Assembly (NCBI GenBank): GCA_045628285.1
Contig: JAZQPD010000067.1
Span: forward strand, 1-50,887
Direction of reading: 5' to 3'
DNA length: 50,887 bases
Source of the DNA: Bacteroidaceae bacterium
GTDB taxonomy: Bacteria > Bacteroidota > Bacteroidia > Bacteroidales > Bacteroidaceae
In this document: positions 1-50,887 of the stretch, one piece after another
Layout of the letters: the number at the start of each line of letters is the position of its first letter
How positions within the stretch are numbered: the stretch's first letter is position 1
Program-made: the position numbers and the translations under genes
The notes under the pieces: generated by a model
Databases searched by the model: none
What the model saw: only the letters and a program-made list of their open reading frames with translations
Told to the model about the DNA's origin: nothing

Positions 1-78
1 CTTGCTTTTCTTTATGTCAACTCTCGTCCTGAACTCCATGAATCTTGATTGTTTTACTTAAGTTTATCTTTTATTCAA

Positions 79-122
79 AACATTAATGACCGTTAATCTA
101 AACATTAATCAAACATTAATAT
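79..122 (+). repeat. Tandem array of four 11-nt units (AACATTAATCA-type), forward orientation
   Basis: aacattaatga|ccgttaatcta|aacattaatca|aacattaatat, with an exact 11-nt period. Confidence 0.8.
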
Positions 123-180
123 TATTATTTATGGCTGATGGCAATGTTTTATACATATCATAGGAAAAATATTTATTATA

Positions 181-218
181 TGTCTGATTAATGTTCAGAT
201 TAATGTCTGATTAATGTT
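181..218 (-). repeat. Same 11/12-nt unit array, reverse orientation (inverted partner of 79..122)
   Basis: tgtctgattaatgttcagattaatgtctgattaatgtt is the reverse complement of aacattaatcag|acattaatctg|aacattaatcagaca. Confidence 0.8.
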
Positions 219-255
219 AAAAAAAATATTTATGCAAATGCTAATGTTAAGTATT

Positions 256-867
256 TTAAAGTCTGACTGTCTTGATTCCGTCGTAGGTATTGATTCTCAT
301 GACTATACTGTCGCAGTCGGTGTAGTCCCTGAGGGACATGCTGAAGTACTTGTCCTCTGTGTACGACTCTGCATCTTTGGCATCCCGTTCGTGTAGGAAT
401 GTGAAGTATGCTATTGTCTGTCCCTGTTCGTCCTGCATTATCGTATCTTCTGCAAAGGCGTATTTGTGTCCTCCGTTTCCTGTGGTCATCAATCCGAGAT
501 GCATGTTAAGGTAGCCTCCGCTTTTCCACGAACTGACGAACTTCATCGGGTCAGTCGGGGTGGACTTGAACTTCCTTGCAGGGAGCGGATAGTCGGAAAA
601 TACTTCCTTGAGCGAGTACACGTTCAGTCTTCCGTTATCACTTACCTGATATGTGCACAAGCATCTCAGGACACTGTCGGCAACATTAGTCACAATGCTG
701 TGATTCAGTTTCCATCTTGTTCCGTCGTCGGTGATTATTGCGACGACATTCTTGTCGTCTCCGGTCTCTATCTCGACAAGGTCGGAGAGTACCGGAGGCA
801 CATTTCCTTCGTCATTCTTGTCACATGCCTGCAACAGCAGCATTGTGATTGCGAAGAGGATTGGCAT
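256..867 (-). CDS. NigD-like lipoprotein (family assignment tentative)
   Basis: ORF 256..987(-). The likely start is the internal Met at 865-867, giving MPILFAITMLLLQAC|DKND, a lipobox-like signal with Cys. The rest resembles Bacteroidales NigD-type lipoproteins from memory. The start is ambiguous (843, 867 or 951) and overlaps the 3' end of the upstream gene. Confidence 0.5.
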   Translation of the reverse strand: MPILFAITMLLLQACDKNDEGNVPPVLSDLVEIETGDDKNVVAIITDDGTRWKLNHSIVTNVADSVLRCLCTYQVSDNGRLNVYSLKEVFSDYPLPARKFKSTPTDPMKFVSSWKSGGYLNMHLGLMTTGNGGHKYAFAEDTIMQDEQGQTIAYFTFLHERDAKDAESYTEDKYFSMSLRDYTDCDSIVMRINTYDGIKTVRL

Positions 868-1957
868 ACATAGTAAGAAGCCTCTCGCGAAGGAAGTTCT
901 TGTCTGGGTTGTCGATGTTGATCTTCTTGAGTTGTTGTTCAATGTATTCATTTGAGGTCTTGAGTGCATATTTGTCGGAATTGTCAAGATAGCATAGTGC
1001 TTCTTCGTTTATTGGATAGATGCGGTAGTTCTTGTGGATTTCCTCGTCGAGATGTTTTGCCACGATGTCGATGAGTTCTGTCTTTGGAGTGTCAGGGTCG
1101 AGTGTGTCCAGCCATTCGTTTATGCAAGGTGCGGCATGATAGTGAACGTGTCCCTTCTTGCCGAATATGCCTGTCTTCATGTTGTTGAGGTCATCCTGCT
1201 TGCTCTTCCTGAAATCAGGATTGTCGCGCTTGTTCTGGAATTCCTCTGCCTTCAGGTAGTCGCATGGGTCGTATTCGTAGGAGATGGCGAGCGGGACGAT
1301 GTTGAGTTCCTTGAGGCTCTCTATCACCGAATTGCTCTTTCCTCCGAGACAGAGCATTTTCAGTACGCTGTCCTGAGTCCTGTCGTTGCTGTCTTTCGCG
1401 CGTCCTTCCCGCTGGGCAATCCACACGTTGCTTCTCTTTTCCTGAATGACATAATGGATGTATTCCGACATTTTCTTGGAAGCCATCAGCATCTGACGCA
1501 TTGTCAGGGATCTCTGTACGATGAACGAACGGTTCACCCTCACGAGGTTCCTTATCCAAGGGTGGATGAGGAGGTTGTCGCCTATGGCAATTTCTACCGT
1601 GTCCTGCTTGTGGTCAATGAGCAGAGCACTCAGGAAGGCAGAGTCGATGACTATGTCGCGGTGGTTGGAAATGAAGGTATATCCGGTAGAGAAGTCCAGC
1701 GAACTGAAGTCGGCATCGAGTCCGTCGCTTGTAGTGGCAGCAATCTTCATCACGAAATGATAGACGAGCCTCTGCATGAATTCCAGGTTTGTCTTGCATG
1801 TACGCATTACGGCTGCGAGTTGTTCGAATGGTGTCTCTGGAATGACCTCTGATATTACCTCCACGAATTTAGGGTCGGAGATGAGCGTATTGAACGCCTC
1901 TGGCAATTCTTCCGGCGAGAACGGTCTTATGTCGTCAAAATAATGTATGTCCTGCAT
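821..1957 (-). CDS. Acyltransferase, PlsC/lysophospholipid acyltransferase-type
   Basis: 378-aa ORF with the H-x4-D acyltransferase motif (NHRDIVID) and a downstream EGR-type block (IAQREGRAKD). Same strand as ddl and immediately downstream of it. Confidence 0.7.
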   Translation of the reverse strand: MQDIHYFDDIRPFSPEELPEAFNTLISDPKFVEVISEVIPETPFEQLAAVMRTCKTNLEFMQRLVYHFVMKIAATTSDGLDADFSSLDFSTGYTFISNHRDIVIDSAFLSALLIDHKQDTVEIAIGDNLLIHPWIRNLVRVNRSFIVQRSLTMRQMLMASKKMSEYIHYVIQEKRSNVWIAQREGRAKDSNDRTQDSVLKMLCLGGKSNSVIESLKELNIVPLAISYEYDPCDYLKAEEFQNKRDNPDFRKSKQDDLNNMKTGIFGKKGHVHYHAAPCINEWLDTLDPDTPKTELIDIVAKHLDEEIHKNYRIYPINEEALCYLDNSDKYALKTSNEYIEQQLKKINIDNPDKNFLRERLLTMYANPLRNHNAAVAGM

Positions 1958-1993
1958 CTGATTGTGAATTTATAGAAACCACCTTAAAGCTCC

Positions 1994-3022
1994 TTAATGT
2001 AGTTTTGAGGCAATCACTTCGTCGAGGATGTAACTCATCTCAAGTCCGTCGACCTTTGCCTGCTGTGGGATGAAACTGGTCGGGGTCATTCCCGGCGTGG
2101 CGTTGATTTCAAGGAGGTTGATAACGTCTACTGTCGGTACTTCGTTCTCGACGAGGATTCCGTGCTCATGAACCGACTTCGTGATGATGTAGTCGACTCT
2201 CATGATTCCGTTTCCTCCGAGAATAGTATAGATGGACTTGGTGAGCGACTTCACTCTGTTTGTGGTCTCAGGGCTGAGTCGTGCAGGAGTGATTTCCTCC
2301 ACCTGACCGTTGTATTTGGCATCGAAGTCGAAGAACTCGTTCTTGCTGACTACTTCCGTGACTGGCAGCACATGGATTTCTCCGTTGGCCTTGCGGAATA
2401 CTCCGTTGGCAATTTCCGTACCCTTCAGTTCGGCTTCAATCATCACTTCCCCGCCCTCTGTCCTTGCGAATTCAATGGCCTTCTGGATATCCTCCTTCCT
2501 TGCCACGCGGGAAACTCCGAAACTGCTTCCCGAACCGTTCGGCTTGATGAAACAGGGGAGTCCTACTCTCTTGACGACATCATCGTCGGTTATGTTCTGC
2601 CCTGCACGCAGGAGTATTGAGTCTGCCACCTTCACTCCGAAACGGCGGAGGTAGTGGTTGTTGGCGAACTTGTCGAACGTGAGTGCAGCAGTAAGCACGC
2701 TGCACGTAGAATAAGGTATTCCCAGCAATTCGAAATAGCCTTGGAGGATTCCGTTCTCTCCGGGAGTTCCGTGAATGGTGATGTAGGCAAAGTCGGGATT
2801 TATCTTCTCGTCGCCTTTCATGAACGAGAAGTCATGACGGTTCACCGGAGAGAGTGTGCCGTCCTCAAGGATTGCGTTCCACTCCAGACCTCTCGTTTCA
2901 ATGGTATACACCTCGTACTTGTCCCTGTCGAGCCAGGAACTGATGCCGGCAGCGCTTTTCATCGACACATCATGCTCTGATGAGTCACCGCCAGCAACTA
3001 TTGCAATGATTTTCTTAGTCAT
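1994..3022 (-). CDS. ddl: D-alanine--D-alanine ligase
   Basis: Translation from ATG 3020-3022 starts MTKKIIAIVAGGDSSEHDVS. It has ATP-grasp blocks (GENGILQGYFELLGIPY, KPNGSGSSFGVS, EINATPGMT) typical of Ddl. The upstream Met at 3046 was rejected as the start. Confidence 0.9.
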   Translation of the reverse strand: MTKKIIAIVAGGDSSEHDVSMKSAAGISSWLDRDKYEVYTIETRGLEWNAILEDGTLSPVNRHDFSFMKGDEKINPDFAYITIHGTPGENGILQGYFELLGIPYSTCSVLTAALTFDKFANNHYLRRFGVKVADSILLRAGQNITDDDVVKRVGLPCFIKPNGSGSSFGVSRVARKEDIQKAIEFARTEGGEVMIEAELKGTEIANGVFRKANGEIHVLPVTEVVSKNEFFDFDAKYNGQVEEITPARLSPETTNRVKSLTKSIYTILGGNGIMRVDYIITKSVHEHGILVENEVPTVDVINLLEINATPGMTPTSFIPQQAKVDGLEMSYILDEVIASKLH

Positions 3023-3034
3023 ATTATTTTTTAT

Positions 3035-3080
3035 AACATTAATCAAACATTAATCTGAACATTAATCAGACATTAATATT
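3035..3080 (+). repeat. Array of four 11/12-nt AACATTAATCA-type units, forward orientation
   Basis: aacattaatca|aacattaatctg|aacattaatcag|acattaatatt. Lies between the ddl start and the 3' end of the GxxExxY gene and overlaps that gene's stop. Confidence 0.85.
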
Positions 3081-3565
3081 TTTATCAAATGTTCATTTGA
3101 AACAGCAGTCTCCAATAATTTATCATAGTCAACATCATATACTGGATTCATTTCTCTATCAATTAAAAAACATTTGTTAGTTTTATCGTCTAATGCCCAT
3201 CGTTCACAAATCAAATCCTCCTCTCCAAAATTAATTAACAATCCAATAGGCTTGCGCGTCACCCTTAAATAATTGCATAATTGAGCACGATGTGCAGGTA
3301 TGATACGTGAAACGGATTTAAGTTCAACTATAATGTCATTGTTTACCACAATGTCCATTTTATATTGTTTGCTGAGTTTTTGTCTTTTGTAGAATATATC
3401 AACGGGTTCTTCTCTATTGCTTGTTATTCCCCTTGAAGTGAGTTCCACATTAAGTGCTTCTTGATATACAGGTTCAAGCAATCCCCAGTTTAGTTCTCGA
3501 TGTACGGCCATTGCCGCACCGATTATTTCGTAGACCAATTTTGCATATTGCTTATGTATATTCAT
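3062..3565 (-). CDS. GxxExxY protein (PD-(D/E)XK nuclease superfamily)
   Basis: 167-aa ORF with a literal GxxExxY motif (G-LL-E-PV-Y in HRELNWGLLEPVYQEAL) and a VELK-type block (DIIVELKSV). Visibly AT-rich. The last codons and the stop lie inside the flanking repeat array. Confidence 0.8.
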   Translation of the reverse strand: MNIHKQYAKLVYEIIGAAMAVHRELNWGLLEPVYQEALNVELTSRGITSNREEPVDIFYKRQKLSKQYKMDIVVNNDIIVELKSVSRIIPAHRAQLCNYLRVTRKPIGLLINFGEEDLICERWALDDKTNKCFLIDREMNPVYDVDYDKLLETAVSNEHLIKILMSD

Positions 3566-3573
3566 TGTTCAAG

Positions 3574-3619
3574 AATATTAATGTTTGATTAATGTTTTAA
3601 TTAATGTCTGATTAATGTT
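3574..3619 (-). repeat. Array of four 11/12-nt units, reverse orientation (inverted partner of 3035..3080)
   Basis: aatattaatgtt|tgattaatgtt|ttaattaatgt|ctgattaatgtt. It abuts the rluD stop codon (3619-3621). Confidence 0.85.
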
Positions 3620-4680
3620 TAAAATAAATCACCATTATATTTTCTCCATTTGTCGAGCAGGGCGGTCATGTCGGCTGGGATTTCGGAATCGAACATCATC
3701 TCCCTCTTGGTGCGAGGATGAACGAATCCCAATGTTCTGGCATGAAGAGCCTGACGCGGACAGACCTTCATGCAGTTGTCCACAAACTGCTTGTACTTGC
3801 TCGAGGTGGTTCCCTTGAGGATTATGTCTCCGCCATATCGCTCGTCGTTGAAGAGCGTGTGACCGATGTGCTTCATGTGAACCCTTATCTGATGGGTCCT
3901 GCCCGTCTCGAGCACACATTTCAAAAGTGTGACGTACCCGAACCTCTCTCTGACGTAATAATGTGTGACTGCATGTTTGCCAATCTCCGAATCAGGGTCG
4001 AAGACTGCCATCTGCATCCTGTCCTTGGGATTGCGGGCGATATTCCCGATGATCGTCCCCTCGTCGGTATCGAAGTTGCCCCATACGAGGGCGTTGTACT
4101 CGCGCTTCGTAGTCTTGTTGAAGAACTGCTTGCCGAGATGGGTCTTTGCATCAGCCGTCTTTGCCACTACCAACAGCCCGCTTGTGTCCTTGTCGATTCT
4201 GTGGACGAGTCCTATCTCCGGATTATTGATGTCGAACTGCGGATGGTCCTTCAGGTGCCAGGCAATGGCATTGAGCATCGTCCCGTGCCAGTTTCCGAAT
4301 CCTGGATGCACCACCATTCCTGCCGGCTTGTTCACCACCATGAGGTCGTCGTCCTCATAGACTACGTCGAGCGGAATTTCCTCAGGCTCAATCTTGTTCT
4401 CGTAGTGGGGCCTGTCGAGCATAATCCTGATGACGTCTCCCGGTTTCACCTTGTAGCTTCGCTTCACAGGCTTGTCGTTGCAGACGATGAAACCGGCATC
4501 AGCGGCTTTCTGAATCCTGTTGCGGGAGGTGTCCTTCAGGTGGTCGATGAGGAACTTGTCGATTCGCTCCAGTTTCTGCCCCTTGTCGGCAACTATCCTG
4601 AAATGCTCATACAGTTGCGCCGACTCCTCGTCTTCATCTTCCGCCTCGGAGTCGATGTATATTTCTTCAAGGTCTGCCAT
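3619..4680 (-). CDS. rluD: 23S rRNA pseudouridine synthase, RluD family
   Basis: 353 aa. N-terminal S4-like region and the catalytic HRIDKDTSGLLVVAK motif, plus the GRTHQIRVH block. The start overlaps the PASTA gene stop by 1 nt (TAATG). Confidence 0.9.
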   Translation of the reverse strand: MADLEEIYIDSEAEDEDEESAQLYEHFRIVADKGQKLERIDKFLIDHLKDTSRNRIQKAADAGFIVCNDKPVKRSYKVKPGDVIRIMLDRPHYENKIEPEEIPLDVVYEDDDLMVVNKPAGMVVHPGFGNWHGTMLNAIAWHLKDHPQFDINNPEIGLVHRIDKDTSGLLVVAKTADAKTHLGKQFFNKTTKREYNALVWGNFDTDEGTIIGNIARNPKDRMQMAVFDPDSEIGKHAVTHYYVRERFGYVTLLKCVLETGRTHQIRVHMKHIGHTLFNDERYGGDIILKGTTSSKYKQFVDNCMKVCPRQALHARTLGFVHPRTKREMMFDSEIPADMTALLDKWRKYNGDLF

Positions 4681-5339
4681 TACAGTGCTATGTCAAATTT
4701 GTTCCGCTGAATCTCTGCAGTGTCAGCCATGAATTCCCTGTTGGCCTCATAGAAGGAATCCACGTCGAGCGAGTCGATGAAATCTTCTTCCAAACCGCCC
4801 CCACAGACTATTGTCAGCGGCTTTTCCTTGTTCACGTTTTGTCCGGCAAGAATTTCTCTGCTGCCTTGCTTGATGGCAATCACGAGGTCCTTTGGCCGGC
4901 CGGCAATCATTACTGGTGCGGTGAGTCTGAATCCCATGTCTTGCAGGATTACCTCTGCCTGGCGCCTTGAACTGTTTCCTGCAAGGTCGGGCAGTTTCAC
5001 CATTGGGGCACCATGGAGGTTGATGGTGAGGTGGATCAGGTGTCCGCTCTTAACTATTGCTCCGGCCTTCGGGTTCTGGTCGAGTACACAGCCCGGTCTT
5101 GTACCTTTCCTGTACACAGAGTCGGTCACCACAGGTTCCAGTCCCGCCTTCTCAAGCAGTCGGATGGCTTTCATGTCATTCTCACCTACCACCATAGGCA
5201 CATTGATTTTCTCTCCATGATGGGTGTACCCGTCGAGTGTGAAATATATTACGACCGGTATTGCAACCACTATTGAGATAGCGAGAATCACGTTCAGCCA
5301 GAAAAGGCATCCGGTCTTACCAGAGAAATATTGTTTCAT
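4680..5339 (-). CDS. PASTA domain-containing membrane protein
   Basis: 219 aa. One N-terminal TM helix (CLFWLNVILAISIVVAIPVVIYF) followed by repeated PASTA-like units (VPMVVGEN..A...L...GL ; KLPDLAGNS..QA...L...GF). Confidence 0.75.
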   Translation of the reverse strand: MKQYFSGKTGCLFWLNVILAISIVVAIPVVIYFTLDGYTHHGEKINVPMVVGENDMKAIRLLEKAGLEPVVTDSVYRKGTRPGCVLDQNPKAGAIVKSGHLIHLTINLHGAPMVKLPDLAGNSSRRQAEVILQDMGFRLTAPVMIAGRPKDLVIAIKQGSREILAGQNVNKEKPLTIVCGGGLEEDFIDSLDVDSFYEANREFMADTAEIQRNKFDIAL

Positions 5340-5368
5340 AATTCAGTCCTAACATTATTTGCAGTTGC

Positions 5369-5376
5369 AAAATTAC
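5369..5376 (-). promoter_or_regulatory. Putative Bacteroidetes -7 box (TAATTTTG) for the PASTA-rluD-...-ddl operon
   Basis: Matches the TAnnTTTG consensus and lies ~30 nt upstream of ATG 5339. Confidence 0.45.
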
Positions 5377-5454
5377 ACAAAAAAAATGACAATTATCCAT
5401 CCGATGTTGTTTTATTTTCCAAGTGATGATAAAATTTTACACCGCCAATATGCC

Positions 5455-5484
5455 ACTCCAAGACGCAAGGTTTTACTGCTGACA
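5455..5484 (+). repeat. Dispersed repeat, degenerate copy (CCAAGACGCAAGGTTTTACTGCTGACA)
   Basis: Aligns by eye with copy 5624..5664. Confidence 0.5.
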
Positions 5485-5623
5485 CAATTTGCGACAAGCT
5501 TGTATAAGTTTTTAATTCAACTTTCGCTTTGTATATTAAAACATTAATGGCCGTAGTGCCCGAAGAATGTTGAAATAAAATAATGTAAATCAATAGCATA
5601 CAAACTCGAGAAACTTGAATCAA

Positions 5624-5664
5624 TTGACTTCAAGACACAGCGTTTTACTGGTGACCCAAGGTGG
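5624..5664 (+). repeat. Dispersed repeat copy (TTGACTTCAAGACACAGCGTTTTACTGGTGACCC...)
   Basis: About 30 of the first 34 nt match the reverse complement of 35591..35624. Confidence 0.7.
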
Positions 5665-5816
5665 AGTTATGTTTTTTGTAAACTTTTGGGAACAATATGT
5701 CAGTTGGACCATCATGCAGACGGTCATTTCGGCTGTTGTTGCTTTCAATTTGTAAAGTGAAATGTTAAAAAGTGAATTTTTATTAAAAGATGTTTCCGTT
5801 GTGTTAAAATTTTTTG

Positions 5817-5824
5817 TATTTTTG
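5817..5824 (+). promoter_or_regulatory. Putative -7 box (TATTTTTG) for the susC operon
   Basis: Matches TAnnTTTG. It lies ~180 nt upstream of ATG 6006, which implies a long leader. Confidence 0.3.
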
Positions 5825-6005
5825 CGTGCTTTTATAGATAAATAAGGTGAATGAAGTGCAAATAAGGGAGTTCCGGGATTTCGGGATGCGGGCATGATTT
5901 TCACTTTTATCTCAGTTGCTGAGACGGAGGGATGAGAAAGCTTTTCTGAAGGAATAATCAGAGACTAATTTATATTTATTTATTAATTTTTAAAAACTTT
6001 AAAGA

Positions 6006-9000
6006 ATGGGAAAAAAATTATGGTTGTTCATTGCTTGCACATTACTCTCTGCAAGTATGGCATTCGCCCAGAAGACAGTAACCGGTAAGGTTATTGAGGC
6101 TGCTACGGGTGAACCTGTAATTGGAGCATCTGTAAAAGTTGAAGGCACATCAGTTGGTCAGGCGACCGACCTCAATGGCCAATTCACTATTCAGAATGTT
6201 CCTAGTTCAGCTAAGAACCTTGTGGTTTCTTATGTAGGTCTTAAGACAAAGGTTGTTCCTATCAAGAACAATCAGAACATTTTCATGGAGACCCTCTCAC
6301 AAGCATTGGATCAGGTGTTTGTTGTAGCCTATGGAACTGCAACAAAGGAGACATTTACCGGTGCGGCATCTCACATTGAAGCAGAGGCAATTCAGGACCG
6401 TCAGATATCAAATATCACTAATGCCCTCGCAGGTAACGTGGCTGGTGTGACTTCATACAAGTCAAACGGTCAGCCTGGTACAGGTTCTTCTATCTACATC
6501 CGCGGATTCGGCTCACTCAATGCAGGAATGAGTCCATTGTATGTGGTCAACGGAGTTCCTTACGATGGTGACATCTCAGCCATCAACCCTCAGGACATCG
6601 AACAGATTTCAGTTCAGAAGGACGCTGCCGCTACGGCACTTTATGGTTCACGTGCTGCAAACGGTGTCATCCTCGTTACTACAAAGAAGGGTGTGAAGAA
6701 TCAGGCAGCAAAGATTACATTCGATGCAAGTCTTGGTAGCAACTCCCGCGAAATCAAGAACTACGATGTCATTTCAAATCCGGCAGAGTTCATGGAGACT
6801 TTGTACAAGGCAGAGTTCAACGATGCACGCTACACTCTCGGCTACACTGCTCCATATGCCAATGCATATGCAAACGGAAAGTTCACCAGCGCACTCGGTT
6901 ATCCTGTCTACACAACTCCTGCAGGCGAGAGCCTCATCGGTCTGGACGGTAGGATTAATCCTAATGCCACTCTCGGATACAATGACGGCACAAACTACTA
7001 CCTTGCTGACGACTGGGCAGACGAAATGATCAAGAACGGTTTCCGCCAGGAATACAACATCGGAATCAGTGGCGGTACTGACAACATGAACTACTATGTA
7101 AGTGCCGGTTACCTCAACGACGATGGTGTCATCAAGCACTCAAGTTTCGAACGTATCACAACCCGTGCCGACATTGACTATCAGCTTAAGAAGTGGTTGA
7201 AGATAGGTACCAACCTCGCCTATACAAACAGCATCAGCAACTATCCAGACGATCAGCTTGAAACTACTTCTTCTGTCAATACATTCTATATAGCAAACAA
7301 CATCGCACCAATTTATCCGCTCTATGTCCGCAACGCAGACGGAACCATTGCTCAGAGCCATGGCCAGCCAGTTTACGACTATGGTGATGGAAAGTACACT
7401 CCATATACCCGTAACTGGATGTCAATCAGTAACCCTTTAGGTGACCTTGTAAACCGTAACGAAGCATACAAGATGGATATCTTCAATGCACAGTGGTATG
7501 CAACCGTAACTCCATTGCAGGGACTTGACATTACTGCACGCCTTGGCCTTCACATCGACAATACCCGTTACGACTATGCAAGCAGCCCTTATTTCGGACA
7601 GGCTGCCAGCTATGGTGGTGAGGCAATGCAGGAACACATCCGCGACTACTCCCTTACCCAGCAGTATCTTGCCAACTACAAGCACCAGTTTGCCGAACTT
7701 CACAGTGTCGCCATCCTCGCAGGTTACGAGAGTACAGAGACCAATGAAGAATGGAGCGAAGCATACGGTTCGAATCTCTATAAGGTAGGTGACTACACGG
7801 TGAACAATGCAATCGACGAGCGCCGCGGTTATGGTGGCTACGGTGAATCCGCATTCCAGAAGGTTCTCGCTAAGGTTAACTATGACTACGATGAGAAATA
7901 CTTCGGAAGCATCAGTTGGGTTCGTGAAGGTTGCTCATATTTCCACCCGGACAACCGTTGGGGTAGTTTCTGGTCAGCATCTGCTGCATGGAACCTCGGC
8001 AAGGAGCAGTTCCTCGAAAATGTTGGATGGATTGACTTCCTCAAGCTCCGTGCATCATTCGGACAGACAGGTAACGCAAGCATCGGAAATTCATATGCAT
8101 ACTTAGACCAGTACTCTGTAACCGGTGCTGACGGTGTATTCTCTGACGGAACCCTTGCATATAAGGGAAACAAGGAACTCACATGGGAAAAGACAAACGC
8201 ATTTGACATCGGTTTCGACTTTGAATTCTTCAATGGCAAGCTCTCAGGATCCATCGAATACTTCAACCGCACATCGAAGGACATGCTCTACAACAAGCCT
8301 GTTGCTCCATCAAACGGTTATTCATCGATACCAATGAACATCGGTTCAATGCGCAACTACGGTCTTGAAATCGACCTCACATCCAACCTCATCAACCAGT
8401 CAAACTTCTTCTGGTCAGTTAGCGCAAATGCTACATTCCTCAAGAACAAGGTTGTTGAACTTGCTCCAGAACTTAAGGGACAGCTCATCAGTGGTGACTA
8501 TATTTACAATGAAGGTGAATCAAGATATCAGATGTATCTCGTGAAGTATGCAGGTGTAGACAAGACTACAGGTCAGGCTCTCTACTGGGCTAAGCCGAAA
8601 GTTACTGTGACAGACCCTGAAACCGGCGAGGAGACTTCCAAGTACGAAGGTGAAGAATATACTACCACAGACTGGACTACAGCAAATGCAAGCAACCGTC
8701 AGAGTACAGGCGACATCCTTCCTACAATGACTGGAGGTTTCGGAACTACATTGAAATATCACGGCTTTGACTTTGCTATCCAGTGTTCTTATCAGCTCGG
8801 TGGCAAAATATATGACAGTGGCTACCAGAGCCTGATGCACGGTGGTTCAACAAGTGATATCGGTCAGACCTGGCATAAGGATATTGCTGGTGCATGGACT
8901 CCGGAAAACAGCAATACAGACATCCCTCGCCTTTGTGTTTCCGACAAATATACAAATTCAAAGAGTGACCGTTGGCTGATTTCTTCCAACTATCTCTCAC

Positions 9001-9209
9001 TCAACAACATTACTCTCGGATACACTATTCCACAGACACTTACCCGCACATTTGATGTTGAGTCTATCCGTCTGTTCGCTTCAGCTGACAATGTTGCAAT
9101 TCTTTCAGCACGCAAGGGACTTGACCCACGCATGAGCGTTACCAGTGTAACAACATCTGTTTATACAGCACTGCGTTCTATTTCATTCGGTGTAAAAGTT
9201 GCGTTTTAA
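6006..9209 (+). CDS. SusC/RagA-family TonB-dependent outer-membrane transporter
   Basis: 1067 aa. Signal peptide, carboxypeptidase-regulatory-like N domain (VTGKVIEAATGEPVIGASVKVEGT), plug (VVAYGTATKETFTGAA), long beta-barrel and a C-terminal aromatic residue (..GVKVAF). No STN domain. Followed 20 nt later by SusD. Confidence 0.9.
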   Translation: MGKKLWLFIACTLLSASMAFAQKTVTGKVIEAATGEPVIGASVKVEGTSVGQATDLNGQFTIQNVPSSAKNLVVSYVGLKTKVVPIKNNQNIFMETLSQALDQVFVVAYGTATKETFTGAASHIEAEAIQDRQISNITNALAGNVAGVTSYKSNGQPGTGSSIYIRGFGSLNAGMSPLYVVNGVPYDGDISAINPQDIEQISVQKDAAATALYGSRAANGVILVTTKKGVKNQAAKITFDASLGSNSREIKNYDVISNPAEFMETLYKAEFNDARYTLGYTAPYANAYANGKFTSALGYPVYTTPAGESLIGLDGRINPNATLGYNDGTNYYLADDWADEMIKNGFRQEYNIGISGGTDNMNYYVSAGYLNDDGVIKHSSFERITTRADIDYQLKKWLKIGTNLAYTNSISNYPDDQLETTSSVNTFYIANNIAPIYPLYVRNADGTIAQSHGQPVYDYGDGKYTPYTRNWMSISNPLGDLVNRNEAYKMDIFNAQWYATVTPLQGLDITARLGLHIDNTRYDYASSPYFGQAASYGGEAMQEHIRDYSLTQQYLANYKHQFAELHSVAILAGYESTETNEEWSEAYGSNLYKVGDYTVNNAIDERRGYGGYGESAFQKVLAKVNYDYDEKYFGSISWVREGCSYFHPDNRWGSFWSASAAWNLGKEQFLENVGWIDFLKLRASFGQTGNASIGNSYAYLDQYSVTGADGVFSDGTLAYKGNKELTWEKTNAFDIGFDFEFFNGKLSGSIEYFNRTSKDMLYNKPVAPSNGYSSIPMNIGSMRNYGLEIDLTSNLINQSNFFWSVSANATFLKNKVVELAPELKGQLISGDYIYNEGESRYQMYLVKYAGVDKTTGQALYWAKPKVTVTDPETGEETSKYEGEEYTTTDWTTANASNRQSTGDILPTMTGGFGTTLKYHGFDFAIQCSYQLGGKIYDSGYQSLMHGGSTSDIGQTWHKDIAGAWTPENSNTDIPRLCVSDKYTNSKSDRWLISSNYLSLNNITLGYTIPQTLTRTFDVESIRLFASADNVAILSARKGLDPRMSVTSVTTSVYTALRSISFGVKVAF

Positions 9210-9229
9210 TTATTAAATAAGGTAAATAT

Positions 9230-10846
9230 ATGAAATTAATTAATAAATTATCAGTTTTGGCACTCGCAAGCGTTGCTCTTGTAGGGTGTGCCGACTTGGA
9301 TACTGAACCGCTGGGTAGCACGGTAACCGATGACCAGAAAGCTGGCGTCGTAGAAGACAACCCTGAGATGGTTAAGGCAAGCGTAGTAGGTATTACTACT
9401 CAGTTCAGCGTTTACATGAAGACCTACAGCAACCATAATGACTTCGGTTATCCTTCCGTCATGCTGTTCACTGATACACGCGGAATGGATTTGGTTGCAG
9501 AAAACATAGGTTACAACTGGTTCTCCGGCGGTCTGGATTTCACTGACAGACCATTCAATTCATCCTATACAAGAATGATTTGGAGTACTCTATACAACCA
9601 GATTTATGCAGCAAATGCAGTGGCAAAGACCATGAACATCACTCCTGAGACTCTCGCAGAGAAGTCAGATGTCTCAAAGTTCTATGGAGCTCAAGCTCTT
9701 GCCATTCGTGCATTCGACTACTTCAATCTTGCACAGCTCTATCAGTTCACATACGTAGGCAATGAGGAACAGCCATGTGTTCCGCTGATTACCGACGAAA
9801 ATGCTGACGAAGTTGCTTCAAATGGTAGCAAGCGTACTTCTGTAAAGGACGTTTATGCCCAGATTCTCAGCGACCTTAATCTTGCTGACCAGTGCCTCAA
9901 GGACAATCCTGTCAAGCGCGAGGACAAGCGCTATGTCAATCGTGCTGCCGTTCTCGGCCTCCGTGCTCGCGTAGAACTCGTAATGAACAACTGGGAAGCT
10001 GCAAAGAACGATGCACAGGAAGCACTGACAGAATGTGCCAAGGAAGGTATTGCAATTGCTGGCATCGAAGATGTAAACCATCCTACATTCAAGGACTCAA
10101 ATGAGAAGAACTGGATTTGGGCTATCGTAATTGCAGAAAGCGACCGTGTCGTTACTTCAGGTATCGTAAACTGGCCAAGCCACATGGGTTCTCTCAACTA
10201 CGGCTATGCATCAGTAGGTGCTTGGCGTATGATCAATCAGAAACTCTATAATTCCATGAATCCTTCCGACGTTCGTAAGGGATGGTTCCTTGACGGCAAC
10301 TGCCAGTCAGCCAACCTGAGCGCAGAACAGCAGGCATACATAACCAGTGCAGGCTGCACACCTTACACTCAGGTGAAGTTTGCTCCATATAAGGATGAAA
10401 TATACACTTCAACAAATGCAAACGACATTCCGCTGATGCGTATTGAGGAACTTTACCTCATCAAGGCAGAGGCAGAGGCAATGGCAGGCAACCCTGCTCA
10501 GGGTGTTGCAACCCTGAAGGCTTACATGTCATACCGTGACCCTAGTTACGCTTTCGAGGCTAAGGAAGGCGGCTATACTGCCAATGGCGTTCAGAACGAA
10601 GTATGGAACCAGCGCCGTATCGAACTTTGGGGCGAAGGTCTGTCATGGTTCGACATCATGCGCCTGAAGAAGGGTGTTGACCGCCGTGGAGCAGGATTCG
10701 AGCCAAACCTTGTGTTTAATCTCGCAGCAAACGACGCAAACCTCATCTTCCAGATACCAAAGGCAGAAATCGAAGGAAACCCTGCCTTGACAGATGCAGA
10801 CAATAATCCAGCTGCAACAACTCCAGTTCCAGTTCCTGAAAATTAA
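9230..10846 (+). CDS. SusD/RagB-family outer-membrane lipoprotein
   Basis: 538 aa. Lipoprotein signal (LALASVALVGC|AD), size and TPR-like helical composition fit the family, and it sits directly after SusC. Confidence 0.85.
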   Translation: MKLINKLSVLALASVALVGCADLDTEPLGSTVTDDQKAGVVEDNPEMVKASVVGITTQFSVYMKTYSNHNDFGYPSVMLFTDTRGMDLVAENIGYNWFSGGLDFTDRPFNSSYTRMIWSTLYNQIYAANAVAKTMNITPETLAEKSDVSKFYGAQALAIRAFDYFNLAQLYQFTYVGNEEQPCVPLITDENADEVASNGSKRTSVKDVYAQILSDLNLADQCLKDNPVKREDKRYVNRAAVLGLRARVELVMNNWEAAKNDAQEALTECAKEGIAIAGIEDVNHPTFKDSNEKNWIWAIVIAESDRVVTSGIVNWPSHMGSLNYGYASVGAWRMINQKLYNSMNPSDVRKGWFLDGNCQSANLSAEQQAYITSAGCTPYTQVKFAPYKDEIYTSTNANDIPLMRIEELYLIKAEAEAMAGNPAQGVATLKAYMSYRDPSYAFEAKEGGYTANGVQNEVWNQRRIELWGEGLSWFDIMRLKKGVDRRGAGFEPNLVFNLAANDANLIFQIPKAEIEGNPALTDADNNPAATTPVPVPEN

Positions 10847-10871
10847 TCAGTAATTTCAAAAAAGAATTAAT

Positions 10872-12647
10872 ATGAAAAATTATAAATCATTAATTATAGC
10901 AGGTATTGCAGTAGTTGGCATCGCTTTTGCTTCCTGTAGCAAGGATGGCTATTGGGATGCTGCAAGTCAGGATGGCGAAACAAGCTATGCATTCAATGCT
11001 GTCAATACTACAATCTCCTATGGTCCGGAAGAGGCTGTAGAAGATGTAGCAATTACTATCACACGTAGTAACCCAACTGGCGATTTTACCTTGCCAGTTA
11101 ATGCACAGTTCAACTCAGATCTCCTCACATGTCCGGAATCAGTAGAATTCAAGGATGGCGAGGCAACAGCTGACTATATTATTGTACCAAAGGCAGACAA
11201 GTTCGGAATAGGTACAAGCGCAACGGCAATACTTACACTCGACTCCATCTATCACTCTGAATTTGGCAGCAACAAAATTACTGTCAAGATAAGTAAGATT
11301 TACAACTGGCACAATGTTGGTACATGTACTTATACCGACGACTTCATGACTACATTCTATAGTGTTGACAACGAACCATATGGTGTTATGCTTCAGGAAT
11401 GTGATCAGGTTCCAGGTTACTACCGTCTTGTAAATGCCTATGGAAAGGCATTTCCATACAATGAAGACGGCGACTGGGACGCTTCCAAGGACTGGTATAT
11501 GGAAGTCCATGCTGAAAACCCTGATAAGGTTTGGATACCTCTTACCGATTCCGGTATGGACTGGGGATACGGCAATGTCAACATGACAAGCTACATTGGT
11601 TATCTTGTTGCGAATGGCAAAGACATCAATGACCTTATGTCGTCGCCAGACTATGCTTCAAAGTTTGGTGTTCTTGAAAAGGTTGACGGAACACCTTACA
11701 GAATCACATTCCCATACGAGCAGTCATTGCTTATAAATATGCCAGGATATTCAGCCAGTTGGTATTATGCAAATAGTAACGGTGCGTTCGAAATATTGTT
11801 CCCTGGATTTACAAAGGCAGACTATTCTCTCACTGTAAGTTACGACGGAAGGATGTATAATCCAAAGGATGAAATGAGTATCCTGTCGACAATTACACTC
11901 GGTGCAGATGTTGCTTCTGCCGGAGTCCTGATTTGTCCGGAAGGTGCTGAAAACGAATGTGTACAGACTATTCTTGCAGGAGGTGAGGAAGTCACTACAG
12001 TCTCAGCATCAGGTCAGGTAGCCCTTGCCATGCCTTATGAAGAATCCGGCAAGTATAGCATCGTAGCCGTTGGATTCGATGCCGAAGGCGAAGCACAGGT
12101 TGCAGGCAATGCCGTATTCAAATATACCAATTCCGCAGAACCTGCCGAAACATTCACTCCAGTTTATGTAGGTACATACACCTATAGCCAGTTTTGGGAA
12201 GGCGAGGACGAAGGTCTGGTTCTTTCAATGTCCGACGATACTCCAGGCAAGTACCGTATCTCAAATGTATTCTATGGAGTTGACTTCGATTTCATCTTGA
12301 ATGGTGATGGAACCATTTCATTCGAGGAACAGTCAACAGGCTATGTACATGCAAGCTATGGAGAAGTATTTGTACGCGATATGTATCAGGTAGCACCAAC
12401 CGACTTTGATCCAAGTTTCTTTAACAATGGTACATTCAACTTCTCAATAGGCTATGCAGTATCTGCCGGCTATTTCGGCTACGGAGTTGAGACATTCACC
12501 CTCACAGGCGAGTATGCATCTGGCGTGAAGGATACAAGAAGTTATCTTGCATCACCTTGGAAGAACACTCCAAAGTGCTCTGCCAAGAATCTTCCAGCTC
12601 ATATCATGAAGAATGCCAAAAGCATCAAGCCCGCATTGATTAAGTAA
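10872..12647 (+). CDS. Surface lipoprotein of unknown function (SusE/F-position protein)
   Basis: 591 aa. Lipobox (GIAFASC|SKDG). Third gene of the SusC/D operon, followed by a strong terminator. No family recognised. Confidence 0.6.
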   Translation: MKNYKSLIIAGIAVVGIAFASCSKDGYWDAASQDGETSYAFNAVNTTISYGPEEAVEDVAITITRSNPTGDFTLPVNAQFNSDLLTCPESVEFKDGEATADYIIVPKADKFGIGTSATAILTLDSIYHSEFGSNKITVKISKIYNWHNVGTCTYTDDFMTTFYSVDNEPYGVMLQECDQVPGYYRLVNAYGKAFPYNEDGDWDASKDWYMEVHAENPDKVWIPLTDSGMDWGYGNVNMTSYIGYLVANGKDINDLMSSPDYASKFGVLEKVDGTPYRITFPYEQSLLINMPGYSASWYYANSNGAFEILFPGFTKADYSLTVSYDGRMYNPKDEMSILSTITLGADVASAGVLICPEGAENECVQTILAGGEEVTTVSASGQVALAMPYEESGKYSIVAVGFDAEGEAQVAGNAVFKYTNSAEPAETFTPVYVGTYTYSQFWEGEDEGLVLSMSDDTPGKYRISNVFYGVDFDFILNGDGTISFEEQSTGYVHASYGEVFVRDMYQVAPTDFDPSFFNNGTFNFSIGYAVSAGYFGYGVETFTLTGEYASGVKDTRSYLASPWKNTPKCSAKNLPAHIMKNAKSIKPALIK

Positions 12648-12667
12648 TTCAATACAATTATATTTGG

Positions 12668-12703
12668 AAAGAGAGTGCATCTGTATGATACACTCTCTTT
12701 TTT
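12668..12703 (+). terminator. Rho-independent terminator after the SusC/SusD/lipoprotein operon
   Basis: Perfect 10-bp stem aaagagagtg / cactctcttt with a 13-nt loop, running into a T tract (12698-12703). Confidence 0.7.
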
Positions 12704-12737
12704 ATATATTATGTTTTGTCAAATGAAAAAATTGCAC

Positions 12738-12745
12738 TATCTTTG
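12738..12745 (+). promoter_or_regulatory. Putative -7 box (TATCTTTG) for the C10 protease gene
   Basis: Lies 36 nt upstream of ATG 12781, just after the terminator at 12668..12703. Confidence 0.5.
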
Positions 12746-12780
12746 CACTAATAATTGAAATTCTAAATTATTATATCAAT

Positions 12781-15159
12781 ATGAGAAAATTATTGTTGTT
12801 GTTTGCCTGCATTATGGCAACGGGACTTCAGGCAAAGGTAATTACAGTCAACGAAGCAAAACTTAAGATCAGGCATCTTGCACCGGCTGTTGAGCTGGCA
12901 TATACTGCCGAGACTAGGAAATCTGCGGATTTATATATATTCAACAAGACAGACCGGCACGGCTTTGTAGTAGTTGCTGCCGACGATGTTGTCGGAGACT
13001 GCATCTTGGGCTTCTCCGATGAGAAGAATTTCGACAGGAATAATATCCCTGACAATCTGAGGTGGTGGCTCGATGAATACCAGAAGCAGATTTCATGGGC
13101 AAGAGAGAACAACATCAACATGACATCATCCAGAAAGGGTGACTATTCAGACGAGGAGGTCATAGTTCCTCCGCTGCTGGGCAATACCCTATGGGCCCAA
13201 GGGGAACCATTCAACACTTTATGCCCCGTTGGTGTTCCGTCAGGTTGTGTCGCTACAGCGATGGCACAGATTATGTATTATCACAAGTGGCCTCTGAAGG
13301 GTCAGGGACAACATACCAATAAGAACTATAGGGCTCAGACGGTTGATTTCTCCCAGTCAGTGTATGACTGGGGAAACATGCTGGACTCCTATCTTGGCAC
13401 ATACACTGAAGTTCAGGCCAATGCAGTTGCAGTGCTGATGCGCGACTGTGGATGTGCGGTAGATATGATGTATGCATCCGGCGGGAGTGGTGCCTACGAT
13501 GCGGATGTACCAGGGGCAATGGTTTCCTATTTTGATTACAGCCAGGACATAAAGCTGCATTGGCGAGATGAAGTCGATCTCGTTGGAGTTCAGGGATGGG
13601 ATGATATTATCACATGTGAACTCGATGCACGCCGGCCAGTATATTATAGTGGTCAGGACACAAAAGAAGGTGGCCATGCCTTTGTGTGCGACGGATACGA
13701 GTATTATCTGGGAGCGACCTATTTCCATTTCAATTTCGGTTGGGGTGGTGATGGCAATGGATATTTCAAGTCATCTGCCGTCAAACCAAGAAGCTATAAG
13801 TTCAATACCCGCCAGGCAATCATCACCGGAATTCATGCCAACAACAAGGTGAAGTCAGGCAATTTGTACTACAACTTGCTCAACGACGAAAAGGTGTCAG
13901 TTACTTTCCCTGAAGACCTTTCTGAGTACAGCGGCGACATCGTCATTCCATCGGAAACAAGTATCAACGGCAAGACATACAAAGTCATCAGTATCGGAGC
14001 GTATGCCTTTGCCGAATGTGCAGGAATTACAAGCATTACGATTCCAGAAAGTATCAATAAACTCAGTTCCAACGCTTTCTTTGGACTTCCGGCTCTTCGG
14101 AATGTGTACGTCAGTTGGACTGAAATGAATTATGAGAGATATGATGTTTTTGGTGAAGATGTTTATTCCAATGCAGTCCTCAATGTGCCTGATGGCACTA
14201 TGGACATATATTCATACACTATACCTTGGATGCTGTTTAACACCATAAGCGATGACACAAAGTCTTTGGAATATGCTGACCGGCAACCATTCGAGACAGG
14301 AATAGGCAATTACCACTATAAGGCTAATCCGTTAATCTTTGGTATTGATAAGGGATTGACTGTAAAGAGCCGTGCGATGAAAAACGATGAGAACATACAT
14401 CAGGTTATAGTGGAGAACTGGGGGTTTGGTATGCCATTAGTTATAATGCTGAACAAAGCCGACAATACATGCAGAGTACCTATTCAGTACATCGATTTTT
14501 CTGATTCGAAATTGGGACCTGTATATATTACGGACATACCTTCCTATTATGACGAAGACACCTATGAAGAATATCCATGCACTTATAATCCTGAAACGGG
14601 TACTTTCACACTTAATGTAGCATATATCGTACCGGAATATGTCGACGAGGATGGCAATTCAGGATATTATGTCGGCATCGGAGTAGAACTATTAAAGATG
14701 AATGGTTTCAAGGACTTTACGCTGAATGTCTCAGGCTCAGACGTCAAGGAGCAAGCGGATGGTACAGGATTAGTGACATTCTCAGTATCCTCAGGTTCAG
14801 ATATCCGTTCACACAGATACGCAATATTTGACTATGCAATGGATGATGACGAAGCAAATGCAATAGCGCAGCAGATGGCGAATGGTGAGGTGGAATCAAA
14901 ATCACAGTCATTGTTCCCGCAGTATAAGGTGACACTGCCAGCACCTGGTTCATATACTTTCATCGCCATCGGATTTGATGTCGATAAGGAGTATCAGAAC
15001 TATGCCTATTCAGTTGTTGACTTCGGCGACACGGGTATTGGAGATGTTACTGCATCCCACACCGCCGATACCGTCAACTTCAACCTCCAGGGCCAGCAGG
15101 TCGATGGCGGCTACAAGGGCATCGTCATCCGAAACGGCAGGAAGGTGCTCAGGCGATAA
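12781..15159 (+). CDS. C10-family (streptopain/interpain-like) cysteine peptidase with LRR region and T9SS C-terminal sorting domain
   Basis: 792 aa. Signal peptide and an N-terminal propeptide/inhibitor-like region. Catalytic Cys context GCVATAMAQIMYYHKWP (Cys codon 13246-13248), His context GGHAFVCDGY, and an FNFGWGG block. BspA-type LRR (ISIGAYAFAECAGITSITIPESI). The C-terminus ..NLQGQQVDGGYKGIVIRNGRKVLRR is typical of a T9SS CTD. Confidence 0.85.
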   Translation: MRKLLLLFACIMATGLQAKVITVNEAKLKIRHLAPAVELAYTAETRKSADLYIFNKTDRHGFVVVAADDVVGDCILGFSDEKNFDRNNIPDNLRWWLDEYQKQISWARENNINMTSSRKGDYSDEEVIVPPLLGNTLWAQGEPFNTLCPVGVPSGCVATAMAQIMYYHKWPLKGQGQHTNKNYRAQTVDFSQSVYDWGNMLDSYLGTYTEVQANAVAVLMRDCGCAVDMMYASGGSGAYDADVPGAMVSYFDYSQDIKLHWRDEVDLVGVQGWDDIITCELDARRPVYYSGQDTKEGGHAFVCDGYEYYLGATYFHFNFGWGGDGNGYFKSSAVKPRSYKFNTRQAIITGIHANNKVKSGNLYYNLLNDEKVSVTFPEDLSEYSGDIVIPSETSINGKTYKVISIGAYAFAECAGITSITIPESINKLSSNAFFGLPALRNVYVSWTEMNYERYDVFGEDVYSNAVLNVPDGTMDIYSYTIPWMLFNTISDDTKSLEYADRQPFETGIGNYHYKANPLIFGIDKGLTVKSRAMKNDENIHQVIVENWGFGMPLVIMLNKADNTCRVPIQYIDFSDSKLGPVYITDIPSYYDEDTYEEYPCTYNPETGTFTLNVAYIVPEYVDEDGNSGYYVGIGVELLKMNGFKDFTLNVSGSDVKEQADGTGLVTFSVSSGSDIRSHRYAIFDYAMDDDEANAIAQQMANGEVESKSQSLFPQYKVTLPAPGSYTFIAIGFDVDKEYQNYAYSVVDFGDTGIGDVTASHTADTVNFNLQGQQVDGGYKGIVIRNGRKVLRR

Positions 15160-15177
15160 TGGATTATAAAGACGGCT

Positions 15178-16791
15178 ATGGGCATATACATAAACAAAGG
15201 CAACGAGGGTTTCAGGCAGGCACTCAATGGTGAGTACGTCGACAAAACCGGTATGATAGAAATCATCAACAGGACGCTCAATACAGAGCGCCGTCATACG
15301 TGTGTGACCCGTTGCCGCCGCTTTGGCAAGTCGATGGCGGTGAGGATGCTGTGTGCCTACTATGACAAGTCATGTGACAGCCGTCAGATGTTCGACGGTC
15401 TGGCGGCACAAGGCTGCAGTACATTTGAACAACATCTGAACAAATATCCGGTCATCTATCTCGACATCACCGATTTCATCACACGCTACGGACATAAGGA
15501 AGATATCGTGAAGGACATCCAGCGTAATGTCATGGATGAGCTTGTTGAAGTATATTCGGACGTTCACAGCAAGGAGGACGATGATCTGATGGAGCTGCTC
15601 ATCAGAATACAACAACACACTGGCGAGAAGTTCATCATGCTCATTGACGAGTGGGATGCCATCTGTCGTGAGTTCTCCAGCAGTCCAGCCGTCATGGAAG
15701 AATACGTGAACCTTCTGCGTCGCATGTTCAAGGGGGGAAGTTCCGCAGAAGTCTTTGCAGGTGCATATCTGACTGGCATCTTACCTATAAAAAAATTCAG
15801 GACACAGTCGGCTCTCAATAACTTTGAAGAATATTCGATGGTAAAGCCTGGCAAACTGGCTTCGTTCTTCGGCTTTACACCCAAGGAGGTTGAGGAACTG
15901 GCAGAAGGGGAGGAAGTCAGTGCTGATGAGCTCAGGACATGGTATGATGGGTATCATATAGGTACAGAACCGTCAATCTACAATCCGTTTTCCGTAATAC
16001 GTGCCATTGCCAATGGTGAGTGTGACAGCTACTGGTCATCAACCAGCGCATACGATTCCGTAGTGACTTATATAAAGATGAATTTCGACGGGCTTAAGGA
16101 TGACATTATCAGGATGCTAGCAGGAGGACGTTGCAGGGTAAATACGACTAAGTTCCAGAACGACCTTTCCATTATCAACAGCAAGGACGATGTCCTCACA
16201 GTCCTGATTCATCTTGGCTACCTCTCCTATGACAGGAGTAGGGGTGAATGCTACATACCCAACAAGGAGGTACGCATTGAGATGACCAATGCCGTAGAGG
16301 ATACCGGCTGGAAACATCTCACGGATGCACTTTCTGCATCGGAGAAACTTCTTGAAGACACCCTCGAAGGCAATGAGGAGGCAGTAGCGCGGGGCATCGG
16401 ACTTGCTCATGATGCCAACACAAGCATTCTTTCCTATAACGATGAAAACTCCCTTGCCTGCGTACTCACCATTGCGTACTACCATGCAATGAACGACTAC
16501 ATTATTCATAGGGAACTCGCCACTGGCAAAGGATTCGCCGACCTTGTGTTCATTCCCCGCCGCCATGTGGACAAACCTGCTATGGTCATGGAACTGAAAG
16601 TCAATCACTCTTCTGCTACCGCCATCGACCAGATAAAGCGGAAGAAATACCCTGCCAAGGTCCTGGAGTATTTAAATTCACTCTCCTGCAGTGAGAACCG
16701 AGGTGAGACTTATGCCCTACTCCTCGCAGGCATCAGCTATGACCGCGAGACGAAGACACACTCTTGCAAGATAGAGAAGTTTGTCATATAA
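15178..16791 (+). CDS. AAA-ATPase-like protein with C-terminal PD-(D/E)XK (PDDEXK_9-type) domain
   Basis: 537 aa. N-terminus FRQALNGEYVDKTGMI, P-loop-like RRFGKS, Walker B-like IMLIDEWD. C-terminal nuclease-like block GFADLVFIP...VMELKV. Confidence 0.75.
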   Translation: MGIYINKGNEGFRQALNGEYVDKTGMIEIINRTLNTERRHTCVTRCRRFGKSMAVRMLCAYYDKSCDSRQMFDGLAAQGCSTFEQHLNKYPVIYLDITDFITRYGHKEDIVKDIQRNVMDELVEVYSDVHSKEDDDLMELLIRIQQHTGEKFIMLIDEWDAICREFSSSPAVMEEYVNLLRRMFKGGSSAEVFAGAYLTGILPIKKFRTQSALNNFEEYSMVKPGKLASFFGFTPKEVEELAEGEEVSADELRTWYDGYHIGTEPSIYNPFSVIRAIANGECDSYWSSTSAYDSVVTYIKMNFDGLKDDIIRMLAGGRCRVNTTKFQNDLSIINSKDDVLTVLIHLGYLSYDRSRGECYIPNKEVRIEMTNAVEDTGWKHLTDALSASEKLLEDTLEGNEEAVARGIGLAHDANTSILSYNDENSLACVLTIAYYHAMNDYIIHRELATGKGFADLVFIPRRHVDKPAMVMELKVNHSSATAIDQIKRKKYPAKVLEYLNSLSCSENRGETYALLLAGISYDRETKTHSCKIEKFVI

Positions 16792-16796
16792 ACTGG

Positions 16797-16837
16797 AAAA
16801 AGCAGTCAAGATTGGCTGCTTTTCCCAATTTTTTTGT
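16797..16837 (+). terminator. Possible terminator after the AAA-ATPase gene
   Basis: 8-bp stem aaaagcag / ctgctttt, with an alternative attgg / ccaat stem, followed by tttttttg. Confidence 0.45.
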
Positions 16838-16856
16838 GGATGTGAAAAATATTTTA

Positions 16857-16864
16857 TATCTTTG
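16857..16864 (+). promoter_or_regulatory. Putative -7 box (TATCTTTG) for the LamG/T9SS cargo gene
   Basis: Lies 45 nt upstream of ATG 16909. Confidence 0.45.
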
Positions 16865-16908
16865 CGGAAACTAATTATACACTTTATTAATATTTAATAT
16901 TCAAGCTT

Positions 16909-19900
16909 ATGAAAAAACTCCTTACTCTCATTGCGGCTATGGGTATGACCGTAGCCATGAGTGCTCAGGACCTGCCGAAGGCTGTCTTCATGCTCGACTT
17001 TGAGGGCGTGACAAGTGCGGAGGCTATCGGAGCGGAACAGGTTGGCGACGGAGAATTCCGTGTCAGTGAGAATGCCAACTTCGGTACTTACTATCAGAAC
17101 AAGCCAAACGGCACAGAGAAGACCTCCCACGTCAACTACCTCATCGTGCCTTCACAGGGCTTCATCAATGCTCAGGCACAAAATGCCCAGCAGGTATCCA
17201 TCTGTCTGTGGGTGAACGGTACGGTTGCAAACGCCATCGGTGTCGACCATTACTATTCAACACTGATTGCAGCCTACAACTCAGGCAGCAGCTACAAGAC
17301 GTTTTCATGGCCTATGTTCAGTGCCCGTGCCAGAGGTACGTTGCAGATCAACTGTAATGGCTGGAGCGACTTCGTGGCAACTGAGAGTGCTACCGGCACC
17401 GTAGTTGAAAACAACGACTGGATTAAGAACAACGTCGGCGAGAACTTCGACGACAACTGGCACTTCGTTGCCATCGTCATCGACGGTCAGAACTACAAGT
17501 ACTACATCGACAATGTCATCGTAAACGAATGGAACACCAATAGTACGGACGGTAGTCTCAACTATCAGTTCACAACAGTGATGAACCAGCTCGACCAGAT
17601 TTATCTCGGCGACTGCGGTCCGTTCTGGCAGGACGAGGATCCAGCCTACGCCTACGACGACATTGCCATCTATCCTGCAGCACTCTCCACTGACGACATC
17701 CAGCTCATCATGGACGTGAAGCAGGGCAAGCTTACACCAGAGGTACTCCTTGCCGTTGCAAAGAACAAGTATCAGGTGGCATTCGACGACCTCACAGCCT
17801 ATGCAGGACAGATAGGAGAGGATGGCTACACTACATTCGGTCAGGCTCTTGACGACTATGCAATGGAATATACTGTTGAGGAAGAAACCGTTGAGGCTTA
17901 CAACAAGGGCGCAAACGATATGACTGCAAAACTTGCTGAGGCACAGGCTGTCGTAAAGCAGTGTGAGGCATTCAAGGCAGAATGCGCTGCGATCGAGGCA
18001 TTTGCCAATGCTACCCAGTACCCAGGCTACGAGGCTTTCATAAGTGCCCTGAATGTTGCAATTCCTGACTATTCAGCCCTCACATCCGCAGAACCTGTTG
18101 CTGAAGGCAAGACAAAGCTTGCAGAGGCTAAGACTGCATACCTCTTCTCCCAGGAACTTCCTGCCGACGGCTCAGGTATAGTAGTTACAAAGATGATTCA
18201 GCATCCTTGGTTCGTGGACGAGGCAATGGAACCGACTCTTGACGAGAACGGTCTGGCAACATATCCTACCGACAATCCTGGTGCTCACCTCAATGGTGGC
18301 GGATGGGAGAATACAAGCACTGTTCCCGGATCAGACTGCACTATGTACTACACTCAGGGACGTACCACATGGAACAACTTCCACTCATCCACACTTGTAG
18401 GCGGAATCCTTGACATCCATCAGACAATCGGAAGCCTCAAGCCTGGTTACTATACGGTAAGTGCCGACATGGTAAGCAGTTCCGGTGCTACTGACAATCA
18501 TGTATATGCTCAGACAGCCAATGCCTTACGGGTTTCTCCTGTTTTCTCTGGCAATGGTTGGGATGCCGTAGAGACGGGTGTCGGCAAGTGGGAGACACTC
18601 ACATCCGACAAGATATTCGTTGGAGATGACGGTGAGCTGTTCATCGGTGCTGCATCTACAACCAACGGAGTAGCGTATGCAGGCTGGTACTGCGTCACCA
18701 ATTTCGTACTTAAATACTACGGAACAGACGTTGACCTGAATACGGAACTTGCAGCCAAGATTGAACAGGCAAACAGCACTATTGCCGACATGCAGCTCGG
18801 AGGCGACATAGCCAAGGCAAATGAACAGCTGAAGGCAGTCCTCGAAAGCAATATGACCGACTATGACAAGATTTCGCAGATTTCTTCCTACATAACCGAC
18901 GAATGGAACAAGTGGATTGCAGCGGAGACAAGCTTCACTTCGCTCGACGATTTCACGATGTTTGCCGAGGCTGAGGAAGACGCTGAACTCCAGGAAATAG
19001 AACTTGCAGTAATCAAGAGTCTGAATGCAACCTTCTCTACAATAACTTACGACCAGCTTCCTGAAATTACCAACACATACAAGGAATTCGTAATCTATTC
19101 CTCCATCGTGAAAAATGCCAGAGCATGGGGCAAGACTGAAAAACTCAGTGAACAGTTTGCTGCACTGAAGGGCAACTTCACTCTGGCAGACTTGCAGGGC
19201 TACGACGACGAACTCATCAGTCTCATGAAGGCTGACATCGCATCAAAGGGTGCCTCCAAGGAAAATCCAGTCGACATCTCATTCCTCATCAAGAATGCTT
19301 CGTTCCGCACAAACGACGGCTATATGTGGGAAGGCGATGCTCCTGCAGTATCATTCAACGAGGCTGAGTTCTTCAACAAGAACTTCAATATCCATCAGAC
19401 ATTTGCCGACATGCCTAAGGGTCAGTACCGCCTTGTTGCAAAGGGATTCTACCGTGACGGAGCAAACGATGTGGCACTGCCTAACTATCCTGCAAACACA
19501 GTCTACAATGCAAAACTCTACATCAACGATGCAGTAGGCAACCTCCGCGCATGGGCTTCCGACTCTCTCGCAGTAGAAGACGGCGGCAACCCTTACAGCG
19601 ATGACGACTACACTGAGTCATTCATGGCATACTACCCTAACTCAATGGCTACCGGAGCACAGTACTTTGCAGACGGCCATTATGCAGGCAACTTTGTGGA
19701 ATACACAATGGATGAAAACGGCGACATCACCCTCGGACTCAAGAAGGAGGCAACCATTACAAACGACTGGACACTCTTCACCGACTTCGAACTCTACTAT
19801 CTTGGCGGAGCAGATCCTTCACAAACCGACGACTATCTCGTCACTTGCGGTGAGGAAGGCAATGTAAGCTATGGCTTCTGGCAGGAATTCTCCGACTACT

Positions 19901-20439
19901 ACACCCTCAAGCAAGGCAACACGGCACACTTCCAGTTCACAAACTACAGCGACATGGTCAACAACTGGGACAACTGGTTGCTCGTGGCAGCCAACGGTGA
20001 GAGAGGAAGCGAAGGCTATGCTGAGTTCCTCGTACTCCGTGCCGACAACTACGGATGGGGCAACTGCTATGCCTCTGGTACACTCGTATGCGACTACAAC
20101 TGGGATACATTCAAACAGGACATGAACGGTGCAGCTGTAGATATTAACGTCACCTACAAGAACGGTAAGATTGACATGGTTGCAACTACCGTCACAGCAG
20201 ACGACACCAAAATCTACAACTACTCTGCAACAGGTTTCACAGGCATCACTGGTGAGGAGGTAACCCTCTTCTTCTCCGTGGAAATGGCCAACCTCCAGGG
20301 CAGATACGCAACAGGAATCGACGACATTCCTTCAGTAATTATTGAAAACAAGGTCACTTACAACCTTGCAGGCCAGCAGGTTGATGACGGCTACAAGGGC
20401 ATCGTCATCCAAAACGGCAAGAAGATGCTGAAGAAGTAA
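16909..20439 (+). CDS. Large secreted protein: LamG/concanavalin-like domain, two helical-linker plus beta-domain repeats, T9SS C-terminal sorting domain
   Basis: 1176 aa. Signal peptide and a LamG-like block (NWHFVAIVIDGQNYKYYIDN ... YAYDDIAIYPAALSTDDI). Internal duplication (..IHQTIGSLKPGYYTVSADM..NFVLKYYG versus ..IHQTFADMPKGQYRLVAKG..DFELYYLG). The CTD ..NLAGQQVDDGYKGIVIQNGKKMLKK is nearly identical to that of the C10 protease. Confidence 0.7.
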   Translation: MKKLLTLIAAMGMTVAMSAQDLPKAVFMLDFEGVTSAEAIGAEQVGDGEFRVSENANFGTYYQNKPNGTEKTSHVNYLIVPSQGFINAQAQNAQQVSICLWVNGTVANAIGVDHYYSTLIAAYNSGSSYKTFSWPMFSARARGTLQINCNGWSDFVATESATGTVVENNDWIKNNVGENFDDNWHFVAIVIDGQNYKYYIDNVIVNEWNTNSTDGSLNYQFTTVMNQLDQIYLGDCGPFWQDEDPAYAYDDIAIYPAALSTDDIQLIMDVKQGKLTPEVLLAVAKNKYQVAFDDLTAYAGQIGEDGYTTFGQALDDYAMEYTVEEETVEAYNKGANDMTAKLAEAQAVVKQCEAFKAECAAIEAFANATQYPGYEAFISALNVAIPDYSALTSAEPVAEGKTKLAEAKTAYLFSQELPADGSGIVVTKMIQHPWFVDEAMEPTLDENGLATYPTDNPGAHLNGGGWENTSTVPGSDCTMYYTQGRTTWNNFHSSTLVGGILDIHQTIGSLKPGYYTVSADMVSSSGATDNHVYAQTANALRVSPVFSGNGWDAVETGVGKWETLTSDKIFVGDDGELFIGAASTTNGVAYAGWYCVTNFVLKYYGTDVDLNTELAAKIEQANSTIADMQLGGDIAKANEQLKAVLESNMTDYDKISQISSYITDEWNKWIAAETSFTSLDDFTMFAEAEEDAELQEIELAVIKSLNATFSTITYDQLPEITNTYKEFVIYSSIVKNARAWGKTEKLSEQFAALKGNFTLADLQGYDDELISLMKADIASKGASKENPVDISFLIKNASFRTNDGYMWEGDAPAVSFNEAEFFNKNFNIHQTFADMPKGQYRLVAKGFYRDGANDVALPNYPANTVYNAKLYINDAVGNLRAWASDSLAVEDGGNPYSDDDYTESFMAYYPNSMATGAQYFADGHYAGNFVEYTMDENGDITLGLKKEATITNDWTLFTDFELYYLGGADPSQTDDYLVTCGEEGNVSYGFWQEFSDYYTLKQGNTAHFQFTNYSDMVNNWDNWLLVAANGERGSEGYAEFLVLRADNYGWGNCYASGTLVCDYNWDTFKQDMNGAAVDINVTYKNGKIDMVATTVTADDTKIYNYSATGFTGITGEEVTLFFSVEMANLQGRYATGIDDIPSVIIENKVTYNLAGQQVDDGYKGIVIQNGKKMLKK

Positions 20440-20460
20440 CTCCCCAAATACCTAACAACA

Positions 20461-20501
20461 AACACTGCGGTGGCAAATCACATTGTCACCGCAGTGTTTT
20501 T
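20461..20501. terminator. Rho-independent terminator between the convergent LamG cargo gene and the DUF4143 ATPase gene
   Basis: Perfect 12-bp stem aacactgcggtg / caccgcagtgtt with a 14-nt loop and a T5 tract on the plus strand. Confidence 0.7.
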
Positions 20502-20573
20502 AGGCATAGAATCAAATTCTCCATTACCAGAACAATTCCATCAGAAAGAGTAAGTTTTCTATTGCTTTGAAGA

Positions 20574-21932
20574 TTAGAAGATGCAGCCATCCTCAGGAAT
20601 TTTGGCACGTTTTATACACATTATATAATATATAGGCATATAGGTGACATTGCCCTTTGTATATACTTCCCGCTCATTGTGAAGCACGATGCCCGATGAG
20701 ATATTGTACTCCTTGTCTGCAAGAAAACGGTCAAGTGCCTTATGCGAAGTATAGTTCTTGCCAGATTTTACCTCAATAGGCAATACTGTCATTCCAGCTA
20801 CATTGTTTACAAGATAGTCAACCTCGCCCTTCTTCGCGTTGTCATAATAGAAGAGGTCATGTCCATGTGCCCTCAACTCCTGAGCAACCACGCTCTCATA
20901 GACCGAACCGAGGTTTATGCTTCGTTCGTCCTTCATCACAGGAGCGATATTATACTCGTACAATCGTCCAGTAAGCAGACCCACATCGTTCAGATACAGT
21001 TTCAGTAGGTTCTTGTGAACCGACTCTGACAGGGGATATTTTGGATTGGAGATGGCATGTGCTTCAAGGGCGATGCCAGAGGATATAAGGTATTCAAACT
21101 CTTCTGCATACCATTCGAACCTGTCGCCTTTCTTGTCACGGATGTCCTTTGCCACAATACGCTTCTTCTTGTTCTCCATCTGAGATACAACCATGTCATA
21201 GATACGGCGTATGAGGAGTTTCTTGCTTGACTCCGTCTCGTATTTGGCAGCATCTTCCTTGTAAAGGTTGCGGATGGACTCCTGTACCTCTCGAACTCGG
21301 ACGATGTTGTGAGTTTCCAGATAAGTATTGACAACATCAGGAAAACCACCCACCAACAGATACTTCTTGAACTCACCCAACAGATTCTCATGTTGTGTCT
21401 CACTGAGTGAAACCTGTCGTCTGTAGCAATCACGCACATAATCAAGGGCTTCTCTGCCCCAACCTTCTGCCATCAGCCATTCTTCAAAGTCAAGCTGATA
21501 CATCTGCTTGCGGATAATGCTGCCAATAGGTATTGAAGCCGTATTGCGAAATGCAATGCCAAGCAAACTACCACTGGCTATGTAGGTGAACTTACCTTCC
21601 TCTCGCAGGAATTTCAGCATGGTAAGATACTGAGGATAATGCTGTATCTCGTCAAGGAAGACAAGTGTGTCTGACTTGTCGCCCAATTTTCCACCTGCAA
21701 TCATGCTTAGGGTCATATAGAACTCGTCCAATCCGTGCAAGTCACGGAATAGGCCATCAGTTTCGTCATCCTTGACAAAATTCACCTCGACGAAGTTCTT
21801 GTAAAGTCTATTGCCTATCTCGCGAATAATGTAGGATTTGCCTATCTGTCGGGCTCCCTCCACTACCATTACTTCGTCATTACCAGAGCGAAGATGTGCC
21901 TCAATATCTGTACTGATTTTTCTGTAAAGCAT
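20574..21932 (-). CDS. ATPase, AAA+ / DUF4143 family (COG1373-like)
   Basis: Start taken at ATG 21930-21932 (MLYRKISTDIEAHL..). Walker A GARQIGKS, Walker B LVFLDEIQ, C-terminal DUF4143-like region. The 83 upstream codons of the raw ORF are low-complexity read-through of a repeat region. Confidence 0.8.
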   Translation of the reverse strand: MLYRKISTDIEAHLRSGNDEVMVVEGARQIGKSYIIREIGNRLYKNFVEVNFVKDDETDGLFRDLHGLDEFYMTLSMIAGGKLGDKSDTLVFLDEIQHYPQYLTMLKFLREEGKFTYIASGSLLGIAFRNTASIPIGSIIRKQMYQLDFEEWLMAEGWGREALDYVRDCYRRQVSLSETQHENLLGEFKKYLLVGGFPDVVNTYLETHNIVRVREVQESIRNLYKEDAAKYETESSKKLLIRRIYDMVVSQMENKKKRIVAKDIRDKKGDRFEWYAEEFEYLISSGIALEAHAISNPKYPLSESVHKNLLKLYLNDVGLLTGRLYEYNIAPVMKDERSINLGSVYESVVAQELRAHGHDLFYYDNAKKGEVDYLVNNVAGMTVLPIEVKSGKNYTSHKALDRFLADKEYNISSGIVLHNEREVYTKGNVTYMPIYYIMCIKRAKIPEDGCIF

Positions 21933-21937
21933 AGTTG

Positions 21938-22016
21938 AATTACACTTTTTATTCGTTTTTATGCTTGCAAAATTACACTTTTTTCTTGATAAATGTATCG
22001 GAAAATTACACTTTTT
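21938..22016 (-). repeat. Three copies of AATTACACTTTTT at exactly 33-nt spacing upstream of the DUF4143 ATPase gene
   Basis: The copies start at 21938, 21971 and 22004 (plus-strand reading). The middle copy contains the -7 box. Confidence 0.8.
21968..21975 (-). promoter_or_regulatory. Putative -7 box (TAATTTTG) for the DUF4143 ATPase gene
   Basis: Lies 36 nt upstream of ATG 21932, inside the middle 33-nt repeat. Confidence 0.4.
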
Positions 22017-22329
22017 CTTGTTTTTTTTACTATAATTTGTACCGGATTCATTAAGTGGACACGAAAAAAGCACCTCGGCATGCTTAAAAACCATTTTGGC
22101 ATTGCTCTCAGCTTGGCATCGGCTCGTATCAATCGCTCGCTGCGCTCGTGCAAGATACTCACGCTCGGAAATATCGTGCAAACCGTTCCGAGCTTGTCTC
22201 GCCTGATGGTCGAAGCACCGGAAGAAAGCAGAACTATGCTTGCATAAGTTATGCTGAGGTGCAGCCGATATTGCAGGTACTGAAATAAAAATAAATTCCT
22301 ATTTATTTTGTATTTCTCTCGCTTATTCG

Positions 22330-22337
22330 TATCTTTG
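22330..22337 (+). promoter_or_regulatory. Putative -7 box (TATCTTTG) for the chromate transporter pair
   Basis: Lies 25 nt upstream of ATG 22362. Confidence 0.45.
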
Positions 22338-22361
22338 CAAAAGTAATTGGAAATTCACGGA

Positions 22362-22901
22362 ATGACGATATACACTGACATGTTCCTTACGTTTGCGAAG
22401 ATCGGTGCATTCACTCTTGGTGGTGGATATGCCATGATTCCATTGCTGGAAAAGGAGGTTGTTGACAAGAAGAGTTGGTTGAGCAAGGAGGAGTTCATGG
22501 ATGTGCTGGCTATTGCCCAAAGTACTCCCGGACTGTTTGCCATCAATATGGCTTCGCATATCGGCAATAAGCTGAAGGGCGTGTGGGGCGGAGTGGTCGG
22601 CAGTTTTGGCGTAGCTCTTCCGAGTATCGTGGTAATTCTGATGATAGCAATGTTCTTCCAGACATTCAAGGACAACCCTTGGGTCGAGAAGTTCTTCATG
22701 GGTGTGCGTCCAGCAGTCGTCGCACTTATAGTTGCTCCGTGTATCGGAATGGCAAGGACGGCGAAGTTGACTCTGACAACGGCATGGATTCCCATTGTGG
22801 CGTGTGTGCTGATTGCTCTCTTTGGGGTGAGTCCTATATGGATTGTGTGTGCTGCACTTATCGGTGGGTATGTACTGAGCACAACTCGGAGTGAAAAGTG
22901 A
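22362..22901 (+). CDS. Chromate transporter family protein (short-chain CHR, half 1)
   Basis: FLTFAKIGAFTLGGGYAMIPLLEKEVV...EEFMDVLAIAQSTPG is the CHR signature. ATG 22362 is preferred because a -7 box sits at 22330-22337. Confidence 0.8.
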   Translation: MTIYTDMFLTFAKIGAFTLGGGYAMIPLLEKEVVDKKSWLSKEEFMDVLAIAQSTPGLFAINMASHIGNKLKGVWGGVVGSFGVALPSIVVILMIAMFFQTFKDNPWVEKFFMGVRPAVVALIVAPCIGMARTAKLTLTTAWIPIVACVLIALFGVSPIWIVCAALIGGYVLSTTRSEK

Positions 22902-22946
22902 TGGTTCCCTTCGACAAGCTCAGGATAAACTAAGCTCAGCAACCAA

Positions 22947-22995
22947 GTGAAAAGTGAAAAGTCAACGACTAATGGCTAATGGCTAACGGCAAAAT
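22947..22995 (+). repeat. Heptad tandem array (7 units)
   Basis: gtgaaaa|gtgaaaa|gtcaacg|actaatg|gctaatg|gctaacg|gcaaaat, with AA at positions 4-5 of every unit. Confidence 0.8.
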
Positions 22996-23012
22996 ATAAA
23001 ACAGACGGTGTA

Positions 23013-23600
23013 ATGATATTCTGGCAGTTGTTTCTGACATTCAGTAAGATTGGCATCTTCAACTTCGGTGGGGGATATGCAATGCTTTCGCTCATCCACA
23101 ATGAGGTGGTGGAGAAGCAGGGATGGTTGTCGGCTTCTGAGTTTACAGACATCGTGGCAATCTCCCAAAGCACACCGGGCCCTATCGGAATAAACTGTGC
23201 CACCTACACGGGATACACTGCCGTGCTTAATTCGGGAATGCCTCAGTGGGCTGCTGTCATGGGTGCCATACTGGCATCGTTGAGTGTGCTGTGGCTACCG
23301 TTTCTCCTTATGCTCATCATTTCGAAGATGCTTCTGAGAGCTGTTTCGGCAGAGAATGGAGGACGTGGTAATGTGGACAGCCTGTTCCGGTTTCTCCGTC
23401 CTGCCGTGGTGGGACTGGTGGCTGCCGCTGCCATATTGCTGATGAACAGGGACAACTTCGGGTCGGTCTCGGATTCTCCGTTCCAGTTCTTCGTGAGTGT
23501 GATGATTTTCATTCTGGCCTTTGTAGGTACTCGTCTGTACAGGATCCATCCTATATGGATGATGATTCTCTGCGGAGTGGCAGGAGTGATGATATACTGA
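23013..23600 (+). CDS. Chromate transporter family protein (short-chain CHR, half 2)
   Basis: FLTFSKIGIFNFGGGYAMLSLIHNEVV...SEFTDIVAISQSTPGP. Paralogous to the preceding gene. Paired half-size CHR genes are a known arrangement. Confidence 0.8.
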   Translation: MIFWQLFLTFSKIGIFNFGGGYAMLSLIHNEVVEKQGWLSASEFTDIVAISQSTPGPIGINCATYTGYTAVLNSGMPQWAAVMGAILASLSVLWLPFLLMLIISKMLLRAVSAENGGRGNVDSLFRFLRPAVVGLVAAAAILLMNRDNFGSVSDSPFQFFVSVMIFILAFVGTRLYRIHPIWMMILCGVAGVMIY

Positions 23601-23700
23601 GCGGAACTCAGAGTGAAAAGAGCAAAATCAAAGATAAACTTGAAATCTGGAGTATGAAACAAAATCATTTATTCTAAAAATAACTAATTATCTATCGCGT

Positions 23701-24543
23701 ATGAAAACAAATTATGAAATTCGCTATGCTGCTCACCCACAGGATGCAAAGAGCTATGACACTACCCGTCTGCGCCATGATTTCCTGATTGAGAAGGTGT
23801 TTGCAGCTGATGAGGTTAACCTCGTGTACAGCATGTATGACCGCATGGTCGTTGGTGGTGCCATGCCTGTAAGTGAAGAATTGAAACTTGAGGCTATCGA
23901 CCCATTGAAGGCTCAGTATTTCACTACCCGCAGGGAAATCGGTATCTTCAATGTCGGCGGTGCAGGAAAGGTTAAGGTAGGCGACGAGACTTTCGATCTC
24001 GGCTATAAGGAGGCTCTCTATATCGGTCGTGGCGACAGGGATGTGGTCTTCACATCCGACGATGCTGCAAAACCAGCCAAGTTCTATATCAACTCCACTA
24101 CTGCCCACAAGGAATATCCTTGCAGGAAAATCACTAAGGCCGATGCCGTAGTGGCTCACATGGGTAGTCTTGAGATGAGTAATGAGAGGAATATCAACAA
24201 GATGGTGGTAAATCAGGTCCTCCCTACTTGCCAGTTGCAGATGGGTATGACAGAACTGGCACCGGGAAGTGTATGGAACACAATGCCTGCTCATGTTCAC
24301 TCACGCCGTATGGAAGCTTATTTCTATTTCGAGGTTCCTGAGGATCAGGCTGTATGTCACTTCATGGGCGAGGTGGAAGAAACCCGCCATATCTGGATGA
24401 AGGGCGACCAGGCTGTTCTCTCACCGGAGTGGTCAATCCATTCTGCTGCAGCAACCCACAACTACACATTCATCTGGGGTATGGGTGGTGAGAATCTCGA
24501 TTATGGCGATCAGGACTTTTCAAAAATTACAGACTTAAAATAA
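23701..24543 (+). CDS. kduI: 5-dehydro-4-deoxy-D-glucuronate isomerase
   Basis: 280 aa. The N-terminal region (..[33 protein letters not shown]) closely parallels E. coli KduI as I remember it. Cupin His residues are present. Confidence 0.9.
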
Positions 24544-24553
24544 CGAAAACATT

Positions 24554-25354
24554 ATGACTAATCTTTTTTCACTTGAGGGTAAGAATGCGTGGATTACTGG
24601 CGCATCTTACGGAATCGGCTTCAACATTGCAAAGGCCTTCGTTGCTGCCGGAATTAAGAACATCATCTTCAACGACATCAACGATGCAGCTCTCCAGCGT
24701 GGTCTTGACAACTACAGGGAGGCAGGAATCACAAATGTGAAAGGCTATGTATGTGACGTGACAAAGGAAGATGACGTCAAGGCTCTCGTGGAGACTATCC
24801 ACAAGGAAGTGGGTCAGATTGACATCCTCGTGAACAACGCCGGAATCATCAAGCGCATCCCTATGCACGAGATGAAACGTACAGAGTTCCAGCAGGTAAT
24901 CGATGTAGACCTTGTTGCCCCTTATATCGTCAGCAGCGCAGTCCTGCCTGAGATGATGGAACGTCGGGAGGGTAAGATTATCAACATCTGCAGTATGATG
25001 TCGGAACTCGGACGCGAGACCGTATCGGCTTATGCTGCCGCCAAGGGCGGATTGAAGATGCTCACAAGGAACATCTGCTCTGAGTATGGAGAATACAACA
25101 TCCAGTGCAACGGCATAGGTCCTGGTTACATCGCAACTCCTCAGACTGCTCCTCTCCGCGAGAAACAGCCGGACGGAAGCCGTCACCCGTTCGATTCGTT
25201 TATCTGTGCGAAGACTCCTGCCGGTCGCTGGCTCGATCCTTCTGAACTTGGCGGTCCTGCAGTATTCCTTGCTTCCCATGCAAGCGATGCAGTGAACGGA
25301 CATGTACTTTATGTCGACGGAGGCATTCTTGCCTATATCGGAAAACAGCCATGA
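24554..25354 (+). CDS. kduD: SDR oxidoreductase, 2-dehydro-3-deoxy-D-gluconate 5-dehydrogenase / gluconate 5-dehydrogenase type
   Basis: 266 aa. TGASYGIG cofactor motif, NNAG, catalytic YAAAK. Lies 10 nt downstream of kduI. Confidence 0.75.
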   Translation: MTNLFSLEGKNAWITGASYGIGFNIAKAFVAAGIKNIIFNDINDAALQRGLDNYREAGITNVKGYVCDVTKEDDVKALVETIHKEVGQIDILVNNAGIIKRIPMHEMKRTEFQQVIDVDLVAPYIVSSAVLPEMMERREGKIINICSMMSELGRETVSAYAAAKGGLKMLTRNICSEYGEYNIQCNGIGPGYIATPQTAPLREKQPDGSRHPFDSFICAKTPAGRWLDPSELGGPAVFLASHASDAVNGHVLYVDGGILAYIGKQP

Positions 25355-25358
25355 TGCA

Positions 25359-25421
25359 GTCAACGATGAATGGTAAGTTACAAATCGTAAGTTATAGATT
25401 GATAAATCATTGACAGTAATG
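25359..25421 (+). repeat. Degenerate heptad array filling the kduD-DUF4861 spacer
   Basis: gtcaacg|atgaatg|gtaagtt|acaaatc|gtaagtt|atagatt|gataaat|cattgac|agtaatg. The last unit contains the downstream ATG. Confidence 0.5.
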
Positions 25422-26690
25422 AGAAAATACATATTTGTCTTTCTGTTTTCTGCTTTCTGCTATTCACTTTCCACCCATTCTGCACTTGCTCAGAGTGTGA
25501 CGGTCACTGTGAAGAACTCACTCAAGACTCCCCGTTACGGTGAGATGATAGAGGTCAATGTTGCTGACCTGAAGTCGAAACTCAACGACAAGTTCGGGTT
25601 CATTGTCACCGATGTTGACGGAAATGAACTGCCAAGTCAGGTTACTTACGACGGCAAGTTGATTTTCCAGGTCGGCGTACCTGCAAAGGGTGCGTCAAAG
25701 TTCTTCGTAAAGGGTGGCACTGCCCGTCCTTACGAGCCCCGTGTCTTCGGCCGTCATTTTCCAGAAAGAGTCGATGACATTGCATGGGAGAACGACCGTG
25801 TGGCATTCCGCACCTATGGTCCTGCTCTCCAGAAGAACAACGAGAAGGCTTATGGGTTCGATATATGGAACAAGCGCACAAGCAAGCTGGTGGTTGAGGA
25901 CCGCTATGCCGGCGAACTGGATGCAAATGTCACTGCTGTGACTAAGAAACTGCGTGACATGGGCAAGGGTGATCTCGCCGACGATGTGTACAATGCAGTG
26001 AGTTACCATGTTGACCATGGAAATGGAATGGACTGCTACAAGGTCGGTTCCACTCTCGGAAGCGGAGCTCCTGCCCTGCTGGCCCAGGGTGAGAAGATTG
26101 TATATCCTTGGTGCTGGAAAGAGTTCGAGATTCTCGACAAGGGTCCTATTCGCTTCACCGTGAAACTGGTTTACAATCCGGAGACCGTCGACGGAAAGCA
26201 GGTGACGGAAACCCGTATTGTAAGTCTGGATGCAGGTAGCCACATGAACAAGTGTGTTGTCAGCTATGCCGGTCTGGCTGCTGCCAACCCTGTCTGTGCA
26301 GGCATCGTTGTCCATAAGGAAAATCCTACGGCATACGTCATGAATGCAGCCAAAGGCTATATGGGCTATGAGGACTTGGGTGATCCCAACCAATATAAGG
26401 AGAAGTACCGTGCCGTACAGAACAAGGACTTCGGCCACATCTATGTGGGTGCCGTGTTCCTGGGCAATGTTGCCGATATGAAGTATAAGGAAGAGGCAGG
26501 TCTCCCTGGAGCAAACGGCCATCTCCTCGGAATAGCAAGTACCGATTCAGCCACTCCGTTCACATACTATTTCGGTTCAGGCTGGAGCAGGAATGCAGAG
26601 ACTGACATCACTTCCCTTGCAAAGTGGGAGGAATATCTCGATGCCTTTGCCCAGCATGTCAGGAATCCCCTAAAGGTGACTGTGAAGTAA
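25419..26690 (+). CDS. Secreted DUF4861-like protein (family from memory; commonly follows kduI-kduD in Bacteroidales)
   Basis: ATG at 25419 gives MRKYIFVFLFSAFCYSLSTHSALAQ, a signal peptide. About 420 aa. The assignment rests on gene context and recollection only. Confidence 0.55.
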   Translation: MRKYIFVFLFSAFCYSLSTHSALAQSVTVTVKNSLKTPRYGEMIEVNVADLKSKLNDKFGFIVTDVDGNELPSQVTYDGKLIFQVGVPAKGASKFFVKGGTARPYEPRVFGRHFPERVDDIAWENDRVAFRTYGPALQKNNEKAYGFDIWNKRTSKLVVEDRYAGELDANVTAVTKKLRDMGKGDLADDVYNAVSYHVDHGNGMDCYKVGSTLGSGAPALLAQGEKIVYPWCWKEFEILDKGPIRFTVKLVYNPETVDGKQVTETRIVSLDAGSHMNKCVVSYAGLAAANPVCAGIVVHKENPTAYVMNAAKGYMGYEDLGDPNQYKEKYRAVQNKDFGHIYVGAVFLGNVADMKYKEEAGLPGANGHLLGIASTDSATPFTYYFGSGWSRNAETDITSLAKWEEYLDAFAQHVRNPLKVTVK

Positions 26691-26716
26691 AGAACCGTTT
26701 TATAATAAGGAAGGAG

Positions 26717-27307
26717 TCATGACTGTGGCTTCTTCCTTGCTTTTTCGTAGCACTCCCGGCAGAGAGGCTCATATTCGTTCATCTCTCCGAGCAGTACACG
26801 TTTGTCATTGTCGACGAGCCGGTGCGATATATACGCCTGAGCACCACACCTCACACAGATGGCATGCACCTTCGTGACATCATCGGCAATGGCCATCAGC
26901 GACGGCATCGGACCGAACGGGACTCCCTTGAAATCCATGTCGAGTCCTGCTGCAATCACTCTCACACCCTTCTCTGCCAGTTCGTTGCAGACAGCAGGCA
27001 GGTTGTTGTCGAAGAACTGAGCCTCGTCGATTCCAATCACGTCGCATTCAGAACCGAGGAGGAGGATGCTACTGGAGTTGTCAACGGGAGTTGAGTTGAT
27101 TGCCTGACCTTCGTGTGTCACTACGTCTTCTTCTGAATAGCGCACATCGATTGACGGCTTGAAGATTTCAACATTCTGGTGAGCGAACTTGGCACGCTTC
27201 ATACGCCGGATGAGTTCCTCAGTCTTGCCTGAGAACATGGAACCGCATATTACCTCAATGCGCCCCTGACGAGTTTTTTCACCATTGTTATAGAATATGT
27301 CTGACAT
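26717..27307 (-). CDS. tdk: Thymidine kinase
   Basis: Start at ATG 27305-27307 (MSDIFYNN..). P-loop [21 protein letters not shown], and a C-terminal zinc ribbon (CVRCG..CRECY). Confidence 0.9.
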
Positions 27308-27336
27308 AACTGTTTGTTTTTCTTTATTCAAGTTTT

Positions 27337-29778
27337 TCAGTGAGCCTCCAGCCAGTTCTTTCCCCATCCACAGTCGGCAACGAGGGGTACCTGCATCCTG
27401 AAGGCATTCTGCATTTCCTCCACTACAAGGTGTTCCATAGCATCCTTCTCTTCCGGAAAGACACTGAAATTGAGTTCATCGTGAACCTGGAGAATCATCT
27501 TTGAGCGCAAGCCTTCGTGCCGCATCCTACGATCAATATTGATCATTGCCACCTTTATTATGTCTGCAGCCGTTCCCTGAATCGGTGCATTTATGGCATT
27601 CCGTTCGGCATAGCCCCTTACTACCGCATTGCGGCTGTTGATGTCGGGGAGGTAGCATCTGCGGCCAAAGAGAGTCTCAGTGTACATATTGTCGCGGGCA
27701 AGGTCGATGGATTTGTCCATGTACTCCTTCACCTTGGAATAAGTGGAAAAATATCCGTCGATGAGTTCCTTTGCTTCCGAGCGCGGTACCTGCATTCTCT
27801 CTGCCAGTCCGAAGGTACTGATGCCGTAGATGATTCCGAAGTTTGCGGTCTTCGCCTTCCGCCGTTCGTCGGGTGTGACTTCGGAGATAGGTTTCTTGAA
27901 TATCTTCGCAGCAGTGGCGGCATGGATGTCGTGGCCTTCGCGGAAGGCTTCTATGAGGTTCTCGTCCCCACTGAGATGTGCCATGATCCGCAGTTCTATC
28001 TGAGAATAGTCGGCTGAGAAGAAGAGGCATCCCTCGTCCGGAATGAACGCCTTGCGCACTTCCCTGCCGTTGTCGTCGCGGATTGGTATGTTCTGCAGAT
28101 TGGGATTGCTACTGCTTAGCCGGCCGGTGGAAGTGACAGCCTGATTGAAGGTGGTGTGGATATGCCCTGTCTTCGGATTGATCAGTTTCGGAAGGGCATC
28201 TATATACGTCGACAGCAGTTTCTTGTAGCCACGGTAGTCGAGGATCTTGTCGATGACAGGGTGCTTCCCCTTCAGGTTCTGCAACACTTCCTCTGAAGTC
28301 ACGTACTGGCCGGTCTTCGTCTTCTTGGCCTTGTCCACTATCCTGAGCTTATCGAAAAGGACTTCTCCCACCTGTCGTGGCGAAGAGATATTGAACTGTC
28401 CACCGGCAAGTTCATAGATTTCCTTCTCTATGCCGTCCATCCTTGATGCGAAATCGCGGGAAGTCTCGGCAAGAGATGCTGTATCAATTCTCACTCCGTT
28501 CATTTCCATTCGTGCAAGGACAGGTGCAAGAGGCATCTCCACGTTTGCAAAGAGGTCGTACAGACCTTCCTTCTTCAGTTCCTCCGTAAGTCTATTCTTT
28601 TCATCGGCAGAAGGGCGGGTCCACATGCTGTGGATGGATGAATTGAGGACATAGTTGGCGAGCATGATGTCGAACATCGGTGCTTCAGTGTCGATGCCCT
28701 TTCCGTCATGTTCCACGATGAATTTCTTGATGTCGTAACCAATTGTCGTTCCGTTGGCTACGACCAGTTCATTGTCGCTATGGTGTTTTTTATCCTCATT
28801 CTTGGCAGTGCTTGCTTCAGCAGATGCAAACAGGTCAAGCTGACCATCTGCTACCTCGTTCCTCACCTTTCTGGTCTCGCTCTTTCTTTCAGTCTGGGGT
28901 GCGGAAAGGGTGACATTCCTTCTGTTCATCAGTCCATAGAATTCCAGTTCCGTGAACAGGGAATGGAGTTCTCCGTTGTCAGTATCTTTCCTTCTCAGAG
29001 CATCGAAGTCAAGGTCTATCGGTACATCTACGGTGATGGTTGCCAGCCATTTCGATGTCCTTATCTGTTCCTTGCTGTTCTCTACCTTCGCCCTGAGCGC
29101 CCCCTTGAGTTGGTCTGTATGGTCAAGCATATTCTCGATGCTGCCAAACTGCTGGATGAGCTGGATGGCAGTCTTCGGACCGACTCCCGGACAGCCAGGG
29201 ATATTATCGGCACTGTCGCCCATCAGCCCGAGCATGTCGATGACCTGAAGCGGGTCGTTTAGCCCATACTTCTCGCAAATCTCTCTCGGGCCAAGGCGTT
29301 CGAAGTCGTTGCTTCCGTGCTGAGGCTTGAACAGAAGGACGTTCTCCTTCACCAACTGACCGTAGTCCTTATCGAGAGTCATCATGTAGGTCATCAGGTC
29401 CTTGTGCCCGGATGCCTTGTGCGAGAGTGTCCCGATGACATCGTCTGCCTCGAAACCATCCACCTCGAGCACAGGGATTCTGTATGCAGTCAGGATTTTC
29501 TTGATGTAAGGCACGGCAAGCCTGATGCCCTCTGGGGTTTCATCCCTCTGGGCTTTGTACTCAGGGTAGGCAATATGGCGGAACGTAGGTCCTTGGGGGT
29601 CGAAGGCTACACCTATATAGTCGGGCTGTTCCTTTCTCAGTACTTCCTCAAGTGAATTGACGAATCCGAAGATGGCTGATGTATTCATGCCCTTGCTGTT
29701 GATGCGTGGAGCCTTTATCAGGGCATAGTAAGCCCTGAATATCAGTGCATAGGCATCAAGAAGAATCAGTTTTTGCAT
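27337..29778 (-). CDS. polA: DNA polymerase I (5'-3' exonuclease plus polymerase; 3'-5' exonuclease region vestigial)
   Basis: 813 aa. N-terminal FEN-like domain ([16 protein letters not shown]..). Polymerase motif [13 protein letters not shown], motif [15 protein letters not shown], motif C LQVHDEL. Confidence 0.9.
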
Positions 29779-29821
29779 AATGGGATGAGTTGCTGCTAAA
29801 GTCTTTATGACAGGTTCTGTT

Positions 29822-30340
29822 TTATTTCACTTTCCACACTCTCAAGCAGATACAGTCGGGAGCAAAACTTGGCATGCAGACGAAGATGGCATTGTTAAGC
29901 CAGTCGTATTTGCTGTCGCCGGGAGCCTCGAACTTAGGTGCTGTGCGGAAATAGAATCCACCCTGTCCTCCCTCGTTTGATGTATGGATAAGCCCACAGT
30001 TTCGTATGTGGATGTACACTCCGTCATCCGTCTTGATGGAATAGATGGCTTCAACCTCTGTACGGCCCTTCTTCTGATCTACCAACTGATAATCGGCACC
30101 GCCACTCAGAATCTCGCCCTTCATCTTCGGACCCTCGAATGTCCCGCCAAGGATTGGGATCACCGTCCTCATTCCGTGGGCAGTCTGCCCTACGGTATAG
30201 GCAGCACCGCATTTCACCCTCAATTCACATACATATTCAAGTTCGGGACCTCTTGGAGTCTCTGCAGTCTGAGCATTCATCGTAAAAGTATATCCAGCCA
30301 TCAAGACAGCAATCACAATACAAAATAAGGATTTTTTCAT
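29822..30340 (-). CDS. DUF3237-family secreted protein
   Basis: 172 aa. Signal peptide. The block IPILGGTFEGPKMKGEILSGGADYQL is typical of DUF3237/UPF0311 proteins as I recall them. Confidence 0.6.
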   Translation of the reverse strand: MKKSLFCIVIAVLMAGYTFTMNAQTAETPRGPELEYVCELRVKCGAAYTVGQTAHGMRTVIPILGGTFEGPKMKGEILSGGADYQLVDQKKGRTEVEAIYSIKTDDGVYIHIRNCGLIHTSNEGGQGGFYFRTAPKFEAPGDSKYDWLNNAIFVCMPSFAPDCICLRVWKVK

Positions 30341-30386
30341 AACATTTTAATTTTAGTAAGATGAGTAATGAATTGTTTTTGGAATG

Positions 30387-30394
30387 CAAAAATA
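30387..30394 (-). promoter_or_regulatory. Putative -7 box (TATTTTTG) for the DUF3237-polA-tdk unit
   Basis: Lies 47 nt upstream of ATG 30340. Confidence 0.4.
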
Positions 30395-30455
30395 CGAAAT
30401 TGTATTTAATCGGCAAAGATTTTTCACAAGAAAGTTTTCGTTATCGTTTTAGTGG

Positions 30456-30478
30456 CTTCAAGACACAGGGTTTTGCAC
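30456..30478 (+). repeat. Dispersed repeat, partial copy (CTTCAAGACACAGGGTTTTGCAC)
   Basis: Shares CTTCAAGACACAG.GTTTT with copy 5624..5664. Confidence 0.6.
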
Positions 30479-30663
30479 GCAGATACACTCAAGGTTGAAC
30501 TGAGACACACTCAAGGTTGAGTCCACCTCGGCTCAACATCGGTTCCGTCACCGCCCAAGACCGCGCAGAACCTCAAACCAAGCGACACTGGAATGGGGTG
30601 AATCTTTCGTGAATTTCTTGGAGCCTTAATGCATATAGTTTTCAATAAATTTGTTGGTGTCGG

Positions 30664-30671
30664 TAATTTTG
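30664..30671 (+). promoter_or_regulatory. Putative -7 box (TAATTTTG) for the phosphatase-STAS unit
   Basis: Lies 45 nt upstream of ATG 30716. Confidence 0.45.
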
Positions 30672-30715
30672 CCTAAATTTACACACTGAAATTTACGATT
30701 AACCAGTTTGGAAAG

Positions 30716-32914
30716 ATGAAAAAGTTGAAATTTCGTAAGCTGTACATTGACTTCACCCTTGTAGTGGTGCTGATTGGTACGTTGGTCTTTGCCACTGGTT
30801 TCGGATTGTGTCTGTACATGTCGCGTACCAATACGGAGAAGATGATGGAGAAGGCCGTGCAGGACAACCTGAACCTGCTATACACATATATCGACGGTCA
30901 GCTCAACTCGGTGGAGAACATGATGTATTCTTTCTGCTGGGCAGACAATAAGGATTACGCCGTCTGTGCTCCGTTCAGCGAGTTGCAGGAATATAGCATT
31001 TCGGACTTGTTCGAATCAGTACTGAATATCGACTCTCTGATAAGTGGAGTTGCCGTTGCCTTGGCTCCTCCCTACAGGGGACATCAGCCACATAAATATG
31101 GTTATGCACTGTATTGTGCCAACAATAAGAGCAGGAAGGTTGAAATCCTGAATATCGGTGATTTATACGACTATACACAAAAACCATGGTATCATATACC
31201 GATGACAACCAAAAAGGTGTTCTGGACGAAACCATTTTTCGAAACGAGCAAGCACGACCTTGTCACCAGTTTCAGCCTGCCTCTGGTGGAAGCCGACCGT
31301 ACCTCCATGGTCGGAGTCCTTGTGGTTGACATCTCCATGGAACGGTTCCAGAATATGTGTTCGAAGATATTGCCGTACAGGAATTCGAAGACAGTAATCA
31401 TCGACGAGGACTACCGGTTTATCTGCCATCCAGACTCCACCAAACTGATGAAGGACATTGATGATGAAAGCGGTAAAGGGTATTATGCCGAACTGAAGAG
31501 GCAGATTGCAATTTGCGATAGTGGAGTGGTTACGCTGTCGGACGGCGGGTCGGAGTCGTTGCTTTATTATGAGAAGGTTCCCCGTACCGGGTGGACAATC
31601 GGGATTGAATGTCCAGAGGATGAGATATTCAGAGAATCGAATGCTCTCGGACACCACATGCTCGTGATTGCCATCATAAGCATCATCCTCATGACTGTCT
31701 GTTTCCATTATCTCTACAAGAGGCTCGTGAGGGCAACGACCTACAATGCCGACATTCAGAGTGACCTGAATATTGCCACCAAGGTGCAGATGAGTATCCT
31801 GCCGAAGGGCCAGCCTGCCCTGATGGAGAGGAAAGACATAGATTTGCATGGATTCCTGAAGACTGCAATGTCAGTCGGTGGAGACCTGTATGACTACATG
31901 GTGCGCGACGACAAGCTCTTCTTCTGCATAGGTGACGTATCGGGCAAGGGAGTCCCTGCCTCGCTGTTTATGTTTGCCATTACCACCTTCTTCCATAGTC
32001 TGGCAAGGACGACGAACAGCACGACCGGGATTGTGTCGGCACTCAATGAGGCTATAGCTTCCAACAATAAGGACCTGACCTTCTGCACCCTCTTCGTCGG
32101 AATCCTCGACCTGAAGACGGGAATTCTGGAATATTGCAATGCAGGACACGACGGGCCTGTGGTTGTCTCTACAGACGGGGATGGCAGGAAATCCGCCAGA
32201 TTCCTTGAAGTGGAGAGCAACATAGCCACCGGAATCCTTGGTGGATACCATTATCGTGAACAGAGGTGCAGACTGCAGCCGGGTGACATCATCTTCCTCT
32301 TCACGGATGGAGTGACTGAAGCAAAGAATGCAGACGGAAAACTCTTCGGACTTGATGCCACATTGCAAGCTGTGAGGGATGTATGTGGCGCGGATACCTC
32401 TATTGCCGACAAGGTGAACGGCATCTATGAGGACATATTGAAGCATACGGCGGGGGTGGAACAGAGTGACGATATCACCATGCTCATGGTGAGGTACAAC
32501 GGGAAGTCGGTCACTCTTGAAAACGATGTGGACAAACTGCCGGAATTGACGGAGTTCGTGAAGGAAATATGCAACGGGCTTTCGGTCAGTGATGACTGTA
32601 GAAGTAGCATACTGGTGGCTGCGGACGAAATCGGTTCCAACATCGCCATGTACGCTTATCCCGATGGCGAGGACAATACCTTTACCGTAAGGTTCAGGAA
32701 GGAGGGAGACGAACTTGTCTTTACATTCGAGGATTCAGGAGTGCCGTTTGACCCAACCATAGAGCATGAGGTCGACACTGAGTCTTCGTGTGCAGAACGT
32801 TCTATAGGCGGACTGGGAATTTTCCTGACCCAACAACTGATGGATAGGATAGAGTACAGGCGCGAAGCCGGCAAGAACATACTTACTGTGGCAAAAGTTT
32901 TTGCCACGGAGTGA
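30716..32914 (+). CDS. Membrane sensor protein: Cache-like periplasmic domain - PP2C/SpoIIE phosphatase - RsbW-like HATPase domain
   Basis: 732 aa. Two TM helices flank a Cache-like region (KPWYHIPMTTKKVFWTKPF). PP2C blocks are present (VGGDLYDY, CIGDVSGKGVPASLFM, LFTDGVTEA, SDDITMLMV). The C-terminal GHKL-type block (FEDSGVPFDP, GGLGIFL) resembles anti-sigma-factor kinases. Confidence 0.8.
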   Translation: MKKLKFRKLYIDFTLVVVLIGTLVFATGFGLCLYMSRTNTEKMMEKAVQDNLNLLYTYIDGQLNSVENMMYSFCWADNKDYAVCAPFSELQEYSISDLFESVLNIDSLISGVAVALAPPYRGHQPHKYGYALYCANNKSRKVEILNIGDLYDYTQKPWYHIPMTTKKVFWTKPFFETSKHDLVTSFSLPLVEADRTSMVGVLVVDISMERFQNMCSKILPYRNSKTVIIDEDYRFICHPDSTKLMKDIDDESGKGYYAELKRQIAICDSGVVTLSDGGSESLLYYEKVPRTGWTIGIECPEDEIFRESNALGHHMLVIAIISIILMTVCFHYLYKRLVRATTYNADIQSDLNIATKVQMSILPKGQPALMERKDIDLHGFLKTAMSVGGDLYDYMVRDDKLFFCIGDVSGKGVPASLFMFAITTFFHSLARTTNSTTGIVSALNEAIASNNKDLTFCTLFVGILDLKTGILEYCNAGHDGPVVVSTDGDGRKSARFLEVESNIATGILGGYHYREQRCRLQPGDIIFLFTDGVTEAKNADGKLFGLDATLQAVRDVCGADTSIADKVNGIYEDILKHTAGVEQSDDITMLMVRYNGKSVTLENDVDKLPELTEFVKEICNGLSVSDDCRSSILVAADEIGSNIAMYAYPDGEDNTFTVRFRKEGDELVFTFEDSGVPFDPTIEHEVDTESSCAERSIGGLGIFLTQQLMDRIEYRREAGKNILTVAKVFATE

Positions 32915-32931
32915 AAAGTGAAGAGTGAAAA
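32911..32931 (+). repeat. Heptad array (3 units) starting at the stop codon of the phosphatase gene
   Basis: gtgaaaa|gtgaaga|gtgaaaa. The TGA stop (32912-32914) lies inside unit 1. Confidence 0.6.
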
Positions 32932-32958
32932 ATATTAACCCTCAAATACATTTGAATT

Positions 32959-33255
32959 ATGAAACTGACAATTATTGAGAAAGAGAACGTGATAGAAAGT
33001 AAAATAGTAGGTGCATTCGACACAGCCGCAACGAAGACTGTAGACATGCAGCCTCTGCTTGACAATGCCGACAAGAAAATCGTATTTGACTGCTCTGAAA
33101 TGGAGTTCATCACGTCTGCAGGTCTGCGGCTTTTGCTTGCTCTGAGCAAGGAATGTCTGAACAAAGGCGGCAGTATCGTGCTCAAAGGTGTGGCTCCTGC
33201 AGTCATGAGAGTATTCCAAGTTGCCGGATTCACGCAGTTCTTTACTTTCGAATAA
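32959..33255 (+). CDS. STAS-domain anti-sigma-factor antagonist (SpoIIAA/RsbV-like)
   Basis: 98 aa. The typical phosphorylatable-Ser context FDCSEMEFITSAGLRLLL. Lies 44 nt downstream of the phosphatase/kinase fusion. Confidence 0.8.
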   Translation: MKLTIIEKENVIESKIVGAFDTAATKTVDMQPLLDNADKKIVFDCSEMEFITSAGLRLLLALSKECLNKGGSIVLKGVAPAVMRVFQVAGFTQFFTFE

Positions 33256-33345
33256 AAATTTACGGCTAATTCACGGAACCTCGAGCTCTGCTCAGTTTAT
33301 GTTGAGTTTATCGAGGTACCTGAACATATCGAAGAAACAATATTA

Positions 33346-34728
33346 CTATTCTTCACTTACGCAGAGTATTTCTTCATCGCTGTAATGTGGACAATTTGTT
33401 GAAGGTGCAAACACATTGAGTTCTTTGTTTTTTGCATCTATGTTGCGCATCAACTGAGCCTTTACAGCCTTTACAGCCTGTTCGCAGTCCTGCGTTTCCT
33501 CTGGACGGAATGTATTGATTTCGTTGAACAACCTGATGAGTGACCTGCCAACAGCCCATGCAAGATTGACAGGTACGGCATTGCCTATCTGCTTGTATTG
33601 CTCGTTTATCGTACCTTGGAATTTCCAGTCATCGGGGAATGTCTGGATTCGTGCATACTCCCGGACTGTGAGTGGTCGTGTCTCTGTTGGATGACATCGT
33701 TCAGTCTGCTTCTGGCATGGAGAGCATGTGAGCGTCAGAGATGGTTCGTCTAATGACAGTCTCCGGGCCATTCCGGTCTTTCCTCCACCTAATAGCCAAC
33801 TGCCTCCCATGTATTCTTTTGCAATTTCGGTAGGGAGGTCTCGCCAATCACCGCCTTGGGGAACCAACTCCAATACTTGTCTCTTCTTCTCAGGATATTT
33901 ATTTCCTGCTGAAGTAGGAACATCTGTGTCATAAATCACGCTTTTATATAGGGCATCACGCAGTGTCATGATACGCCCGTATGGCGATGGCCATCGGAAT
34001 TTGACATGCTTTGCGAAATCATTACGTATTGCTATGAGAATCAAGCGTTCTCTCTTTTGAGGAACTTGATACATTATAGCTTTGAGTACATGTGGTTCTA
34101 CGAGTGTGTAACCAAGATCAATGATTGCATTCTTGATTGTCTCAAATGTGCGGCTTTCATCGTGAGAAGTAAGTCCCTTGACATTTTCGCCCAGAAATAC
34201 TTTAGGCTGTATCTCACGAACGGCTCGGCATAATTCAAAGAATAACGTACCTCGTGTGTCCTCAAATCCACCTTGCTTGCCTGCGTAAGAAAATGCTTGG
34301 CACGGGAATCCGCCTGAAACGAAGTCCACTTTACCACGCAATGGCGTGAAATCAATACTTCGCACATCACCTTCAATGACATTCCATTCAGGATGGTTTG
34401 CACGCAAAGTCTTACATGCCGACTTATCGAATTCATTCAACATGACATGTGAAAATCCTGCCATTGACAGTCCCAGTGCCAATCCACCGCCTCCGGCAAA
34501 CAACTCAACGGAAGTGAACTGTCGCTGCGGGGTTACGCCAAATTCGTCATTCCAATGATTGTTGACCATATCACGGATTTCAGAGATGTCTTGCAAGTCT
34601 TCCATATTGAATCCAGTGGTTCCGGATTCATTCTTTACTGTTGGATAGACTTGCTTTCTGCTCCAAGCCTGAACAGCTGCCAACGATGTGCCTGTTATTG
34701 CAGCAAGATTGCTTTCAGATATGAACAT
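33346..34728 (-). CDS. DNA (cytosine-5)-methyltransferase
   Basis: 460 aa. Motif I FAGGGGL, motif IV GGFPCQAFS, motif VI ENVKGL, motif VIII QKRERL, then QTFPDDW and motif X GNAVPV. There is an extra ~70-aa N-terminal and a ~70-aa C-terminal extension. The ATG overlaps the upstream ORF stop by 1 nt. Confidence 0.9.
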   Translation of the reverse strand: MFISESNLAAITGTSLAAVQAWSRKQVYPTVKNESGTTGFNMEDLQDISEIRDMVNNHWNDEFGVTPQRQFTSVELFAGGGGLALGLSMAGFSHVMLNEFDKSACKTLRANHPEWNVIEGDVRSIDFTPLRGKVDFVSGGFPCQAFSYAGKQGGFEDTRGTLFFELCRAVREIQPKVFLGENVKGLTSHDESRTFETIKNAIIDLGYTLVEPHVLKAIMYQVPQKRERLILIAIRNDFAKHVKFRWPSPYGRIMTLRDALYKSVIYDTDVPTSAGNKYPEKKRQVLELVPQGGDWRDLPTEIAKEYMGGSWLLGGGKTGMARRLSLDEPSLTLTCSPCQKQTERCHPTETRPLTVREYARIQTFPDDWKFQGTINEQYKQIGNAVPVNLAWAVGRSLIRLFNEINTFRPEETQDCEQAVKAVKAQLMRNIDAKNKELNVFAPSTNCPHYSDEEILCVSEE

Positions 34729-35438
34729 TATAATCCTCCCTTTGCTTTGATTTCATCTGCAAGTTCTTCTATCTTGCGCATGATTAACTCACTGCCATCA
34801 ATACCTTCTTCTTCAACAACCTCACCAAATGCTTTTGCAAGCTTGTTGTAGAAAGTCTTGTCGCCAGTAAGGTGTTCCCAAAATTCTACACCACAATAAA
34901 CCGGATAACTTGCGCGGATAGTCTTGTAGTTTGCTGACATATCTTTACCATAGAGAATGCCTACGACCATATCGTCCATCTGCAATGGAATGCGATCGAG
35001 GCGTGCCTTACCAATGAGTTTCTTGAAATGTCCCATAATCGTGATGACATCGTCCTTGTTTATTGTCTGCGGTCCTGCCTTGCATTGGCAATACTTCTTG
35101 CGACCATCAAGCGCATCTACAAATTCAATGTCTATTCCATCGATACCTGATGCACAGCCTGTAATTTCTGACAATTAGGAAATGAATATCTGAATATTTT
35201 GTCCGAAACTTGTATTGATGCTGGTTCCTAAGATTCGTGGGTAAAGCAGAGCTTTTGCCAATGATTCAGGTTCAGTATTACCACATAGGAATGATGCCAG
35301 GTAGTTTATCAAGAATGGATTAACATTGAAGTCCTTCAAATGCAAATTGTTAATGTTTTTCAAATGACTTGGAATGATTATCTTACGGAAATAGTCCTTT
35401 CCACTTGCAATGATGCTTTGCTTCTGCTCTTTGTTCAT
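34728..35438 (-). pseudogene. Type II restriction endonuclease gene interrupted by a single in-frame TAA
   Basis: ORFs 35175..35438(-) and 34728..35174(-) are in the same frame and are separated only by TAA (plus-strand tta 35175-35177): ..NIQIFIS*LSEITGCASGIDGIDIEFVD..KKYCQCKAGPQTIN. The second part has no ATG (the track begins it at TTG). A nuclease-like D...D-x-E...QCK block spans the second part. Translationally coupled to the C5 MTase. Confidence 0.6.
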
Positions 35439-35466
35439 ATTGATATTGTCTTTTTAATCTTTCTTG

Positions 35467-35474
35467 CAAAGATA
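35467..35474 (-). promoter_or_regulatory. Putative -7 box (TATCTTTG) for the R-M unit
   Basis: Lies ~30 nt upstream of ATG 35438. Confidence 0.45.
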
Positions 35475-35583
35475 ATAAAAAAAATAGAAATCAATAATAA
35501 TTTTTCCTTTTTTCTCCCTTCTACCTTCTCACTACATTTTCGTTTCCTTCGAGGAGGCAGATTGGGTTGGTAAGGGTGTTGAG

Positions 35584-35624
35584 GGTATTGGGGGCACCAG
35601 TAATACCCCGTGTTTTGAAGTCAA
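35584..35624 (-). repeat. Dispersed repeat copy, reverse orientation
   Basis: The reverse complement reads TTGACTTCAAAACACGGGGTATTACTGGTGCCCCC... Confidence 0.7.
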
Positions 35625-35902
35625 CTGACCTCGTGGCGCAATTCAATAATATTCTTAACATCTCGCAGAGGACAACTTGGGCTTGCAGCCCCATATTGCA
35701 TTGATGTCTGCTGACTGTAAGTCTTTTCTAGTCTTCCATCAGCATCCCTCACTGCAATATTGCGTACTTTGCAGGTACTCCAAGTTGTCTCGCAGAGAAG
35801 CAGAGTATCGCAGAGACTTGTACTACAGGCTTTTGCAATAGTCGGTTACAATCCGCATGGCTTTTGCGATACTTTGCTTTCTCTACGAGAAATTTTAACC
35901 TC

Positions 35903-35937
35903 TTGACTTAGTCATGCAAACACAGGATTTTGCAGGT
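35903..35937 (+). repeat. Dispersed repeat, degenerate copy with an 8-nt insertion
   Basis: TTGACTT[agtcatgc]AAACACAGGATTTTGCAGG. About 17 of 20 nt match copy 30456..30478 after the insertion. Confidence 0.5.
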
Positions 35938-35999
35938 GAGCCGGGTATTGGCATAGTTTTTTTCTGTCTTCTTTGGTGTAGATATTGGGAATTTTTATT

Positions 36000-36007
36000 T
36001 AAATTTG
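36000..36007 (+). promoter_or_regulatory. Putative -7 box (TAAATTTG) for the NRPS gene
   Basis: Lies 48 nt upstream of ATG 36055. It is too close to 36016/36019 for those to be the start. Confidence 0.45.
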
Positions 36008-36054
36008 CAGACTGATTGATGTGTAATTCGAGAATTTGTAAAAATATTAGAAAT

Positions 36055-39000
36055 ATGGACAATAAAACTTCACCGATTACATACGCTCAGCAGGGTGTGT
36101 ACATCGACTGTATCCTTGACCCTGAAAACCTTCGTTACAACAATCCGCAGTCCGTATCCATTCCGGCAGGCATCCCGGCAGAGGCAGTCTGCGATGCTGT
36201 ACGGAAGGTCTTTGAGTGTCATCCGGCACTCTTCTCCCACTTCGAGGACAGAGGCGGCTGTGCAACTCAGGTCTATACACCTGAGTGCCATGCCGAGGTC
36301 AGGATAACAAAGACTGAGGACAAGGATGTGGATGCCCTCAAGGCAGCCTTCATTAGAGTCTTCGACCTCGGGCAGGAACCTCTCTACAGGGCAGAGGTAC
36401 TCGATGCTCCGTCGGGAGTGACGCTTCTTGTTGACTTCCATCACCTCGTGTACGACGGCGCGTCGCTGAACATTCTGATGAACGAAATCTGTGCAGCTCT
36501 CGAGGGCAAGGAGCCAACAGCGGAAGTCACATCCTATGCCGACTTTGCAGAAGCCCAGCATGCAGACAAGACAACCCATGGATTCGACAAGCCCACCAAC
36601 CATAAATCCTATTACGACGGGCTGCTTGATGGCATCACGTCGACACAGATACCGTCCGACCTCAATGGCGGAGAAGGTATCCACAGGGAACATGTGCAGT
36701 TTGTAAGTACGCCCGACGTGATGGCGAAGGCAAAGTCGCTCGATACGGCACCGTCAGCACTGTTCATGGCGGCAGCATTCTATACACTCAGTCGCTACAC
36801 GAACACGAAGGAACTCTGCATGACCACCATCAGCAACGGCCGTCAGAACCCGATGACCAAGGGCATCGTGGGAATGTTCGTGAATACCTTGCCACTTGTA
36901 AGTAAGATAGGTGACACCAGCGTATGCGAGTACATCCACGGTGTGCGCAGTATGTTCCAGGATGTCCGTCAGCATGAGGAATATCCTTTTGCAACCCTCG
37001 TCAACGACTACGGCATCGAGCAGCATGTCCGTTTCACATATCAGTACGGTACTTTTGGCAATACATTCCACGTAAACGGAGAGGACATGAAGGCAGAAGC
37101 CATGCGTGCCAACAGCCATACGTTCCCGTTTACCATCACGATAAGCAATATTGACGACAAGCCAGCCATCGTCATCAACTACGACACAGCAAAGTATTCC
37201 GCAGACCTCGTAAACCGTTTTGCCGAGTCGATGGATGCTGTAGTATCGCATTTCCTTGAGGAGCCCGATGGCAAACTGCTTTCAGTATCCATTATGAGCG
37301 AGCGTCAGCATGCCGAACTGGCAAATATGCGCCAGACGTGCATCGACCATTCTGCAGTCCGTTTCCCACTATTCCACAAAAGCCTTGAGTACTGGGCAGA
37401 ACAGACACCAGACGCAACTGTCATCATTGCCTGCAACGAGACACTGACTTACCGTCAGTTCAACGGGAAGGCAAATGTCCTCGCACATGCCTTGATGAAT
37501 AAGGGAGTGGTACGTGGTGACCGCATCTGTCTGTTGCTGCCTCGCAAGAGCTGGCATCTCATAGCCATGTTCGGTGTGATGAAGACTGGTGCAGCCTACA
37601 TCCCTTGCGACCCGGAATATCCGGCAGAGCGCATCAGGCTCATCACCGACGACAGCCATGCCCGCTATGTGATTACCACCAAGGACAAGATGGGCGACTA
37701 TGGTGCCAGGGCACTTGACGTGGAGGTGTTGTTGAATGATGATTCGGCAGGCTCACCAACCAACTATAGCAACCCTGATGTGGAGGTTTCGCCGGATGAC
37801 CTTGCATACCTTATCTATACCTCAGGTTCCACAGGCCGTCCGAAGGGCGTGATGCTTCGCCACATAGGCATCTGCAACTACCTCACCGACCACGAGGAGA
37901 ACCGGCATTTCCATGCACTGGTGAATAACTGCAAGACCATGCTCTGCATCACTACGGTCAGTTTCGACCTCTCGCTCAAGGAAATCGGCTCATCTCTCTA
38001 CAACGGCATGACACTCGTGTTTGCCAACGAAGACCAGGTCAACGACCCGCAGGCATTGGCCAATCTGATGACTGCAACGAACGTGGATGGTTTCAGTGGC
38101 ACCCCTTCACGCCTGAAGATGTTCCTTGACCTTCCAGACTTCCAGAACGCATTGGCAAGATGCAAGTTCATCGTGCTTGGCGGAGAGAAATATCCTCCGA
38201 CACTTCTGCCTCAGATAAAGGCACTTGCTCCTGGTGCACGCCTGTTCAACACATACGGACCGACGGAAATCAGTGTCAGCTGTAACGGCAAGGAACTGAC
38301 ACACGCCGACCACATCACTATCGGCCGTCCGTTGCTGAACGTAAAGGAATATGTGGTTGACGACGACCTTAATGAACTGCCTGTAGGTGTGACAGGAGAG
38401 TTGCTCATCGGTGGTCTGGGTGTTTCAGCCGGATACAACGATCTGCCAGAAAAGACGGCAGAGGCATTCATAGACTATAATGGAGAGTGTTGCTACAAGT
38501 CGGGAGACTATGCCTACTGGAACGCAGAAGGCGACGTAGTCATCCTTGGCCGTAAGGACCACCAGATAAAGCTCAACGGACTGAGAATCGAACTCGGAGA
38601 AGTGGAGACAGTGCTCAACCGCCAGCCACAAGTGAAGGAAGGCGTGGTGATGATTAGAAATGTGGAAGGTCACGACCACCTTGTGGCATATTATGTCCCT
38701 GCCACGTCAGATGCAGAGGCTGACCTCGTTGGCACATTGAAGGAACAGATGGGCAAGAGTCTCACTCACTATATGGTTCCTGCCATCTTCGTCAGGATGG
38801 ATAAGATGCCAATCTCTCCAAACGGCAAGACCGACCTCAAGGCTCTGCCACAACCGGTCATCGAACTCTCGGAAACCGAGAAGGTCATGCCGACGACAGC
38901 CGACGAGCAGTCCCTCTACGACATCGTTGCGGAAATCGTAGGCAATGGCAACTTCGGAATCACGACCAACCTTGTCGGTGTAGGACTGACTTCCCTGCTT

Positions 39001-42000
39001 GCCATACGGCTTTCAGTGTTCGTGAATGGCAGGATGAACGCATCACTTTCCGTACGTGACATACTGAAATATCCAACCATCAAGGAACTGGCCACCAAGC
39101 TGCAGCGCACAGACCATGGTGCAATGAAGCATGCTGCAAATCAGTCGGCACCGCTTTCGTTCTCCCAACTTGGCATTTATTCCGAATGCATCAGTTCTCC
39201 AGATGACATCCAATACAACATACCGGTATGTATCCGTCTGCCTCAGGGCATCACGACAACAGAGGCTAAGGCTGCCTTGGAGAAGGTGTTGGCTGCACAT
39301 CCATTCGTCTACAATCATTTCCAGGACGACGACAATGGCGATGCATACCAGTGTCTGATGGAGAACAAGTCGGCAGAGATTCCCATAGTCACTATGACCG
39401 GGCAGGAACTGGAACAGGAAAAGAAATCCTTTGTACGTCCGTTCGCATTGAAGGAAAGCCCGCTCTTCCGTCTGAAAGTTGTGGACTGTGATTCTTCCGT
39501 ATATGTCATGTCCGACTTCCACCATCTCGTCATGGACGGAGGCTCGTACGACATATTCTACCGGCAGTTGTGTCAGGCTCTTGACGGAAAGGAACTGGAA
39601 ACAGAGCAGTACGACTACTACCAGTTCGTTGCCGACCAGAAGATTGACGCGGCTACAGAGCAGTTCTTTGCCGAACAGTTGGGCCAGATTGAGGAGGCAT
39701 CAGCATTGCTGCCCGACAGATATGATGGTGACGACAGCCATCGTCAGGCTGAAGTGACAGTTCCTACAGACTTGCAGGCTGCTCAGGCCAAGTGCAAGCA
39801 ACTGAACATCACTCCTGCAGCACTGTATCTTGCAGCAACTGCGATTGCTGTCAGCAAATATACCGCTGAGGAGACCGTAGGCATCTGCACAGTCTCGAAT
39901 GGCAGAGGTAACCTGCAGATAGCAAACACATTCGGAATGTTTGTGAACACACTGCCATTAGTGAGCAATGCCGATACAAGCCTGACTGTAGATGACTATC
40001 TGAGGAAAACTGCCGGTACGTTTGTCGACACCTTGGCAAATGAAGATTATCCATACGGCAAGGTGGTTGAAAACTTCGGCTACATTGCCAGCATATTGTA
40101 TGCCTACCAGGTAGGTGTCCTCAACAAATACAGTTGCAGCAAGGGTGAACTGACTATTCAGAAACTTGAACTCCAGAAAGCCAAGTTTCCAGTTTCCGTG
40201 CTGATTGAGGGCAGTGTGGAGCAAGGTGGTGTCATCAGGATTCAGTATGACGAAAGCCTTTTCACCCCCGACATGATGAAGGGCTTTGCCGCTGCCGTTC
40301 AGCATATAGCAGCCGACTTGATTGTGACTGAAAGGATGAGCGATGTCAGCGTATGCACCGACGAGATGATTTCACTCCTTGACTCCTTCAATGTGAACCG
40401 ACTTGCAGTTTCAGCCGAAGAAGATGCCGGTGAGACCGTGCTGTCGCTCTTCCAAAGAACAGCCCTACAGTATCCGGACAACATCGCAGCCGTATTCAAG
40501 GACAGGAAATATACATATAGGGAACTTGACGAACTGACAGATAAGATTGGTGGAGATATATACAATAAGGTAAAGGACTGTGGCAAGGCAGAACCTGTAG
40601 TGTCCATACTCATTCCGAGAAACGAATATATCTTCATCCTTCCTCTTGCAGCCATGAAGGCAGGATGTGCTTATCAGCCGCTCGACCCAAGTTATCCGCA
40701 GGAACGACTGAACTTTATGGTGAAGGATGCCGATGCAGCACTGCTCATTGCCGACCCCGGACTGAAGGATATCATCAGCGGATACGAGGGCGAGGTAGTG
40801 CTCACCAGTGACCTGGAACATTCAAACTCCTTTCCTTTGAGGGAAGGGCAGGGGTTAGGCCAGCCTCTCACTCCTCAGAGCCTCTTCATTCTCCTCTATA
40901 CATCAGGTTCGACGGGTGTGCCAAAGGGAGTTATGCTCGAGCACCAGAATCTCATGGCATTCATCAAGTGGTATCGTCGTTATTATAACCTGAAACCTGA
41001 ACATAATGTGGCAGCGTATGCTTCGTTTGGTTTCGATGCCAACATGATGGACCTCTATCCCGCATTGACCACAGGTGCTACGGTCTATGTCGTTGCCGAA
41101 GAACTCCGACTCGACCTCGTGGCTCTCAATGACTATTTCGAGGCAAATGCCATCACGCATAGTTTCATCACCACTCAGGTGGGAGTCCAGTTCCTCCAGA
41201 ACACCGACAACCGCTCTCTCAAGCACCTCAGTGTAGGTGGCGAGAAACTGGTCAGTGTGGATTCTCCGAAGAATTACTCGTTGCACAATGGCTATGGTCC
41301 TACGGAATGTACAATCTTCACGACCACCATGCCTGTAATGAAGAAGGAATCCAATATCCCTATCGGCAAACCTACAGACCTGCTGGATTGTTTCGTGATG
41401 GACAAGCATCTTCACCGACTTCCTGTAGGTGCAGCCGGTGAACTGGTTGTCGCTGGCAAACAGGTAGGTCGTGGTTATCTGAACCGCCCCGACAAGACAG
41501 CCGAGGCATTCTTCACACTCAATGGTGAGCGTGCATACCACACTGGTGACATCGTACGTTACCGTCAGGACGGAAACATCGAGTTCGTAGGCCGTAAGGA
41601 CGGTCAGGTGAAGATTCGTGGTTTCCGCATCGAACTGAAGGAAGTGGAAGCCGTAATCCGTGACTTCGCAAGTATTAGGGACGTAACCGTTCAGGCATTC
41701 GACGACCCTAACGGAGGCAAGTTCATAGCCGCATACATTGTCAGCGATGAGGCTGTCGACATAGATGCATTGAATCAGTTCATCCTCGACCAGAAACCAC
41801 CTTACATGGTACCTGCAGTGACCATGCAGATAGAGAAGATTCCGCTCAATGTGAACCAGAAGGTCGACAAAAAGTCCCTGCCGAAACCAGAACCAAAGAC
41901 AAGGACTGGCAGCGGTGATGCACCTGCGGCTCCACTCAACGCATTGGAAACTCAGCTCAAGGCCATCATAGCCTCTGTGACTGGCACCGAGGACTTCACG

Positions 42001-45000
42001 ATAACAGATGTACTTGGATACATAGGCCTCACATCAATCTCAAGCATCAAACTTGCAACACTCATCTACAAGAAGTTTGGTGTGCAAGTCAATGCAAAGA
42101 CCCTTGCAAGGGCTGGTTCCCTGCAGAGCATTGAGAATGAAATCCTTGAGGTGTGGATGAACGGTAACGGAAACGAAAACGAAAACAAAAACGAAAACGA
42201 CGGAAACTCATCGGCATCAGCTCCTCTGACGTATCCGCAGACTGGTGTGTATCTCGACTGCATGAAGAATCCGGGCACTACTCTCTACAATGTGCCAGTC
42301 AGGTTCACATTCGCCAAGAATATCACTGTCAAGGAACTTCAGGATGCTATCAGAGCAACAGTGGACAACCACCAGAGTTTTCGACTCACGTTTGCAACTG
42401 TCGATGGTGAGATACGTCAGATTCTCAACAACGACATTCCTGTGGAAGTTCCTGTAAGCAAACTGTCCGACAGCGAATCAGATGCTTACGAGCACGACTT
42501 CGTACGTCCGTTCAATCTCGCCCAGGGACCGTTGTTCCGCTTTGAAATCGTGGAGACTGAGAACCGCTTGCATCTCTTCATTGACATCCATCACCTTGTC
42601 ACCGACGGAGGTTCCATTGATTTGATCATACGCGAAATCACGGCACGCCTCAATGGCGAAGAGACGGAGAAGGAAGACTACCCATACATACAGTTTGCCA
42701 CCAGCCAGAAGGCAGCTGAAGGTAGTAAGGAATACATGGCAGCGAAAGCATTCTTTGATTCCCGCCTTGCTTGCTGTGAAGGAGCAAGTGAGATTACAGC
42801 CGACCTGCCAAAGAACGACTCTGCAAACCATACCCTCGGACGGAGTGTTTGCCCGATTGATATAGCTCCTGTAGAGACATTGGCAAGGCAACTCGGAGTG
42901 ACACCGATGAGCGTGTGCCTTGCTGCGACATACTACACCGTGAGCCGATTCGTCAACAGCAGGCAAGTCTATCTCGGCACCATTTCCAACGGTCGGAGCA
43001 ACTTGCGTACATACAACACTACGGGTATGTTCGTCAACACTCTTGCACTGAGCGGTGAGATTAAGGAACAAACCGTCAGCGACTTCATCACGGAGACTGC
43101 CCAGAACTTCACCGACACCATCACCCACGAGCAATATCCGTTCGCACAGATTGCTGCCGACTACGGATTCAAGCCAGAAATCGTGTTTGAGTATCAGGTA
43201 GGAGTCCTCGAAAATCATATTGTGCGTGGTGAGCAGACAGCATTGAAGGGACTCACACTCGATCTTGCCAAGTTCAAGATGAAAATCAGTATCGAAGGAG
43301 CTCCTGATGGAGGACACCAGGTGCGAATCGGATATGACGAAGCATCCTATTCACCAGAACTTGCAGCAAGTTTTGCTGAATCAGTATGTGCCGTCATCAG
43401 CCATTTTGCAGGTAGTCCTCAGGCACTTGTCAAAACTGTATCTATCATGAGCCAGGCTCAGGCACAGCAAGTCGGTAAACTCCATAACATTGCTACTGCC
43501 CCAGTCACGAGCCAGCTTTTTTACGAACCAATCGAAAAGTTTGCCGAGATACAGCCCGACAAGACCGCACTCATTGCTGTTGACCGCACACTCACATATC
43601 GTGAGTTCAATGCAGAAGCCAATCGTGTGGCTCATGCACTCATGGCTCGCGGCGTGAAGAAAGGCGACCGCGTCGTTGTCCTCCTGCCGCGTACCAGTGC
43701 CGTGATGCTCACTATTTTCGGTATCAGCAAGACCGGTGCTGCCTACATCCCTTGTGACCCTGAATATCCTGCTGACCGCATCAGTCTCATCACCGAAGAT
43801 TCCGAAGCGGCATACGTGGTCACCACCAAGGACAAGATGGGCGACTATGGTGACAAGGCACTCGATGTGGAGGAGTTGCTGAGCCCTTCCCTTCCGGGAG
43901 GGGATGGGGTAGGCTCCAATCCTAATGTTGACGTATCACCAGATGACCTCGTATATCTCATCTACACATCAGGTTCAACAGGCCGCCCTAAGGGGGTAAT
44001 GCTTCGCCATGAAGGCATCTGCAACTATCTGCAGTGCCATCCAGGCAATCGTCACATCTATGCCATGGCAACGGAAGGCAGTTGTCTGTTGTGCGTTACC
44101 ACGCTCTCGTTCGACATGTCGCTCAAGGAATATGGCATGGCACTCTTCAACGGGCTCACACTCGTGCTCAGCGATGAAAACCAGAGCAATAACCCTGTAG
44201 AACTGGCTAACCTCTTCAAGCAGACAAGTGCCGACATATTCAATGCCACACCGTCGCGCCTGCTCAACTACATGGAACTCCCAGAGTTCTGTAATGCACT
44301 GCGCCAATGCAAGTGCGTGCTGAGCGGAGGTGAGGCATACAGCGACAAACTTCTTGCACGCCTGCACAAGCTGGGTATAAAGCACATCTTCAATACCTAT
44401 GGTCCTACGGAAATCACCGTATCGTCCAACTGTGCTGAACTGACGAATACCGACCAGATTACGATTGGTCAGCCATTGCTCAACTACACCGAGTTCGTAG
44501 TCGACACAGATGGCAACGAACTCCCTGTCGGTGTGGTCGGGGAACTCTACATCGGTGGTGTCGGTGTGGCAAAGGGCTACAACAACCTCGACAAGCAGAC
44601 CAGTGAACGCTTCGTGGACTACAAGGGCATACGCTGCTATCGTTCAGGCGACTATGCACGCTGGACTCCTGACGGACGTGTCGTAGTTCTCGGACGTATG
44701 GACAATCAGATAAAGCTTCGTGGTCTTCGCATCGAACTTGGAGAAGTGGAGGCTGCCATCTGCAAGGTAGAGGGTGTCAAGCAAGCCGTGGTCATGGTGA
44801 GGAAGATTGATGATGTGGAACATCTCACTGCCTACTACACAGCCGACCGTCGTATCGAAATCGAGGATATGAAAGCCCAAATCGGAACCACACTCACTCG
44901 CTACATGGTGCCTACTGCATATCTCCAGATGGATACATTCCCGCTCACGCCTAACGGCAAGACTGACATCAAGCATCTTCCAATGCCTCAATTGGCAAAG

Positions 45001-46446
45001 GTGGGTGGTGACTATGTTGCACCAAAGAACAAGGTGGAGGAAGATTTCTGCCATATCTTCGAAGGCATCCTCAATCTCGAGAAGGTGAGTGCCGAGGATT
45101 CATTCTTCGACATTGGCGGTACGTCGCTCACCGTCACACGGGTAATCATTGAAGCAAAGAACCGTGGATACGAGGTGGCATACGCAAGCGTATTCAGTCA
45201 TCCATCTCCGTGCAAACTTGCAGAATTCCTCGGCTCCACAACCACCGAGACCGATCCTGATGCCGACATCAGGGACTTTGACTACGAGCCAATACGTCGG
45301 CAACTGGAGCGCAACACATTGGATGCCTTCCGCAATGGAGAGCATCGTCCTTTAGGCAATGTCCTGCTTACTGGTGCTACAGGATTCCTCGGCATACATG
45401 TGTTCCGCGAAATCATTGAGAACTATCCTGATTCAAAGATATGGTGCCTGCTCCGTGGAAAAGGTGGGGTATCTGCCGAACAGAACTTCCAGAACATGCT
45501 CTATTTCTATTTCGAAACGGCATGGCAGGAACTCTTCGGCAAGCGGATATTCGTCATCGAAGGAGATGTGACCGACAGGATTGAAGCTCCTGACGACATC
45601 CAGACCGTCATCAACTGTGCCGCCATAGTGAAGCACTTCTCTGAAGGGACAGAAATCGAAGACATCAACGTAGGCGGGTGCGTCAACTGCGTGGACTGGT
45701 GTCTGGAACACAATGCACGAATGATTCAGGTCAGCACGATGAGTGTCGGAGGATCAAGCGTGAACGGGTATCCGGCCATTACTAAACTCACGGAACAGAT
45801 GCTCTACGAAGGCCAGCGCATCCACAACCAGTACATCCATTCCAAGATTAAGGGTGAACGCTATGTACTTGATGCAATAGCCAGAAAAGGACTCGATGGC
45901 AAGATTATGCGAGTGGGAACCCTCTCTGCCCGTAATAGCGACGGTGAATATCAGTTGAATTTCAGTACCAACTCCTTCGTTGGCCGTCTGCGCCTGTACG
46001 GAATGCTGGGAGCCTTCCCTTATTCAAGCTACGAATACAAGGTGGAATTCTCGCCTATCGACGAGGTTGCCAAAGCCATAGCACTCCTCTCGCAGACACC
46101 GTCCGACTGCACCGTGTTCCATCCGTTCAACGACCATTTCCGCTATCTTGGCGATGTGGTCAAGGCTTGGGCATCACTGGGACATGACGTACGGTATGTA
46201 GAAGACTCAGAGTACCACCGTCTCATTCAGGAGGCAGAGAAGGACGAGAAGTTCCAGAAAGCACTGTCAGCACTGATCGCATACAACAGCAAGACGACCA
46301 GCGATGTCATACGTCCTCTGGAGAAGAACAACTCCTACACCATGCAGGTACTGCTGAGAATGGGATTCCGCTGGTCAATGACGGAATCGAGTTACATCGA
46401 TCAGTTCTTCAGGATTATGTACGAATTCAGATATTACAGTCTGTAG
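36055..46446 (+). CDS. Non-ribosomal peptide synthetase, three modules with terminal reductase (C-A-T-C-A-T-C-A-T-R)
   Basis: Uninterrupted ORF (the raw track starts at 36016; ATG 36055 is preferred because a -7 box lies at 36000-36007). It has 3 HHxxxDG condensation motifs, 3 adenylation core sets (YTSGSTGxPKG, NxYGPTE, A10 Lys), 3 carrier Ser motifs, and a C-terminal TGATGFLG ... YIHSK reductase. Confidence 0.95.
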   Translation: MDNKTSPITYAQQGVYIDCILDPENLRYNNPQSVSIPAGIPAEAVCDAVRKVFECHPALFSHFEDRGGCATQVYTPECHAEVRITKTEDKDVDALKAAFIRVFDLGQEPLYRAEVLDAPSGVTLLVDFHHLVYDGASLNILMNEICAALEGKEPTAEVTSYADFAEAQHADKTTHGFDKPTNHKSYYDGLLDGITSTQIPSDLNGGEGIHREHVQFVSTPDVMAKAKSLDTAPSALFMAAAFYTLSRYTNTKELCMTTISNGRQNPMTKGIVGMFVNTLPLVSKIGDTSVCEYIHGVRSMFQDVRQHEEYPFATLVNDYGIEQHVRFTYQYGTFGNTFHVNGEDMKAEAMRANSHTFPFTITISNIDDKPAIVINYDTAKYSADLVNRFAESMDAVVSHFLEEPDGKLLSVSIMSERQHAELANMRQTCIDHSAVRFPLFHKSLEYWAEQTPDATVIIACNETLTYRQFNGKANVLAHALMNKGVVRGDRICLLLPRKSWHLIAMFGVMKTGAAYIPCDPEYPAERIRLITDDSHARYVITTKDKMGDYGARALDVEVLLNDDSAGSPTNYSNPDVEVSPDDLAYLIYTSGSTGRPKGVMLRHIGICNYLTDHEENRHFHALVNNCKTMLCITTVSFDLSLKEIGSSLYNGMTLVFANEDQVNDPQALANLMTATNVDGFSGTPSRLKMFLDLPDFQNALARCKFIVLGGEKYPPTLLPQIKALAPGARLFNTYGPTEISVSCNGKELTHADHITIGRPLLNVKEYVVDDDLNELPVGVTGELLIGGLGVSAGYNDLPEKTAEAFIDYNGECCYKSGDYAYWNAEGDVVILGRKDHQIKLNGLRIELGEVETVLNRQPQVKEGVVMIRNVEGHDHLVAYYVPATSDAEADLVGTLKEQMGKSLTHYMVPAIFVRMDKMPISPNGKTDLKALPQPVIELSETEKVMPTTADEQSLYDIVAEIVGNGNFGITTNLVGVGLTSLLAIRLSVFVNGRMNASLSVRDILKYPTIKELATKLQRTDHGAMKHAANQSAPLSFSQLGIYSECISSPDDIQYNIPVCIRLPQGITTTEAKAALEKVLAAHPFVYNHFQDDDNGDAYQCLMENKSAEIPIVTMTGQELEQEKKSFVRPFALKESPLFRLKVVDCDSSVYVMSDFHHLVMDGGSYDIFYRQLCQALDGKELETEQYDYYQFVADQKIDAATEQFFAEQLGQIEEASALLPDRYDGDDSHRQAEVTVPTDLQAAQAKCKQLNITPAALYLAATAIAVSKYTAEETVGICTVSNGRGNLQIANTFGMFVNTLPLVSNADTSLTVDDYLRKTAGTFVDTLANEDYPYGKVVENFGYIASILYAYQVGVLNKYSCSKGELTIQKLELQKAKFPVSVLIEGSVEQGGVIRIQYDESLFTPDMMKGFAAAVQHIAADLIVTERMSDVSVCTDEMISLLDSFNVNRLAVSAEEDAGETVLSLFQRTALQYPDNIAAVFKDRKYTYRELDELTDKIGGDIYNKVKDCGKAEPVVSILIPRNEYIFILPLAAMKAGCAYQPLDPSYPQERLNFMVKDADAALLIADPGLKDIISGYEGEVVLTSDLEHSNSFPLREGQGLGQPLTPQSLFILLYTSGSTGVPKGVMLEHQNLMAFIKWYRRYYNLKPEHNVAAYASFGFDANMMDLYPALTTGATVYVVAEELRLDLVALNDYFEANAITHSFITTQVGVQFLQNTDNRSLKHLSVGGEKLVSVDSPKNYSLHNGYGPTECTIFTTTMPVMKKESNIPIGKPTDLLDCFVMDKHLHRLPVGAAGELVVAGKQVGRGYLNRPDKTAEAFFTLNGERAYHTGDIVRYRQDGNIEFVGRKDGQVKIRGFRIELKEVEAVIRDFASIRDVTVQAFDDPNGGKFIAAYIVSDEAVDIDALNQFILDQKPPYMVPAVTMQIEKIPLNVNQKVDKKSLPKPEPKTRTGSGDAPAAPLNALETQLKAIIASVTGTEDFTITDVLGYIGLTSISSIKLATLIYKKFGVQVNAKTLARAGSLQSIENEILEVWMNGNGNENENKNENDGNSSASAPLTYPQTGVYLDCMKNPGTTLYNVPVRFTFAKNITVKELQDAIRATVDNHQSFRLTFATVDGEIRQILNNDIPVEVPVSKLSDSESDAYEHDFVRPFNLAQGPLFRFEIVETENRLHLFIDIHHLVTDGGSIDLIIREITARLNGEETEKEDYPYIQFATSQKAAEGSKEYMAAKAFFDSRLACCEGASEITADLPKNDSANHTLGRSVCPIDIAPVETLARQLGVTPMSVCLAATYYTVSRFVNSRQVYLGTISNGRSNLRTYNTTGMFVNTLALSGEIKEQTVSDFITETAQNFTDTITHEQYPFAQIAADYGFKPEIVFEYQVGVLENHIVRGEQTALKGLTLDLAKFKMKISIEGAPDGGHQVRIGYDEASYSPELAASFAESVCAVISHFAGSPQALVKTVSIMSQAQAQQVGKLHNIATAPVTSQLFYEPIEKFAEIQPDKTALIAVDRTLTYREFNAEANRVAHALMARGVKKGDRVVVLLPRTSAVMLTIFGISKTGAAYIPCDPEYPADRISLITEDSEAAYVVTTKDKMGDYGDKALDVEELLSPSLPGGDGVGSNPNVDVSPDDLVYLIYTSGSTGRPKGVMLRHEGICNYLQCHPGNRHIYAMATEGSCLLCVTTLSFDMSLKEYGMALFNGLTLVLSDENQSNNPVELANLFKQTSADIFNATPSRLLNYMELPEFCNALRQCKCVLSGGEAYSDKLLARLHKLGIKHIFNTYGPTEITVSSNCAELTNTDQITIGQPLLNYTEFVVDTDGNELPVGVVGELYIGGVGVAKGYNNLDKQTSERFVDYKGIRCYRSGDYARWTPDGRVVVLGRMDNQIKLRGLRIELGEVEAAICKVEGVKQAVVMVRKIDDVEHLTAYYTADRRIEIEDMKAQIGTTLTRYMVPTAYLQMDTFPLTPNGKTDIKHLPMPQLAKVGGDYVAPKNKVEEDFCHIFEGILNLEKVSAEDSFFDIGGTSLTVTRVIIEAKNRGYEVAYASVFSHPSPCKLAEFLGSTTTETDPDADIRDFDYEPIRRQLERNTLDAFRNGEHRPLGNVLLTGATGFLGIHVFREIIENYPDSKIWCLLRGKGGVSAEQNFQNMLYFYFETAWQELFGKRIFVIEGDVTDRIEAPDDIQTVINCAAIVKHFSEGTEIEDINVGGCVNCVDWCLEHNARMIQVSTMSVGGSSVNGYPAITKLTEQMLYEGQRIHNQYIHSKIKGERYVLDAIARKGLDGKIMRVGTLSARNSDGEYQLNFSTNSFVGRLRLYGMLGAFPYSSYEYKVEFSPIDEVAKAIALLSQTPSDCTVFHPFNDHFRYLGDVVKAWASLGHDVRYVEDSEYHRLIQEAEKDEKFQKALSALIAYNSKTTSDVIRPLEKNNSYTMQVLLRMGFRWSMTESSYIDQFFRIMYEFRYYSL
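36070..37340 (+). other. NRPS condensation domain C1 (N-terminal, starter position)
   Basis: HHLVYDG at 36439-36459. The domain starts within ~5 residues of the N-terminus (SPITYAQQGVY). Boundaries approximate. Confidence 0.8.
37345..38850 (+). other. NRPS adenylation domain A1
   Basis: LTYRQFN (A1 motif), YTSGSTGRPKG from 37816, FDLSLKE (A4), NTYGPTE (A5), GELLIGG, YKSGD, GRKDHQIKLNGLRIELGEVE, A10 PNGK with Lys codon 38827-38829. Confidence 0.85.
38900..39110 (+). other. NRPS carrier (T/PCP) domain T1
   Basis: VGVGLTSLLAIRL. Putative phosphopantetheinyl Ser codon 38992-38994 (GLTS rather than the canonical GGxS). Confidence 0.7.
39148..40425 (+). other. NRPS condensation domain C2
   Basis: Starts APLSFSQLGIY. 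HHLVMDG at 39520-39540. Confidence 0.8.
40430..41885 (+). other. NRPS adenylation domain A2
   Basis: YTYRELD, YTSGSTGVPKG from 40897, FDANMMD (A4), NGYGPTE, GELVVAG, YHTGD, GRKDGQVKIRGFRIELKEVE. The A10 region reads NQKVD, with Lys codon 41860-41862. Confidence 0.85.
41938..42150 (+). other. NRPS carrier domain T2
   Basis: LGYIGLTSISSIKL. Ser codon 42034-42036. Confidence 0.7.
42220..43500 (+). other. NRPS condensation domain C3
   Basis: Starts APLTYPQTGVY. HHLVTDG at 42589-42609. Confidence 0.8.
43504..44985 (+). other. NRPS adenylation domain A3 (paralogue of A1)
   Basis: LTYREFN, YTSGSTGRPKG from 43963, FDMSLKE (A4), NTYGPTE, GELYIGG, YRSGD, GRMDNQIKLRGLRIELGEVE, A10 PNGK with Lys codon 44959-44961. 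Confidence 0.85.
45028..45240 (+). other. NRPS carrier domain T3
   Basis: FFDIGGTSLTVTRV. Ser codon 45124-45126 (canonical GGxS). Confidence 0.75.
45343..46443 (+). other. NRPS terminal thioester reductase (R/TD, SDR fold)
   Basis: VLLTGATGFLG (TGATGFLG = 45370-45393), CLLRG, INCAAIV. YxxxK as YIHSK (Tyr 45832-45834, Lys 45844-45846). Confidence 0.85.
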
Positions 46447-46452
46447 AGGATA

Positions 46453-46487
46453 TTAGGCCATTGGCTATTAGACCTTAGCCATTGGTC
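46453..46487 (-). repeat. Heptad array, reverse orientation (5 units)
   Basis: ttaggcc|attggct|attagac|cttagcc|attggtc is the reverse complement of GnCnAAn-type units. It begins 7 nt after the NRPS stop. Confidence 0.7.
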
Positions 46488-46513
46488 CGCAATGTGAAAG
46501 AGTAAAATAAAAA

Positions 46514-46583
46514 GCTAACGGCTAATGCCTAATAGCTAACAGCCAAATAATAACGGCCAATGTCTAACGGCTAACGGCTCAAA
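46514..46583 (+). repeat. Heptad array, forward orientation (10 units in perfect phase)
   Basis: gctaacg|gctaatg|cctaata|gctaaca|gccaaat|aataacg|gccaatg|tctaacg|gctaacg|gctcaaa. Confidence 0.85.
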
Positions 46584-46595
46584 AAATTAGGAATT

Positions 46596-49004
46596 ATGAA
46601 GAAATTTTTTGTATTTTTTATTGCCGTGCTCTCCTGCGGGTGCATGATGGCTCAGAGAAATGTCGTTTCGCTGAACGACGGGTGGCTGTTTCGGATAGGC
46701 CACAATGATATTGCAGGTGCTATGAAGGCATCGGAGTCAGACGGATGGAGCCGGGTGGATGTTCCGCACGACTTCCAGATTGAACAGCCGTGGGTAGCTC
46801 CGGATGCTTCTGAAAGAGCCGACAACAGTGATGCCGGAGCGAATATAAAGAGTCGCCTGTCGTCGAGAGGATTCAAGGAGATGGGCGAAGGATGGTATGT
46901 CAGGTCGTTCACTCCGTCGGACGACATGAAGGGCAAGAGGCTCCTGCTTGATTTCGAGGGTATTATGTACGTTGCCGACGTATATGTGAACGGCAAGAAG
47001 GTAGGAGGGACCGACTACGGATATGTGGGGTTCGAGATTGACGTGACGGGGGAACTGGTGATGGACCGTCCCAACACGATTGTCGTCAGGGCAGACACCG
47101 GGGAACCAAAGATGTCAAGATGGTACACGGGTGGAGGACTGTTTCGCAATGTCAGTCTGGTGGCAATTGATCCGCAGATGAGTTTCGTGCGCCATCCGCT
47201 GAGTATCGTGACTTCCGAAAACCGCAAGGTCGACATCACGGCAGAGGTGCGGATTGCCACGAAAGACGACCAGGCACAGCTGCGTGTGACTCTCACCGAC
47301 CCCCAGGGTGGAGTGGTGAGCAGCGATGTCTATTCCCTCAAGCGCAACAGGAACTATCGTTCGCAGGAACTGAAGATACCGACCATCGACATCAGCGATG
47401 CAAAACTATGGGACTGCGAACATCCGAACCTCTATGAGGCAAAGGTGGAACTGCTCCGCACCGACGGCAGTGTGGCCGACATCGTCACGAAGCAGTTCGG
47501 AATCCGCACCATCGACATCAACCCACGGCAGGGACTCCTCCTCAACGGCAGGAAAGTCCTTCTGAAAGGCTATGCCAACCACCACACCCTCGGTGCCCTC
47601 GGCGCTGCTGCCTATCCGAGAGCCATCGAGAAGAGGATAAAGCTGATGAAGGAGTTCGGCATGAACCACATCAGGACATCGCACAACCCATATTCCGAGG
47701 AATTCCTCAACCTGTGCGACAAGTACGGCATACTCGTGGTCGACGAACTCTACGACAAGTGGAACGACCAGTACGTAGGAGGCGGCAGGGCACATTTCGC
47801 CGACCTGTGGATGGGCCATGTGGAGGAATGGATAAGGAGAGACAGATGCCATCCATGCGTCGTGATGTGGAGTCTGGGAAATGAGCTGCAGTCCTACAAC
47901 GACATGCCTTTCAACGACTTCGGAGTGACACAGTACAAGCTCATGAAGGCTGTGGTCAACAGGTACGACAGCACGAGGAAAGTGACCGTAGCCATGCATC
48001 CGCGTTACAGGAACTGGGAGACCACCGACCTGCCTTGCGACCTTGCCATGGTGACCGACGTACAGGCATACAATTATAGATATATGTACTTCCCCGGCGA
48101 CGGCGAGAAATTCCCGTGGATGACCTTCTACCAGAGTGAGGCAGCCGTGTCAGCCATGGGCGAGAACTACTTCTCCATGGACCTCTCCAAGGTCATCGGA
48201 CTTGCCTACTGGGGAGCCATCGACTATCTCGGCGAGTCACAGGGCTGGCCGGCAAAGGGATGGGTGCAGGGAGTGTTCGACATAGCCCTCGAACCCAAGC
48301 CGAAAGCCTACTACATGAAGTCATTCTTCACCGACCAACCACTCGTGCACATTGCAGTCACCGAGACCCGTGGCAACCAGATGTGGAACGGCGTGCAGAC
48401 AGGCAACGACGGCCAGTCCGACCACTGGAACCGCAAGGCTGGCGACCGTCTGGAAGTGACCACCTACACCAATGCCGACGAAGTCGAGCTGCTTGTTAAC
48501 GGCAAGAGCCTCGGAGTGAAGAAGAACGACAAGGGCAGCGCAAAGATGAGAAACCAGATACGATGGAGCGACGTAGAGTATGCCGACGGAAATATCGTGG
48601 CCATAGCCAGGAACGGCGGTAAGGAAGTTGCCCGCCACCGGATCGAGACCACCGGCAAGGCCGTACGTCTGGTGATACAGTCCGACAACCCCGACTGGAA
48701 GGCCGATGGCGAAGACCTCCAGCACCTGAGAGTCATCGCCGTCGACAGCAAGGGTCGCAGGGTGATGGATGCAGTAGGCGAGGTGAAAGTCCAAGTCACC
48801 TCCGGCGATGCCCGGCTGGTGGCAATGAGCAGCGGCAACCAGTATTCCGACGAACTCAACGTCGTTGACAGCAGGAAACTCTTCAACGGTTCCGTCCTCG
48901 CCATCCTCCGTGCAGGCACCACAGCCTCCAGTGTCACCCTGACCGCCTCGTGCCAGGGCCTGAAGAGCGGAAAGATTGAGCTGGCAACTCACCCCGCAAA
49001 ATGA
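46596..49004 (+). CDS. Glycoside hydrolase family 2 (beta-galactosidase-like)
   Basis: 802 aa. Signal peptide, N-terminal sugar-binding block (SLNDGWLFR), the TIM-barrel block IRTSHNPYSEEFLNLCDKYGILVVDE, and the acid/base region MWSLGNE. Confidence 0.85.
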   Translation: MKKFFVFFIAVLSCGCMMAQRNVVSLNDGWLFRIGHNDIAGAMKASESDGWSRVDVPHDFQIEQPWVAPDASERADNSDAGANIKSRLSSRGFKEMGEGWYVRSFTPSDDMKGKRLLLDFEGIMYVADVYVNGKKVGGTDYGYVGFEIDVTGELVMDRPNTIVVRADTGEPKMSRWYTGGGLFRNVSLVAIDPQMSFVRHPLSIVTSENRKVDITAEVRIATKDDQAQLRVTLTDPQGGVVSSDVYSLKRNRNYRSQELKIPTIDISDAKLWDCEHPNLYEAKVELLRTDGSVADIVTKQFGIRTIDINPRQGLLLNGRKVLLKGYANHHTLGALGAAAYPRAIEKRIKLMKEFGMNHIRTSHNPYSEEFLNLCDKYGILVVDELYDKWNDQYVGGGRAHFADLWMGHVEEWIRRDRCHPCVVMWSLGNELQSYNDMPFNDFGVTQYKLMKAVVNRYDSTRKVTVAMHPRYRNWETTDLPCDLAMVTDVQAYNYRYMYFPGDGEKFPWMTFYQSEAAVSAMGENYFSMDLSKVIGLAYWGAIDYLGESQGWPAKGWVQGVFDIALEPKPKAYYMKSFFTDQPLVHIAVTETRGNQMWNGVQTGNDGQSDHWNRKAGDRLEVTTYTNADEVELLVNGKSLGVKKNDKGSAKMRNQIRWSDVEYADGNIVAIARNGGKEVARHRIETTGKAVRLVIQSDNPDWKADGEDLQHLRVIAVDSKGRRVMDAVGEVKVQVTSGDARLVAMSSGNQYSDELNVVDSRKLFNGSVLAILRAGTTASSVTLTASCQGLKSGKIELATHPAK

Positions 49005-49104
49005 GCAAAGGAGAGGAAGTAAAGAAGGTAGAGCGCAGATTGGCATCTGACAAGAAAAAGGTGCTGCCGAAGAAATAATCGAGATCAAGAAATATGGCGT
49101 TAGT

Positions 49105-50379
49105 ATGTATATCGCGATTTTCATTTTTATAGGTCTGTACATACTGTATCTCATTTTGTTCTATTGTGTAAAACTATGGATTCGAAATAAGGTGCAGAAG
49201 GGGGATCCGTCAAAACGCGGAGAAGAGTCTTGTGAAGAACATCTATCTGTAGAACAATACAATGGAGATGAATATGAATGGGAACCTGTTTATAACTTGG
49301 AGCATCATGGGTTGAAAGTTTTCAACATTCCCTTTGTCCCTGAAGAAAATGAAGTCTTCTATATCGAAAACGAGTATGATGAAGAAGCGAACCTGTTCAT
49401 ACAGGAAAATATGGACCTCATAAAAGAAATTCTGGCAACCAGAGGACTTACGTTCGTGTATCTGCCGTCCATCAGTATATCCAGAGAGATGGCCGAGTCA
49501 ATGGTTGCATACTATACTGCTGGTGTAAATGACCAAGGTATAACCAATGAAGACTACAAGAATGGTCTCAGAAGTGATTTTTTGTTAGATTATATGTTTC
49601 ATCCAGAAAATCGTCAGAAAATCACACATGGCTTTGCGTGGTACAATACGTGTATGTTATTATGTGACTTCAAGAAGTTGATTTATGTATTTGACTACAT
49701 CTCCTTTGATGGAGCAGAAGCCAGAAAACACCCGAGGGAAGTCTTGGAGGATATGCTACCCGAATTGTGTTCTGACGGTATCTGGAGGAATGGATTGTAC
49801 TGCGAACGAAAAGTAGAGAGTCATGGAACTGCAGATGACAATTTCGACGAGGAGACAAAAAAAATTCTAACTGAAATTCAAGAGCGGCTAAACAGCGTTA
49901 GGCTCAAGGGGGTCAGCGAGGCAATAATTGCGCAGTACGTTCAGCCTTGTCCTAAATTAAGCAGAATATCCATCAGCAAGGACTTTAACATCAAGCTTAT
50001 TGACTATGATACAGAAATCGTAATGGAACCTATCGTAAAGGCCGTCTTCATACTCTTCCTTCGTCATGAAGAAGGTATATACTTTAAGGAACTGGCAGAC
50101 TATCAGACGGAACTGGAAATTATCTATAGGGCAATAAAAGCTAAGAACAACGACATAGATTATCAAATGAACTCTGGTTTCACACCTCAGATAAGCGATA
50201 ACATCAAGAACCTTGCCAATCCTTTAAGCAACTCTATCAATGAGAAATGTACCCGAATAAAGGAAGCTTTTATAATCCATTTCCACGACAGCACAGCCTC
50301 TAATTATTATGTCGATGGCTTCCGGGCTTCAAAAAAGACAATCTCTATTCCGCGAGAACTTGTTATATGGGAGGAGTGA
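49105..50379 (+). CDS. Hypothetical membrane-anchored protein
   Basis: 424 aa. One N-terminal TM helix (IAIFIFIGLYILYLILFYCV), then acidic stretches. Visibly AT-rich DNA. No family recognised. Confidence 0.55.
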   Translation: MYIAIFIFIGLYILYLILFYCVKLWIRNKVQKGDPSKRGEESCEEHLSVEQYNGDEYEWEPVYNLEHHGLKVFNIPFVPEENEVFYIENEYDEEANLFIQENMDLIKEILATRGLTFVYLPSISISREMAESMVAYYTAGVNDQGITNEDYKNGLRSDFLLDYMFHPENRQKITHGFAWYNTCMLLCDFKKLIYVFDYISFDGAEARKHPREVLEDMLPELCSDGIWRNGLYCERKVESHGTADDNFDEETKKILTEIQERLNSVRLKGVSEAIIAQYVQPCPKLSRISISKDFNIKLIDYDTEIVMEPIVKAVFILFLRHEEGIYFKELADYQTELEIIYRAIKAKNNDIDYQMNSGFTPQISDNIKNLANPLSNSINEKCTRIKEAFIIHFHDSTASNYYVDGFRASKKTISIPRELVIWEE

Positions 50380-50381
50380 CT

Positions 50382-50762
50382 ATGAAATATGCAACTGCAG
50401 AACGTATATACAAGACCATGCAAAAGGTGGAGGAGTATAATTTTTACATACTCATTGCCATCCCATTTTTTGTAATATATCCTTTCTGGGCATTATATGA
50501 TGGCTATAAATACCTTGTTCACAAATCTAGGGGAGATGTGCGTGACCCAGATTTCGGCGAGTGGACAACTAAAGAAAAAATAGAGCAGGAAAAACTTAAG
50601 GTCAAAATGAGTAACAGGGAAATACCTTTAGCTGTCCGAAATCACATACACCCCCGGAAGGATGATTGTTTTTATTTCTTCGAGAAGAGGAATGTGAAAA
50701 TCCCAACCGATAAGTTAGTGTATGTTGAAAGTGAATACAATGATACATCTATGACACCATAG
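50382..50762 (+). CDS. Hypothetical small membrane protein (resembles the N-terminal ~100 aa of the preceding protein)
   Basis: ATG 50382 lies 2 nt after the preceding stop (the track start 50367 overlaps it). TM helix FYILIAIPFFVIYPFWAL. The C-terminal LVYVESEYND echoes VFYIENEYDE of the upstream protein. Confidence 0.45.
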   Translation: MKYATAERIYKTMQKVEEYNFYILIAIPFFVIYPFWALYDGYKYLVHKSRGDVRDPDFGEWTTKEKIEQEKLKVKMSNREIPLAVRNHIHPRKDDCFYFFEKRNVKIPTDKLVYVESEYNDTSMTP

Positions 50763-50837
50763 ACACGATATAAAAGATATTTGACATTCCACAAGGCTTG
50801 CGGAAATCTATCCTGCATCGTTTATGAAAATTTTCCA

Positions 50838-50845
50838 TATCTTTG
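50838..50845 (+). promoter_or_regulatory. Putative -7 box (TATCTTTG) for a gene starting at ATG 50875 that runs off the window
   Basis: Lies 30 nt upstream of ATG 50875-50877. Only 4 codons of that gene are visible. Confidence 0.35.
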
Positions 50846-50887
50846 CAAAGGATACAGAAATTATAGCAAGCATTATGCAACAATATC

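Follow-up and report, generated by a model that had tools for sequence, protein, structure and literature searches.

A single gene in a 50,887-nt contig of a Bacteroidaceae bacterium (the whole of which is hereafter the window) encodes an uninterrupted three-module nonribosomal peptide synthetase (NRPS) that ends in a reductase domain, with every catalytic motif intact. Sequence comparison places it in a large family that is common in horse and ruminant gut bacteria, and within an already known kind of enzyme, the reductase-terminated short NRPSs that produce peptide aldehydes. Taking genome content, motif conservation, and gene neighbourhood together, we consider it probable that the gene is functional and that it yields an N-capped tripeptide aldehyde or alcohol. 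The gene belongs to a family cluster and is carried on an accessory island.

Reading frame, domain order, and family of the synthetase

The reading frame opens with the ATG at 36055, closes with the stop at 46444-46446, and spans 3,463 codons; it contains no internal stop, an outcome whose chance in random sequence is, by simple arithmetic, about (61/64)^3463, or roughly e^-166. The mechanical ORF start is a TTG located 13 codons 5' of this ATG, but it is level with the ATG that homologues start (consensus MxxKTSxITYAQQGVYIDC). Pfam analysis of the whole 3,463-residue protein and of ten segments returned the order C-A-T-C-A-T-C-A-T-R, with all domain matches far above their gathering scores (Table 1). 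HHxxxDG motifs start at 36439, 39520, and 42589 (residues 129, 1156, and 2179), YTSGSTGxPKG motifs at 37816, 40897, and 43963, TGATGFLG at 45370 (residue 3106), and YIHSK at 45832 (residue 3260); the A10 lysines are K925, K1936, and K2969. The protein accordingly has the make-up of a modular (type I) NRPS, with three C domains bearing HHxxxDG, three A domains bearing equivalents of Asp235 and Lys517, and three T domains bearing the carrier serine. In an 18-sequence family alignment (orthologues at 54-71% identity), the motif residues of the C, A, T, and R domains were all invariant. Because the linkers are short (15 aa between T1 and C2, 26 aa between T2 and C3) and the A domains measure about 480 aa, there is no room for E, MT, Cy, or TE domains. 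The original prediction, which was made from the sequence alone, had described one uninterrupted ORF of about 3460 codons, the same domain order and motif positions, no E, MT, Cy, or TE domain, and a C-terminal SDR-type thioester reductase; all of these hold, the motif coordinates being reproduced exactly.

Table 1. Coordinates (window positions) and strand of the synthetase, its domains, and neighbouring features. Residue ranges are Pfam matches.
Feature	Position	Strand	Details
NRPS gene	36055..46446	+	3,463 aa; uninterrupted ORF, Pfam domains, N-terminus as in homologues
C1 condensation, HHLVYDG	36064..37320	+	aa 4-422; PF00668 2.7e-58; H129, H130, D134, G135 invariant
A1 adenylation, code DLKSVGTVSK	37384..38829	+	aa 444-925; PF00501 + PF13193; Asp235, Lys517 equivalents present
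T1 carrier, Ser980 (codon 38992)	38911..39096	+	aa 953-1014; PF00550 2.9e-9
C2 condensation, HHLVMDG	39142..40323	+	aa 1030-1423; PF00668 1.8e-49; top PDB match TycC6
A2 adenylation, code DAMFSGGIFK	40468..41862	+	aa 1472-1936; PF00501 + PF13193
T2 carrier, Ser1994 (codon 42034)	41953..42138	+	aa 1967-2028; PF00550 1.8e-7
C3 condensation, HHLVTDG	42217..43470	+	aa 2055-2472; PF00668 2.4e-59
A3 adenylation, code DMKNLGTVSK	43534..44961	+	aa 2494-2969; PF00501 + PF13193
T3 carrier, Ser3024 (codon 45124)	45049..45231	+	aa 2999-3059; PF00550 1.3e-7
R thioester reductase (SDR)	45367..46443	+	PF07993 2.9e-30; NAD_binding_4 aa 3105-3342; TGATGFLG, Y3260, K3264
Membrane sensor dCache-PP2C-HATPase_c_2	30716..32914	+	732 aa; Pfam; homologues upstream of related synthetases
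STAS (anti-sigma-antagonist type)	32959..33255	+	98 aa; PF01740, PF13466; tblastn to STAS genes of related clusters
Inserted restriction-modification (R-M) unit splitting the operon	33346..35438	-	Pfam; C5 DNA methylase 33346-34728
EcoO109I-like endonuclease of the R-M unit	34728-35438	-	Broken by one in-frame stop (translation)
Accessory island with the cluster, at least 20.4 kb	30451..50887	.	blastn collinearity with L085-L088 ends at 30450; right end beyond the window

Among GTDB species-representative genomes, 336 relatives of the NRPS were found, none of them with 100% identity, and a search for an exact record of the protein gave no match. The same three-module layout occurs in about 35 protein clusters (at 90% identity) from horse-faeces Bacteroidales MAGs, which show 58-70% identity at 100% coverage and an identical domain order, so that orthology to the horse-gut three-module T-R proteins is full-length. 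Two-module C-A-T-C-A-T-R relatives are abundant, including in Selenomonadaceae, and share 44-54% identity over modules 2-3. In addition, rumen censuses put NRPS clusters in the thousands and name Bacteroidota as one of three main phyla (PMC8241843), and a single-gene Cstarter...reductase NRPS for N-acyl peptide aldehydes is known from Chitinophaga, also of the Bacteroidota (bioRxiv 10.1101/2021.10.30.466580). The view that NRPSs are uncommon in Bacteroidales and that this architecture is undescribed is not supported by these numbers and precedents. The proposed Bacteroidales context, on the other hand, is corroborated by SusC/SusD genes, by enrichment of the Bacteroidetes bipartite promoter motif (6 found in the window vs 0.8 expected), and by a PolA 90% identical to that of a Bacteroidales MAG.

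Substrates, proposed N-terminal cap, and chain release

Adenylation codes were read via alignment to GrsA-PheA (Table 1); that of A2 reads DAMISGGIFK in a four-sequence alignment. All three codes start with D and end with K, the equivalents of Asp235 and Lys517 for amino-acid substrates. A3 is 57% identical to A1, and the pockets of these two domains are related and unusual, with a Lys in each, while the A2 pocket looks hydrophobic. As a control of code extraction, matches with a polymyxin-type code series returned Dab and Thr codes in their textbook form. The codes of A1 and A3 match none that we know of, and substrate assignment by Stachelhaus codes was therefore given up. The Glu code is DAKDLGVVDK, and by analogy with it, the Lys at position 239 of A1 and A3 may be a hint of a side chain that is acidic or polar. 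In the mechanism that we propose, each A domain would load one amino acid on its carrier, and C2 and C3 would link the three residues, all of which would be L because there is no E domain.

The interpretation of C1 needed revision. A C domain placed before the first A domain had been taken as a hallmark of lipoinitiation, and from this and the terminal R domain an N-capped tripeptide aldehyde or alcohol was predicted. Among solved structures, the top matches of C1 in a PDB sequence search are elongation-type C domains (LgrA, 3e-24; TycC6, 1.5e-19), and no solved C-starter chain was matched at E<=1e-3. When compared with other domains of the family, C1 reaches about 250 bits with internal C domains, as opposed to a median of about 133 bits with those that stand N-terminally in two-module relatives. 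On these PDB-sequence and intra-family comparisons a classical starter C was rejected in favour of an elongation (LCL-type)-like C1, a case that is strong but not final. The cap itself stays plausible, and the reductive half of the prediction stands (see below). We propose that the catalytically intact C1 most likely caps residue 1 with an acyl group or another carboxylic acid, and that this unit would come from an acyl-carrier or acyl-CoA encoded beyond the window, in whose 50.9 kb no acyl donor gene for C1 was found.

A possible, though not the favoured, alternative is that an A-T loader acting in trans feeds C1 a specific non-amino carboxylic acid, in which case a defined acid would form the cap in place of a fatty acyl group taken from primary metabolism, bringing the assembly line to four units. 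An elongation-type C1 normally uses a carrier-bound donor, and an A-T-TE protein is encoded directly downstream of about 13 three-module orthologues from the horse gut. The A domain of this protein is without the alpha-amino-binding Asp235 and would therefore activate a non-amino acid, making the protein a plausible in-trans loader for C1; in other relatives, about 3,000 aa long, an A-T loader that would activate an acid is built into the protein in cis, the first A codes being without Asp235. Against this stand the absence of an A-T-TE gene from the window, the arrangement at the closest orthologues (L001 and L025), where the downstream genes are not this one but an outer-membrane barrel and MatE, and the TE domain on the loader, which is unexplained. 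A tblastn search of the window for the A-T-TE, 420-aa, OMP, and MatE genes of the relatives found none of them. A 424-aa ORF at 49105-50379 differs from the relatives' 420-aa gene.

Reductive release of the chain is well supported by homology. The terminal SDR domain follows the last T domain and has the TGxxGxxG motif and the catalytic Tyr and Lys (YxxxK) of reductase-terminated NRPSs. Its closest solved relatives are the PCP-R of Mru_0351 (6VTJ, 1e-66) and then AusA-R (4F6C, 9e-38), which is aldehyde-forming; 4U7W and 4DQV are homologous as well. R would free the chain from T3 using NAD(P)H as a C-terminal aldehyde, possibly going on to the alcohol. No sequence rule is known that distinguishes two- from four-electron reduction by R domains (PMC8024701), and the higher score to AusA-R (133 bits, vs 45 for MxaA and 25 for Mtb-R) is only suggestive as a pointer to the aldehyde. 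That R carries out a four-electron reduction, with a peptide alcohol as the final product, is rather unlikely in our estimation. NRPS R domains of the same fold do produce alcohols (MxaA, Mtb-R, myxochelin), and the Chitinophaga falcitidin NRPS gives both aldehyde and alcohol (bioRxiv 10.1101/2021.10.30.466580), but the nearest characterised relative by score is AusA-R, and gut relatives with a characterised product release aldehydes. By analogy with these, an aldehyde product would likely have a protease-targeting or signalling role.

Conserved neighbourhood and state of the locus

The synthetase is not truly stand-alone, contrary to what had been assumed, since the PP2C sensor and STAS genes upstream on the same strand belong to a conserved cluster. 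In the sensor, two TM segments (recognised as hydrophobic segments in the sequence) flank a dCache domain, which is followed by a PP2C domain (SpoIIE-type; Pfam SpoIIE 9.7e-47) and by HATPase_c_2 (RsbW-type kinase; 5.3e-21), and the STAS protein (2.1e-13) has a conserved ..TSAGLR.. serine motif in alignment. A PP2C phosphatase, a STAS antagonist, and a HATPase_c_2 kinase are thus encoded together, as in RsbU/V/W-type gene sets. A STAS gene precedes the synthetase in 13/16 three-module and 42/55 two-module loci, and a MatE gene follows it in 16/19 and 46/53, respectively. Depending on the locus, HATPase_c_2 shares a polypeptide with the phosphatase or with MatE, and the identical gene set occurs in another order in Selenomonadaceae and one further locus. 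Some related clusters include a PPTase gene. In the window, tblastn found no MatE homologue anywhere, so that the exporter of the family cluster is not represented, and PPTase (PF01648) had no match among the scanned ORFs of the 50.9 kb. The gene that comes next after the NRPS encodes a GH2.

As a rule, clusters of the family join the synthetase to a MATE exporter and to three regulatory parts, namely a PP2C phosphatase that senses the periplasm, a STAS protein, and an RsbW-like kinase domain. From the conservation of this sensor, STAS, kinase, and exporter set, it follows that production or export is probably switched by an external signal via a partner-switching phospho-relay, the evidence for this link being synteny and domain fusions. 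The loci examined in detail hold no sigma factor gene inside the cluster, and a search of the available literature for partner switching tied to NRPS clusters returned nothing relevant. We tentatively suggest, as a minority reading, that dCache-PP2C/STAS/HATPase_c_2 forms a sigma-factor-independent partner switch which, on a signal from the periplasm or the gut lumen, acts as a direct gate on either the MATE exporter or the synthetase. From lineage to lineage the kinase domain moves between phosphatase and transporter, a kind of fusion pattern that would be expected if the partners interact physically. If this is true, a signal-triggered release system for peptide aldehydes would be common to herbivore-gut Bacteroidales and Negativicutes.

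Relative to this typical arrangement, the operon in the window is interrupted. The gap between STAS and the NRPS gene is 8-155 bp in most three-module relatives vs 2,799 bp here, and GC falls to 0.41 at the R-M unit that occupies it; judged from this comparison, an R-M insertion has separated the regulators from the synthetase. The locus is an accessory island, in that contigs of sister genomes (L085-L088) go on with aroQ, rbfA, and ftsX past the equivalent of position 30450 and the island is absent there. No full Bacteroidetes bipartite motif precedes the NRPS gene, and this enriched motif was consequently rejected as its promoter; a weak Bacteroidetes -7-like element (TAAATTTG, 36000-36007) does precede the gene. 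Searches for a sigma-70-type site and for a terminator at the 3' end were also negative. A tRNA-Gly called by ARAGORN at 23366-23442 lies inside a chromate-transporter ORF, is without Rfam support, and was discarded as a false positive.

These features raise the question of whether the copy is a stranded and possibly silent remnant, acquired with the island, cut off from its regulators by the R-M insertion, and deprived of exporter and loader. The opposite-strand 2.8-kb insertion between STAS and synthetase, the absence from view of MatE, OMP, A-T-TE, and PPTase genes, the missing full promoter motif, and the island status of the locus all fit such a history. We nevertheless regard it as improbable, because an intact 10.4-kb frame with every catalytic residue implies recent or continuing selection, and exporter and PPTase genes may sit past the window end, 4.4 kb downstream. 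Least credible of the readings considered is a silent or structural C1, with a free-amine tripeptide aldehyde that would cyclise or react on like the pyrazinone-forming dipeptide aldehydes: the window has no donor gene and some family members (e.g. P0043-P0049) open directly with an amino-acid A domain, but HHxxxDG and many other C1 residues are invariant, C1 conservation (64-69%) is on par with the remainder of the protein, and the retention of 420 functionless residues over about 35 lineages is unlikely. A functional synthetase with an active C1 accordingly remains the reading that we favour.

A second protein of the window had been mentioned in connection with the synthetase. The C10 cysteine protease at 12781-15159 is real, with matches to Peptidase_C10 (1.3e-61), an I69 prodomain, and a BspA-type LRR, but the speculated functional link was rejected, given that a homologue lies near the synthetase in only 1/84 related loci and that a collinear core-genome segment lies between both genes in the window.

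Comparison with known systems and significance

Reductase-terminated NRPSs of gut commensals reportedly produce dipeptide aldehydes and pyrazinones, as described by Guo et al. in 2017. Ruminopeptin, an N-acyl Leu-Glu aldehyde, comes from the rup pathway of Ruminococcus bromii (PMC8518294, PMC12327764), and gut dipeptide aldehydes are also cited in PMC8210680. Like the synthetase in the window, these are short NRPSs that end in T-R and are hosted by anaerobic gut bacteria; some members have an N-terminal C domain giving N-acyl products, and the aldehyde serves as a protease-reactive warhead. The window NRPS differs in having three modules instead of two, an uncultured Bacteroidales host, and an elongation-type N-terminal C domain, and its likeness to the clusters of Guo et al. 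is judged from their description. AusA, the aureusimine synthetase of Staphylococcus aureus, has the A-T-C-A-T-R logic and the R fold in common with it; however, AusA starts without a C domain, has two modules rather than three, and forms a product that becomes a pyrazinone by cyclisation. The NCBIfam AusA model (NF047350) aligns over residues 338-2026 with 1,889.9 bits, below its cut-off of 2,500, and the protein is thus no AusA equivalog. Leupeptin, the tyropeptins, and the flavopeptins are N-acyl tripeptide aldehydes and represent the chemotype predicted for the window product (acyl cap, three residues, C-terminal aldehyde).

Within the same phylum, the Chitinophaga falcitidin NRPS is likewise a single gene with an N-terminal C domain and a C-terminal reductase, the likeness being judged from architecture; it differs in its five modules, E domain, annotated Cstarter, and aerobic soil genus, and no partner-switching genes are reported for it (bioRxiv 10.1101/2021.10.30.466580). 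Falcitidin-type NRPSs have no conserved tailoring or transport genes, and their products, which are N-acyl pentapeptide aldehydes and alcohols, act as inhibitors of both cysteine and serine proteases (bioRxiv 10.1101/2021.10.30.466580). The closest solved relative of T3-R, Mru_0351 of Methanobrevibacter ruminantium (6VTJ/6VTZ; 229 bits over 393 residues; PMC8024701), also comes from a herbivore gut, but its host is archaeal and the protein is larger, with PCP-R at residues 3701-4187. The regulatory genes resemble RsbU/RsbV/RsbW and SpoIIE/SpoIIAA/SpoIIAB in co-encoding a PP2C phosphatase, a single-domain STAS protein with the serine motif, and HATPase_c_2, whereas the NRPS cluster is without a sigma factor and has its kinase domain as part of the phosphatase or of the MATE transporter.

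The window copy itself adds little over the family, as exporter, loader, and PPTase are not in view. What it stands for is a very large, uncharacterised Bacteroidales branch of horses and ruminants, with exchangeable modules and a conserved sensory switch. Few microbiome metabolites have a defined mode of action; the peptide aldehydes of gut bacteria, as covalent protease inhibitors, are among them, and they have so far been known mainly from Firmicutes. Prevotella NRPS clusters show higher expression in the rumens of less feed-efficient steers (PMC8241843). Solving the product of one member would therefore give access to a family that matters for the ecology of the herbivore gut and perhaps for feed efficiency.

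Domain organization and adenylation pockets of the synthetase

The synthetase is encoded on the forward strand by a single uninterrupted open reading frame of 3,463 codons, as originally predicted, beginning at the ATG at 36055. While the mechanically called start is a TTG 13 codons earlier, aligned orthologue N-termini (MxxKTSxITYAQQGVYIDC) agree with the ATG. Domain order and borders were set by a Pfam scan of ten segments, which identified three Condensation, three AMP-binding (with AMP-binding_C), three PP-binding, and one NAD_binding_4 domain, all far over cut-offs and in the expected order C-A-T-C-A-T-C-A-T-R. The predicted absence of E, MT, Cy, and TE domains also held, because the linkers leave too little length for them. 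All motif coordinates in the original prediction were reproduced exactly, with the lysine and serine codons corresponding to K925, K1936, and K2969, and S980, S1994, and S3024, respectively. An alignment of 18 orthologues (54-71% identity) shows no variation at these residues, at the three HHxxxDG motifs, or at TGxxGxxG and YxxxK.

Adenylation codes were read by alignment of each A domain to GrsA-PheA. The GrsA sequence yields DAWTIAAICK at the canonical positions, and the same procedure applied to proteins with a polymyxin-type code series among the matches gave DVGEISAIDK and DFWNIGMVHK, the textbook Dab and Thr codes. Retention of Asp235 and Lys517 in A1, A2, and A3 predicts that all three should load alpha-amino acids. 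The A2 pocket looks hydrophobic, and its code type is the commonest in the family; A2 corresponds to module 1 of two-module enzymes. A1 and A3 are 57% identical and have a common Lys at position 239; we know of no code matching either, and a polar or acidic side chain, by likeness to the Glu code, is only a guess. This guess would agree loosely with ruminopeptin, an N-acyl Leu-Glu aldehyde (PMC8518294).

Features of the synthetase, the window, and a related locus. Nucleotide positions refer to the window unless stated.
Feature	Position	Strand	Details
Synthetase	36055-46446	+	
C1	residues 4-422		Pfam
A1	residues 444-925		Pfam; code DLKSVGTVSK
T1	residues 953-1014		Pfam
C2	residues 1030-1423		Pfam
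A2	residues 1472-1936		Pfam; code DAMFSGGIFK (DAMISGGIFK in smaller alignment)
T2	residues 1967-2028		Pfam
C3	residues 2055-2472		Pfam
A3	residues 2494-2969		Pfam; code DMKNLGTVSK
T3	residues 2999-3059		Pfam
R	residues 3105-3342		Pfam; plus C-terminal subdomain reaching protein end
Sensor protein, 732 aa	30716-32914	+	two hydrophobic segments flanking dCache, then SpoIIE-type PP2C phosphatase, HATPase_c_2 (RsbW-type)
STAS protein, 98 aa	32959-33255	+	conserved serine motif
C5 DNA methylase	33346-34728	-	within STAS-synthetase gap; intact
EcoO109I-like restriction endonuclease	34728-35438	-	one in-frame stop after codon 88
GH2 glycosidase	46596-49004		directly after synthetase
C10 protease	12781-15159		I69 inhibitor prodomain, BspA-type LRR
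SusC-SusD-unknown (591 aa)-C10 gene string	6006-15159		
DNA polymerase I, 813 aa	27337-29778	-	
Chromate-transporter ORF	23013-23600		
tRNA-Gly(GCC) call	23366-23442		ARAGORN; inside chromate-transporter ORF
Long ORFs without any Pfam match	16909-20439; 10872-12647; 49105-50379		1,176 aa; 591 aa; 424 aa
Promoter-pattern sites	12715-12745; 16833-16864; 22307-22337; 23629-23663; 30387-30417; 34056-34084		
A-T-TE and 420-aa gene pair	L002 20412-24147		also L003, L004, and about 10 further horse-gut loci

N-terminal condensation domain and chain release

The N-terminal C domain had been read as the hallmark of lipoinitiation. C1 is intact, its catalytic residues are invariant in the 18-sequence alignment, and at 64-69% identity between orthologues it is conserved like the rest of the protein. 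Its matches among solved structures, like those of C2, are elongation C domains (LgrA, 3e-24; TycC6, 1.5e-19), and no C-starter chain matched C1 at E<=1e-3. Within the family, C1 scores a median of ~250 bits against internal C domains versus 133 bits against the N-terminal C domain of two-module relatives. These structural matches and within-family scores argue strongly against a classical starter C domain, and they give the lipoinitiation reading no support. Modules 2-3 of the synthetase are the counterparts of modules 1-2 in two-module enzymes; the extra module was joined at the front, carrying its elongation-type C domain with it.

The donor of an elongation-type C domain is normally carrier-bound. 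In ~13 horse-gut orthologues, the gene for an 820-aa A-T-TE protein lies immediately downstream; in this one clade it is paired with a gene for a 420-aa protein without Pfam match. The code of the A-T-TE adenylation domain (-VLHIGMGAK) is without Asp235, for which reason the protein is predicted to activate a non-amino carboxylic acid, and it is the obvious candidate for an in-trans loader of C1. The A-T-TE gene was found neither in the window (tblastn) nor at the two closest orthologue loci (L001 and L025), and the window is also without the 420-aa gene. Conservation of the N-terminal C domain is still most simply explained by a putative N-cap.

For the T3-R end, the best match is Mru_0351, a protein of the rumen methanogen Methanobrevibacter ruminantium, through its PCP-R didomain (6VTJ, 1e-66), followed by the aldehyde-forming AusA-R (4F6C, 9e-38); MxaA (5.8e-11) and a mycobacterial R domain (8.7e-5) match much less well. 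This homology to NRPS reductases supports the reductive release proposed originally, while the choice between aldehyde and alcohol is not separable by sequence, given that no sequence features distinguish the R domains forming them (PMC8024701). We thus keep an aldehyde as the more likely predicted end-product and an alcohol as a live alternative. The falcitidin NRPS of Chitinophaga makes both (bioRxiv 10.1101/2021.10.30.466580).

Neighbouring genes and peculiarities of the window's copy

The synthetase is not truly stand-alone, as had been supposed: genes for a PP2C sensor and a STAS protein lie upstream on the same strand and are conserved at related loci. Where enough flank was available, STAS directly preceded the synthetase in 13/16 three-module and 42/55 two-module loci; a MATE transporter followed it in 16/19 and 46/53, respectively. 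The rumen layout, examined at locus L036, is a tight operon ([dCache-PP2C-HATPase_c_2]-STAS-NRPS-MatE). The same gene set, reordered and accompanied by a PPTase, is found around a two-module relative in a Selenomonadaceae MAG and around an A-T-C-A-T-C-A-T-R relative at one other locus. Comparison of the window's sensor gene with loci L002, L025, L036, and L089-L091 placed HATPase_c_2 on the PP2C sensor in the window and L036, on the MATE C-terminus in Selenomonadaceae and horse-gut clusters (the phosphatase of the latter being without a kinase domain), and on both in L091. This fusion pattern suggests that partner switch and exporter may be physically linked. Judging by the conservation of the gene set in different phyla and by the migration of the kinase domain, a partner-switching relay would be functionally tied to synthetase and exporter, by a mechanism that we infer. 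At the cluster loci examined in detail no sigma factor is encoded within the cluster, and none of the papers in the literature collection searched describes partner switching tied to such NRPS clusters.

The window's copy departs from this layout. The STAS-to-synthetase gap is 2,799 bp versus 8-155 bp in most three-module relatives, with a GC content of 0.41 versus 0.50-0.52 in the synthetase. The broken endonuclease beside an intact C5 methylase in this gap reflects either the remnant state of an orphan methylase or an error in sequencing. The GH2 gene occupies the exporter's usual position, and this together with its locally raised GC content (0.57 versus about 0.50) suggests a later replacement. 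Homologues of MatE, A-T-TE, and OMP_b-brl_3 were absent throughout the window (tblastn), and no scanned window ORF matched the PPTase family. The sole promoter-like element before the synthetase is a -7-like TAAATTTG (36000-36007), with a TTTG 24 nt upstream, beyond the usual spacing. Given the gap insertion, the lack of exporter and PPTase in the window, and the single -7-like element, this copy may rely on genes in other parts of the genome, or its expression may be poor; long-standing decay is made less likely by the 10.4-kb frame, which is perfectly intact.

The C10 protease gene is real (Pfam), but the link to the synthetase floated as speculation finds no supporting evidence: the gene belongs to a SusC/SusD-type locus beyond the island, at a distance of 21 kb, and a homologue lies near the synthetase in only 1/84 related loci. 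The gene string that it ends is typical of a polysaccharide-utilisation locus, with the protease as cargo.

Genomic setting and distribution of the family

The Bacteroidales setting was confirmed by a SusC/SusD pair, a NigD-like protein, a DNA polymerase I 90% identical to its homologue in a 'Bacteroidales bacterium' MAG, and enrichment of the Bacteroidetes promoter TTTG-N17-23-TAnnTTTG (6 found versus 0.8 expected), four of the six matches lying just upstream of gene starts, including that of the C10 protease. The polymerase is short, and it and its nearest relatives are without the PF01612 3'-5' exonuclease present in 920-960-aa Bacteroidaceae homologues in the same match list. The tRNA-Gly(GCC) call is probably a false positive; Rfam gave no tRNA there at gathering score. 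Sister-genome contigs are collinear with 22323-30450 (85-92% DNA identity), past which they carry aroQ, a methyltransferase, rbfA, and ftsX. The island from 30451 to the window end (at least 20.4 kb), whose edge lies 265 bp before the PP2C sensor gene, the first of the cluster, is missing at this position in the sister genomes, which makes the synthetase part of the accessory DNA of this lineage.

A protein search with the synthetase returned 1,936 relatives at E<=1e-50, and among GTDB species, scanned at one genome each, relatives were encoded in 336 stretches. About 35 clusters (at 90% identity) share its length (~3,460 aa) and domain order at 58-70% identity, the nearest three-module relative being 70% identical. 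NRPSs are consequently not rare in uncultured herbivore-gut Bacteroidales, contrary to the original prediction. These counts agree with a rumen census that listed 5,346 NRPS clusters, placed Bacteroidota among the three dominant phyla, and recorded expression of Prevotella clusters (PMC8241843). Three-module forms come almost exclusively from horse-faeces MAGs (Bacteroidales, Bacteroidaceae, Candidatus Minthomonas equi, Ca. Cryptobacteroides, and Ca. Alistipes equi), and two-module C-A-T-C-A-T-R forms (~47% identity) from rumen MAGs of Prevotellaceae, Muribaculaceae, Bacteroidaceae, and Paludibacteraceae; in forms of ~3,000 aa, the first unit is an A-T loader and not a C domain. The A3 code is DMKN[LM]GTVSK in the window's sub-clade, DLGSVGTMGK in most horse-gut proteins, and of A1 type in proteins P0003 and P0006. 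The third module has been swapped among otherwise orthologous synthetases (P0003, P0006, P0007-P0036), which show at least four A3 codes; this indicates that module-level recombination is frequent in the family.

In its mode of action the synthetase resembles three known systems: short NRPSs of gut Firmicutes that end in a reductase (dipeptide aldehydes, ruminopeptin), AusA, and the falcitidin synthetase that Chitinophaga encodes in a single gene. With 1,890 bits against a cut-off of 2,500 it is not an AusA equivalog, and it differs from classical lipoinitiating NRPSs in its first C domain. It is best filed with these known reductase-terminated enzymes, and to a specialist would be expected, not surprising. 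Its variant features are worth noting: (i) three modules, (ii) an elongation-type N-terminal C domain, and (iii) a conserved partner-switching/MATE neighbourhood. The regulatory association at the level of the family is a more interesting lead than the gene alone.
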